Below are positions 1 to 64,000 of a DNA stretch of 64,000 nt, piece after piece; within the stretch, counting starts at the first letter, position 1; each line of letters begins with the position of its first letter. The DNA comes from Vairimorpha necatrix (taxonomy: Eukaryota): assembly GCA_036630325.1 (NCBI GenBank), contig CP142737.1:558001-622000 (forward strand), given 5' to 3'. The notes beneath the pieces were generated by a model. It made no database searches. It saw only the letters and a list, made by a program, of their open reading frames with translations, and had not been told where the DNA came from. Both the position numbers and the translations under genes were made by a program.

Positions 1-273
1 AACGATAGTTTTTAGTGTTGGTCCGATTTTGAGTCATTGGTATATTGCATTTATTGCACATAAGGACCCTCAAAATGTTTTTTTGCAATTAAAAATTGCA
101 TTAACTCATTTTTTTTATAGATGAGTTTTCTAAATTCTTTAATTCTCATTATGGGTCAAAAAATTTATTTTTTTATTTTTTTTTATTTTTTCCCTTTTTT
201 CCCTTTTTTTTATTTTTCCCCCTTTTTTTATTTTTTTAGGGGTGGGGGGGGGGGGTAAGTCGAGAACTTAACC
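1..273 (-). mobile_element. 5' end of a Merlin-like DNA transposon running off the window start (frameshifted N-terminus)
   Basis: Minus strand reads GGTTAAGTTCTCGACTTACCCC... (GG terminus), then an A-rich tract and CCCATA-ATG. The translation MRIKEFRKLIYKKNELMQFLIAK shifts frame into ...LMCNKCNIPMT, a CxxC start like the other Merlins here. Confidence 0.55.
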
Positions 274-766
274 TAAAGATGGTATAAGACCTGTTGTAAA
301 TCTTAGCAAAAATACTATCTTGAATTATATAAATTATCTGGATTCTCCGAGATTCAATTATAATAAGAAAGCTTTATTGTATTTCGCTTATTGCATAAGA
401 AATGATATAATGTCATGATAATAAAATGGATATAATTGAAGAAAATGAAAATGATATGAGAAGAGAAGATAAGATTGAAGATGAAAATGTATTAAGAGGA
501 AGGAAGAGAAGAAATTAAATCTAATAAAATATTAGGATTTAAAGTATCGAAAAGACTTTTAGACGACGCATACCTAGTTTTAAATGGAAAGTCGAAACTC
601 AGAACCAATAAAGCTCATTTAAAGGCTGTTATTAGAGGTGAGGGGATGTCGTAGTTACTTACGCTTAAACCGAGCATTTATAATGCTTGGATATTTCTTT
701 ATATTTTTATAATATTTTAACCCCATCTTATGGAAGAAGGAAGCCAAATAAACCGTTTCACTAACA
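274..766 (+). mobile_element. 3' remnant of a Ty3/gypsy element: decayed integrase tail, PPT and ~120-bp LTR (647-766)
   Basis: Polypurine AGAGGTGAGGGGA is followed directly by TGTCGTAG...CTAACA. The LTR contains CCCC-N5-ATG and AATAAA, as in other LTRs here. No partner LTR is visible. Confidence 0.5.
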
Positions 767-1247
767 ATTATAAAGGTTAAAGTTATCTAGCTTAATAATA
801 TTATTAGTTTTAGTTCTAATGCGTGAACATTTTTGTATTCTTGATACGTTTTTAGTACGAATATCAATTTTTTTTCTTTATAAGCTAAGTGATCCTAGTT
901 TATTTTCTTTAAGTAAAAATCTTAAATTCAATTTTTTTTGATGAAAAAACTAATAGTATTTTTTGTATTCAATTGCAAAATTTAATATCTATATAGTTTT
1001 CTGCTAAACCTTACAATATATTAGTTCTATAAAAAGAGACTTTTTATCAATTCAAGGCATTTATTGTGATATTGTGTTATGATCAGAATCTGACGCAGTT
1101 ATAGATCTATTAAAGGGTCGGTTTATCAATATTCGATAATTTTTTTTCTGTAAAAAAAATTTATAGATATTTCACCATAAATTAGTTTCTGTTCCAAGGC
1201 CTTTTATAAGTTATATTTGAAGTTTATAATATTTCCATTAAATACTA

Positions 1248-2813
1248 CCGGGTTTTCCGGGTTAAGAGATCCACCAATATAAGAGACCATGGATCTCTTA
1301 TATGGGTGGATCTCTTATAAGGATATAAAACATTTGAAATTTCTTTTAATTTTTTTCTAAATTTACCCCCATGAAAAGAAAGCGTACACTCTAAAAGAAA
1401 AATTAGCAGGATTACAAAGATTGCGTGCAAACAATGGGAATTTAAGTATGACTGTTCTAGAGTTGGAGATTACTAGGAAAATGCTTCGTGATTGGAAAAA
1501 GGCCGAAGTTAAAATGTATGGCCAAAGCAACATTAAAAATACTTAAAGAATCCGTGCCGGTACTTCTGCCAAATGGCCTCCTCTTGAAAAAATGTTTGTG
1601 GATTGGGTGAAGGTAGAGTGAGGTGAAAAGAAGCGAATTATCTCAACTTATAATATTAGAGATAAGGCCTTTGAAATAGCAGAGAAGTTGTCCATTACAG
1701 ATTTTAAGGCAAGTATGAGTTGGTTGATGGGGTTCAAAAGAAGAAATCATTTTTCATTTAGAAAAATAACATCTTTTGGACAGGAAGACAACAGAAGGCC
1801 TCAGGAGATTAAAGAAACCGTGTTGAATTATTTTGAAGCTTTTAATCATAAATTTAACTGTATGGACAGCCAAACAGTGGTGTATAATATGGATGAAACT
1901 CCTGTTTACATTGATATGATGCAATCGCGGACATTATCATTACCGGCGAAAAAACACTGAGGCATATACAACTGGAAATCTTAAGACTAAAATTTCCGTC
2001 GTTATTACTATTTCTTCAGAAGGTACTGTTTTAAGGGGAATGGCCATTTTAAAAGGCCTTAAAAAACCGCCAAAATGCTTTGTGCCAAATAATCTTTTTG
2101 TAGTTACATCTGAATCAGGGAACATGGATCAAAATCTGATGTTATTATGGATTCGTGCATGTTTAAACAAATATGGGCCATTTGAAAATAGAAAAAAAAA
2201 ACTTCTTATTCTTGACACCTATAAATCTCACTATACTGAAAAAGTTATGGAAAGTTTTGCTAATAATAACATTGAAACCGTTTTAATTCCCCCCCCAAAA
2301 AAAAAAAAAAACTACGTCTTATTTACAACCATTGGATGTTTTGATAAATTCTTCATTTAAGGCCGAATTAAAAAGAAAATGGCAGGAATGGCTTGCAAAC
2401 GGGCCAAAGGAATATACAAATAAAGGTTATAGGCGTAGACCGATCTGGGAATATATTTTGAATTCAATAGCGGATGCATTAAAAAAAATAACTTCTGAAA
2501 TGGCTTCTAAGGCTTTTAGATTGTGTGGAACAGATTCAATTTTTCATGAAAACAATACTTTTAATTTAAACAATAAACTTCAAGATGTTCTTAATTGTGC
2601 TGAAATTGAAGACGAAGGCCTAGACTGTGAAAATTTGTTTGAAGATTTTATAGAAATTTAAATGTTTATTACAATAAAGGGTTCATTTTTTCTAATATAT
2701 TTTTTTTACCATTTGGCTTGGGAGGTGGATCTCTTATACTAGTATAATAATTTCTTTTTAAAAAGTCGCAAAATTAGACTTTTGGGGTGGATCTCTTAAC
2801 CCGGAAAACCCGG
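1248..2813 (+). mobile_element. pogo-family (Tc1/mariner superfamily) DNA transposon
   Basis: 28-bp perfect TIR CCGGGTTTTCCGGGTTAAGAGATCCACC, TA on both flanks, and subterminal GGTGGATCTCTTA repeats. Confidence 0.93.
1371..2661 (+). pseudogene. pogo transposase (CENP-B HTH + DDE_1), interrupted by stops and frameshifts
   Basis: CCCCC-ATG at 1371. Fragments FKASMSWLMGFKRR, YNMDETPVY, LLILDTYKSH and (L)DVLINSSFKAEL lie in successive frames. Confidence 0.9.
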
Positions 2814-3341
2814 TAATAAAAAAATACACATACAACATATTTAAATTTTAAATTTAAAGTCATCAACAATTTCTAATTTTTTTAAACGCTTTAGACTTGC
2901 ATAAACTAAAGTCTTTTTTAACATTTCTGCATAAATAAATTTTAAAAATTAATAAACGAGTTTTTTGTTTACTTTTTTAAAAATAAGATGCACTTCTGAG
3001 TTCGTAATATATATATATGTTGACGTTAGACGAAATATGAGATTTAGTTGAATTGTATTTATTTTTACCCATGATTGTTATTCCAAAAAGGTATTTATAT
3101 TTATTTCTGAAACTTTGTTTCAGACTGAGACGTTTTACTGATTAGAATTACCAATCATGATATCTGGACTATCCGCCGTCCACACTCTTCCCTTCATCAA
3201 ATAAGATATCGTCTTTTCAGTTTCGGTTACGGCAACTAAATCTTTACGATTAATGTCAAAGGTTTTTCTTCCACAAAGACTTCTTATCTGATAAGCACCC
3301 TTGCCTTTCGTGGCAATAATTTCAAACTCTTCATCTTCGTA

Positions 3342-4463
3342 TTATGATTCAAATTTTCTCTTTAAAAGTGCATGTTTCTTCAGAAGAACCATATCTCCTA
3401 TTTCCAAGTCATTAGGGTCTGACTTCTTAAGGTTTCGTTCGTTAACCTTTTCTCTTTTCTTATCTTCTACTTCCTTCACATTTTGCTGGATGACATTTAA
3501 TTTCTCTTTCTTCTGTCTTACGTATCCAATTGGATCAACAAAATATAGCTCGAAGTCTTTAGGAATCTCAAGTAGATTACTTGGAATTATCGGCTCTCTA
3601 CCGTATAATAACATAAATGGTGAAGCATTAAAACGTTCTACTATCCCTATCCTATATTGCATCAGCACATATGGGAATACTCTGTCCCAGTTTTGCTCGT
3701 GATCTACCATGGCTTTAGATATTTTTTCTATTATCGTCTTGTTTGTTCTCTCTGCAAGACCATTGGCCTGTGGATGATATGGAGATGAATGTTTAAATTT
3801 AGATCCCCATAGTTCTGCTACTGAATTTACTAATCTGTTTGTAAACTCCAACCCCTGATCACTCCTGATCGTTTTGACCGTTCCATGTCGTGAAAATACA
3901 TCTTCCACTAAAAATCTAGCTATCTCTTCAGCCGATTTCTTTTTTAACGCTTTACCTTCGACCCATTTGGTAAAATAGTCGGTTGCCAGGACAATGAATC
4001 TATTTATCACTGAATGCCCTAATAAGTCTACCCTTTGTGTACAAAACACACTTTTCTCGGTACTTATTTTCAATCCATTCGCTAACAGAACTTGAAGCAC
4101 TTCTTTCACGTCCCTGTGATGTTCTTCGTGTGTTTTACTGTATATGGTAATATCGTCCATATAAACCACGACTTTTGAATTTATTAAATTCCTAAAAACT
4201 CCATACATGAGTCTCTGGGAGGTTGCGGCCGCGTTCGTTAATCCAAAAGGCATCTTACAATACTGAAATTTGCCTACTGGCGACATAAATGCCGTAAGCT
4301 CTTCCGACTCTGGGTCCATCGGTACTTGATGATAACCCTTTTCTAGATCTAACTGTGTGAACCATCTAGCTCCGCTCAGAGAGTTCAGACACTCTTCAAT
4401 CGTTGGAGGTTGGCAAACTTCCTTCGCCGTCCGATTATTCAACTGACGATAATCTATACACAT
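3342..4463 (-). pseudogene. RT fused in frame to a partial integrase core (RNase H and HHCC region deleted)
   Basis: CIDYRQLN, MPFGLTNA, YMDD and LLGHSVI are joined directly to NRFIVLATDYFTKW, SDQGLEF and QANGLAER. Confidence 0.85.
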
Positions 4464-4469
4464 TCTTTG

Positions 4470-5963
4470 TCATCTTGTCCGTTTCTTTACAACTACAATA
4501 GGCGCGTTCCACCTACTCACACTTTCTTTAATTATACCATTTTTAGCCAGTTCCAGGCATTCATTAATAATAAATTCTTTCTTTTTGCCATCCATGGCAT
4601 AGCTTCTCATATTTGCTATCGTCACGTTGGGAAGTAAATCAATTTTATGGGCTATTCCCAACGTGTTCCCGAGACCTTCTTCACGTCCATTCAGTCTTTT
4701 GAAGTACTCCTTTACCAATCCTAAGGAGTTGTCACACGCACTGTGCACACTTGGCTGACGTGATGTCTCTATGGATAATTGTCTCAACTCGAGACAGTCC
4801 ATATTCTTTTTCATGTATCCTGTTTTCATAATATTGTTCCTAAGGGGTACTCTCTTCTTTTGGAAATCAATTTTTCCTTCGTTTCTTGTTAGGAAGTCTC
4901 TACCTAATATTATGTCTTCACTTAAGGGACACATCACCTGGAGTGGGATCCTATACTTCTTCCCCTCAATCTCCAGGACTTCTTCTATAGTACCATAATT
5001 AGAAACTATCCCAGTCGCGGTTGTTATGGGTTCCCTTTTAACATTTTTTAACTTACATTTTTTGACTAAACTTTTGTCAATAAAAGAATGAGATGCGCCT
5101 GTATCTAATAAGGCATCAACAAGTTTTTTATTAAGTTTAACTTTCAAATAGACTAAATCAGTTTTATTTTCTTCTTCTTCAAAAAGTTTTTTCACCTCTT
5201 TAGTTTCTTTTGTCTGCCGACGCTTATCGCTTGGACACTTCTTTGCAACATGTGGTCCTCCACAGTTATAGCAAGCAAAGTTAATTTTAGATTCTTTTCC
5301 TTGTTTACTTGCCGATATCAAATTTTTAGATTTCACTTCTATCGGCGATCTTCTAGGACTGTATAGTCCTTTAATTAGCTTTTCATTTTCTTTTATGATT
5401 TTCAAAAGACTCTTCCAATCAATCGATGCTTTCACTTGTTCGAAAAGAACACTTGGGGAAAGCTCGATTAATTCAATCTTTATAACACTAAAATCAAGTT
5501 TAGATTTTCGGTTCTGTGCCATAATGTCAAGTATAAATTCTTCGAGGTCATTATTTCGGGGACCTGATATTAAAAGTTTGTACATCTCTTTAGTCTCATT
5601 TTTTGTTGTACTTTGGGTTTTACTGAACCTGGTTGTGAAAGCTACTTTGAATGTAGTGAAATCCGTGTACTCGATGTCTTCCAAAGCTACCATCCATTTC
5701 TTTGCTTTCCCCACAACATGTGGCTTCATATACGCGAGTAGTTTTTCGCCTTTCCATTCTTCTTCCAAATAGGAAAACTGTTCAAACCATGCCTCAACTT
5801 CTATGCCATCACTACCACCAAATGATCTTATGTCTTTCCTAGAACCCACTGTTTCTAATAACGTGCTCAGCCTGTCTTTACCTGCAGGTCTATCTTCGTT
5901 GTCGCCAATGTTGACGTTAGACGAAATATGAGATTTAGTTGAATTGTATTTATTTTTACCCAT
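4470..5963 (-). CDS. Gag (CCHC knuckle) + aspartic protease + start of RT
   Basis: CYNCGGPHVAKKC, ALLDTGASHSF, IILGRDFL, SRWNAPIVVVKK. The ATG lies inside the 5' LTR and the ORF is frameshifted relative to the rest of pol. Confidence 0.9.
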   Translation of the reverse strand: MGKNKYNSTKSHISSNVNIGDNEDRPAGKDRLSTLLETVGSRKDIRSFGGSDGIEVEAWFEQFSYLEEEWKGEKLLAYMKPHVVGKAKKWMVALEDIEYTDFTTFKVAFTTRFSKTQSTTKNETKEMYKLLISGPRNNDLEEFILDIMAQNRKSKLDFSVIKIELIELSPSVLFEQVKASIDWKSLLKIIKENEKLIKGLYSPRRSPIEVKSKNLISASKQGKESKINFACYNCGGPHVAKKCPSDKRRQTKETKEVKKLFEEEENKTDLVYLKVKLNKKLVDALLDTGASHSFIDKSLVKKCKLKNVKREPITTATGIVSNYGTIEEVLEIEGKKYRIPLQVMCPLSEDIILGRDFLTRNEGKIDFQKKRVPLRNNIMKTGYMKKNMDCLELRQLSIETSRQPSVHSACDNSLGLVKEYFKRLNGREEGLGNTLGIAHKIDLLPNVTIANMRSYAMDGKKKEFIINECLELAKNGIIKESVSRWNAPIVVVKKRTR

Positions 5964-6237
5964 GATTGTTATTCCAAAAAGGTATTTATATTTATTTCTG
6001 AAACATTGTTTCAGACTGAGGCGTTTTACTGATTAGAATTACCAATCATGATATCTGGACTATCCGCCGTCCACATATATATAATGGGAGTAGAGTAATT
6101 ATACAAAATGAATCATAATATTACGAATTTATAATAATATTCTATGGATTTACATGTTCATATATGAAAACTAAAATTATAATTAATAGCGCAGAAATTC
6201 TTGAATATAAAGACATCTAAATTATAAGCTCGAAAAT

Positions 6238-6544
6238 TGTGGCAATATTTACCACATTATAGATTTTTACTCTTATATTCCTTCCAATTGAATTTTCTAG
6301 AAAATAGTTTGCTATTAAAATTTTTTTTTCTTTTACCCCCACAAAAAAGGATGTGCGAGAAGAAGAATCACTACTACAATTATGGGAGGTCACCAAGAGA
6401 CATATCCCCTCACAAGAGGACAGCTAATTAACCAACTGGGATTAGCATCAATAAAAAAATTCAAATAAAACTAATCTAAGTGCAGGGGGAAGCATCGTTG
6501 AATGCTATTTACAAAATGGCCATCTTCCTGGTGTAAACACCACA
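6238..6544 (+). mobile_element. Solo LTR (~307 bp)
   Basis: TGTGG...CCACA termini, 5-bp TSD AAAAT on both sides, internal CCCC..ATG mini-ORF, and a diverged inverted copy at 51675-51976. Confidence 0.8.
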
Positions 6545-7295
6545 AAAATACATTTATAATGTACTTTAAAATTTCTGTTTTTTTCTTTACAGAAATTTTT
6601 TTATATACACATAAATACTATAACAACAGTTATATTTTTTAATATTATAAATAAAAAACTTTTATGATTCAGATTAAATCAACCCCTAAAAATATAAATA
6701 ATCATTTTGAGTCAGATTATTATTAATTAAGTCACTAAATGGAAATTTGATTGTTCTTTTTGAAAAAAATATTTATCGTTTTAATGGGAATGACGTGGAT
6801 AATCATTTACAAAGGTAATATTTCAGTGTATATATGAGAGAATTGGCATATAAAAAATTACAGTTTGTTATTAAATACATAGTAAATAATAATGTGAAAG
6901 AATTTGACAAAATTCTGACCTAAGTATTATTCAAACCTTTTTAATTATATAATATTTGTTATAGTTAAAAAATAAATTTTTGTGTAATTAGATTTATCAT
7001 TATGTCCAAAAATATAGAAATCAAATAACGATATTTATAAATAGATTGTATTGTTTTTTATATAAATAAATTGTTTGATTCATAATATTCTTTTGGATTT
7101 TCAATATACGTGCTTAAAATCGTCAGAAACATTGCAAATATTTGTAAGTAAACAATTAAAAATTACAGAAACATGTTTTTTATCTTTTCTGAATATTTTT
7201 TGAAATTATGTAAGATAAAACAAATATGAGTATACATGATATAATAACCCCTTTCTCCTTTTAAAAGATAAAACCAAAAAAAAATTACGAAGGAT

Positions 7296-8444
7296 ATGAC
7301 AAAAAAGAGAGATAAACCAGAAACCCCTTTTTTACAGACAAAATCTTCTAAGACATCTAAATCAAATAACCCGTCGAAAGCAAACAAGAAACTGAAAACT
7401 GAAAATAAAAACACAGGCACTAATACAAGAAATGGTAATGACGGTCGAAAAAAACATTCTAAATTGAAATTAAAACAAGATACAGACTCATTTGATGATT
7501 TATATGATACTTATATCCCAGGTTCCGAGAACTGGCCAAAAAGACAAAGCTCACAGATAAAAAATAGAAATAACGCCGAAAATAGTATTTATAAATCTAA
7601 AAGTTTTAACGATTATAAAGAAGGTGATGAAAAGTTACCTATTGAATATTTAGTTGAATGCGCCAAACAAGAAGTTGTATCACCAAAAAAAGAAAAAAAG
7701 ACAAACCTTCAATATTTATTAGAAGCTGCACTTGAAGCAGAAAATGAACTAACCAAAAATTCTAACATAAAAAAAAGAAAGTTATCGGAAAAATCTGATG
7801 TTTTAAATAAAATAGAGAAAAGGAAAAATCTAAAACAAAACAAAAAGTTAGATCATACAACAAACGAATCTAGAAAAGAAAAAGATGTTGGAATTCTTTC
7901 TGAAGCAACACTTGAATATGATAATGAACAACCCCTAGAAATTAATACAGAAAGTAGAAGATTAGAGGCGAAATCAGAATGTGAAGGGATAAAAAACATA
8001 CAGAAAAAGTTAAAACATAATCAAAAGATTAGTTTAGATCAAAATGAAGATAAATTAGTAATTCGAATACCAGCATATACTCCCAAAGAAAACTTAAAAA
8101 CGAAAAAAGCGCTGAAATCAAAGAATAAAAAAGTAAAACGTGCTATGGATAACCCAATAATAGAAAGTAAAAATTATCCTAAAGACATGTTTCCTGTAGA
8201 GATTATCGGGGATAAAAAAATGTACCTTTGTCCGTGGCGAGGTTGGGACGATATGTCCAAAACTTGCAATAGACAGTGGCATACTTTGAACCAAGTAAAA
8301 AGACATTACCATTCGCATACTGGAATAAAGGGTATTGAATGTCCAAGCAAGGGATGTAACAGGAAGTTTACTAGAAAAGATTTTGTGAAAAGACATCTCA
8401 ACGAAAGTTGCAAATACAAAGATGAAAAGAAGAAAAAAGAATAA
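7296..8444 (+). CDS. C2H2-type zinc-finger protein (putative transcription factor), Lys-rich N-terminus
   Basis: 382-aa intact ORF ending YLCPWRGWDDMSKTCNRQWHTLNQVKRHYHSH-TGIKG-IECPSKGCNRKFTRKDFVKRHLNESC, with a TGEKP-like linker. AATAAA follows the stop. Confidence 0.85.
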   Translation: MTKKRDKPETPFLQTKSSKTSKSNNPSKANKKLKTENKNTGTNTRNGNDGRKKHSKLKLKQDTDSFDDLYDTYIPGSENWPKRQSSQIKNRNNAENSIYKSKSFNDYKEGDEKLPIEYLVECAKQEVVSPKKEKKTNLQYLLEAALEAENELTKNSNIKKRKLSEKSDVLNKIEKRKNLKQNKKLDHTTNESRKEKDVGILSEATLEYDNEQPLEINTESRRLEAKSECEGIKNIQKKLKHNQKISLDQNEDKLVIRIPAYTPKENLKTKKALKSKNKKVKRAMDNPIIESKNYPKDMFPVEIIGDKKMYLCPWRGWDDMSKTCNRQWHTLNQVKRHYHSHTGIKGIECPSKGCNRKFTRKDFVKRHLNESCKYKDEKKKKE

Positions 8445-8834
8445 TATTTTAAGAAAAAAGGGCAATACACTAATAAACTATAGAGTTTTATACATTTTTT
8501 CTTTTTTTCACGTTATGTTTTGTTTCTTTACACAAAGAAAAAAAAATATGTTAATTAGCCCGATTTACAGAATAATAAATCAATTCTAAAACTTTTGAAA
8601 TGCTAAGTAAATAAATTTGTAACTATTTTTAATAGATATATAAATAATGGACAATTTGTTTCTGTTTATTTCTTAGGGCTTTTTTTACTATAGTAAGATA
8701 AAAAGATCAAAGAAATTAATTATTATTATTTTATGCAAACTAAAAAAAAAAATTTTCATCTGATTTTTTATCAGAATTATAACGAAATTATATTAATTCC
8801 GTCTTACTTACACTTGTGTTATTGTAGTCTTTTG

Positions 8835-8893
8835 GGATCAAGTCCATTATATGCCCAGGATTAGAAATTTTGGGCATATAATGGACTTGATCC
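8835..8893. repeat. Perfect 23-bp inverted repeat with 13-nt spacer (possible minimal Merlin-type MITE or terminus)
   Basis: GGATCAAGTCCATTATATGCCCA ... TGGGCATATAATGGACTTGATCC, with GG..CC ends. Confidence 0.8.
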
Positions 8894-9868
8894 GAAAAGA
8901 ATATGTTTGAACAAAAGAAAACATTTTCATATTATGACAATCGAACAAATTTATGCTTCCAAATAACTTCGAACTATTGTATGAAAAACACATAGAAGTA
9001 GTATTGTACACCATCCGCGATGATAATATTGGAATAATCTAAAGATAATTTATTTCGTGCTCATTGTTCTTTTCAATATTTCTCTTCGTATGTATTAACC
9101 AGGAAAATTTCTCTTAAAATATTATTTGTATATTATATCATAAATGTTTATCATAAAACTACAATAAAAGCTTTCATACTGCAAAATTATCATAATATCC
9201 TACCTGTCACATACAGACATAACTTTTTAATGTATGACTTCTCTTTGAAATAAATTATGTCATCTGGGGGTTTGTGGAAAATCAGAATTTAATTATTAAT
9301 TAATGCATAAATAAGAATCATCCGGTCTGTTAATTTTTTTTTGCAACCAACCTAAATCAAATTTTTAAATGCCGTATATATATATAAATTTTCTATTTCA
9401 GATCTAATTTCTATGAAAGATACTCGATATTACCCTTATATTTGTAAAATAAAGAACAATCTGGTATTTGAAAAGTAACAACATCGAAATAATTGCGTAA
9501 TTTATCACTATACAAAAAACAAATGCTAGGATAAGATATATTGCTGAAGTCCAATGTGAAATGTAAGATAACATTGACATAAAAAATCATAAAAACATTG
9601 TATCAATACACAAATAATATAATGTGATCAATTGTTTTCCTCTTATTTATTTTTACATTTATGTTTTGCCGCTTTGTGAAGATCTTAAATTTATATATAA
9701 CTACATAGTTCGTAACTGTAGAAAGTATGCTGTACTTTTTTAAGTACAATTAAAAAAAATCAATGGAACTTTTAACTTATTCGAATATTTTGGTAAAAAA
9801 TAATTTTTTTGAGTGTCATATAACATGAGATTACGATGTTATTGGCCGAATCTTCCATAAATATTAAG

Positions 9869-10015
9869 TGTTGAAGTAGACTAAATATGCAGTATTGAAA
9901 TATTATTTCAATTACTTACCTTCGTCAATTCGAAGATGGATTTATATTCAACACAAACAATTGTTTCAGATGCCAAGAAGACAATCTGATTCGTCCGGAC
10001 TATCCGTCGCCCACA
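9869..10015 (-). mobile_element. Diverged solo LTR related to the 3018-6075 element
   Basis: TGTTGAAGTAGACTAAATATG...TTGTTTCAGA...GGACTATCCGTCGCCCACA aligns by eye with TGTTGACGTTAGACGAAATATG...TTGTTTCAGA...GGACTATCCGCCGTCCACA. No intact TSD. Confidence 0.75.
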
Positions 10016-10673
10016 ATAAATAATATACTTATTGCTAATGGTCAAAAACATAAAGTATTTTTAAATTATAAAGTAATTGAACACATCAATACAGACTTAT
10101 ATTCGAAAGAAGGCATAGAAATGTTTTTTATAAGCATTAACATAACAACCGTCACCATTGAAAATACCCTTAAACTGCAATTATATAAACAATCTGTTTA
10201 CATAGAGTTTGAAAGAACTCCATTAAAAGAAATTAAAATCAATATAAATAAAAATTTTATGTAAAAATAAAACAAATAAATAAATTAAATAAAAAAGGTA
10301 AAAATACAAAAAAAATTGAAAGGATTGAAACATAAAGACTCTTTTATATCAGTAATGAGCCATCAACTGTTTTTAGAGTTTAACATAGCTTAAAAAAATA
10401 CAGAAAGAGTACGGTAAAAAGATACAATAAAACCAGATTGACATATAATTTAAGTCACTATCGTTATAATATATTGTGAGGTGAAAACTTCTAAGGTTGC
10501 AAAACGTTTTAAGTAAATATTTCGAGTTTTTTAACCGTTTACTATTATTAAAAAAATAGAACTGTAGTATTATTTGTCCCCGTTCGGAGCGGAATCCAAG
10601 AAAAAGGCTTTATTGAGAAGGGTAAAAAATTAAGAAAAAAAAATCCGGTAGGAGCGGAATCTAGGAAAAATGC

Positions 10674-11525
10674 GGCCATAGTCAGCTTTAGGACGCAAAT
10701 TTCGATATAGGTATTTTTTGATTTTTTGCCCCTTTTTTAAAAAAATGGAAGAAAGAAAAAGACAAGAGCAGAATTAAAAACAGTGTATGAAAATTTAATT
10801 ACTAAAAGACAAAATCAGATTTGCAGTGTGTGATAAGAGAATGAGGCTTACGAGAAAACATAGTTTTGTTTTAATTTGTACCTGGAAAGATTGTAAGAAG
10901 CAAACATCGATATGGACAAATACTTTCTTTGAAAACTTTAAACTCGATCATGTCCCGATTTTGTAGGTACTAAATTCGTGGATTCTTAGCTATATTCGTA
11001 AATTTATTTGCCAAATTCTCTGTTGTTCTAAATTTTCGATATCTTTTTTACTTAAAAAATTAAAGGAATTAAATTTCTATGATATATATTTATCATCTTT
11101 AACAAGATAGAAGGAGAAAATATCATTGTTGAAATAAATGAAACTAAAATTGGAAAAAATAAATATAACAGAGGAAAATTAGTGAAGGGATTTTTGTGTT
11201 TCGGCATGATAGAACGTATTATCGAACTTAAGATTGTGGTTCTATATATTTGAAAATGAGATAAAAAATTCAAATGGGCCTTTTATTAAAATTTGTAAGT
11301 ACAAAAGATCTATACATAGTGATATGTAGAGGGCTTTTCATTTTCAAGTGAGAATTTTTAAGAACGCCATATGGTTAACCACTTGTTGACTTTCGAGATC
11401 CAATACTGGATATTGGGTTTACACAAATACCATTAACGCAATTGGCGTTCCCCATAAACTCTATACCTAAAAACAAGTAGGAAAATGGCGCAAAACTTTA
11501 TTTATTTAGGTACATGTATGATATC
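10674..11525 (+). mobile_element. Degraded Merlin, same family as 49450-50451
   Basis: Left end GGCCATAGTCAGCTTTAG...TTCGATATAGG resembles the 49450 TIR. Coding remnants MEERK, EINETKIGKNKYNRGKLVKG, VNH and TNT are present. The right TIR is missing. Confidence 0.8.
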
Positions 11526-11689
11526 ATGAATGCCATAAAAATATTAAAAACATTTCCCTCCTATAATTTTTTAAGTATTTAACACAAATAAGGGGCACGT
11601 GATGAACAGAAAGCGTAAATTTTTTTTTAAATACATTCCTGAGTGGTGGATACCACAAGTTAATTTTAACAAAGACGTATCCTAAGCAA

Positions 11690-13140
11690 ACCAAAAAGAT
11701 GGATAAAGAGTAAAGGAACATGGTCAGCCTCGAGATCAATGTCAACAACCCAAAGCCAATTATTATTAAACAATTTGAGATTATAAGTGATATCGAGAAA
11801 ACCAATATGCTATAATGGTTTAGAAATTCGAAGAGCTGTGTAATAAATTGGAATTGGACGAGTAAAAGATTCTCCTAGTACTACATTTAATTGAGGATAA
11901 ATAATGGAAAGGAAGAGGTAGTACTAAAAAAATTATAAAAAATAAAAAGAAAATATAAGTCTCGTATACCCTAATCACTTATTCAACTTTGGGGATTAAA
12001 TTGCTAAATATTAAACAAGAGAAATATGTTTTGATGATAGAGATGTTTGTCGATATCTATGCCAAGCTTGAAGGGGCAGACTTTTTAGAAAAATATACCA
12101 AGAATGAGTATGTGCGAAGATTTACTTCAATTCGTTTGAATGCCTTCTTTGACGCTACAAAGGTTATGTGATGAAATCAAGTACCAATAATGTCAAGGAT
12201 ATTATAGACATATTTGTAAACTTAGAGAAAGAATTGGCAGTCAAAACTTGGAATGACTTAGAGTTATCTAGAAATGCCAAAGTCGAAGTGAATAAACCAA
12301 AAAAGAGAAAGAGAGGAATCTATGGTGTAGCTTGCACAGATCAGGGACTCATAACACCAATGAGTGTTACAGTAAAAATAAAAGAATTGTTAATAAGAAT
12401 AATAAGTTTAAAGCAGATGATTTAAAAACAAATAAAGATCGTAAGTTTTTTCATTGTAAGGTAGTTTTAAAGGAAAAGTCCGAATGTTTAACAGTAAAAC
12501 TTTCAGTATCAATTAATGATCACACTGTAATCGCTATTTTAGATACAGGATGTATCAAAAATCTAATGGGTTTAGAATAGGAGAAAATTGGGGATCATAG
12601 CAAGAAAAGACAGAGAAGTTGGATTTATAATTGACAACGATTATCAGGAAAAATCAGATTAGAAAATAGAAGAAAAAATAAGTATAAAGATTTAAATATA
12701 AACAATGACGTAAGATCACACGTGATAAAAAATTATTGCCAGGTACAATCTTAGGAGTAGAGTTCTTTAGTGTGAATCAAATTATTCTAAATTTTAAAAC
12801 TTAAACAATACCTCATTATAAGAATATTATTAACAAAGTCAACGGATTACCTTAACCATTCGAAGAAAACAAAAATTTATTGATGCTGGCGAGAAGTAAA
12901 AAAATTATTTTTTATAATTCCAATTTAGAATAAATATGTTTTTTGTAAAGAATATAAAAAACGAGATAAACAAAGACTATTTATTCTGAAATTAGAAGAG
13001 CAGGGGCTCTGAGTATTTTGGGGAACTGACCAATGAGGAGAACTTTGATCTTTTAATTAGCAGGCTTAACTCACATATTTTAGATTGGGATTATAGGACT
13101 TTCAAAGATAAAAGGAACGCTGCTTTGACGTATGAAATCA
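11690..13140 (+). pseudogene. Heavily decayed Ty3/gypsy gag-protease(-RT) region
   Basis: ...GGAACA-TGGTCAGCC (LTR end plus PBS-like), HNTNECY knuckle remnant, and protease motif IAILDTGC. Confidence 0.55.
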
Positions 13141-13439
13141 CGAAAAATGAAGTGTACTAAGAATCTGCGGATGTGAGGTACCACAGTACCCCCCTCTGAG
13201 GGTGTTTACTTTATTTTTTCGAACCCCAAAAACGAAGTGCAAAAAAGGAGGAGCAGGAAGGGGACAAAAATTACTAGAACTTTATGATAGTAAAAATACA
13301 TAATAAAATAATAAAATGACTCAAAATTGAATTTCGAACGAAATTTTGTTTCTAAATCTATGATATAAAAAATTAAAATTTATACAAATTTATTTACTTT
13401 ATCCTAGTTTTTATTTAATAGCGCTTAAAAATGACAGAT

Positions 13440-14566
13440 CTCTATAAGGATGTCGAGAAAATAATGGAAAAAATGATTTTAAGTACACAAGAAGGCAGAT
13501 TTTGTCCATTATGTCTTGGAAATGTACATCGACGTTTGGGAATACAAAATCAAATGCGTTGTACCGCAAGAGGATGTCGAAAAGAAGGTACATGACCGTT
13601 TGGAACCCGCTTTGGAAAATAAACCCGCATTGAAATTTTAAAGGACCCCCTTTAAAAAAATGGCAACATTGGCAAAAACAATGTTTGTTGAGGCAGATGT
13701 GGTTTTTAGTGATGAAATGTATTTATAATGGAATATAAAGAAAAGTTTATTTTGAAACATTTGATGCTGAATCGGCGTGCGCCTTGCTCGTTTCTGTAAC
13801 TAGTATAAATACTGCTTTTTCCTTGAGGTAATACAAGAAATGTATAACCTGTTTCTATTATGATCTCTAATCAATGGGTAGCATATTTTGCCACATTAGC
13901 TAAGCAAAGGGATGGAGCACAGTACTAAGAATCACTCCATAAATGCTGTAACCTCTAGCGATTCTGAGCCACAACACCATATAATTTAGTTGGTTTTGGC
14001 TCATTTCTATAAGAGATATTCGATCTTAACATAAACAAAGAAGAACACTATGAGTACCTTTTATAGTTTCACTGGGCTTTCCAAATTCCCAAAAATCACC
14101 GGATAAATTGTCTTCTGTCATTATTTAAAATAAATTGTTAAGTCCCTTTTTAATAAATTTTTTTATTTTTCCCTTTTTTTAAATTTTTTAATGCGGGTTC
14201 ATTTTCCCCAAGCGGGTTCCAAACGGTCATGTACCGAAAAGAATATATAACAACGAAAAGGAAGCCTTTTTTAATGCTAAATTGTCTTGGTCAAAAATAT
14301 GCCGAGCTCTATATCTATTGTTTGAAAATACAACTTTCAGAATGATAAAAAACCTACTTAATATCCACAAAAAACAATCTATAGAATTATCAGAAAAAGT
14401 AGTAAACATATAACTGGCAATAAAAAAGTAGGAGGTTCAGGTATAATTGTAGAGATAGTGAATCTAAATTCGGAAAGAGAATATACAACAAGGGCCACAA
14501 AGTTGACGGTGTGTGGGTAATTGGGATGGTGGAAAGAACGGCCGAAAGAAGTCTAGTGCTTCTAAA
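13440..14566 (+). mobile_element. Merlin fragment interrupted by 13587-14235 and truncated by 14567-15679
   Basis: CLGNVHR..MRCTARGCRK N-terminus, then VGGSGIIVEI / ESKFGKRIYNKGHKVDGVWVIGMVERT, ending abruptly at the next TIR. Confidence 0.75.
13587..14235 (+). mobile_element. Internally deleted non-autonomous Merlin (649 bp)
   Basis: TIR GGTACATGACCGTTTGGAACCCGCTT (26 bp perfect), 8-bp TSD GAAAAGAA on both sides, and decayed ISNQWVAY / KNHS remnants. Confidence 0.9.
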
Positions 14567-15679
14567 GGTGCATCTTTAGTAACGTGCCGGGATTTTGTTT
14601 TTTTAAAAAATATTTTTTTACCCCTAAAATGGACAACATCGATTTAGAAAACTCCGGCACGTTACTAAAGAAAAGCACAAAAATTAAACTTGTGAATATA
14701 CAAAGGCTTTTTTATAACGTTGACACTTGTTTAGAAGCTTTAATTGACTTAGAAGTGCTGAAGGAGCAAAAATCATGTTCCAAATGTGGATGTAACATGA
14801 GATTGGGTCCTGTCAAGGAAGAAATCGTTACAAGAGTAGCATATCGCTGTTCGAACTACAAATGCAGTGCGCGGTTGGCTGTGAATAAAGGCTGCAAGGT
14901 TCCTCTTCATACATTCTGTGACCTTGTATTTGGAATATTATGCAGATATTCTTACTTTCAGTTGATGGCAAGATTGGGCGTTTCAACAGCTACAATCTCT
15001 GCCGTAAAAAGCAGCCTCAGAAAGATCTATAAAGATTTGCTAAAGAATAGAATTATAATCGGAGGACCCGGGCAAGTCGTTCAAGTAGATGAGTCTGTTA
15101 TATGCAGAAGGGGTAAAATAAGATCTCCTACCTCTTCGGACGACTTTATAAGGGACACCGTTTGGATTTTGGGCATAATAGATGCTCAAAATCCTTCAAA
15201 CTTCTATATTACGAGGGTAGAGAATAGAACCATTGAGTGCCTTACTGCTGCTCTAGAGGGAAGAATTTGTGTAGGTTCGGTTTTACATAGCGATGGTCAT
15301 CCTAGTTATCCTGGGGTGGCAGAAAATTTATGTCTAAGTCATCAAGTTGTTAATCATTCTATAGGTTTTTTATCTCCTGATGGTATTCATACAAATAATA
15401 TTGAGAACGTATGGTCTCAACTTAAGTCTGAAATGACCAAAGAACATGGAGTAAAACGGTCGGAGATAGATACATGGCTCGATGAATTTATGTATAGGAA
15501 ATTTATGCTTCGAGAAGATGATATGGGAGACTTCTATAAGGGTTTTGTTGATCTTTTATCTAAACTACTGAATTAAATAAGCATTTTTATATCGTTTTCT
15601 TATTTTTTTCAAAATTTTGTTAAATTTTTGTCTGTAAGGGGGGGGGTGTTACCTTCCGGCACGTTACTAAAGATGCACC
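14567..15679 (+). mobile_element. Merlin DNA transposon, apparently intact
   Basis: 24-bp perfect TIR GGTGCATCTTTAGTAACGTGCCGG. The flanks do not match, so there is no TSD. Confidence 0.93.
14629..15576 (+). CDS. Merlin / ISXO2-like DDE transposase (~315 aa)
   Basis: CCCCTAAA-ATG start, CxxC..C..C N-terminus, and the DDE motifs VQVDES, LHSDGHPSY and HTNNIENVW. Confidence 0.92.
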   Translation: MDNIDLENSGTLLKKSTKIKLVNIQRLFYNVDTCLEALIDLEVLKEQKSCSKCGCNMRLGPVKEEIVTRVAYRCSNYKCSARLAVNKGCKVPLHTFCDLVFGILCRYSYFQLMARLGVSTATISAVKSSLRKIYKDLLKNRIIIGGPGQVVQVDESVICRRGKIRSPTSSDDFIRDTVWILGIIDAQNPSNFYITRVENRTIECLTAALEGRICVGSVLHSDGHPSYPGVAENLCLSHQVVNHSIGFLSPDGIHTNNIENVWSQLKSEMTKEHGVKRSEIDTWLDEFMYRKFMLREDDMGDFYKGFVDLLSKLLN

Positions 15680-15933
15680 GTTATTCCGATTCTCATTCCT
15701 CCTAATTATAAAGAGCAGGGGTCGGCAACGAAGCGCCGCGGCCCAGGTGCGCCCGTTTTCATCTTCACATTGAAAAGAAATTTTAAAAATTTAATATTTC
15801 ATTTTTTAAAATAAATTTGGTCAATTACATTTATAATGCTAAATATCGGGAGTACATTATAAGGAGTTGATGTAATTTTCGTTAAGAAAAAAGACCTTTC
15901 AACAAAAATTTTCTTACATATGATGATTATAAC

Positions 15934-18900
15934 TGTTGATTATAAATAATAAAATAAATAAACCCCTATTCAATGATAAATCCCTATCTAAACAACATGG
16001 TGGAGAATAATGATCAACCCAGTATAAACAGGAAAAATTTATCACAAGAATTGATGAGATATGAAATATTTAGATGGTTTAAAAAAATGGAATCATTGGA
16101 TAAAATTGAATATGTTTCAAGTAAAGCTAGTTACGAAATAATTGAATGGCATTCAACATTTATGGAACATACAAGAAGTTCCTCTATAACATATGACAAG
16201 TGGAAAGAAGCATTGTATAAAGAATTTAAAGAAGATGAAATTGAACTAGTGGATGTTTACCGCCTTTTTCAGAAAAAGGACCAAAATGCAAAAGATTTCA
16301 TTGATGAAGTTAAGAAGAAATCAAAAGTAGTAAAAATGGACTCAAAAGAATCTATGAAAATTATAATGCTCGGGCTAAGAAGAGAATTTCCAAATTTAAG
16401 AGCCTACATAACGAGCCGTTGTTCTTTTAATGATTTTGACTTTAAGCGAGTTCTAATGATGGAAAAAATTGATAAAGAATTGGGCGCTCCTTAAATTCAA
16501 AATCACAGGGGTTAAAAAAATTAAAAAATTCACGAACATGTATTGTAAACATTCTACAAAAAAATTACAAATGCCCTTATGATTTTGAATTTAAGGAAAG
16601 CGATTTTGTGAATTTTAATTTTTTACCCCCAATGCAAGTTAGAAATCTCTACAACATAATATTTGTTGAAGAAGAAGCAGCTATAGAGTACTTAAAGGCT
16701 TTAAACTTTTACAGAAATACTATAAAGTGTGACTGTGCTTGTTTTATGAACCAAGTAAAATCTAAAAACTACTTGGAAGGAATCTGCTTTTATTGTACAA
16801 ATAGCTTCAAAAAGCGAAAAAGCAATAAAAAGGGCACTTTTCTATAGAAATCCAGGATGATTACGCACATACAACTGAGAATGTTGTATTGCTGGGTGAT
16901 GAAAATGACCAACACAATGGTCTCAGTAACATGTGAGGTCTCCGAGTCCACCTACATTTCTTTTAAGGGCTTTATCCTAGAAAAAATAAAAAAATGAAAT
17001 AAATACATTTTTTGAAAGAATAGGTGGGCCAAGAATTACTATTCAAGTCGACGAGACAGCAATATGTAGAGGTCGTATAATAACAAATCCTACGACAGAA
17101 GAAGACGACATCCCTGGGACGACTTGGCTAGTCGGAGGTATAGAAAATGAAAGCAACAATTGCTTCTTAAAAATAGTTCCTAATAGGACTGCCCCTATAA
17201 TGCTAGATCTATTTAGTGAGTATGAAGTTTAAGGAACTACAATAAGAATTGATGGGGTTGCTTAGTACCGTTCTGCTGTTCGCGATTTCAAATCTGTTCA
17301 TGAAGTCGTTAATCATAGTGTTAGTTTTACTAATGACAATGGACAACATACTAACAAAATTGAGAATCTGTGGAGTCATTTAAAGACCGAATTGAGAACA
17401 AGAAGAGGAATAATCAAGGTAAACATGGAAGGTTTTATATACGAGTTTTAATTTAGATCTAAATATTTAAAAGAGAAGAATTCTGATACTTATGCAGAAA
17501 CTTTTAACAGAATACTCTTGTTAGAATAAATGTTTCTTGTTTTTAATTTTTTTAACCCCTGTGATTTTGAATTTAAGGAGCGCCAAGAATTGAACGATAA
17601 GATAAGGACTATTTTTCGAAAAGAAGAAAAAGGAAATAAGAAATCGGGTCGTAATGGTTTTAAGGAAGTTAGAAGTGATATAATTAAGCAGAAATACGAT
17701 AACAAAAAGCTGCTTCAAATAAATGAAGTCTTAGAAGACTCAGAAGAGATTATCAATAAAGAGAATTTAGTTTATATCGAAGACACAAAATTTTTAGTAG
17801 TATTTGATACAGGATCTAACTACAATTTTATTTCTGACACAGTTAGATTAAAAGCTGGTTTAAAAAGAAGAAAAACCATGTCAAATTGAAATTTAGAACC
17901 TGTCTTGAGGAAACCTTTGAAGTTAAGTATCATGTTTTATGTGACGTTTCTTATAAAAATACGAAATATCAGCTAAAATTTTTTATTTTACCAAAAGTAT
18001 CCAAAGAAAAAATTTTGATTGGAAAAGATGGAATTAAAGTAATGATAAACTCTAAGGATCAGTATGAATGTGAAATAAATACAAGAAAAGACGCTATAGT
18101 TGTAGAGAAAGTATTTAGCTTCCCGAAGAAATTTGAATCTGGAATGGAAGATACGATAAAAAATTTGATAAAAATGAATTATATAGGCCATCGAAGTCTA
18201 CATGGCTAAATAACATTCGCCCAGTAGTAAAACCAGATAACAGTATAAGAATAACACTTAATTTAGTTGCACTAAACAAATTGGTAGAATTAGACAAATA
18301 TAGCCTACCTAATATAGAACACTTGGTATTTAATCTGAGAGACAAAGAATTTTTTACAAAACTGGATTTTAAAGATGGTTTCTTTAACATTCCTCTAGCG
18401 AAAAAGGATCAACATAAAACTGCTTTTCGATTTAAGCATTTCTTGTATGAATGGAAAGTAATGCCAATGGGATTTAAGAGTGCCCCGGCCATATTTCAGA
18501 GATATATGGATCATGTTCTAAAATATGAAATAGGGAAGGCGTGTATCGTTTACGTAGATGACATCTTAATTTTCGGAGAAACAAGTGAGGAACACGATAG
18601 AAACTTATGCAGAGTAATAAAAATATTAAAGGACAACAATCTCAATATCATCGAAAAGAAAACAGTTTCAAAAGTTAATAAAATAAAATTTTTAGGATAC
18701 AATATCGAAAGAAATAAAATATCGGCCGAAAATCGAGAGAAGAAGCTATAAACGAATTTAAAAAACCAGAGAATAAGAAAAAACTTCAAGAATTTTTAGG
18801 AATGATAAATTACAATAGAAAATTTATTCGCAATTATGCAACGGGTGTGAGCCACTATACAATCTATTAAAGCAAGGAGTAGAATTCATATGGACAGAAA

Positions 18901-20376
18901 AACACCAAAACAGCTTCGAAAAAATTAAAGGAGCTATTAAGTAAACAAATAGAGCTACATCAGCCAAATTATAATCTGAATTTTATCCTGGAAACAGATG
19001 CTTCAAACACAGGTCTAGGTGCTATATTGTCCCAGGTCGACAAGGGAGTCAAGGTCCCAATCGCATTTGCTTCAAGAAGTCTAAATCCTCCCGAAAGAAA
19101 TTATTCAATAAGTGAAAAAGAATGCCTAGCTATGCTATGGGGAATGGAACATTTAAATACTATCTATATGGAAAGGAATTTACTGCTATTACAGATCATA
19201 AGGCCCTGGAAGCACTTAACAAAGGAGAAATTAAATCTGAGAATCCACAGATGGCTAGATTGATTTAGCAACTTTATATTTAAAGTGATTTATAGAAAAG
19301 GTGAAGAAATGTCACACGTGGACGCTCTTAGTAGGAGCTTTGAAGGAAAAGAAAATATTGTTAACGAAGTGAAGGAAAGTGAATCTATATCAGAACAAGA
19401 AAAAATTAAATTAATATTCGAAAAGCATAAAGAAATGCTACATAGAGGCGCAAAAACAATTATTTATAATTAGAAAACGAATATAAATGGCCTAATATCA
19501 AATCGCTAACCAAAAAGGCAATAGCTGACTGTACCATATGTAAGATGTATAATCCGAAGAAAAACAAAAAATTTATATTCGTAACAGCGTATTCTCCAGG
19601 CGAAAAGGTGGGAATAGACATTATAGGTTCTATAGACAAAAATTATATAATAACAGGATTAGATTACTACACCGGAAAGGGATTTGCTAGGTGTATTAAC
19701 GATAGGTCTGGACAAAAATAGCCCAATTTATAATGGAAATTAATAAAGAGTTACCAATAAAAACGCTTATTTTGGATAGCTCAAAAGAAAATTTAAGCAA
19801 CTGTGTTAAAAATGTTGCAAATACAAATGATATCAAGTTACACTACACGACACCATTCCATCATCAATCGAACGGAAGAGTGGAAAGGTTTAATAGAACT
19901 CTACAAGAGATGGTATATAAAAACGAAAGTGACAAGTTTTTAAAAACAAAAGTAAAGAAAGCTATTCTAATTTATAATAATTCTTATTACGTTGGGTTGG
20001 GATGTACACCAAACGAAGCCTTAGATAAAGAATATGCAGAAACGGTTAAAAAAACACAAATAACAATATATTAAATTATTCAAAAGCAACAAAGAAATTG
20101 CCCAAGTAAGAGGTCTTTACCGTTGGGAATACGGTCTTAATAAAGAACGAAAACATGACAAAGGGAACACCGAAGTATTGGAAAAGGGGGTGTGTCTTAA
20201 GTGAATTGAAGGAGATTCATATTTAATAAAAATTGGCACCAAGTCTTACAAAAGACATGCTTCGCAACTGAAAAGACTTGTGGACAAGGAGCTAATTCTA
20301 TAAGGAGAGGGATGTTGATTATAAATAATAAAATAAATAAACCCCTATTCAATGAAAAATCCTCATCTAAACAACA
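15934..20376 (+). mobile_element. Ty3/gypsy LTR retrotransposon with 64-bp LTRs, decayed gag-pro-RT-RH-IN
   Basis: LTRs at 15934-15997 and 20313-20376 with 3 differences, TSD ATAAC, PBS TGGTGGAGAAT (tRNA-Ala-like) and PPT AAGGAGAGGGA. Motifs VFDTGSNYNF, YVDD, TDAS and QSNGRVERF are present. Confidence 0.95.
16483..17584 (+). mobile_element. Merlin inserted in the gag of the 15934 element (transposase pseudogene)
   Basis: ~45-bp TIR GGCGCTCCTTAAATTCAAAATCACAGGGGTTAAAAAAATTAAAAA, TSD AAGAATTG, and motifs IQVDETAICRG and HTNKIENLW. The gag frame resumes after the insertion is removed. Confidence 0.93.
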
Positions 20377-21775
20377 ATAACAATAAAAATATTTATTATA
20401 AATATAAAGTTCTTTTTAAATTTATTTTGACAATAATTATGCCATAAAACATGCTAATTCAACATTCAATAAATTTTAAAAATTTATTACAAACAATTTT
20501 TGCCCCCTTAGGGAACCTTCAAAAAAAAAAAAAGAAATTATCAATTCAATAATTCATGGGAAGAGAATTTTTTCTTATTAAAATTTCATGGTAGGTGTAT
20601 TTATTTATTGTGCGACAAAAGCATTGCAATATGCAAAAAAGTAACTTTGAACGACACTTTAATGGTTTGCATGAAAATATAAATATTGAATACCCACTGA
20701 ATTCCGAACTGCGAAAAAGTAAGTTGATATCTTTAAAATCAGCAATTGTAAAACAGGAGAGATATTTTACAAAACCAAAGAGCTTTCAAAGACGTCCACT
20801 GCTAGCTTCAATAAAAGTTGCACATCTGTTAGCTAAGAAAAAAAACCCTTTACTGATGCAGAAATTATAAAAGAGGCTATGACAACAGCGGCGGATTCTG
20901 TTTTTGAAGATTTTGAAAACAAAACAGAAATTTTAAAAGCTATTAATATGTTGCAGTTATCAGCTAGAACTGCATCAAGAAGAATAGAATTAATTGCTAA
21001 TAATTTAGAATCAGAATTAGATAAAGACTTAAGAAATTGTATGTATTTCTCTTTTCAGCTTGATGAATCTATCGATGTAAGACACAGCACAACTAATTGT
21101 TTCTATAAAAATGGTATTTAATGATTTTTTCAACTAAAGAGGAATTTTTGAAATTTCTACCTTTAACTGCTCGTACAACGGGAACAGACATTTTTTCTAT
21201 ATTTAAAAAATTTATTGTCGATAAAAATATACCACTTCAAAAACTTTCTTCTATTACTACTGATGGTGCACGAGCAATGGTCGGAAAAGAAAGCGGATTT
21301 ATTGGTTTATGTAGAATAAATTCTTTGTTTTCAAAGTATATTTTATATCACTGTATAATTCATCAACAAGTTTTATTTTCAAAAAGTGTTAATTTTAATC
21401 ATATTTTATTAATTGTTACTAAAATTATAAATTCGATAAGAGCCAAAGCAACTCAACATAGACTGTTTAAGCTGCTTATGGAGGAAGAAAACGCAGATTT
21501 TTTAAATTTAGTTCTTCATACAGAAGTGAAATGGCTTAGCCGAGACAAAGTTCTTGAACGCTTTATTAGGCTTTTACCTCAAATAAAGGAATTTATTGCA
21601 ATGAGAAATGAAACTTATAAAGAATTAGAAAACAAAAATTGATTATTAGATCTTAAATTTTAAGCGGATATCACAATGAAATTTAACGAACTAAATTTAA
21701 AATTACAACAAAAGAATTCACAAATTTAGATATGATAAGCTTAATTAATTCTTTTGCAAATAAGTTAGAACTTTT

Positions 21776-22767
21776 GGATCAGGTACCCTACGTCCCCCGC
21801 CGGGGGACGTAGGGCACCTGTTTATTTTATGCGAAAAATACCCCCATTTTCATGCGTATAATGGATTTGGAAGAAATATTTAATGCAGATGAAAATTGTA
21901 TCTTACAATTTTTATTAGAATGGAAGCTCATTAAAGATGAAAAACCCTGTTTATATTGCTTATTTAATATGCGTGTCACAAAAAGTATTAAAAGTGCAGA
22001 TAAGTTTGAGTGGAGATGTTTTAATTATAAATGCGAACACTAAGAAACAACCTTGACAATACGATACAAGTCGTTGTTGTTCGCTTAAAAAAATATCAAA
22101 ACTATCTTAAAAGCTATTTATTTCTTTTCCAAAAATGAGAAAATTAAATAAAATTATGGACTATTCTGGGATCGGTAAAAAGCCGCTGATTAAAATACAG
22201 AAAATAATTCATGAAAGGTAAATAATGATTTTGTATAAATCCAATCAAACTTGGAGGTCCAAATGTTATCGTTCAAGTTGACGAAACAAAACTAAATTTT
22301 AATATAAAAAGTCATAGAGGTAGATCGGTTCCCCCTTGCTGGTGTGTATGTATTGTAGACACCTCTTTTAGGCCTGCATTGAGATTTGTAACAATTGTAG
22401 AATCTAGAGCTTCTGCTTCTTTAATTCCTATAATTTATAATGTAGTACGATCTGGCAGTATCATACATTCAGATGAGTTGAAGGCCTATTGTGCTTTAGT
22501 GCACTCCAATATATATGAACATAAAACGGTGTGTCATAAGTACAATTTTGTTGATCCTATTACGGGGGGAGGGTGCATACTCAACATGTGGAATCTTATA
22601 ACAATAAACTAAAAATGGAAATAAAATCTCGAAAGGGATTGACATTAGAACATTGAAGAGTCTTTTTGAATGAGTTTATGTTTAGGGAACGCATTATTGG
22701 AGATAAATTCTTATCTTTTATTAAATTATTAGGGTTTTTTTTACGGGGGACGTAGGGTACCTGATCC
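21776..22767 (+). mobile_element. Merlin (transposase pseudogene)
   Basis: 24-bp TIR GGATCAGGTACCCTACGTCCCCCG and motifs VQVDETKL, IHSDELKAY and HT. The two flanks belong to different elements. Confidence 0.9.
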
Positions 22768-23176
22768 AAATTTCTTCGGAGTCAATTTTTACTACTTCCG
22801 ACTTATTCGATAAATTACTTTGAGTTCTGATCCTTTTTTGGAAAAGGCGGTAAACATCTACTACTTCAATTTCTTCTTCCTTAAATTCGTTCAATAGTGC
22901 TTCCTTTCACTTGTCATATGTTAGAGAAGAACTTCTTGTCTGTTCCATAAACGTAGAGTGCCATTCGATTATCTCGTAACTGGCATTACACAGAACATAT
23001 TCAATTCTATCCAACGACTCTAATTTTTTTAACCATTTTAATATTTCGTATCTCAAAAGTTCTAGTGCAAGATTTTGTATGTTGATACTGAGTTGTCCAC
23101 AATTCTCCAACATGCTGTTCTTTTATGAATTTCTCATTGAATAGGGGTTTATTTATTTTATTATTTATAATCAACA
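22768..23176 (-). mobile_element. 5' LTR + gag fragment of a second copy of the 15934 family
   Basis: LTR 23113-23176 matches TGTTGATTATAAATAATAAAATAAATAAACCCCTATTCAATG. ELLRYEILKWLKK..ASYEIIEWHSTFME matches ORF 15973. Confidence 0.88.
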
Positions 23177-23185
23177 ATCATAAAA

Positions 23186-26100
23186 TGTGTTTATCATAAT
23201 GATGGGTTAAAATTATCAAATCAATAACATTCCCCTCTAAGATGGTTAGTCTAACTTTATCCATAACTCAAGCAGACTTTTTAGATCAAAGTGCCTTTTC
23301 TTTACATATCTTCAATTTACTAGCCTAACTACAAAATAATCTTTGCCACATCTCTCTATAACTTTTCTAATCTTTAAAAACCCACCTTTCGAATATTAAT
23401 CCACACCTTTCAAGTTTCCCTTCATAGCTATTCTCACGCACTCACCTACATAAAAATTTTCTCACTTCTCCTTGTCAAACAGTTTTCCAAATTTCCTAAG
23501 TGAGCTATTTTCAATCATTACATAACCAGTTTTATGTTCCTTCGCTTCTATTGGTGCACATTTTAGTGCTGTGTGATAACTCATATTATTTTTTCAATAC
23601 TTCTATGATCTTCTCTGCAAATGTACCAGCTTTGGTCTTCAGAATGCTCTCTCGCAGCGTACCTATAACCCTCTCAACTCTACCATTACTCCTGTACGAT
23701 TCGACACTTACTTTCCTATGTTTAATTTTTAGTCTGTTGAACAACTCCTCTAAGCCCTTCATTGATAAATTCTCACCCATTATCTGCTATAATCTCTTCG
23801 GGCTTTTTTCCTCGTTCACACAACTTACTTTTAAATTCTGTCACATTCATTCCGGCCTTGTTCACCATTGCCGTGCTTCGTACTCTTCGTGTGAAATAAT
23901 CTATCGCAACCAATACATATTTACCTGCGTCTCTTAAATTAATGAGATTCAAAGCACCCTTTTCAAAAACACGTCGTGTATATCAAACTCAAATCCACAG
24001 AGTCTTTTTATATTTTTTATTTGACACTGTAGACACTTTCGAATTGTCTCATTTATGTCTTTTTTATTTCGGGCCAATAAAACCTTTCCCGCATCGCGTA
24101 ATATACAGTTGTCATACATCTGTGTCCAAATTTTACGTGGTATTCCGGCATCGAACTCTTACTTATCTCTTCTGGCGGTATTTAGACTTTCCGTCCCAAA
24201 TCAAATCTCCAGTATTTTTTTTCTGCGTCCTCGAAGTGCGCTTTCCACTTCACTCTATCTGCTTGGTGGTCCTTTCTCTGATTTTCTTTTCATTGGATTC
24301 CATATGTATCCTACTTAATGCGTTAGCCCCCACCGTTTCTTCTGGTATTTATATTCTATGGTGAAGTCAATTCCTAATCTTTTCAATCAATCTATTTATT
24401 CTTGTTATTAAAACACGGTTTATTTCTAATCTCAATTAGGGGCTTATGGCCCGTCTCTATTTTAGACCCTAACGTGCAACCCGTTTTCAAATATTTTTAT
24501 CCATCGTAATACCGCGTACGTTTATTTCTCCAATATGTACATCTGGTCTCTGTAGGTGTTAACTTTTTGAGCTCCATTGTATTGCTACCCATCCAACTTT
24601 CTCGAACCACTAAAGTAACACAGCTCTTATTCCTACATTGCTCGCATCTGTTCGCAATATATATTCCTCCTATGATTTGACAGTCTAAGTTTCCCATCGC
24701 TTATAAAACATCTTCGGCTCTACTAACTCTGTTCATTTAGCCGTCCATTCCCAATATTTATCTTTACCTCTCAAGTTATCTGTCAGATAAATATTAATGC
24801 CGGTATTCTTTATACAGTACTTAATCCTTTTGTCATTCCTAGAAATTCTTGTGTTTTCCTTACACTTGTTGGCTACGGAAATTTCAACTCCCCGTTCTTC
24901 TTTATTTTATTTGCTTCAATATCTGTGCCATTCAATGTGACTTCTAAGAGCTTAACTAACTGTTGGCAAAACTGTGTCTTCTCAAGATTTAATCAGATTT
25001 AATGCCTTTTTAATCTTTCTAAAGCTTCCATTACTAGCTTGTCATGCCTTCATTTGGTTCTAGCATGTATAACGATGTCGTCCATATATACCTCCACTTC
25101 TTCTCCTTGTAAATCTTCAATTATTTTGTTCATTATTCATTGTAATATCTGCGGGGAATTTTTATATGATTTTAATACTGTTTCATTCATATAACTTTCT
25201 GTTAATTTTAAAGGTTGTTTCGTGCTTGTCCGCTTCTTCAATCTCTACGTGGTAAATCCTCTTCTTCAGATCTATTACGGTAAACCATTTAGACCTCTGT
25301 GTGACTCCAATGTCGTCCCTAATACTTGACAACTCATACGGATCTTTTTTTTTCAAGTCATTAAAACTCATTAGATTACTCACAAACCTAACTCCTCCGT
25401 TAGGTTTTACTGCAGCCCTAATTACGTTCCTCAACTCGGATGTTTATCTTCTTATAGTCTTTTTTTCTTCTGAACTTTTTATGTATTTTTCAGTATTCTC
25501 CGTCAATGCCCGTGGAAAAGTTTGTCCTCTTTTAACTATTTTCCCCCAAGTGGCGTCTCAATTTTACATTTCTCATTCTTACAGTGTAAGATCTCTTCCT
25601 GCCGTAGGTCAAAAATCTCTTTGAACTTAGCCTTTATATCTTCAATGAAAACCCCCTTTTTTTCACCTTCTTATTCCTTTACTTTCTACTTTTTGCTAAT
25701 CCGCATTTCATATATTATTGAGCGCTAAGTCCTGTGCTTGTAGATTCACTCTTTTATGAACACTTAAATACGGGTTAAAATTTTATTTTTATTAACTTCT
25801 TTACAAAGCAATCTCTCGCCATGTGCCCGAATCCATCACAGTAAAAACAATCTCTACTTCTTACTTTCGTGATTTCTTCCCTTATTTTTCCTAATGCTTC
25901 TTTATTTGTCAGCTTCTCTCTAACTGTTCCTCTAACGACTCTGCTATTATTTCCCTCGTCCTATATGTGTCTTCTTCTTTAATTCGTCCTTTCTAACCTT
26001 CTTTTCTATTTCTTTAATAATTAAGGACCATCTATCTTCTTCCCTTTATATTCTTTCTACCATAAGGTTCTTTACTTCCTCCGATACCATTGAATAAATT

Positions 26101-26278
26101 CTTGTCTTTCATATATACTCATCTACTCATCCGAATCTAGCTTATAAACTATTCTCTTGATTTCATGTCGCATTTTCCATGCCTCTTGAACGGCCATCAC
26201 TTGTTGACGCTCGATTTGGTATCGCTTCATGTATTTATTTATTATTTATTTAGGTAAAAATTATCAAAATATATAACA
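23186..26278 (-). mobile_element. Decayed Ty3/gypsy element, sister of 30508-33691
   Basis: Short diverged LTRs at 23186-23229 and 26230-26278, near-TSD TAAAA/TAGAA and PPT AGAGGGGAA. Remnants CFYCDGFGHMARDC, KDPYEL, FTVIDLK, YMDD and RSNGRVERVIGT. Confidence 0.88.
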
Positions 26279-26959
26279 TAGAATATATTTACAATTATTT
26301 TCCTTCAAATTTCTCAGTTTTCTCCCCTACAATTATTTAAATATCTTATCCTGAGAAGAATACGATTATGACGACAAAGGTGAGATAAACGCCGAAAACT
26401 ACAAAAAAATAAACAATAATATTATAGACACGTTTATCAATGGTGGATACTACAAATAATAACACCGATTAATACTAACCTTACCCATACGCTGTTGCTG
26501 ATATTGGTTGAGAACATAAAATTGCAAATCATGAACAAAAATTTACAAATATTGAGGAATCCTACCACTTTATAAGAATGTAAATGTGTCATATCAAATC
26601 AGATATTAAAACTTTAAAAATAAGGAAATCAAATTTCGTGCTGTAAACTATAGTTGAGGTAAATTAATTCTAAATTAGAAAATCAAGATATATCATGAGC
26701 TTTTATAACTTTTTCTACACATTCTCTGCAAATGTAAGATTGAAATGTTTTTCTTAAGTTTAAAATGTTACTTTATGCGGTAAACTTACGCTGAACATTA
26801 GAATTCCCAAACTTAAAGAATTTTGAAATGTGTTTGGAATAAAGTAAATGAAAGAAACTTTTGGATGTACAACATTTATGATGCAAATATATGTCTTACA
26901 GATTGTTCTACAATTTCTGTTATCTTTTTTCTCCCTTCAAACTGGAAATATGTTTAATT

Positions 26960-28268
26960 TAAAGCATTTTCACCTTTTCCCCTCCCCTTAACAATATAAA
27001 TACAGAATTTTTTATTTTTATCCATTATTTTCGAAATTCAAAATCGAAAAAACGAGAAGGAGAAAAACTCGAAAAAAGTCGCAATAAAAGTTTATTACAT
27101 AAACAAATAAAAAATTATATGGATTTATTTTGTCTCTAAACATCAGTATTTAACATTTATAACTTCAAAACCTTTCTATTGAATAAAAAATATTAAATTA
27201 TCAAAAACCTTATTATAATTTAAAATTTGATTTTTGAAGTTTTATACAAGATTTCAAAGAACAAAATTTCATAATTATCGTATTTACTATCTATAAATTA
27301 TATAAATGCTCTTAGAAACGCCCTACTTATGTTAAATAACGATGAAATCATTAATTTATACGAATCAATAAAATGCAAATTACTTCAAAAACCACGAAGT
27401 AAATGTTTTTATCCAGTAAAACTTAGGATAAACAAATAAAATGCTGTAAGATGCATAAATAAAAAATGCCAAAAGGAAAGAAGTCTTTTTAAAAATTCAG
27501 TTTTCGCCAAAACGCACCTAGACTATATCTTAATGATAAAGATCCTAAACTTATGAATGACTAAAATTTCGCCGATACTTATCGCCAAGTTGTAATACAT
27601 CGATCCATGTGTTGTTACTAGATGCCTTCGTCAATTCAAACTGAATCTAGCTTATTGCAAATACATGAAAAAAACAACAACTCTAGTCGGTGGTCTGAAT
27701 AAAGTACTCGAAATCGATAAAAGTAAATTTGGAAAGCGTAAATATAACGTAGGTCACAAAGTTGAAGGAGTCTGGATTTTTGGAATGGTTTAAAAGACAC
27801 TAGAAAGGAAAGTAATTTTACTTCCTGTTCTAAATAGATCGAAAGAAATACTTAAAAAGTTAATAATGTTATATATTAATAAGGACTCCACAGTGCACTC
27901 TGACATGTGGAATGGGTACTCTAAAATGGAAGAGTACATCAAGAAACATGCTACTGTAAACCATAGCAAATTCAAAGAACCTATAACTAAGGTACACACT
28001 AATACAATAGAAGGAAATTGGGCAGCAATTAAACATCACGCTCCTGTTAGATGTAAGACTAAGAATCTAATTTTGTCATATTTGTTGAGATATATGCTTT
28101 TAAAAAATTTTAAAGATGATTATTTAACATATTTAGTAAATTTAATTTTTTAATATTTTTTCGAGTTTTTTTCCTTCTCGTTTTTTCCATTTTGAATTTC
28201 GAAAATCAAGGATAAAAATAAAAAATTCGTATTTATATTGGTAAGGGGGGATAAAGTGAAAATTAGCC
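26960..28268 (+). mobile_element. Merlin with long (~110-bp) imperfect TIRs, decayed
   Basis: Inverted CCCCTTA..ATATAAATAC..TTCGAAATTCAAAAT..AACGAGAAGGA..AAAAACTCGAAAAAA blocks, GTTTAATT at both flanks, and motifs SKFGKRKYNVG, HSDMWNGY and HTNTIEGNW. Confidence 0.85.
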
Positions 28269-30507
28269 GTTTAATTTATATTTGCTAAAAAGCATTTAGG
28301 CAATTTGTCATAAGAATAACACAATGAGTAATAAACAATCTTCGAATAAAACATCTTTTTCTAAAAAGCCCAGTATTTCTTGTCTTTGGACTAACACGAC
28401 AACCATTATTTCGAACAGCCCTTAAGCCAATTTTTCTTTTGGCTTATCTGATGCCGTTCCCCCATTCAAAAAATAAATATCCCTCTACATACACATAAAA
28501 GAATTTCTTTTAAATATTTAACATGCTTTACACAATCTATTAATTTATTTGAGACCCGAACTTAGTCTAATTTATATAATTTACGGTTTTAAAACTTTTT
28601 AATATTTGAGCAATTCACATACCTTTTTTTTCATAACTAGCAAAATATATCATCTTGCTTCTTAATCTTATTTTTTAACGTCCCTTTCTTCTTTCATACA
28701 GCAATTCACCATGTTTATAGTCTCTACTTACAGATAAACTTTGATTTTATTTAAGTAGTTCATTTTCGATTGTTGCTCTATAACTTCTTAATAAATAATC
28801 TGGTCTCATGAAATTTTTTTAAAATGTCTTAGTTGATAAATATAACTTCACTAACAAACTTTCCTTTATCCTTCCCCATTCTATTTTTTTCTTAAACTAT
28901 TTCACTATTTTAAAATTAAAATTTGTAAATACATACATTAAAATATATTTTCTTTCTGCTGCCTTGTAAAATATAACATTACCCGGTAGATTTTTTATTT
29001 CGTCTAGTAAATAAAGAAAGGAAAAAAAAATATAAATTAACATAACAAAATAAAAACTTAAGGTTTTCTTATTACAAAATTTCTTTTTAAGACAAGACGT
29101 TTGTTTTTACTCTGCGCACCTTCTACATTCATATTTAAAATAAATATTCCGCAATTTTAATTAAAGGCAAGTATGTCACAGACTACTCTAGTTGCAGCTT
29201 TTTTCAATATAATACACATCTTTTTCACGCTAGATTTCTGTTTCAATCTACTTTTTGTATTTTGTACATTTGATATTAATTGACCTCATTATTTTGTGTT
29301 TTTTATTTACCACTATAAAAATCAAGTATAAAGGTCAGACATTCCAATCCCGACCCCTTTTGGTATCTCCTACCATAATAAAAAAATTACAGCTTGTAAG
29401 AAATACTTTTGAGAATGTAATTAAAAGAAAATTCCAACTTTTTGTAAATCAGGGCATACATTATTCTATTTTGCCTAAAAATAATTTCTTATGGGATAAC
29501 TCGAAGGGATCATTGCTAATTTGATCACGCTCATACTTTATAGATCATATACAACATCTATTAAAGCACAAATACATGCAAGAGTCTGCAAAATAACTTT
29601 TGACCCCTGATTTCCTTCAGACATAGTATTGATACCTCAAAAGGAACATACAAACCCTTATGAAAAAAAGTCTGACTCCTTTTAAGAGCGATACTGCATA
29701 TAGAAAGTATCCTCTATAGAAAATTAAGCTTTAAAGTCATATATTGCCTTCAATTTTGTCATGTTTTTTTACTTATGTTATTCAGATTTCCCCCTTATTG
29801 TTGTGGTTTATTTCAAGGGATTATTATATCTATAGCATTCTATCTCAATCAATTCCCCTTTATTTATAACCATTAAATAGGTTTTTTCGGTGCGGTTAGA
29901 AAGATACTATTTTTAATTATACCAAGTATCTGGGATGTCATGATTATTTATTATTGTTTTGCTCTAAAGCTTACTCCTTTACGGTATATATCTTATAAAA
30001 AAACATGTGCCGCTTTATTTTCTTTATTTCTTTCGCATTTAACGACATCATAAATTATAGGACTTTTTGCAAAAAAAGTACAAAAGAGGCTTGATTTTCA
30101 CTTTTAATGATTTTTTGTGTCCATACTTTTTTTCCTATGAAAAGTAAAGACATTAACCATGCAAGAACATATTTAAATAAACATTAATTAGTTTGCTATT
30201 TTTTTGCATTTTACAGATATTACAAATTATTAAGTTATTCTTTCTAGAGATTTTTGTTTTTTTTCTATATAATAGACAAAGTTAGAACTAAGTATTTTTT
30301 TTGAATTTGAGATATAGTAATTTTGAAATATTTATTCAACGAAACTAATAACTTTTCGTAAATTATCTATCCCACAGTTATTTAATGATTAATTGTGAAT
30401 TTTCAGAGTTTAAAAAATAGGATATAAAAATAGCAAAGGATAACTTTTACTAACAAAAAAAAAGAAACCCCCCCCCATTGCTGTATAATTTTGTATTCTA
30501 TATCTAA

Positions 30508-30556
30508 TGTGTTTATTTTCCATAATGAGGGGTAAAAATAATAAGGATATATAACA
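30508..30556 (-). repeat. 3' LTR (49 bp)
   Basis: TGTTATATATCCTTATTATTTTTACCCCTCATTATGGAAAATAAACACA on the minus strand, identical to 33643-33691. Confidence 0.95.
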
Positions 30557-30583
30557 TCCCCCCTCCAAGACGGTAGTCTCATA

Positions 30584-33500
30584 CTAGAACTCATTAATCC
30601 CAAGCAGACCTTTTAAATCATAATGCCGCTTTTTCACGATCCTACCATTTTCCAAACTAACTAAGTACGAGTCACCTCCGCAAACTTCCTTGATAACACC
30701 ATATCCTAAAAACCTTCCTTTCTCATACTTACTACAACCCGATAAGTTCTCTTTCTTCGCTATCCTAACTCTCTGACCTTTATAGAATTTCTCTCTTTTG
30801 CGAGCCACAAACCTCCTACTATAAAATCCTTCAGGTCCATTCTCGATCATAACATGGCCCGTTTCGTCTCTTGAGGCCTCAAACGGTGTACATCTCAACC
30901 CTTCATGATAGCTGTTATTATAACGCCATATACATCTATTAACCTTGGCTTCAAAATCCACAGCATCATCTTTCAATATTCCTTCTCTTATGGTTCCTAT
31001 TACCCTTTCCACTCTTCCATTACTTCTATGACTTTCTACGCTTACTTTCCTATGTAATACATTTTCCTCTGAACACCAATTCCTCATATATTCATTACTA
31101 AATTCTTTACCGTTGTCAGTAATTATTTCGACCGGTTTCATTCCTGATCCACACAACTGTTTTAAAAATCCTACAACCGAGCTTCCGCGTTTGTCCTCTA
31201 TTACTTTTCCCCAAACGATCCTAGTATAATAATCAATCACGACCAACACATATTTCCCTAAATCTCTAAACTCAATCAAATCCAAAGCAACCTTTTCCAA
31301 ATAAAATCTTGAACTAACAAAATCACAACCACCACTCTTTTTCCTATTATATATTTGGCAAACTTCACACTTCTTTAAAACATCCTCGATATCCTTCTTC
31401 ATACCCGGCCAATAAAATTCAAACTTCATTGCATAGTACACTGATCCTAAACTTCTATGTCCCAAATTTTCATGAGCATTGACAATTAAACCTTCACGCA
31501 ATTCTTTCTTTGGAATCTCCGCTTCTCTACCAGAGTCAAATACCCAAATTTCCTTCCCATCAACAACTTTAACATGCTTGTCCCATTTACCCTGTGCCTG
31601 TTTAATACTTCTCTCCTTATTCATTAGCGTTTTCTCATTTTCATGTACCCTACTCAGTGCATCTGCTACAACCATGGTACTAGGCTCTCTATATTCAATG
31701 CTAAAGTCGAACTCTTGAATCTTTTCAATCCACCTGTTAATTCTATTATTGTTAAATGCTGGTTTATTTCTAATCTCGATCAATGCCTTATGATCAGTTT
31801 CTACCCTAAATCTTCTTCCGCGTAGTTCATATTCAAACTTTTTAATTCCCCAAAAGACTGCATACATCTCCTTCTCACTGATTCCATATCTCGTTTCCGT
31901 AGGCGCAAACTTTTTTGATGCCCACTGTACTGGTACCCAATTACCTTGATCATCTTCCTGCATTAAAACAGCACCCATTCCAACATTACTCGCATCCGTG
32001 CGTAACAAAAATTCCTTATTATAATTAACAATTGCTAAACCTTTTAAATCCCTAATCACTTCCCTTAAACTAATATATTCTTTTTCCATTTCTTCTGTCC
32101 ATTTCCAATTACTTCCTCGTCCTTTAAGAGAATCCGTCAACGCCAATGTACGTTTTGCATAATTATCAATATGATTTCTAAACCATCCAGCCAGCCCAAG
32201 AAACTTCCTAACATCTGATACACACTCCGGTTTGGGAAATTCTAACGCTTCATTTTGCTTTATTTCAGATGGCAGTATCTCCTTGCCATTAACTGTTACT
32301 CCTAACAACATCACCTCTCGTTTACATAATTGAACCTTAGCCAAATTAATTTTCATACTATTCTCCTCTAATATATCCACAGCCTCTTTCAACAATTTGT
32401 CGTGACCCTCTCTTGTCTTACTATGAATTACAATATCGTCCATATAAATTTCGATTCCCTTACCAATAAATTTTTCAAAAATCCCATTCATTATTCTTTG
32501 TAATATCTGCGGTGAGTTTTTAAACCCCATGACCATCGAATTCCACTCGTATACCTTTTTATTAAACTCAAAAGCCGTCTTAAACCTATCCTTCTCTTCA
32601 ATCTCAATACTATAAAACCCCTCCTTTAGATCTATCACGGTAAAAAATTCAGATCCCTGTGTACTTCTAATAACATCTCTTATCCTAGTTAACTCATAAG
32701 GATCCTTCTCTACAATGTCATTAAGAGCAATTAAATTACTTACTAATCTTATATCACCATTCGGTTTCTCAATCGCTCTAATGGGATTTCTCCAGTCAGA
32801 TGTCGACCTTCTAATTATCTTTCTTCTTTCCAAACTATTAATATAATCTTCCGTCTTCTTCAACAAAGCCTGAGCTATAGCCTGCCCTTTTTTAACAACT
32901 TTCTTGCCTTCTTGAGTCTTGATAATACATTTTTCAACCTTACAAAAACTAATATCTTCATCCTCTCTTCCTCCTACCCGTGAAATAATCTCCTCTAAAT
33001 ACGCGATGCCTCTTACATCCCTTCTCAACAGAACTCTCTTATTATTGTCCCTTTTGCTATAATCTTGTATATCCCCTGAATTTTTCTTCTTACGTTTCCC
33101 ACCATCAACATTATAATAATCACATTTGTCCGAATTGGAATCGTCATCACATTTACCCTCTAAGTCTAATTGCACTTTACATTTACCAACATAATTAAAA
33201 CTACTTTTATTTCTTCTGTCTTCAGAATCTCGCCTCATTCCCCTACAAAATCTAACACTATGGCCTAACTTCCCACAATTGTAGCAACGCATATTCTTTT
33301 TATTTTCCTCACGAGACAACTTATTCTTCTCCTCAAATTTAGCCCATAACGCTAGGGACAACTCTTCAAATTCTTTTTTTCGACCTTGTTCCTTTTCCTC
33401 CTGAATAGCTAGCAACTCTAATTTTTCCTTAATTTCCTTCCAACTACCCTCTTGCGAGATCCTCTCAACAATAAAATTTCTCAATAAAATAGAACCTCTC

Positions 33501-33658
33501 CTAAAAATTTCTAATTTAAATCCACACTCATCAATTTTCTCTAAAAACAACTCATAAACAATCCTTTTAACCTCTTTTAATAATATTCTAACCTCTTGGC
33601 CACGGTCCTCCTTTGTAGACCCATTTTCTGGTATCGCCCCCATGTGTTTATTTTCCAT
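30584..33658 (-). CDS. Single Gag-RT-RNaseH-integrase polyprotein (1024 aa), no recognisable protease
   Basis: CYNCGKLGHSVRFC knuckle, YMDD, RTDAS/EKE/TDH RNase H motifs, H..H..CEVC, and the DDE motifs ALDL/TDNGKEF/NGRVER. No D[TS]G lies between the knuckle and RT. Confidence 0.95.
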   Translation of the reverse strand: MENKHMGAIPENGSTKEDRGQEVRILLKEVKRIVYELFLEKIDECGFKLEIFRRGSILLRNFIVERISQEGSWKEIKEKLELLAIQEEKEQGRKKEFEELSLALWAKFEEKNKLSREENKKNMRCYNCGKLGHSVRFCRGMRRDSEDRRNKSSFNYVGKCKVQLDLEGKCDDDSNSDKCDYYNVDGGKRKKKNSGDIQDYSKRDNNKRVLLRRDVRGIAYLEEIISRVGGREDEDISFCKVEKCIIKTQEGKKVVKKGQAIAQALLKKTEDYINSLERRKIIRRSTSDWRNPIRAIEKPNGDIRLVSNLIALNDIVEKDPYELTRIRDVIRSTQGSEFFTVIDLKEGFYSIEIEEKDRFKTAFEFNKKVYEWNSMVMGFKNSPQILQRIMNGIFEKFIGKGIEIYMDDIVIHSKTREGHDKLLKEAVDILEENSMKINLAKVQLCKREVMLLGVTVNGKEILPSEIKQNEALEFPKPECVSDVRKFLGLAGWFRNHIDNYAKRTLALTDSLKGRGSNWKWTEEMEKEYISLREVIRDLKGLAIVNYNKEFLLRTDASNVGMGAVLMQEDDQGNWVPVQWASKKFAPTETRYGISEKEMYAVFWGIKKFEYELRGRRFRVETDHKALIEIRNKPAFNNNRINRWIEKIQEFDFSIEYREPSTMVVADALSRVHENEKTLMNKERSIKQAQGKWDKHVKVVDGKEIWVFDSGREAEIPKKELREGLIVNAHENLGHRSLGSVYYAMKFEFYWPGMKKDIEDVLKKCEVCQIYNRKKSGGCDFVSSRFYLEKVALDLIEFRDLGKYVLVVIDYYTRIVWGKVIEDKRGSSVVGFLKQLCGSGMKPVEIITDNGKEFSNEYMRNWCSEENVLHRKVSVESHRSNGRVERVIGTIREGILKDDAVDFEAKVNRCIWRYNNSYHEGLRCTPFEASRDETGHVMIENGPEGFYSRRFVARKREKFYKGQRVRIAKKENLSGCSKYEKGRFLGYGVIKEVCGGDSYLVSLENGRIVKKRHYDLKGLLGINEF

Positions 33659-33691
33659 AATGAGGGGTAAAAATAATAAGGATATATAACA
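33643..33691 (-). repeat. 5' LTR (49 bp) containing the polyprotein start codon
   Basis: Identical to 30508-30556. The ATG at 33658 is preceded by CCCC. Confidence 0.95.
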
Positions 33692-34676
33692 TCTAAATTA
33701 TTATGGAAAGTTAAGTATTAGTTTTGTTTTTCTGTAGATACTTATGTAATTGTATTTTGTGTATTATGAATGGTTTGTCGAACAATAGAATTATATTGGA
33801 AACACGTAAACACAAGAACATATTACGAAATATGAGGAGAAAAAATGTGCATGTTATAAATTTGTGTTATTAACGTTACGTTTATATTCAAAACAAATAC
33901 ATTACATATTTTGCTCTATACGCCATTATTATATACTTGCATTGGTTCCTGAACTTAGTGAAATTTAAAATAAAGAAATTATGAAGTTTTAAAAATAAAC
34001 ATTACTTTATAAAATTTTTTAGTTGTATGGGGTTTAGTTATAACACACATTGCGACAAGGTATTAGCTTTAAATGTATTTGAAAATTATGAGTATAAATA
34101 GGGCCCTAAAACAAACATGATTGCAAATAAACGTTTTTTCCGCTGTATTCGATTAATTTTTTTGCGACATTTTAAAAATACACTCAAATTTTATAAGGAT
34201 TAAATAGTGTTAGATATTAATTTAATTTTCAATCAAATAATATAGACAAGGGTAATAACCAGCGATTAAGTTTTATTAGTTGCATATAGGACAATTAATA
34301 AACGCATTTGTTTTTATACGCTCTGTACAATTATAATAATAATAAATTGATTTTGTTGAATATGCTAGATTTAATTTAAAGTATTTAATCATCAATCTAG
34401 TTCTATTTTTAAACTGGAGGTTTTAATTTACTTTTAGTAAAATCAAAAGATATGGTCTTTTCAGCTTTTTTGTATCAAATAAAATGAAACAATAAAAAAT
34501 TAAGACTGGTACATAACTGTAATTGACTATACTTTCTAATTATTTATAAATTTAAATATTGTATTTTGCTTTATATTATTAGTTAAATTTCTTCAAAATT
34601 CAATTTGGTTATTCTTTTAAATTGAATTTTTTAAAAAAAATTATTGCGAATAAATTATTTAAACGGAGGGGTGACT

Positions 34677-34886
34677 ATGTCAATGAATATTAAATATACC
34701 TTACCATTAATATTATTTTATCTTAAATCTAGTTTTTGCAGTTCGAACGAATCATTAGATGACGGGGAATACGAAGAAATAGAATTTACACCTGCTGATA
34801 TTAGTTATTTGAATGATTTATATCTGGAAATTATGGCCTTAAGGAAGGATCTTAGAGATTTAATCTTGAGATTAAACCAACTGTAA
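34677..34886 (+). CDS. Small putative secreted protein (69 aa), paralog of 54757-54951
   Basis: Signal-like MSMNIKYTLPLILFYLKSSFC, acidic linker, Leu-rich amphipathic helix, and a GGG motif before the ATG. Confidence 0.7.
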   Translation: MSMNIKYTLPLILFYLKSSFCSSNESLDDGEYEEIEFTPADISYLNDLYLEIMALRKDLRDLILRLNQL

Positions 34887-37800
34887 CTAAAGAATTAAAG
34901 TTTTATTTATACATTATTTATTCACAATTTTACAGTTGAGATTCATTTTACATTAAATCTCTTCATAGTTTGATTATTGCATATTTAAATAAAATTTTTA
35001 TCTGATTTAAATATTATCTTTAACAAAGGTAAAAATCAAAAAAGCTCGTTATGATAATCGATTGGGAAAAAAATTAGCAATAAAAACATGTCAGATATCC
35101 CTCACAGTTAGCTTAGAGAAAATCGTAATGTAAGGCTTGAGCTTTTGTTTAGTGCATATAATATTGGGACGAGATATGCAAAAAAAAGATAAAATTAAAA
35201 AAAATCCATATTTTTTTTGATTGTAAGACAGCGATTGCTAAGACCCACTATAATATATTGAAAAGATTTTCTTCAAACAAAGACTGGCCACAACAATTGA
35301 AAAGCTTTGACCATATTATATTACGATGCAAATTAGGGTAAATAAAAATACAATTTAATGGCGCATGCATTTAACATGTCCGAGTGTAGAACGCGTAAGA
35401 CTTGTGGGAAGCCTAATTTCGAATCCCCCTTGCTGCCTAAGTTACAAAAAGCGAACTACCAATTTACCAATTAATAGTTTTTTTAACAAAAGACCTAGGT
35501 TAACATTTAAAAAATATTTGTAAACAAATCATTTTTTAGAAAAAAAAAAATCTAGAGATGGTTATTTACAATGCAAAACTATCTACGTAACTCTGGATAA
35601 ATTACGATCGGTTTTCTATTAGAATGTTGTTTGGCCAGGCTTTCAATTTCCTTTGCTACAAAAAGTTTTGTTATACTGAAAATTTCAATTGGTGAATTAT
35701 AACCCATACTATGAAGACCCCAACCCTGATGGTTTAAAGGCGTATGCAAGGCGCAAGACAAAGTAGAAGTATATCGTTAAAAGTAAATTCCTTTTTGTTT
35801 TGTGAGAATTATATTGTTTCTGATAAAAAGTGTTTAATACGCGACCATGATATAGATGTTCCTATTCGTCTGTACCTGAAGTCAAACAGATTGAACGAAT
35901 TGTTCTACACGGTAACTTCTTAGGTTTGTGTTTTTTCGGTTCCGAACTTTGTAACAACGATAAAAAATGACCTCTATCTTAGATATTTTAAATCTTATTG
36001 TAATATTTTCTCTGCCTCGTATCTACAAAGAAAAAAAAAGTTTTTTGTGTTTTGGGCGGTTAGATACCATGTTCATAGAGGTAGCTGTTTTTTATTGTTC
36101 AAACTATTTAACAGGGAATAAATACAAAACTGTAATATACACGACTGCATCACAAGGGTAGAGATCATAAATATCATCTATCACATATTTCTAAAGACAA
36201 GTTCAAAAATGTATGACGCCTGCAAAGATAAGTATTAAAATACTAACAAACGAAACTTTTATGGGAGGCCTTACACTATGGCTGTACTCCGTGCTTGTAT
36301 TAATTATTGAAACAACATTTAAATGTAAAAATATAAAGAAAGTTTGTAATGAAGGACATGTCACAGAACCGAAAGATATCGTAGCCCATTAAAATAACTA
36401 TAACATTAACAAAAAAATATCATTACATTGATGCTATTTAAAGAACTTACTAAAAAAACCTCAAAGTTGCACAAATACATAACAAAAAAAAGGGCGAAAT
36501 AAGAAATTTGAGTAAAACAAAGCAGGATAGAAATATTGTTTTCTGGTCTTTTACAAACAGCCATCCCAGCCAAAAAGCAATATATAAACAATAAGGGCGA
36601 AAATTCTAAGATAGATGATAATTACTTGCCCGATAACTCGCTAATAAAGAACACAAAAGCAATGCTAGGTGATTTTTTGCCAATGAAATTGGAAATTTTT
36701 ATAATCATCAGAAAATAATTTTACTTATAGTTAATTATATATAAACATACGGCACAACATCTCAAACAGTAATAAAACCTTAACTTTTGTTTTTTAATGT
36801 ATATATTTTCCTTGTTGCTATAAATTACACGGAATACGGCTTATTGGATTGAAACTGTCGTAGGAGACCCGGGGCTGCTACATGTTTGACGTTTCTCATT
36901 ATTTTAATATTTTTCACTTTTATATTTTACCTTCAAACAAGATGGAAGGAAGAGATGAAAAATCTAATAAACAATTAAATATTGACATTAATAATTCAAA
37001 AGAAACCAAAGTCTGTGAAGAGCTGAATCACATGAGCGATATCGGGAAAAGATGTGCTATGAATTTTCAAGCTTAATGATAAATTAACTCAATAAATCTT
37101 TTATATACGCTTCCCAGTATACCTTTTTACTTTTATAAGATTGTCTATAGCTAAGTATTATTATCGTTTGCATTGATCTCTTTATGCACGAATATTTGCT
37201 TGCTGGAGTGACTATCAGCATGCTCGAAAATCTTTGATTCTAGATCTGATATAACATGATCTCGTAATATATATTTCTTTTTATCTAATTTTTTTTTCTT
37301 AAGGAGAGTTTGCTTAATATATATATCTCTATTTTCAAACTCAATAGGAAATATAAAATGTATTTGCGAGATCTTAATTCTGGTTTATAATATTTTGGCA
37401 AAGAATTAGCAAATAGATGCCAAATTGCATTTTTGTAAAATTATTTAATTAAAAAAATAATGTAAAGACAAAATTGTCTCATATAAATATCTAGAACATC
37501 AGATATGAAAAATCCAGTCATTTAATTGCGTTATGCTGAATAACATTTGACTAGATTATAATTCATCTGTCTATAAATATACGCAAGAAATTTTTATAAA
37601 TCTCGTTAGAAGTATTATCAAAAAAAAATTTAGAATTACACAAAAAACAACATAAAATCTAAAATGAAAGGTGTTTTATATATATATATATCTGCAAAAT
37701 CTTTTATAAAAATTAAGCTTCTTATTATGTTTAATTAAAAAATAGGCCGTGAGTCAAAATAAATTATATGATTTTTCAGTATTTATGGGCCTTTTAATTT

Positions 37801-37899
37801 TATTTTTTTCAATTTACTAAAAAATGATCTTTATTTCAAAAAAATACAGAATATATTAATTAATTATACTATAAAATCAATCCAAATGTTAACCTTAAA

Positions 37900-38421
37900 A
37901 TGCTGTTTCAAACATTATTATTTATTATACAAAGTATTGTAAGTATAACTGAAGAAGATATAGAAAATCTATTAAAATGTAAAAATGATTTGCTAAAATT
38001 AAAAAATAAGATTAAAGAAAAAAGAGAAGATATCAAAAAATTTGAAGCACGAATAAAAGCCAATGTAGAACAAGAACCTGATATACGACAACGAGCAGCC
38101 GCTGCTGAGGTAGCACGAGAAAGTTCATACGGAGGACTACACCATTCTATAGATCAATTGTATATTTGGAATTATGATGCAAGCTGCAAAATAAAAATGT
38201 GCAAAAAAGAAATATTACAATTGAACAAAGAGATTAATGAATTAAAAAATACCAAGGTGACTATCACTATAATTCATTATTGTGAAGGAATAGAAATTCG
38301 TAGAGAGAAGACAGAAGTTAAATTGGGTGAAATTACTAAATATCATTTATCCAATAAAACAATTACTACAAGAAACAATAATACGATAACCAGGAATCTT
38401 TCTTCGTGTTTGATTCAATAA
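37900..38421 (+). CDS. Putative secreted coiled-coil protein (173 aa), unknown function
   Basis: Signal-like MLFQTLLFIIQSIVS, two heptad-rich segments, and an intact ORF in very AT-rich surroundings. Confidence 0.7.
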   Translation: MLFQTLLFIIQSIVSITEEDIENLLKCKNDLLKLKNKIKEKREDIKKFEARIKANVEQEPDIRQRAAAAEVARESSYGGLHHSIDQLYIWNYDASCKIKMCKKEILQLNKEINELKNTKVTITIIHYCEGIEIRREKTEVKLGEITKYHLSNKTITTRNNNTITRNLSSCLIQ

Positions 38422-41400
38422 TATTGTTTATATTAAAATTTTTAGTGTTTTGTATCATTTTATTATACAAATAACCAAGTTTAAAACAACGTGAATTCTA
38501 CATTTCAAAGTATTTTATATGCTCAAAAATTCTTTGATGTGTTTTTATATGTTTTACGGCTGATTGCAATAGTTGTAAAATCGACTATGTTATGAATTTA
38601 ACCGTTTTTTATTTAAGAAGTAATATTTTCATATCTACGTATAAAACAGTACCTTCATGCATAATTCCTAAAGATTTAAATGTACAATTTAGAGCAGATT
38701 CGTCCAACCGCTTCAGAACGTCATTATGAAAAATTGATAATTAAATTTGTAGCTCGAAGTATATTTTTTAAATTCCAGGTGTTCTAAATTCGGTATTTAG
38801 GTGTAACTTTTAATATTTATAAGAATTATCATGTTACGGTCGGGATTATAATTTTATTTTATATCTCTTACTTGTTATTATGAATTATCTTGTAAGTTTG
38901 AGAAAAGGTTGCTGTATTTTTTAACCTACATGTTAAGATATTACAATCACAAACAGATACTTTACGGATGTCATCAGTTTGTTGGCGACGATGCATTTGT
39001 TTTCGTCGATGACACGGTTATATTGAAATTAAAAGCTATGGTGTCGAGCCTAAAAGTTTATTGTATTATAAGAGGATCAGAAAGAGTGTAATGTGGAAAT
39101 ATTTCAGGTAAACGAGAGATGACCATTTACAATTGAGTAAAACTTTTTTTTTGCAATACTCCGAGTAAGATCATATAAACGTATTGAATTTTCTTCAAAT
39201 GAAATTCTCAGCACATGCAAATTTGTAATAATAAAGTAGAGGTTTCAATTTATCCGACGTAATTTTTCTTGGTGTTATGATTGAACTACCATTTCTTGCC
39301 GTTTCAACTATGCGAGAAAAAATTTACTGATACTTTATTGAAGGGCTGACGTATAGCAAATTATAAACCATACTATATCAAAGGAATATTGTGTATGTTA
39401 AATGAATGTTGTCATGTTGATTTAGGCTAAAAATACTAAGGCTCAGAAGATGTTTCCCCTACAATTTATATTTTTTTGATTTCGAAACAGGCCATTGATA
39501 GGTCTAATCCTAAACATTTGCTATAATTTGTATTTTGTATCCCACATTACACCATAACTTGAAAAACGAACAGTAAGCAATGGCCCTGGGTCTAAGTCCA
39601 AGAAAGAAATTTACGGCCCCGTATAAAGTTTCTACTTTAATCGGTAAAAGCTGCTAATACTAAAATTAAAATTTTTATAGTTTGCTAGACATATCTTTAT
39701 TAAAACGTCTGACTGGATTACGTTAATTTATTCTTTAAAATTTATTTATTAAAAAATAAAATTTCTAAAACTTTTTATCGCAAAAATATTTATTTTTAAA
39801 ATTGGGATATGAACATTGAGAAGAAAAAAACAATAAATTCGATTACAACAATCAACACCAATTAAATACTGAAAATTATAAAAAAGCCAGTAATTAAACA
39901 TTTTTTAGATGAAAAAACAGAAATTGATGATCACAATTCGATTGAAAGTCAAATACTACTATGTGACCATGCAAACATTAGGTGCTTTTTTTAAATCTGT
40001 ATAAAATGTCATAGATGTCGGTATCTGCCGTTTGAAAAAGCATCGAAAATGTGAACCCCATTAAAAAAGGAGTGTAAAAATCTAAAATATTACAAAAAGG
40101 AGACTTGTGGTTTATATGGATAATGAAATATGTTTTGACGAAAATTCTTCGATATATGATTTAACCAGATGATCTATAAAAATTACTCATAGTTTCGTCT
40201 TGTCTATTTTTAAGATAGAAAGAATATGTTTCTTTGATGGCGGATAACCCCCAAATTTGTTAGCATGTGTGTCAGGATTTTTATAGGTAAAATTTTGTTG
40301 TGCGATTATCTGTCCAGCGTTCCTTTCTTCGATTTGTATAAATGCAGCATCATATGCTTCATTGATCAGTGTTAACAATAGACCTGGGTAAGAAATTATG
40401 TATTACCTTAAAAAAGTAACAGTGTTTTTAGTAACTACAGTAAAGAGAAAGATTTTTAGGTGCACCTTCCACTTCTCCTCTAACCACTATCTTATAATAT
40501 GAAGCCAAGATTCTATTTGACATGAAATAATGAACTTTCTTAAGCTCATCTTGTTTGTGATCCCCCCTAATCATTACGAACTCCCCCTATGATGATTACT
40601 AGGCCCTATTCGATTATGCGATTTCTACAAATTAGCAAATATTACTCGTGGGGGCTCCGTATATTCCAAGATCAATCGCCATACCGAGTAAAGAATCACC
40701 AAGAACATACTTATACATCATTCTTACAGTTTTTTAAAAATTTAACACCGTGTTTTCAAAAAAAAAAAGCTCCTATAACATACTCTGAAGCTGTGTAAAG
40801 GTTTGTACAATCACAAAACATTTTGTCTACCAGTCTTGTTTTCTATTGACCTTATTGGCTTTTCGGGGTTGCATATACGACAAAAAACTATGCTTTTAAG
40901 AACCGCATGTCAGAAAGAGCCCGGCGAATCAACATTATTATATCTCGTGCGCGGGCGGGCGACCAGAAGAATTTGCAAAAAATTATCCCTAAGCATGAAG
41001 TGTGTTCAAATAACTTTTTTTTTTATAAATGTATTACAAACATGATTATATACAAACTGATCTTATCTATATATTAAAACTTACTAACGCCCCCTTACAT
41101 TATGAATATATACTACATGATATTAAATTTTGGACGCTAAGGCCCTTTTCCCGGGCAATTAACGCAAAAAAGACGGCATTTCCCGGGAATAGGCCCTAAA
41201 CTAGGAAATTTTTACAACCCCTAAAAAATGAATAATTTTGAAGAAGAACCAAAAAATTCGAGATCTGACATTTTTTCTTCAAATGAAGCAGCCATGGGCT
41301 TTATTCAAAGGCATGGCTTACTTTAAGAATTTGAAACATGCTCGAAATGTTATGAGAGCATGTTTTGGGAACATGATTTTTCTTATTCGAACGGTTTTCG

Positions 41401-41476
41401 ATTCAGATGTACTAACTTATTGTGTATAAAATCCAAATCAGTTTTTGAGGGGCTAAAAATTTCAAGTCAAAAGATA

Positions 41477-42454
41477 GGAAGCAGGGGGCCACTTTGGTCA
41501 AAAAAATGGTATTAAGCGAATTTGTTTTTTTACCCCAAAAATGAAAAGTCGAGAGGAAGAGCTCTTGAACATCTTTACAACAGCAATTCAAAATAAGACT
41601 GTAAAGTGTCCAAAATGCGATGCTTACTGTAAAGTAAGTAATAAAAATAAAATAATGACTAAATGTGTTTGGAAAGCATGTCGGAGGAAAGTGTCATTAT
41701 TAAAAGACTCTCCATTTTATTACAAAAAAACAAATATTTTAGATGTTTTGTTAATAATAAAATTATGGTCTTGTAAGGTTAACCAGACTGCTATAGGAGA
41801 ATTTCTTGATATTGGTAAAAGATGTATTCGACATATCATAAAAAAAACAATTTCTACAATTGAAAATAAAGTATACGAACGAACTGGTAAAATCGGTGGA
41901 CTAGGAATAATAGTAGAAATAGATGAAAGCAAATTTGGCAAAGTAAAATACCACAGAAGACATCGGGTTGAAGGTATTTGGGTTTTGGGGATGGTTGAAA
42001 GAACCATCCAAAGAAAGATAGTTATGATTCCAGTCGACGATAGGAAAGTCAAAACACTAGAAGAAATAATTAAAAATTATGTTCACTCCGAATCAATTAT
42101 ACACAGTGACTGCTTCAAGTCTTATTTTAAGTTAAAAGACTATTTTGCTGAACACAAAACTGTTAATCATTCATTGGAGTTTGTAAATAATTCCAATAGA
42201 TGTCATACTAACACAATTGAAGGAAATTGGAGTGGATTAAAAAATGAGACTTCGGCAAGACACAGAACCAGAATATTGATTACTGGTTCGTTGATAAGAT
42301 ATATGTTAAGAAGGAACTTTGAAGGTGATTTATTTACGAATATTATTAAATTTATTTTTTCTTCCTTTTTTGCCGTTTTGACTTTCCAAAAAAGGGTCTT
42401 TTTTTAAAAAAAAATATTTATACCATTTTTTTGACCAAAGTGGCCCCTTTAACC
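41477..42454 (+). mobile_element. Merlin (inner, nested)
   Basis: TIR core GGGGCCACTTTGGTCAAAAAAATGGTATTAA and TSD AAAAGATA on both sides. Confidence 0.92.
41541..42407 (+). CDS. Merlin DDE transposase (288 aa), open frame
   Basis: CCCCAAAA-ATG start, CPKC..C..C, EIDESKFG, HSDCFKSY and HTNTIEGNW. Confidence 0.9.
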   Translation: MKSREEELLNIFTTAIQNKTVKCPKCDAYCKVSNKNKIMTKCVWKACRRKVSLLKDSPFYYKKTNILDVLLIIKLWSCKVNQTAIGEFLDIGKRCIRHIIKKTISTIENKVYERTGKIGGLGIIVEIDESKFGKVKYHRRHRVEGIWVLGMVERTIQRKIVMIPVDDRKVKTLEEIIKNYVHSESIIHSDCFKSYFKLKDYFAEHKTVNHSLEFVNNSNRCHTNTIEGNWSGLKNETSARHRTRILITGSLIRYMLRRNFEGDLFTNIIKFIFSSFFAVLTFQKRVFF

Positions 42455-43862
42455 AAAAGATAGACACAAGCGAATACTTATTTATAATATATTCATGGCT
42501 CGAAAAAAAATTATGAATATAATATCAATAAAAATACTTCGGTTTCTTTAAATACTATAAAAAGAATTAAAAGGAATATTATAGAAGTAATAACTGAAGA
42601 TAATAAGAATAAATGGGAGAAATTGGGGAATGAGCACCCAATACAAGTGGATGAGAGTGTTATAATAAAAGGAAAACTTATTAAGCCACCATCTGAAATG
42701 TATGATTCAATTAGTAAAGCTACTTGGATAATTGGCGCAGTAGAAGAAAAAACTAGAAAACTAGTTCTTAAAGTTTTACCAAATGGAAAAAAAGAAACTT
42801 TCTGCGACTTTTTCTCTGAAAATTTTAGTCTTATGTCTGTAATAAAAACAGATGGGCACAGATCCTACCCATACGCTGTTGCTGGGATTGGTGGAGTACA
42901 TAAAATCGTGAACCACGAGGAAGGATTCACCAATGCTGATGGAGACCACACTAATTTAATAGAATGTGAGTGGTCTCATTTCAAATCGGATCTCAAAACG
43001 AGGAAAGGAATACCAGGTTATTCAATGCCAGGGTATATAGAAGAATATGTTTGGAGGAGAAGAAATTTAAAAACTCATGATTCCAATGCTCAAAAAAACG
43101 CATTTTTTACTCTCTTAAAACTTTTAATTCAAAATAAATAATTAAGATTTTTTTTTCTTTCTATAATTTTTTTAAAGGGACGACCCCCTTTAAACAAAAA
43201 AAATGCCCGGGAATAGGTCCTAGAGCCAAAATTTTTGTATTAAAATAGATTTTTGCCAAATTATGTCAAGTTCATTGTGCTTTTAATGAGCTCTCTAAAA
43301 CTATAACAAAGAGCAGCTGTCTGAAGATTAATTAACATACAAAGTTATAAGTATATGTATAAAATATTTTTTTTAAGATTTTACAAGGACATTGTGATCA
43401 ATTTTCTTTTTATAAGTCGCACATTTAGCTAATTTTCTCGTTATATTTTTTTCTTGATTAGTTTCAGAAATTCTTAGAATTTAATTAAGCTTAAATTTAT
43501 AAGAATTTTTATAAACACTTAAAAAAATTAAAAAAAAGAATTTTATAAATAAATCAATGCAATTGTTTTGTTTACTATAAAAAGCTTTACCTCCGAGTAT
43601 TGATTATTTTCGGAAAATAAATAAAAATACAAAAATTTGAAAATACGATGTTGTGTTCATATACAAAAATCGTATAAATTTTAGTTCACAAAATATTATT
43701 TTAGTTCAATTAGGTTCCTATAACTGTATTAAGAGCACATTTTGAATGTCAGTTTAATCAATAGTATACGAAGGTTCAAATTGAGATATTATTTTTTACT
43801 AGACGTTATTATTTGACATTTTATACCTTATTCTGTAGTAGATTGAAAACAAAAATATATTA

Positions 43863-46800
43863 TGTCGAAGGAGCTAACAAGCATAAAGTTTTATTCAATA
43901 ATTATTATAAAGACACCATTATCCACCTCTAAAGCCTCTTATCGGTTAACTACTTTAAATTTTAAATTTTTTTGAAGAATTAAAATTTAAAAGCTGAGCG
44001 TGATTACGCTTAACCTCTTTTCAGTTGTTAAAACATAATAAGAATCACCTTCTGGGATTTCTAAGATCCCCCATCAAATACGTATTTATTATCTGCTATG
44101 GCAAATGATGTATTAGTATTAATGTCTTGTGATAGTACATATTCTCCAATCTCAAATTTTTCTCTTTTAACGACTTAATTTCCTTCTCGTATTTCATTCT
44201 TTGCGCTTCTTTTTCTTCTAGTGTAATTCTATTTTCCCACATCTCATTTGGTTTACACCTAATACCTCTGTACAGGTATTATTAAATCTTTTAACTATAT
44301 CTGGTGAACTTCTTTGCAAATTATATTTAAGTTCTTCTAAAAAATTCTTTTTATATAATCTGCTATACATATCTATTTAGTCTTTCGACTCTTTCGTTAA
44401 ACTGATGTTTTCCCGGGCTTATATTATGAACTATAATCGAGTTTTCTCGCAACACATTAAGAACTATTTCGATATTATTCCTCTACCATTGTCTACTATA
44501 ATTTGTTTCGGAAGTCACCACTCTTCAAAATATTTTATTATTTTTACAACGATTCCTTGTTCATTTTGTTCTTTAGATATTTTTACTAACTTTTCTTGTG
44601 TAAAGATCAATACATGTAAGTGTGGGTATATTCTGCTCTAGGAATAAAAGGTTTATGCTAATCTTTTCCAATTTGTAATTTGCTTTCACAAGCTTTTCTC
44701 CTCCTTGTGTCTTTTAGAGATTGCATTGGCAAGGTTACAACGTTTTAAGTATTGAGCAATTGATTCGTTCAAGTTTAGGCCAATAATATTTTCTCTTTAT
44801 TGCATAAATCAGTGCATCTTTTTCACGGGGGGTTTGTAAGTTTTTCGTGTGCTTCCTCTTGAGCACTAATCTATCTTCGCCTGGCGGGAAGAGCTTTGTT
44901 TCTGTGTTGTTTACTTTATAGTACCAGATACCTTTAGAATCGATGAGTACATTTTTTGGCAGTTATAAGTCGTAAGTTTGGTCCAACGTTTCATAAATTT
45001 AACTTAACACATCAGCCTCAATAATTTCTATGCCTTTCTTATATTGTATTGTGAAGTCATAACTTTAAAGTTTCTCTCTCATTCGTTCTAATTTCATATT
45101 TCCAAATATATGTTTTATTTTAGCAAGCGTAAGGGCGGGTTGATCGGTTATTACTTTACATTTAAAATCTTTTAAGTATAATTCATAGTGTTGTCTTCCT
45201 CAAGCCATAGCTAAAAATTCTTTCATTGTTATTGTATATTATTTCTCTGCTTCAGACAGCCTTTTGGATGCCCAATCTTTAACTATAAGTTCGCCATCTT
45301 TTTTTTGTTATAGGCAAGCTCCTATTCCTGTATATGAGGCCCTGTATTTAGGACAAATGGGTTTGTGAAGGCTGCTATATTTATTGAAATGTTAGAATTT
45401 ATCTTTAGTTTTATGTTGCTAAAGGCTTCCTCGCGTTCTTTAGTCCATAAGACCTTTGAGTGCTTCATATAATGGTTGTGAGATTGTTGCTAGGTGTGCA
45501 ATATATTTTCTATTGTAATTTGCAAATCCAAAAAATTTTTGTAAATCTTTTTTGGTTTTTGGCGTTTTGAAATCCAATATCTTTCTCTGGTGTTCTCCTA
45601 TTGGCCTCTGAGTTGACTCGTTGATCATAAATCCTAAAAACTTTACCGTTTTGCTTTTATATTGCATTTTAACTGATTTAACTTTAAAATTATTATCTGC
45701 GAGCCTTTGAAGAACTTCTGATAAGTTCTGGTCATATTCTTTTTCTGTTTTTCCATATACTATTATATCGTCCATATAAACCATACATTTAATTTCAATA
45801 ATATCACTAAAAATATTATCCATTATCATTTGAAAGATTGCTGGTGAATTTTTTAGGCCAAAGGGCATTCTCATGTTTTGTACAAATTATTTTTAAAATA
45901 AAAGGCTGTTTTATATTTATCTTTAGGGTCAATTTTTATTTGGAAGGAGTTGTCTGATAGATGATAAAAAATGTAAAAATCTTTTTGCCCTGTGTCATAT
46001 TAATAATTTCATTTATTTTTGGGATCGTGTAATTGTTGTCCTCTACGATTTCGTTTAACCATTGCATATTACAGGCTATTCTATATTTCCCATTAGGTTT
46101 TTTTACTGGGTGCATAGGATTGCACCATAATGAGGTTGATCTTTTTATGTAACCTAAAATTGAAAAGTTTTGTAACTGTTTTTTGTGTACCCTCTAAGTC
46201 ACATTGTGGTATGTTCCAATTTTAATGTTGACTTTTCACCTTCTTTCTATCTATTGTGCACATTATTTTAATTTATCCTTCAGATGGTTCATCATTAAAG
46301 ACTTACTTAAATTTTATCTAAAGCCCTCCTATCTCATGTCTCGATTTTTGGACATTTACAATCGTTGGGTTACCAATCAAAAGAGAATTGATTCTTTTTT
46401 TCATAATGTTAATATGGTCGTTATTTGGATGTGATTTATTTTCACAGTTAATTCTACGTATTCTGTCAGAATATTTTCTTGTCCAAAAATGTTTGTTATC
46501 GTAATCTCTTTCGTCTCTATGTTAAGAAATCCTTTTTCTTCAACAAGCTTCCTACTAATTAAATTTAGATCGCTACCTGTATCTACCACTGCATTTATTT
46601 TATCTCCAGCAAGAAATACTTCCGTAGTCTTAACTTCTCCTAATAATGTTTGTAGATTAAAAATCAAAAATCTTTCCAAATGCAATTTTTGTTCTTCTTT
46701 CAGAGGTTGTTTATTGGTTCTTATCTGCTCAATGTTCCGAGCTTGAGGTTTTCTTATTTTATGATTTTCTCTTTTAATATTATCAATTCTCTTCTCCTTA

Positions 46801-47327
46801 ATAGTTCTATCTTGTTCTGATAATCCTCGTATAAAGACTTGATAGAAAAGTAGTCTCTAAATATAATGAATTGCTCTAGCGTTAAAGTTATTCTTGAAAT
46901 TATTTTTTTAGCAAATTCTTCATCCATGCCAGAATCATAAGCAACAGTTATAATTCTATCTAATTATTCGCTCACTGGTCCATTTGGCCTTTGTCTAGCT
47001 TCCAATAAATTCAAAAGAGTTATTTCCTCTGTTATTTTTTTTAGTCGACCCTTTAATTGTCTCAATGTAACATTTGTAAATTTTTGTTTATTTTTAATTA
47101 TTGAAATTTGGGCCTCCCTATCAAGAATCCTAAGGAAGATCGATATTTTTTTCTTGTCTTGAATAATGTTGTGAGCTTTAAACTAAAGCTACAAATTTGT
47201 ATGCCTGCTTTGGCTTTAGCGATTCTGAATGTTAGTCCTTCTATTTTCTGTTCCGTACCGGGTGCCATGTTGAAGGAGTTAACAAGCATAAGGGTTTTAT
47301 TTAATAATTATTATAAAGACACCAACA
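43863..47327 (-). mobile_element. Decayed Ty3/gypsy element with ~60-bp LTRs
   Basis: LTRs at 43863-43921 and 47268-47327, PBS TGGCACCCGG and PPT AGAGGTGGA. Motifs VVDTGSDLNL, MPFGLKNSP and YMDD are present, and the gag ATG lies inside the LTR. Confidence 0.9.
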
Positions 47328-47699
47328 TGTAATAAAAAGTGATTATTAATAAAAAAGCTGCATTTATCTTATAGTCGTTTTACACAGATAACATTCCTTG
47401 TTTAAAAAACTAACAATTACTTATAAATAAAAACAAAAAACGCAGTTTAAAATGTGTAAAGAACATAAAGTAAAATCTTTTAAAGGCTTAAGTTTTAATC
47501 AAAAGCATTATTATATTAATCCATATACGATTTTATGTAACTTGAAATGTATATTTGATGAAATTTCTATTTTTTTGCTCACTATAAAAATAACTTGATT
47601 TAGGTTTTTTTTTCATTTAATGACGAATTTTTTTTTTACGACTACAAAATCCCCAATAGAAACATCATTGAAAGAATTATGAACAAATTATCTGTCCAT

Positions 47700-48700
47700 T
47701 CTAGCCAGGTATTTTTTTATTACTTTATGCATTTCTTCTTGGCATCGTGTTCCCAATTTTTCGACCTCATCACTAGAATCATCATTCTCCCTTAGACATG
47801 TGTTGTATCCGAGGCTTCCGTACCATTTCTTATAGGGAGACTTCTTTGTAGCAGAATGTACAGCGGTGTTATCATAAACAACTTTATTAATGACTGCTAG
47901 CTATTTCTTATTATCATAATCTTTTTTCGAAAAGATGTTTTTTTTTGAGGTAACGAGTAGGGGGTAGATTAAACCTCTTGACTTTAAGGTTGACGAGCTC
48001 TGCCATGAATAACCGAAGGCTTATTTTGTTTACAAAATTCAACTAATGTTTCAATTCACAACTCTTTGCCGTTGTCGCATTGAAGTATGTCAGGAAAGCG
48101 TAACGTTTGAAATTTATATTCTGACTGTGATACGATAGTAACGTCGTTGTTTTAGTTTTCAAAGCAGAAAAGTATATAGAAAATACATTTATTACTGTAA
48201 GTATCCAACTGGAACCCTCATTTTCACAGCTTTAAATGCTCATATCAACAAATTAAATTATAAATCTCACAGAGGGCGTTTAGCATTGATGTGCTGAAGT
48301 TTTCCTTTTTGTTTTTAGAGGTTTGGCTTGCACGCATATATTGCATTCACTTCAAACCCCTTAAAATTCACTTAAGTATATTTAAGTACTGTTCTTTACA
48401 CTTTCCATAGAGGCGGTTCACGCCAAAATGATGCTGCCGACAAAATCCTTTGATATCTATTTTTATAGTCTGGACCATGGTACACACAAATGCTCGTTGG
48501 TGCCAGCCTCACACATCCTTCACACAAGAACGCATTTCACAAGAATAAACCCTTGGGGTTTCTTCGATAGCCTGTATTTTGAATGTTAGGCATATTCAAG
48601 GCTACCCTCGTCTTCTTTGAGTATACAGACCAGCCGATCATACTCATCCTAGTACTTTGCTTTTTTTATTATGTGTAACAGATAATTCTGTTTTAAAGGA
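47700..48700 (-). pseudogene. Decayed Ginger/GIN-like (KRBA2/SCAND3-type) integrase
   Basis: HHFGVNRL, CNICVQAKP, WILTVINVFS, PDILQCDNGKE and IHGRARQP. No RT or LTR is attached. Confidence 0.65.
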
Positions 48701-48742
48701 TTAATTTAAACTATAAATAAATGCAAAATACTATTGTTAACC

Positions 48743-48805
48743 AGCTTGGCACATTAGTTGCAAGGCGTCCACCTCTGGAGGTCCCGAGTTCGAATCTCAG
48801 CATCA
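48743..48805 (+). other. tRNA-derived fragment (pseudo-tRNA or SINE head)
   Basis: A-box-like TGGCACATTAGTTG and T-arm/B-box CCGAGTTCGAATCTCAG. No acceptor stem found. Confidence 0.35.
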
Positions 48806-48983
48806 TTAATTTTCTTCAGGGGTAGTAAAGTCTAAAATAAAATTAAGTAATAAAATAATGAACACTTAATATATATTTTCTTTGTACAATTACAAATAAC
48901 TAAATTTTTAAATCTGAAAATTGAAATTAAAAAAAAATTTTAAATGCACACTGGCACGGCCCGATAGTTCGTTGGGCGCGCAA

Positions 48984-49316
48984 TGTAAAATGTCTTTTGA
49001 CGAACGACCCCTAAAGGAGCTAAATCGGGGCAAATATATTTCAATGGATTAAAATTGTTTCTATATATTGTAGATGGCGACTCTGGACATATGAGTGGAG
49101 CAATGATTCATCCCTGCCGTTCCCGTTCTTCTTGGTGCTATATTTCAAGGGGGAAAGTTTTATATGTTTTTGTTAGTTTCTCTCATCCTGATTTGTGTAG
49201 TTGAGGGAAAAAATTATTAAAAAATATCTTTGCAATGGATCGGTCGAATAGTATATTTCTAAAAATATAAATTTTAAAGAAATAAAAAAGAATTTGTTTG
49301 TGGTAGCTATAATACA
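48984..49316 (-). repeat. Dispersed repeat (probable solo LTR), homologous to 51249-51660
   Basis: Shared blocks on the minus strand: AAAACTTT..AATA.A.CACCAA.GAAGAACGG..GGGATG and TAGCTCCT.T.GG. Ends are TGTA..TACA. Confidence 0.5.
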
Positions 49317-49449
49317 ATTGTCGTATCTACTTATAAATATTTGATATTTTCACCCCATGCAATTTATAAATAATAAAGCATTTGACAACAATATCTCAAA
49401 AGAAAAAGACAAATTTTAGTTTTAAAAAGATATAATCACTAAAAATTAC

Positions 49450-50451
49450 GGCTAAAGTAACCTTTAGCACACAATTTTCGATATAGGTTTTTTTTTGCCC
49501 CTATTTTATAAAAATGGAAGAAAGAATTTGGACAAGAGATGAACTGGAAGCGATGTATAATGAATTATCAATAAAAAGACAACATCCTGTTTGAGATAAT
49601 TGTACATCTAGGATTCGTTTACAACGTAAAGGGAAAGGCTTATTTATATGTACTTGGAAGGATTGCAAAAAGTCATTTTCTATATGGAAAGATTCTTTCT
49701 TTAAATGTTCTCACCTTAATCATTTATCACATTACAAATACTTAATCTGTGGATTCTTGGTTATCCACGTAAATATATTTGTCAAATGTTAGGTTGTACC
49801 AAAAAGTCTGTGTCCTTTATATTAACAAAATTAAAAGAAATAAACATTTATGACAAATATTTATCTTCTTTTAGTAAGATAGGCGGGGAAGATGTTGTTT
49901 TGAAATTGATGAAACTAAAATAGGAAAGAATAAACATAACAGAGGAAAATTAGTGAAGGGTTTGGTGTTTCGGTATGATAGAACGTACCATCGAACGTAG
50001 AATTTTAGGGTTATATATTAAAAAAAGAGATAAAGAAACTCTTACGGGTCATTAATTAAAATTTGTAAATATAAAAAGTACTATACATAGTGATATGTGG
50101 AGGGCTTATCATTCTTTGAATACAATATTCAATGAACACCACATGGTCAACCACTCGTTGCACTTTAGAGATCCCAATACTGGTGTTCATACCAATACCA
50201 TCGAAGGTAATTGGCGTTCCCTCAAAAATGCTATACCTAATAGAAATAGGTCATCATGCAGTGCCAAGCTTTATTTTTTTAGGTACATGATTCAAAGAAA
50301 TTCTTCTAGTTCTGTGTTTGAAGCATTAATAAATTTTTTGTTTTAATTTTTATTTTTGTTTCTTCCTCCACATTTTCTTTCTTCCATTATTATAAAATAG
50401 GGGCAAAAAAAACCCTATATCGAAAATTGTGTGCTAAAGGTTACTTTAGCC
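49450..50451 (+). mobile_element. Merlin with ~76-bp TIRs (transposase pseudogene)
   Basis: TIR GGCTAAAGTAACCTTTAGCACACAATTTTCGATATAGG...ATGGAAGAAAGAA, flanks AAAATTAC/AAAATTTC, and motifs HSDMWRAY and HTNTIEGNW. Confidence 0.93.
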
Positions 50452-51248
50452 AAAATTTCTGATGTTTCAACATTTTTTTCTTACTAATCTTGAAATTTTT
50501 TAAGGGGTGGCCATTATAAATTTCCATTACGGGTTCCAAAAGGTCCATCCCCCGGATTTCGCCATAATATGGAAAAATAAATAATATGTTGCTTACAAAT
50601 TTTCCCCAATGATAACAAATAAATAAGAAATATGATTTTAAAAGTTAAACATATGGAATGATAATCAATTGAAGATCACTCGCTTACCTTATATCTTCGA
50701 CGAACTAATTGAAGCACTTTCAAATATTTTAAAATTGATTCTAAACAGAAAAAATTACAATAAGAAGTTGATACATCTGGGCAGAAAAAACAAAGTGCAG
50801 AAATTTTGATGCAATTAACAAACACGACACTTAAGAATGTAATTATGTGAAATTTGACAAAAGGATGTATTGAATAGTAATTACAACAATAATACAAAGT
50901 TGAGATACAAAATGAAAAGGAGTATTTATTTTAAAAAGATTGAGTAATTTAACTCATCTGGAATTGGCGTGATTGTATGATTAACCGCTTCGCAAATGAA
51001 ATACTACACTTCTAAAACTTTTGAACAAGTTTATTGATACACAATTTAAAATCTGATAACAATGCACAAAAAACATTCCTTGGGTGGTATTTTAGTATTA
51101 AGTTTAATTTAGGTTTTTATTTTTTTAGTTTTGGCGTGAATCCAAACGTTTTTATTAAATAAATATAATAAGATAGTTAAAAAGAGCAACTATCGCAAAC
51201 GAATTGGTATTGTTAGTAATAAAGTAAGATATAAATTTAGTAAAGACA

Positions 51249-51660
51249 TGTCATAGGTGGTTTCGATTGCACAATAGAAGGATACCAGGTGGCCTTTATT
51301 AATAAAAGTACTATTCGCCGGGACCGAACAAATGAAAACAAATAATAAGAGCCGGCTTGCTGACTACTTTAAATTTGCCTAATCCCATAGGAGCTACCTT
51401 TGAGCAGATAGTTTAAAGAGGTATAAATGTTTTTATTAATTCGCAACTGCCTACGTAGGTTTTTAAAATGAGTATTGCCCATCCCAGTGTCTCCGTTCTT
51501 CGTTGGTGTTGTATTCCGAAGGTAAAAGTTTTGGATGCGATTGTTCTTTTCTCTCGCCCTGTACCATATGGGGGGTTGTAAAAAATAAATAATTATATTT
51601 TGGAATAGACCGGTCTAAATGGTCTACTTTAAAAGGGAAAGTGATAAAATAATAATCTCT
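51249..51660 (-). repeat. Probable solo LTR with CCC-ATG mini-ORF (MVQGERKEQSHPK...)
   Basis: Ends ...CCTATGACA on the minus strand and is homologous to 48984-49316. Confidence 0.5.
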
Positions 51661-51674
51661 TCTAATTAATTATA

Positions 51675-51976
51675 TGTGGTGTTCCCACCAGTGAGATGGC
51701 CATTTTGTGTGTAGCTTTCGAGAATGCTTCTCCCTGCACATTAATTGGTTTTATTTAAATAGTTTTTATTAATACTCCCATGCGGGTAGTAAGTAATCCT
51801 CTTGTGAGGGGGTAGATTTCCTTGTGTCCTCCTATAGTAATTGACATTATTCTCTTTATTGTTCATCCTTTTTGTGGGGTAAAATAAAAAGAAAATATTT
51901 ATAATAAAATATTTTCTAGAAAATTCACTTGGAGGAAAAATAAGAATATAAATAATAATGTGGCAATTAATACCAA
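51675..51976 (-). mobile_element. Solo LTR, diverged copy of 6238-6544
   Basis: Shared GAATTTTCTAGAAAATA, TTTTACCCCACAAAAAGGATG, CCCCTCACAAGAGGA, CAAAATGGCCATCT and AACACCACA. Confidence 0.8.
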
Positions 51977-52399
51977 TTTAAATTTATATAATTTGTACTG
52001 GTTTTTGTGTTTTTTATCTCTAGATATTTGAATTTAGGAAGGGAATAATAAGAAAACGGAAAACGAATATCCAACGTTTTCAATGCTTTAAATGCAAGCG
52101 AGAAAGCTTAGATCAACAATAAATGGCCGTTATAACTATAACATGTTCTTCCATATAACTTAAATGATTAATTGAGATTAATTTGTTACAATATAGACAT
52201 TCAAACTCGTAATCAAGCCCCGTCCGCACAAGTTTATTTTCTTTTTTAGGAGCTTGATAAAAAATCATAAAAGGCATAAGGGCAGCCCATAAATTCTCAA
52301 AACATTTAGTAATCAAATAAATTTCTTAATGAAGCATCTATTCTCTTTTTATGTCTCTATGCAGTCTTCATATGCCTTTCTTTGCTAGTAGAGATGATT

Positions 52400-54050
52400 G
52401 GACTCTTAGTCTAACATCCTTCCTTTTCTATATTTTAAAATGATACTTATATGAGTCTTCTATAGAACAAGAGATTGGATATACGCCTAGATAAATGTTG
52501 GCATATCAAGCCTTTTCCGGTGCATTTCATAGTATTTGGTAACCAGCCGTCCCATGTCAATACATACGGAATAATATCACATTTGAAGCCATACATCAGT
52601 GACACATGGTTGGCAAGAAAACCACACTCTCCTAGCTTCTGGGGTTTCACCTGCTTGAGATTATAATTAAAGTGACGCCGTTTGTAATTATGAGTCTTTC
52701 TTATTTTTTTATGCCTATAATAATAACCCTTGTTCTGTATGTTTATTTATATATCTGTCTATATTACGTGTCTATCCTCATTTCAAAGTTTTTATTTAAG
52801 ACACATCCTGGATAGAATGACTCTTGAGTTTATTTGTCGGCTTTAAAATGTATTTTTGCACGATAACAGGCGAATGCACTTTAAGACTTCATTGTGTTTT
52901 CTCTTGTATCTGATTCTAGCATTTTCGCGTCTAGACTCCAGGCTGTCAACTGTTTGATGTGCTTCTTCACGATGTGTACATTTCATTTTCTATAAAAAGA
53001 TATTGTTTATATCTTGCAATAAAAGAAGTTGGCTCTACATCTTGCTACGATGTTTCTGTGTTTACCCATATTGCCATGTCTTTTATTGACACGTTTTATC
53101 TTGGGCTCCTCCACACGATCTTTTATATTAGGTTTTTGTTTTTATCTCGTTGTACAGCCTTAGCTTTTGTGCTTCTTTTTGCATTTCTTACATTTCCTCT
53201 TGTTTTAAATTTTTTTTTGCTGATAGGAATTCTTTGCTCCCCCCTTTGCCTCTTATCGTCTTCTATAACCTTTATTATGGCTACTTCATCCTGATTGTAT
53301 TTTGAATATTCTAAAAACTCTCTTAGGGCTGGGTGCATTGCTTCGCAGCATAATGCAACGTTGCTTGTACCTCTTCCCAGTTCTTCCTTTGTTAGGAATA
53401 AACGTCGTTTATTTGCTGGTAGGAGGGAATTACAGTTTGTATTAGTATTTGTCTGATGTGTCATCTAATTCACAAAAAAAAATTATTAAAACTTAAATGT
53501 CACGATGTGTTTTACATATTTAAAGTCCAAATTCCTTAATTTTTTTGATATATTTTACCCGGATAGCTTTGTATTTTAATTCTTTAGCACTCTGTTTTGA
53601 AAATCCCGTTTAATTCTATCCTTTGTTTCTTTCGTATGCTCACTAGAGCCTTTTTTAGTTACACCTAGGCATTTGTATTTTTTATTTTAGTTTTACCACT
53701 TTTGTATTAATTTCTAGAGTATTTATTCGATTTCCTACGATTGATCTCTAGGTTGACTGCACGAAAAACTCTTCTTTTGCTTTTATCATTTTCACTAAGG
53801 GGGTTAAGTCTTTCATGAGTTTAGATCGTGATAAACAACAGATGTTTAAGCCGTAGCTTTCAGTTTTGTGCTGGTTTTTTTGGAACATAAGATATTTTCC
53901 ATTTAGAGCTCTACTAAGTAGGCTCATGAAGATGAAGAACAGCATTGGAGAGAAACCAACGTCCCGTAAAATTACTTTTTAATTCTTTTCAAAAGCATTT
54001 CATTGCTCGTATATATTTATTTCCCATTCTTCTAATCATAGATTAATAAA
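52400..54050 (-). pseudogene. Decayed non-LTR retrotransposon (R4/Dong-like, RT + restriction-like endonuclease)
   Basis: GFSPMLFFIFM (RT), CLGV, RLFLTKEELGRG, a TVD..L CCHC remnant, and CDIIPYVLTWDG at the C-terminus. Confidence 0.75.
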
Positions 54051-54756
54051 TTCGTAAACTTATATTTATACTATTTTATAAACTAATATTGTGGTTCAAC
54101 TTTATGTTATAATAAAAATATTAAAAATGGCTTTGCTTTAAACTCAAAAACAAGCACGATCAAGGTCTACATAAAAAGAAAAAAACGTGTACTGTGTTTT
54201 TTCGTTGTCTTTGATACAATTTTTTTTTTTTTTGCTAAAAAGAAATTTTTTATTTAAAAAAAAATCAAAAAATGGTTTATACAGTTCAATTTTTATTTTA
54301 TAATATGAACAAATAATTATAACATAATAATCTTCATTGTTTTACAAATCAAGAAATAAAATTATATTACGCATTACTTCTTTAAAAGTCTGCGACGGCC
54401 ATAACATTAAAAAAAACCAACAAACTTAATGCTCTCACATGAAATATAGATATTTGACAAAAATATAGCATTTTTTAGATTTGCTTAATGTTTCATATTA
54501 GCAAGCAAATTACAATAACTTTAATTGTTTTTTGGTGGTAACTTTAAAATTAAGTATAATAGTATTGTATATATTTAATAAATTTATTAAAAAAAATCAT
54601 TAATTGTGCATTTACAAATAATGTATATTTTATATGCTTTTTTATATTGAATTGAAATTCTAAATCTTTTTTTTACATTCTTTTTAATTGAATTTGTTAG
54701 TAAAAATTTATTAAAAATAACTTATATAAACAGGTAGAAGGCCGTTGAAAAAGAAT

Positions 54757-54951
54757 ATGAGAAATTATTTGTTATTGATATTACTACAATTGAAAGCTAT
54801 TAGTAGTTCGGATGAATCAGAACATGAATGTGAAGAAGAAATTGTATTTACAGAATCCGATGTTAGTTCTTTAGATGAATTATTTTTAACTCTTGTTGGC
54901 CTCGATAGAGAAATTGATAATATAATTGAAGAATTAAACAAACTGTTGTAA
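54757..54951 (+). CDS. Small putative secreted protein (64 aa), paralog of 34677-34886
   Basis: Signal-like MRNYLLLILLQLKAISS. The pattern SS.ES, EEI.FT..D.S.L..L.L and LN.L is shared with the paralog. Confidence 0.7.
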   Translation: MRNYLLLILLQLKAISSSDESEHECEEEIVFTESDVSSLDELFLTLVGLDREIDNIIEELNKLL

Positions 54952-56548
54952 TAAAATTATAGTTTAATTTAAATTAGCTTTTGAATGTAAATTTATTTTT
55001 CGATCGATTTCAATTTAAAATTGATATCAGAGATTGTTGATTTTATATTAATATTTTAAAATAAATGTTTGTAGGCGTATTTATCTTGTAACAATAGTAT
55101 GAAAATAAAAAACTCGTTAAGTTAAAAAACTTGATGCCAGATTGAGCTAAAAATTCTATATAAAAATCTTGCAGATTCCTTAGATAAAGTTTAAATCGTC
55201 TTTACAAATGTCGTAATGCTGTTTTTTGAAAGTAATCTGGAAATATACATAACATGAAACAACGTTTAAGAAGCATTAATCTAAAAATTAGGAAAAAATT
55301 AACACTTAATATGGGATATAATGCTAGTTATATGGCTAAATATAGTACGAAAAATAAAACAATAATATAATATTCATTTTTAGTCATTTACCCGCGTCTG
55401 TAAAGACGAAAGGTAATTATTTTGCTTCGGATATTTTTATCTAGTCTTAAAGCAGTGTATACCGAATCAATCACATCTTAGCATTTTGATTCAACTTTGT
55501 TTGATAACTTTAGTTTATTATTTTTTTAATAATAATTATCATCAAAAGACACGGCCAAAAATAAAACCATTAGTATGCCAAATATTTTTTTTTAAAATTT
55601 GTTGAATTCTTGAGAGCTAGAAGAGTTAAACTACATTTGAAAACCATTCACAAATAAATGGTTGTAACGCAGAAAAAATTCATCGGAGGCGGGAAAACTT
55701 TAGAGACCGTATGTATTTTTTCTCAAAAAAACCTTTTATTGTAAATTATTAATTTCGACTTATAATCCCTTATAATGTAAAGTTGTTACTGTGATATTTT
55801 TGAGGCGCCAGTAAGCTGCAGAGATTATATGTGGCTGTTGTGTAGGTACGAAGATATTAACACACGGAACATTTTGTATCGTTTCAGATACTATATATGC
55901 CATATCTATTTGTAATGGATTTAGATAATGATTTATCCGATTCTCCTCAAGCCAAGTCAAATAAATGCTGCAGATCTTGCTTATTGGCAAGTTAAATTAA
56001 AGAGTTTTCATAGGTAAGAATCATACAGTAGTGATAGATGAGTCTCTCAATCTAAAATTCTTTAGTCCTTATGTAAATTTTCTTAATTCATAGATTAGCA
56101 AATAAAAGAAAGGTTAAGTTGTTTTTTTATGTAATATGCCATACTCGTTAATAGTGTATTTAAAATATATTGTCTAAGCAAGAGCAGCAAACAATAAATA
56201 GCAATCAAATTGAAAAAGCATGTCCTTTGAGCAAAACAAAAGTACGATGCATTGATCATTCTCTGATATATTCACAAACTGCTAATCTTAAACAAACAAG
56301 GAATTTACGGCGGAACGATCTGAGCCCGGACCTTTTTTTTCTGTCTTTAGGGGAACTAGAGAGAAACAAAAAAATAATAATAATAATAAAAGCATTTTAC
56401 TCTAAAAAACTTCAATATTTTCAATAAAAATTCTTCTGAAACTCTTGATATTTTATATATTGCGCACTCTTTTCTCAATTTAAATTCCCCCAAACATGAT
56501 CGCACTTACTTTGATCCGTTTTCTAGCAATTATATCCCATTTAAAATC

Positions 56549-58342
56549 GGCAAGCCGATTTTTCGGCCTTAGGCCGAAAAATCGGTCTTTCGGCCCAAAA
56601 AAAATTATTTTAAAATACCCCAATGGATAATTTATCCCACGAAGAACTGTGTGAAGTTCGTTCCAAAAGAGGAGGAAGAAAGATATTATATGCAGGACAT
56701 GCGTATAATTTCAGATATAACGGAAAAGAAAAAATAATATGAAGATGTAGAGCAGAAAACTGCACTTCTAAACTTCATACAAATTTAGATTGTAGTTTTT
56801 TAAGCGTTACCCCCCACAACCACGAGCCAGACTTCGACAAAAATAAATTCGAATATTCCTACGGTCAAATCTTAAAACGGGCAGAGGAAACTGCCGAGGC
56901 GTCAAGAATTATAATTTTTGACGCGTTGAAAGAATATTCTAATGAAGCTTTAAAAAAACACCTGATATCTTTAGTATTAGGGATAGAATTAAGAGAATGC
57001 GAAACGGGAGGCATAGTTACTCAACTCCCGATAAAACCGATATCACAAATTCAATTAAATATTTGCCTACAGGCGAATTATTTGTGCAATTTGATTCTGG
57101 GATAGAAGATAAGGAAAGAGTCGTGATTCTTTGCACGCTAGAAAATTTAATTCACCTTGAGAATACTAAAACTGTTTTAATGATTGGTACTTTCAAGTTT
57201 GCTCCATCTAAGTTCAAGCAACTCTATACTCTAGTCGCGTATATCAATACTAAGTACATTCCTTTGGTATTTATACTAATGTTAAAAAAAATGAGGCATC
57301 ATATAAGAAAATATGTGATTTTATAGTGGAAAAAGCACCAAATTTTAACCCTAAATGTTTTAATTTAGATTTTGAATTAGCACCAAGAAAAGCTTTCAAA
57401 ACAGCTTTTCCTGCCGCAGTTTTCTATGGGTGCAATTTTCATTTTTCCCAGATTATTTATAGGAAAGTGCAAGAGTTGAAAGTGAGCACGTTGTATCAAA
57501 ATGATATCGAATTTAAAATGAATATAAGAAGGATTTTAGCGTTAAGTTTTGTTAAACCTATTGAGGTTCTAAATTATTTTGGTCTGATTAAAGAAAAGCT
57601 TATGTCAAGGAGTGATAGAAAGAGATATGAAACAATTTTAGGATTTGTATTTAAAAATTATATTGACATTGACGCAGAAGAGATTTTATTTTGGAATGTT
57701 TAAAACCGAGTATTACATAAGTTACCAAGAACTACGAATAGTTTAGAAGGATTTCATAGATCGCTTGATAATCTTTTTACTGTAGCAAATCCGGATTTGG
57801 GTGTTTTTGGAGAAAGGTTACATGAGGAGCATTTGAAAAGCAGGCAAAAAATTCTACGCGCTTATTACAAGTTCTTTAAAGTAAATGAAAAGTGTAAAAA
57901 TATATAAGAGAAATATATATATGATATTGTATCCAATTTTGAAACCATAGACGCGCTTGATTATTTATTTCAAATTTCATCTACTCTTGAATACCCTTTT
58001 ACATTATTAAATTAATATTAGTTATTATGTTTAGTTTTATTGTTTTTTTATATTAGTTATTTTTTTTTATATTATTTATTTTTATTTAATTTTTATTTAT
58101 TTATTTATTTATTTTTTTTATTTTTTTTTTTATTTTTTTTTTTATTTTTTTTTTTATTTTTTTTTTTATTTTTTTTTTTATTTTTTTTTTTATTTTTTTA
58201 TTTATTTTTTTATTTTTTTATTTATTTTTTTTTTTATTTTTTTTTTTATTTTTTTATTTATTTTTTTTTATTTTTTTACTTTTTTATTTTTTTTAGGCCG
58301 AAAGACCGATTTTTCGGCCTAAGGCCGAAAAATCGGTCAGCC
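56549..58342 (+). mobile_element. MULE (Mutator-like) DNA transposon, FLYWCH + DDE transposase pseudogene (56623-~58010)
   Basis: ~47-bp TIR with internal palindrome CCGATTTTTCGGCC-T.A-GGCCGAAAAATCGG. Motifs GHAYNF..RC..C..HNH, GTFK, QLYTL, LDFELA, GCNFHFSQ and RTTNSLEGFH. Confidence 0.9.
58060..58294. repeat. (TnA) low-complexity tandem array in the MULE 3' subterminal region
   Basis: Runs of roughly 3-11 T separated by single A. Confidence 0.9.
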
Positions 58343-60586
58343 TTTTCTCAATTTAAATTCCCCCAAACATGATCGCACTTACTTTGATCCGTTTTCTAGC
58401 AATTATATCCCATTTAAAATCATGTCAGAATCCCTGATTTTATTTGTGGGCTCTGCTGCTTGTTTTTAAATCCTTAATCAGTGACTACAACGCAAAAATC
58501 AACTTAGTTAGATTTTACTTCTGCGGGATAAGATTTATGCATATCATTTATGCAAATAGTATTGTTTTATGTATTTTTGAAAAAAATGAGTCATCGTCAG
58601 GATAGTCCGTTAGGTTCTATCTCAATTCTAACCTTCCCTTAACTATTATACCAACCAACAATTACAGTTTTTGATTGTTTCAGTTCTTTTTAGTGGCGAT
58701 TTGACATATTTACAATTACTATAACCCTTTTATAGGTCTGTGTCACTTCTTTAACCCTAAAATTTTTTGTTGTCATAAATTTTTCTTTTTCAGTGCTTCG
58801 TATATTTTTTTTAGCCCTGAAGACACTGGAAGCTGACACACGAAAATTTTTGTTTAAGTTTAGTGTAGACTGCTTTTCAGTAAATGAATACAGAACATAC
58901 AAATAATTACGTATAAGTATTGGGGACTAGAAAATGAAGTTTTATCAGAAACTCCTATTGATGCTCTACATCCCCTTCCCCTACACTTAAACCGTTGTCA
59001 GTCTATGTAAGAATTGTCAGGAGTTAATACCACTATTCCAGGACAGTTTTTACATTCTAAGGCTGTTTTTAGTATATTTTCATTCACTAGCCAACATATT
59101 GACTTACGTAGGCCTTAGAATATTTTTGACCTACTGTCAAGTGACTCCAGACATACAATAAGAATAAAATGATTTTGAAAAAACTACCAAAAAACAAAAA
59201 AGTTTAAAGCTCAGGAAATTTTAACCCGAATGATATTTAAACAAATATGTAAAATTTCTACTCTTGGGGATATGGTTCGTAAAAAAACATGTCCTCGTTT
59301 TACAATCTGTGCCCGGATTCAGTACGTAAAAAATAGGGGGAGTCTGGGCTCGGGCCGTTGCGCCGAATTTACTTACACTAAGGGTCGAGAGCTATGTAAG
59401 GGGGAAGGGTCTCGCCCAAGACAAAATATCATCGCCATATGGAATTTTTTGTTGTATGGGGTTCCTGAAAATAACTAGGACTTTTGTATAATTATCGGAG
59501 AAGGGTTGTAGTTAAAAACATGTGTCCTAAAAACCTCTTAACACATTAAAATGCTCTCACTCTTTCCCCCTTGTCCTTATATACTTCTATATCGCTAAAG
59601 TCGTCTTTAAAATCCCCCTTTCGAACAAAATAAAAAACGAACTAATAGAAGCAAAATAATAAGAGTTTTAAACTATAATGTTATAGCACATAAGAAACTA
59701 TAATAGATTAAGAACATTACGAAGGTGAGATGGCTAATATGTAAGATCTTTTGAGTATTTTTTTGCAAGCTTTATAAAGCGTGAATAGTGCATTGTCACA
59801 ACTATTAGAAAATATCTAATCGATGTTTTGTTTTAAAAAAGAAAAGAATGACATCATCATTAAAAATTTAGAATACTACTTTATTTGTACTTTTACATTC
59901 TAAAATCTTCTACATTTCATAGGTGCGATACAAAATAACAGATTAAATATATAGTATTTTAATAATTTAAATAAAATTCCCCGCCCTATCTACAATGCAC
60001 GCAGAAGTTTTATTTTTTTTTATTTTTGATATTCGAAATGGTAAAAACGCGAAGGAGTAAATATATATTCTATAATGTAAAAAAATGGTCTTATTAAAAT
60101 CTAGTTTGCCATATAAATAAAAATAAAAAACAAACCCTCTTAAAAAAATATTGTTAATTTTTAGTTATAAATGTCTAAATAAAAATCTAATTATTTAAGA
60201 AATATTCATATGTAATGGATATTCTATTTTGCAATTGTTGGATGTGTCCCATACAATTTTATGATGTTTAAACGAATTTCAGCTTTGAAATTGCGGTGTT
60301 TAGAATATACTTACTAATTTATCCTTTTAATGTTTCATAAGTTTTTTAGACGAATACAAAAAGCATTATACAATTTTTTTAACATTGATAGGTCATTAAA
60401 AAATAAATACTATTAATTATGGTATATAAACTCATTAAATTAAATTTTTTTTAAATATAACTATTTATTTCCTACATAATATCATTTAAATCATTTTCAT
60501 CCGAATACGATAATATTTGTTGTACAAAAAAATCCCCGATCAAAAGAAGGGGAAGCCAAATTGACGAATCAAAAAATATTGTTTTA

Positions 60587-61140
60587 TGTAGTGTTCCCAC
60601 CGGGGAGGCAATTAAATCGTAAAAAGTACTTCGTAACGCCGAAATTCAAATTCCTTGTTCTTTTATTATAATATATTTATTTATTGTTGTTTATGATCTT
60701 ACATTCTCTTAATCTATTTGTGGCCGTGTAAAACAAAGAGAAAAACACTTATATAAAATATTTTATAGTCTAAAATTTTTGCGAAAAAAATAAAACATGC
60801 GTCAAAAAAATGCAACCGACCCCCCATAGGAAGGCGATTTCTTTGTAAAAAAAAACGTAAAGAATCCTTTCTGTAATGCCGTTTTGGCATTTAAACTATA
60901 ATTATTTTTATTTAGTTGCCCGGGGGATATTGCTGTTCCTTCTAAAGGGGGATGGGATGGACTATACTCTTCAGTTGTCTTCTCTGGTATAGTTTGTTTC
61001 TTTTCTTCTAATGTCAAACTTAAAATTAGGCGTAGAATAAAAGGAAATATTTATACCAAATGTTTTCTAGCAAAAAAGCATTTGAAAGATAAGAAATAAC
61101 AACAAAATCAAGTGGCAAAAAATGCTGCCATGATACTACA
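60587..61140 (-). repeat. Possible solo LTR
   Basis: TGTAGT...ACTACA ends. The start TGTAGTGTTCCCACC resembles TGTGGTGTTCCCACC at 51675. No clean TSD. Confidence 0.3.
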
Positions 61141-61674
61141 GATTATTTTATTGTTATATTTCATTTTTTTCTGGGAGGTTTTTTTGTTTTTTTTTCTGCT
61201 TCAACTTTTATAGGGACATACATACAAATTCAATAATAAAATTATATATATATATATACATGAAAAGAGGCACTAAAGTGCCGGCCCTAGTGGCAACAGT
61301 GACTTGGTATAATGTGTATATGTGTCTTTTTCCATATATGGCTTTTTATTTGCTAGTAAAATCGTTTACCATCATGATATACCTTTAATAAATAATGTTT
61401 AGTGTATTATGTTTAAAATAATCTCTCCGTGCTTTTCATAATATTTTTGGATGGGTAAAATATTTATTATTTAAAGTAAATATTTTACAGTACGCACCCA
61501 GGCCAAGTGACTACGATAAAGTAATTACAAATAATTATATAACAAGATCTATCCTGCGACATGTTGGTTTATTTTTTAGCTATCAATTTAATTAATAAAA
61601 TTTTTTAATTTTATTCTTAATTTTTCTCCTAATATTGTAAAAAGGCAATTTTTTATACCTAATATATATAAAGC

Positions 61675-62717
61675 GGTGCTTCACCGTTTTGCTGCCCTAA
61701 AAAAATAAAAAAAAAATAAAAAAAAATAAATTTTATAAAATCAATTAAAACATCAATTTTCCCATTCTTGAATACGTTATTTAAAAATTTTTTTCTAAAA
61801 GTAAATTCTTCGAGCCAAGATTTGATATTCACACGTTTTACTCCGTGCTGTTTAGTCATTTCAGATTTCATACCAGACCAAAAATTCTCAATATTATTAG
61901 TATGAAAACCTTCTTCATTAGTAAATCCTATTGAATAATTTACAATAATGTGTTTGAGTTTTAGATTCGCTGCTACACCGGGATAACTAGAATGGCCATC
62001 CGAAATAAGAACTGATCCCGGTAAGACTTTATCTCCTATTATCTTTGTTAAAAAATTTATCTTTCGATCCGGAACTTGTACTATACAATTTTTTTTTCTA
62101 TCTACAGCTTCTATTAACCCCAAAATCCATGCAGTATCTTTAATTCCATCATCTGCTCTAGATGGAACTCTAATAGTTCCTCTTCTACAAAGTACAGTTT
62201 CATCAACTTGAACTCCCGATCCACCGATTTCGCAATCGGTTTAAAATTTCTTTCTAATATATTCCCTCAATTTAAGCTTTATTTTTAAAATAGTGTCATT
62301 TGACACACACGTTAAACATTTAATTAATCTATAATTGCTGTTACAAAGGACCAAGAACAAAACAAAAAGATAAATTTCAAATGATAATGTAATGCTAGGT
62401 AAAAAGCTGTTTTTTGCCCTGCATTGTTGTCTCATACACCTATAAACTAATCTTTCCTTTCCCCTTTCCAATAATATTGTAAGCTTTGCAACAACATGAT
62501 CACAAGAACCACATCGTCTAATCAAATTAATAATTCCAGTCTCTATCATGTAGTCTTTACATATGGCAAGACTGGAAAACAAAGGATGTCTAAAATTATA
62601 AAAGTTTCTTTTTGTCATTTTTGGGGCTTTTTTTTAAAAAAAAAATAAAAATTATTAAATTTTTGCTTTTCTCCGTTTTGCTCCCTAAAAAATGGGGCAG
62701 CAAAACGGAGAAGACCC
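61675..62717 (-). mobile_element. Merlin with one in-frame premature stop
   Basis: TIR core CTTC.CCGTTTTGCTGCCC and TSD TATAAAGC on both sides. ORFs 62618-62241 and 62123-61659 are in frame across VQVDETVLCRRG, with ISDGHSSY and HTNNIENFW downstream. Confidence 0.92.
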
Positions 62718-63099
62718 TATAAAGCGATGTATATTGCATAAGAAAGCGACTAATCACAACGATACATCAATTCACGTCATGTAAATCTATAGTATTATAT
62801 GTAGCGAGCTCAGGTAGGGTGTTACCCGAGCCGGCCTGATTCTCCAATTTTTCTTATTTTTTTTAGATCATTTACTTATTTTAATTTTATGAATTATATT
62901 TTCATAATTTTATACCGTACTGATCAGTAATTATTTTTCAGAAAACTTTTTTCATTTTAGCACGTAATTTCACGCATATGCGACTCGGACTAGATGTTTG
63001 CAGGACAAAACCACTGAGCTAAACAGCCTAGTAATAAATAATATTAGAATATTAAAATCGAGTATAAGTTATTTATAAAATAATTTTTTATCCCTTCAT

Positions 63100-64000
63100 T
63101 AAAGGGATCAAAACTCAAGAAGAGTACGATCTTCTTGTTGAATTACTACAAGGAGAAATTTGTTACAATCTTCGACAAACAAGTAGGTTATAACCAAAAA
63201 GAGCCGAAAAGTTCCTTTTTGTAGATAATATACTTTTTCTGAGAGATTTATTCTGGCTTGCACGAAGGGTAGTTGTGAGAGTATAATATAGTCCATGAAA
63301 TTGGAAATACAAACACAACATAGTAAGTATCAAAATGCACACAATAGTTTATATAGGTTGTGTCAGTAATTCTACTTCAATTTCCCCGGAAGCCTTGTGC
63401 GAGAGGGTTGCAAAAGTGCAATATTTGTTCACAGGCACAACCTACAAAACAAAGGAATCCTACAAGCATTAATAACCAAACCCCTCTTTGTGGGGGTTAT
63501 GTCGACCAAAACAAAGGGCAAATTTGGCTACTAACCGCTATAGATGTATATTCTAAGTATGCATTTATAAGTGTTGGAAATATAAAACGGCCTCAGAAGT
63601 TTTACTACATTTGAAAGATAATTTTAATCGATATTTCTTCGTAGTAAACTTCAGTTTGTTATGGTAAAGAATTCAAAAATTCACTTTTTTCCGAATTCTG
63701 CGAGCAGAATCAATTTTTACTAGTCCATGGCAGACCCAGGTATTCTCGGAGTCGAGGTCAAGTTGAGAGATTTATTCAATTCTCACTCGATACTTGCAAA
63801 AACATCTCTACGTAGAATTTGGTTCAAATAATATAAATTAGACCTTATTAATCGACACAATTGTTTTTCAATACAACATCGCAGCATATTTTGCAACAAA
63901 AAATCTCCATTTAATTTATTTTATAAAAAACGGGATACAATACTTGTAAAAGCAGTAACAACGAAGAAGACTTATATTTTAAGTTTAGGCGAAAAATAGA
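63100..64000 (+). pseudogene. Second decayed Ginger/GIN-like integrase
   Basis: CNICSQAQP, WLLTAIDVYSKYAF, NGKEFKN and HGRPRYSRSRGQVERF. Confidence 0.7.

Follow-up and report, generated by a model that had tools for sequence, protein, structure and literature searches.

The LTR retrotransposon that occupies 30508-33691 on the minus strand (its sense strand; 3,184 bp) of the window, the 64,000-nucleotide stretch of Vairimorpha necatrix DNA analysed here, encodes no aspartic protease, and neither does any member of the Ty3/gypsy clade to which it belongs. On sequence comparison, this loss is a property of the whole lineage and not a one-off deletion. Direct reading of the letters reproduced exactly the element ends, the identical LTRs and the perfect TCTAA target-site duplication proposed in an earlier note on this DNA (Table 1). 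Its single ORF (P0001) spans 96.6% of the element, with a TAG stop 27 nt upstream of the 3' LTR, and no further ORF of at least 80 aa was found within 30300-33900.

The same note had described one unbroken 1024-aa frame with intact reverse transcriptase (RT), RNase H and integrase motifs, and both the Pfam domains and the alignment of homologues agree. YMDD, H729, H734, C764, C767, D793, D848 and E884 are invariant in 27 aligned sequences. The Pfam zf-CCHC match (124-138) is weak (17.8 bits, cut-off 20.8), and the C-x2-C-x4-H-x4-C pattern of the knuckle is invariant in 27 of 27 aligned homologues. AlphaFold pLDDT is 81-94 from residue 220 (RT region, full-length model), and we read the C-terminal beta-rich domain of the model as probably SH3-like. 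The order RT, RNase H, integrase is that of Ty3/gypsy (Metaviridae-type) elements, as are direct LTRs with TG..CA ends and a target duplication of 5 bp (4-6 bp in this group).

Table 1. Position of the element's features in the window.
Feature	Position	Strand	Remarks
Single ORF, 1024 aa (P0001)	30584..33658	-	Gag-like N-terminus, CCHC, linker, RT, RNase H, integrase
Gag remnant, three short helices (19-66) and one long helix (73-122)	33293..33604	-	AlphaFold pLDDT 94-98
CCHC zinc knuckle, residues 125-138	33245..33286	-	Pfam zf-CCHC E 0.0036; C125, C128, H133, C138 invariant
Disordered charged linker, residues 139-216, at the place of the relatives' retropepsin	33011..33244	-	pLDDT ~30-44, two AlphaFold models
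RT with N-terminal leader, residues 217-530; YMDD 405-408	32069..33010	-	Pfam RVT_1 296-456, E 2.3e-31
RNase H, residues 531-664	31667..32068	-	Pfam RT_RNaseH 546-650, E 7.7e-32
Integrase, HHCC zinc domain and DDE core, residues 677-950	30809..31630	-	Pfam Integrase_H2C2 717-772, E 1.2e-13; rve 792-870, E 4.8e-10
C-terminal beta-rich domain, residues 951-1024	30587..30808	-	AlphaFold strands 963-1017, pLDDT mostly 65-84; conserved in homologues
3' LTR, 49 bp, TG..CA	30508..30556	-	100% identical direct repeat; same promoter-like and AATAAA signals as 5' LTR
5' LTR, 49 bp, TG..CA	33643..33691	-	Identical to 3' LTR
Target-site duplication TCTAA, element's 3' side in sense orientation	30503..30507	.	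Direct reading; equals 33692-33696
Target-site duplication TCTAA, second copy	33692..33696	.	Direct reading
Polypurine tract (PPT) GGAGGGGGGA	30557..30566	-	Directly 5' of 3' LTR
Putative primer-binding site (PBS) TGGGGGCGATACCAG, TGG-starting 15-mer	33628..33642	-	Directly after 5' LTR; translated within ORF

By Pfam, no aspartic protease family matched P0001 even at E ≤ 1, and none matched P0009, P0011, P0022 and P0031 at E ≤ 0.5; the same scan returned weak but full-length aspartic protease matches in seven of seven protease-bearing sisters (P0054, P0056, P0060, P0061, P0062, P0065 and P0067). The motif hydrophobic-hydrophobic-D-[TS]-G-[AS] occurred in none of the 60 proteins P0001-P0060. 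A custom protease HMM built from 28 relatives, which finds proteases in at least 18 non-seed proteins (E 1e-14 in P0059), gave a best E of 0.75, in the wrong place, on P0001-P0053, P0055, P0057 and P0058, and had no match across the six frames of 30508-33691. When the first 240 aa were searched with phmmer against 1.84 billion representatives, the 36 matches at E ≤ 0.001 (4 at E ≤ 1e-10) were without exception either isolated zinc knuckles or pieces of proteins with this same architecture; neither a wider family nor a split form of Gag and protease appeared.

The region in which a retropepsin would be expected is short and variable. The earlier note had put ~120 aa before the knuckle and ~95 aa of low-complexity charged linker after it. 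We counted 124 aa upstream of the knuckle and 105 aa between its last Cys and the first invariant Cys of the RT leader (C244), 71% of them D/E/K/R/S/N/Q/G. Mean identity of the linker to 26 homologues is 14%, and residues 141-216 are the part with the low pLDDT in both AlphaFold models. Across 27 clade members the distance from knuckle to RT leader is 56-134 aa (median 74), and as ~30 aa of this span are conserved RT leader, most members have too little room for a ~100-aa retropepsin. An element-encoded retropepsin between Gag and RT is absent, as the note had claimed from the lack of a hydrophobic-D[TS]G motif; the fold that it had named beforehand as evidence to the contrary, a retropepsin in the linker, was detected by neither AlphaFold, Pfam nor the custom HMM.

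It is very improbable that P0001 carries a protease which escaped recognition because it is highly diverged or belongs to another class. Even the sister proteases match Pfam only weakly (E 1e-3 to 6e-5), some of them read DRG or DAG at the active site, which points to high divergence in this group, and P0001 has a V-D-G-G at 183-186 within a low-confidence hairpin. However, the Asp of this VDGG is not conserved even in the nearest homologues, the linker is predicted to be disordered and measures only 56-74 aa in half of the clade, the family-specific HMM was empty, and the full-length AlphaFold model leaves no unassigned folded domain.

In the tree of RT, RNase H and integrase (RT-RH-IN), the element fell inside a 23-row clade without protease (ultrafast bootstrap 100, SH-aLRT 99), which gives substance to the proposal of a protease-less lineage. 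This clade and a 5-row protease-bearing sister group are nested in a 29-row clade (100/99). A quick tree of 76 rows agrees, its clade holding 39 rows: 33 are full-length and lack the protease, 6 are N-truncated, and a protease occurs in none. Clade members are ~1000-aa polyproteins; the sister groups retain a protease, and their Gag has roughly double the length. Both the sister clade and the next clade out, which bear proteases, come from the same kinds of samples. The named clade members are from Nosema granulosis, Vairimorpha necatrix and Enteropsectra breve. Identity within the clade goes down to ~40% over the full length; as judged from sequence divergence, the clade is old and diverse. 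The pol region is shared by all 120 homologues listed, including proteins named Tf2-9, 17.6 and rice Ty3/gypsy polyprotein, and the trees place the element among Ty3/gypsy homologues with no Ty1/copia or BEL outgroup. By pol phylogeny the element is thus a derived Ty3/gypsy lineage; in domain content it is not a canonical member. Literature searches, which do not reach supplementary files, found no published account of a protease-less Ty3/gypsy lineage.

The least probable of the explanations considered is that P0001 arose by an isolated internal deletion, or is a dead relic despite its intact look. Deletion derivatives do exist, as in a variant from public run X2 that skips 31454-32714 and a neighbouring element (3342-4463) without RNase H, but a one-off deletion is refuted by both trees, in which the same architecture recurs in dozens of divergent full-length homologues within one clade. 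Against a dead relic stand the unbroken ORF, the invariant catalytic residues, the mostly synonymous changes and the identity of the LTRs and target duplications.

Twenty-four public runs were listed, none on record as RNA, and copies were examined as contigs. Element sequence, or part of it, is contained in 20 public runs from 13 studies, four of which hold at least half of the sampled words. Copies elsewhere are 97-99.7% identical, P0002 differs from P0001 at 19 of 1024 residues, and the 40 variant sites listed between copies comprise 28 synonymous and 12 non-synonymous changes. Contigs of the family self-close at 3,165 nt with no longer variant, and neither they nor the trees yielded a near-identical full-length copy with a protease, the other finding that had been named as contrary. 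Several different flanks adjoin the LTR ends in run X2. From these sequence patterns, the family is under selection and the copy recently active. That it was recently inserted, as previously claimed, holds because of the intact ORF, the target duplication and the 97-99.7% identical copies more than because of LTR identity; a pair of identical 49-bp LTRs alone has little dating power.

What does so short an LTR contain? In sense orientation the 5' LTR has TATATAT at 5-11, an A/T run followed by ACCCC at 24-28, and AATAAA at 40-45. The first ATG of the ORF lies inside it (34-36), and its last A is base 1 of a second, conserved ATG. The string ATTATTTTTACCCCTCATT-ATG resembles published strings upstream of Nosema ceranae ribosomal-protein genes. 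PMC2803860 describes AAATTT-like and CCC-like microsporidian signals, which the 5' LTR motif resembles, as well as very short 5' UTRs and the use of AAUAAA in E. cuniculi. The 49-bp LTR may therefore be a minimal microsporidian promoter, with an A/T run and CCCC a few bases upstream of the ATG, that also carries an AATAAA signal; if it acts in this way, U3, R and U5 together would take up only tens of bases. Literature searches found no reports of LTRs as short as 49 bp. In the DNA of relatives, no terminal repeats were found at L001 and L002 (metagenome scan; 47% identity, degenerate 830-aa ORFs) or at L007, and the 61 loci of a genome-contig scan, eukaryote-like retroelements throughout that had been binned into MAGs of bacteria or archaea, were uninformative on LTRs. 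Contigs of ~3.0-3.2 kb bearing ~1000-aa ORFs only suggest that short LTRs are general in the clade.

Both priming sites named in the earlier note were looked for at the LTR borders. The polypurine tract GGAGGGGGGA adjoins the 3' LTR and, from its position, would prime plus-strand synthesis. Next to the 5' LTR lies the TGG-type 15-mer TGGGGGCGATACCAG, a putative PBS; the window has 0 tRNA genes that could match it. All cis and trans parts of the LTR/integrase route are present: LTRs, PPT, a putative TGG-type PBS, RT, RNase H, DDE integrase and a 5-bp target duplication. With RT, RNase H and integrase intact, the element is distinct from the non-autonomous LARD and TRIM types, which do not code for RT and integrase.

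The Gag is about half the length of that of the sister groups. Comparison by hhalign of the N-terminal remnant with the Gag core of the protease-bearing sisters gave 96.5% (E 9.5e-10), and the matching region of the sister P0061 has a weak Pfam Retrotrans_gag match (44-128); at the level of sequence profiles, the homology of the remnant to the sister Gag core is real. Structural searches were less telling. With the model of residues 1-300, Foldseek found no match in the PDB at E ≤ 0.001, and in VIA-align the top score (Z 6.8) went to generic helical proteins, capsid lobes reaching Z 5.5-6.1. Residues 21-89 aligned with the Arc capsid lobe 4x3x at Z 6.1 (rmsd 2.9 over 65 residues), which is within noise for helical models, and with the RSV CA C-terminal domain 3g26 at Z 5.5, within the range of unrelated helical bundles; Foldseek TM to single capsid lobes (Arc/Ty3: 4x3x, 7r24, 7r1z) was 0.54. 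The modelled N-terminus has one lobe only, followed by a 50-residue helix absent from the Arc, Ty3 and RSV capsid proteins. These scores are too weak to name the N-terminal fold, and a capsid-lobe assignment finds no backing in them. In the ESM Atlas, the nearest clusters were small zf-CCHC, Retrotrans_gag and Ty3_capsid proteins (0.90-0.94), a lead.

How might such a polyprotein work? Our leading reading, which we hold tentatively and a little short of evenly balanced, is that the element is a recently active copy of a microsporidia-specific Ty3/gypsy branch that lost its protease and about half of its Gag once, with the rest compacted, and whose polyprotein stays uncleaved. The polyprotein would most likely work as a single chain without element-encoded cleavage. 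At the N-terminus, a capsid-lobe remnant together with the long helix and the knuckle could capture and concentrate the RNA of the element itself. RT, RNase H and integrase, held on by the long disordered linker, would synthesise the DNA copy and insert it, and the whole would be a ribonucleoprotein instead of a matured capsid. That a long-lived and still active LTR lineage replicates without any proteolytic maturation, its one-lobe-capsid/helix/knuckle/RT/RNase H/integrase chain acting uncleaved as a ribonucleoprotein, is plausible, with the doubts somewhat the heavier. Ty1, Ty3 and retroviruses with a mutated protease are defective, and an uncleaved mode would be unusual.

Alternatively, the element may parasitise the retropepsin of co-resident Ty3/gypsy families, used in trans, with residues 141-216 and 665-676 as cleavage sites. 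The three other Ty3 families that the earlier note saw in the window, with LDTG/FDTG/VDTG, are real, as remnants at 4866-5150 (-), 17758-18038 (+) and 46401-46625 (-), and one of these protease-coding remnants lies within an open 497-aa ORF (4470-5963; RVP_2 E 1.3e-12). Both kinds of element occur together in V. necatrix and E. breve (protease-bearing P0069 and P0059), which are the two named genomes with several matches; the neighbouring protease-bearing clades share the sample types, and the two predicted disordered segments fall exactly at the NC/RT and RNase H/IN junctions. However, this co-occurrence was seen in two named genomes only, and a foreign cleavage specificity would need to be kept throughout an old clade with ~40% identity and a fast linker (14%). 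No conserved cleavage-like motif was found; a candidate N-[YF] after the knuckle was dropped, as this loose pattern occurs in only 18 of 39. We regard cleavage in trans as possible, though on balance unlikely. Cutting at the disordered linkers by a protease of the microsporidian cell, or of the host cell that it infects, is improbable: the long accessible linkers, as modelled, would be cut readily and the clade has persisted in distantly related microsporidia, but the sequence indicates no specific site.

The textbook view is that a retrovirus or LTR retrotransposon must cut its Gag-Pol into working parts with an aspartic protease of its own, a step that protease inhibitors exploit. The present clade, whose members have diversified at length across Microsporidia without the enzyme and continue to multiply, puts that need to the test in nature: either reverse transcription and integration have no intrinsic need of cleavage, or retroelements can rely over long periods on proteases that other families or the cell supply. 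If the uncleaved mode is true, retrovirus-like replication could do without capsid maturation, which counts as one of its defining steps, and 3.18 kb with 49-bp LTRs would be close to the minimal autonomous LTR retroelement. Whichever the mechanism, these sizes and the half-size Gag define the smallest set of parts for an autonomous LTR element, and show the reach of microsporidian genome compaction into the parasites' own parasites. LTR finders with a minimum LTR of ~100 bp, and classifiers that demand a protease, would miss or misfile such elements in microsporidian genomes.

Several known systems share part of this design. Ty3 of Saccharomyces and Tf1 of Schizosaccharomyces encode a retropepsin that they need in order to mature; their capsid is two-lobed, and their LTRs are hundreds of bp long. 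Our element resembles them in the order RT-RNase H-IN, the CCHC nucleocapsid, the TG..CA LTRs and the 5-bp target duplication (and Tf1 also in its single ORF), but lacks the retropepsin, the two-lobed capsid and the long LTRs. LINE ORF1 proteins combine a coiled coil with an RNA-binding or CCHC module; the analogy, in working only, is a long helix beside a nucleic-acid-binding module, at the front of a retroelement protein that is unprocessed by a protease of its own. LINEs move by target-primed reverse transcription, where the element has LTRs and a DDE integrase. DIRS and Ngaro elements have RT and RNase H without protease, together with a tyrosine recombinase and split or inverted repeats. 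They share with our element the lack of protease and the presence of RT and RNase H; it differs from them by its rve and Integrase_H2C2 domains (DDE integrase), the absence of a recombinase by Pfam, and plain direct LTRs.

Closest are elements of Microsporidia themselves. Parisot et al. 2014 (PMC4202319) describe three microsporidia-specific Ty3/gypsy groups with gag and pol fused in one polyprotein, and the present element is like them in its Ty3/gypsy-type pol, its single polyprotein and its diversification inside Microsporidia; it has one ORF, and its close homologues with organism names are only microsporidian. The main text of PMC4202319 mentions protease 0 times, and its passages concerned give no LTR lengths. 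For the Nbr elements of Nosema bombycis (Xu et al. 2006), PMC2474625 states that 'nearly all' have Gag, protease, RT, RNase H and integrase. Our element is likewise an LTR retrotransposon of a Nosema-type microsporidian with one polyprotein, but has four domains and a half-size Gag where these have five, 'nearly all' allowing exceptions.

The deletion variant of run X2 is present at about a quarter of the depth. In the neighbouring Ty3 element without RNase H, RT is fused to rve.

The element is 3,184 bp long and reads on the minus strand; its features, and those of its polyprotein P0001, are collected in the table. The ORF takes up 96.6% of the element length. Read in the sense direction, the 5' LTR is TGTTATATATCCTTATTATTTTTACCCCTCATTATGGAAAATAAACACA, and its positions 34-36 are the first ATG of the ORF, so that translation starts within the 5' LTR. 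A second in-frame ATG is formed by the LTR's final A and the TG of the adjoining TGGGGGCGATACCAG. At the other end, 27 nt separate the TAG stop from the 3' LTR, and the final ten of these, GGAGGGGGGA, abut it. The earlier note had claimed the bounds 30508..33691, with which our recount of repeats and flanks agreed exactly, and a recent insertion with identical LTRs: the 49-bp pair is indeed identical, but identity over 49 bp says little on age.

Features of the element (window positions) and of P0001 (residues)
Feature	Position	Strand	Basis
49-bp direct repeats (LTRs), identical, TG start, CA end	30508-30556 and 33643-33691		repeat search and exact recount
TCTAA flanking copies	30503-30507 and 33692-33696		sequence reading
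Single ORF, 1024 aa (P0001)	30584..33658	-	sole ORF of at least 80 aa in 30300-33900
CCHC knuckle, weak	residues 124-138		Pfam
RVT_1	residues 296-456		Pfam
RT_RNaseH	residues 546-650		Pfam
Integrase_H2C2	residues 717-772		Pfam
rve	residues 792-870		Pfam

LTR positions 40-45 are AATAAA. According to passages of one study (PMC2803860), E. cuniculi uses AAUAAA, has 5' UTRs shorter than 7 nt and carries an AAATTT-like signal followed by a CCC-like motif just 5' of the start codon, and upstream strings of Nosema ceranae include AATTTTTTTTACCCCACAA. The ATTATTTTTACCCCTCATT-ATG of the LTR matches this pattern; if it is a promoter, U3 would be shorter than 30 nt and R at most ~20 nt long. An M-[A/G] pair, common in homologs at residue 6-7 or at the protein's very start, may represent the LTR-terminal CA plus the TGG of a putative PBS; the M-A-N-T N-termini of relatives would imply an alternative PBS.

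Bar the protease, the element has every part that the LTR/integrase route requires. An alignment (A4) of P0001 with 26 full-length homologs showed no variation in the four residues of the knuckle, in YMDD, in the HHCC residues or in D793/D848/E884. AlphaFold with a 40-row alignment modelled residues 19-122 at pLDDT 94-98, as helices 19-39, 44-54 and 57-66 followed by a single long helix (73-122); pLDDT was 83-88 in the knuckle and ~40 over residues 145-216. A full-length model (27 rows) was consistent with the shorter one and had confident RT, RNase H, integrase and C-terminal beta domains. Disorder was confined to 141-216 (NC/RT junction) and 665-676 (RNase H/IN junction), and the model contained no folded domain without an assignment.

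Motif, Pfam, family HMM, available space and predicted structure all say that the protease is truly missing from P0001 and from the protease-less clade around it on RT-RH-IN trees. Pfam matched no family of aspartic proteases to P0001, even with the cut-off relaxed to E <= 1, and none to P0009, P0011, P0022 and P0031 at E <= 0.5; in P0054, P0056, P0060, P0061, P0062, P0065 and P0067 such a family was matched over its full length, though weakly (E 1e-3 to 6e-5). A hydrophobic-hydrophobic-D-[TS]-G-[AS] motif occurred in 0 of the 60 proteins P0001-P0060, and was present from P0061 on, ~48 aa past the knuckle and ~250 aa ahead of YxDD. Loose D[TS]G triplets lie ahead of RT in P0007, P0011 and P0047, in non-hydrophobic contexts. 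A V-D-G-G at residues 183-186 was rejected as a protease motif, being unconserved even among the nearest homologs. A custom protease HMM built from 28 relatives picked out the protease of at least 18 non-seed proteins with E < 1e-3 (P0059 at 1e-14). Over P0001-P0053, P0055, P0057 and P0058 its best match, at E 0.75, lay within the integrase of P0026. In a six-frame translation of the window it found nothing in 30508-33691 and three protease remnants elsewhere. In 27 aligned clade members, the last Cys of the knuckle lies 56-134 aa (median 74; 105 in P0001) from a Cys that is invariant in the RT leader, and ~30 aa of this distance is the conserved leader L..EYP.VF...I.FC..EK. The P0001 linker was disordered in both AlphaFold models. 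The two protease claims of the earlier note, that the element lacks one and that three other Ty3 families in the window show its motif, are thus borne out, and a cryptic protease within the element is nearly excluded.

Two minor features were seen in this region. The protease-bearing relatives nearest to the clade (sisters) include P0054 and P0059, in which the active-site triplets are D-R-G and D-A-G rather than D-T/S-G (alignment A3, columns ~240-250); some sister-group proteases may therefore be inactive or unusual. Of 39 clade proteins, 18 have a loosely conserved N-K-x(2-4)-N-[YF] pattern 7-28 residues past the knuckle (residues 150-157 in P0001); loose as it is, it may be a short linear motif.

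The Gag proved as tiny as first supposed, with 124 aa ahead of the knuckle in P0001 and 99-179 (median 133) in the clade, compared to 176-262 in the protease-bearing sisters. A profile of the clade N-terminus (25 sequences) matched the sister-clade Gag (10 sequences) over 63 columns with 96.5% probability (E 9.5e-10), and gave no significant match to two other groups (4.8% and 1.4%). The Gag region of one sister, P0061, has a weak Pfam match to Retrotrans_gag at 44-128. In fold searches the matches to residues 21-89 included the Arc C-lobe (4x3x; Z 6.1, rmsd 2.9, 65 residues) and the RSV CA C-terminal domain (3g26; Z 5.5), with unrelated helical proteins scoring just as high (best Z 6.8). By its homology to sister Gag, the N-terminal domain is probably a one-lobe capsid remnant, the capsid fold itself being only a candidate. 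The remnant evolves fast: averaged over 26 homologs, identity to P0001 was 23% in the Gag remnant, compared to 47-65% in pol and 14% in the linker.

A word-index search scored 8000 candidates, 839 of them at E <= 0.001, and the best 120 were listed. The closest listed homologs are ~1000-aa proteins on contigs of ~3.0-3.2 kb; named organisms among the matches listed were Nosema granulosis (80% identity), Vairimorpha necatrix (58%), Enteropsectra breve (48%) and Nematocida ausubeli (41%, partial). The RT-RH-IN core was whole in 76 proteins, and trees were built from it. Proteins were scored as protease-bearing at HMM E < 1e-3, as protease-less with at least 150 aa ahead of the core and no match, and otherwise as N-truncated. 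In a quick tree the P0001 clade comprised 39 rows (SH-aLRT 99), of which 33 were protease-less, six truncated and none protease-bearing. A careful tree of 48 of the 76 rows, excluding eight truncated rows, near-duplicates and several outgroups, grouped 23 protease-less rows at 100/99 (ultrafast bootstrap/SH-aLRT; 24 with P0057, at 85/55) and gave them a protease-bearing sister group of five rows at 100/100. Both were nested in a 29-row clade (100/99) adjoining a protease-bearing clade of ten rows. The element thus belongs to a lineage, as had been proposed, and a one-off deletion is the least probable explanation, itself nearly excluded. The trees are most simply read as a single loss in the ancestor of the clade, with loss rather than gain indicated by rooting on distant protease-bearing elements and by general knowledge of the family. 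Misfits scored protease-less among distant outgroups were P0119 in both trees and P0091, P0113 and P0120 in the quick tree; P0091 (E 0.0026) and P0120 (E 0.14) have sub-threshold HMM matches. A subgroup of three to four rows within the clade (P0047-49, P0051) also lacks the knuckle, and has low-complexity sequence at the position of the sisters' protease.

How, then, would the polyprotein mature? We tentatively favour one that works as an uncleaved single chain, because the clade is old and broad, because the linker evolves fast and has no established cleavage site, and because Gag shrank in parallel. So reduced a Gag suggests that the element has given up building a closed capsid that matures. 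Cutting by a host protease seems unlikely. A serious rival, somewhat less probable than the uncleaved chain, is that sister proteases act in trans: V. necatrix and E. breve each carry both protease-less and protease-bearing elements, and an open Gag-protease ORF of 497 aa lies in the same window at 4470-5963, with a strong retropepsin (RVP_2 E 1.3e-12, ALLDTGAS). The element containing it is a possible source of such a protease.

Sequence of the element, whole or in part, occurred in 20 public sequencing runs from 13 studies, four of which held at least half of the sampled words. Runs X1 and X16 each contain a matching contig of 3,165 nt, with 10 and 89 differences respectively. This length is the repeat period of 3,135 bp plus 30, as expected if a k=31 assembler collapses the LTRs and joins the element to itself. 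In run X2 several distinct sequences adjoin the LTR ends, and the window's own flanks of the element had no coverage in X2, X15 and X16, which fits many insertion sites. Among 40 listed of 128 variant sites, 28 were synonymous and 12 non-synonymous; between P0001 and P0002, 19 of the 1024 residues differ. X2 also contains a deletion variant that skips 31454-32714, with 1,259 bp of RT/RNase H replaced by 34 other letters, at a depth of 9.7, the undeleted element having 39.

The elements themselves are already known. Parisot et al. (2014) described three groups of Ty3/gypsy elements that are specific to microsporidia and encode a single polyprotein (PMC4202319), in a main text where the word 'protease' has zero occurrences; a 2026 genome paper, in the passage concerned, restates the fused-ORF point only (PMC13174016). 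Williams et al. (2008), in a passage on Xu et al. (2006), state that Gag, protease, RT, RNase H and integrase are present in 'nearly all' elements of N. bombycis (PMC2474625). Our literature searches turned up neither a Ty3/gypsy lineage described as protease-less nor a report of LTRs as short as 49 bp, and earlier mentions are possible; the lack of protease, the half-size Gag and the 49-bp LTRs appear to be undescribed.

Eukaryote-type Ty3/gypsy polyproteins were also seen on short contigs in bacterial MAG bins (Clostridium, Turicibacter), at loci L003, L004, L007, L010, L013, L034, L047 and others; those near the clade were L004 (66%), L034 (45%) and L007 (40%). Most likely these bins are contaminated by microsporidia or other eukaryotes.

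The window holds further mobile-element remnants. A degraded copy of a related family lies at 23270-25600 (-), with tblastn pieces in shifted frames at 31-56% identity to P0001 (residues 253-1019) and no custom HMM match to a protease upstream. Another Ty3 element, at 3342-5963 (-), is in two ORFs; in the one at 3342-4463, which has no RNase H match, RT runs straight into the rve core, suggesting an internal deletion. Protease remnants of further Ty3 families lie at 17758-18038 (+), 46401-46625 (-) and, weakly, 12500-12571 (+), reading VVFDTGSN with stops, AVVDTGSD and AILDTGC; pol remnants at 18152-20020 and 44588-46148 adjoin protease remnants. A custom HMM match at 58039-58225 (-) is noise from a lysine-rich low-complexity repeat (KKIKKK.. 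in translation). Two ORFs, at 14584-15576 (+; E 2e-12) and 41541-42407 (+; E 3e-15), match DDE_Tnp_IS1595, the transposase type of Merlin DNA transposons, which are described as abundant in microsporidia (PMC4202319).
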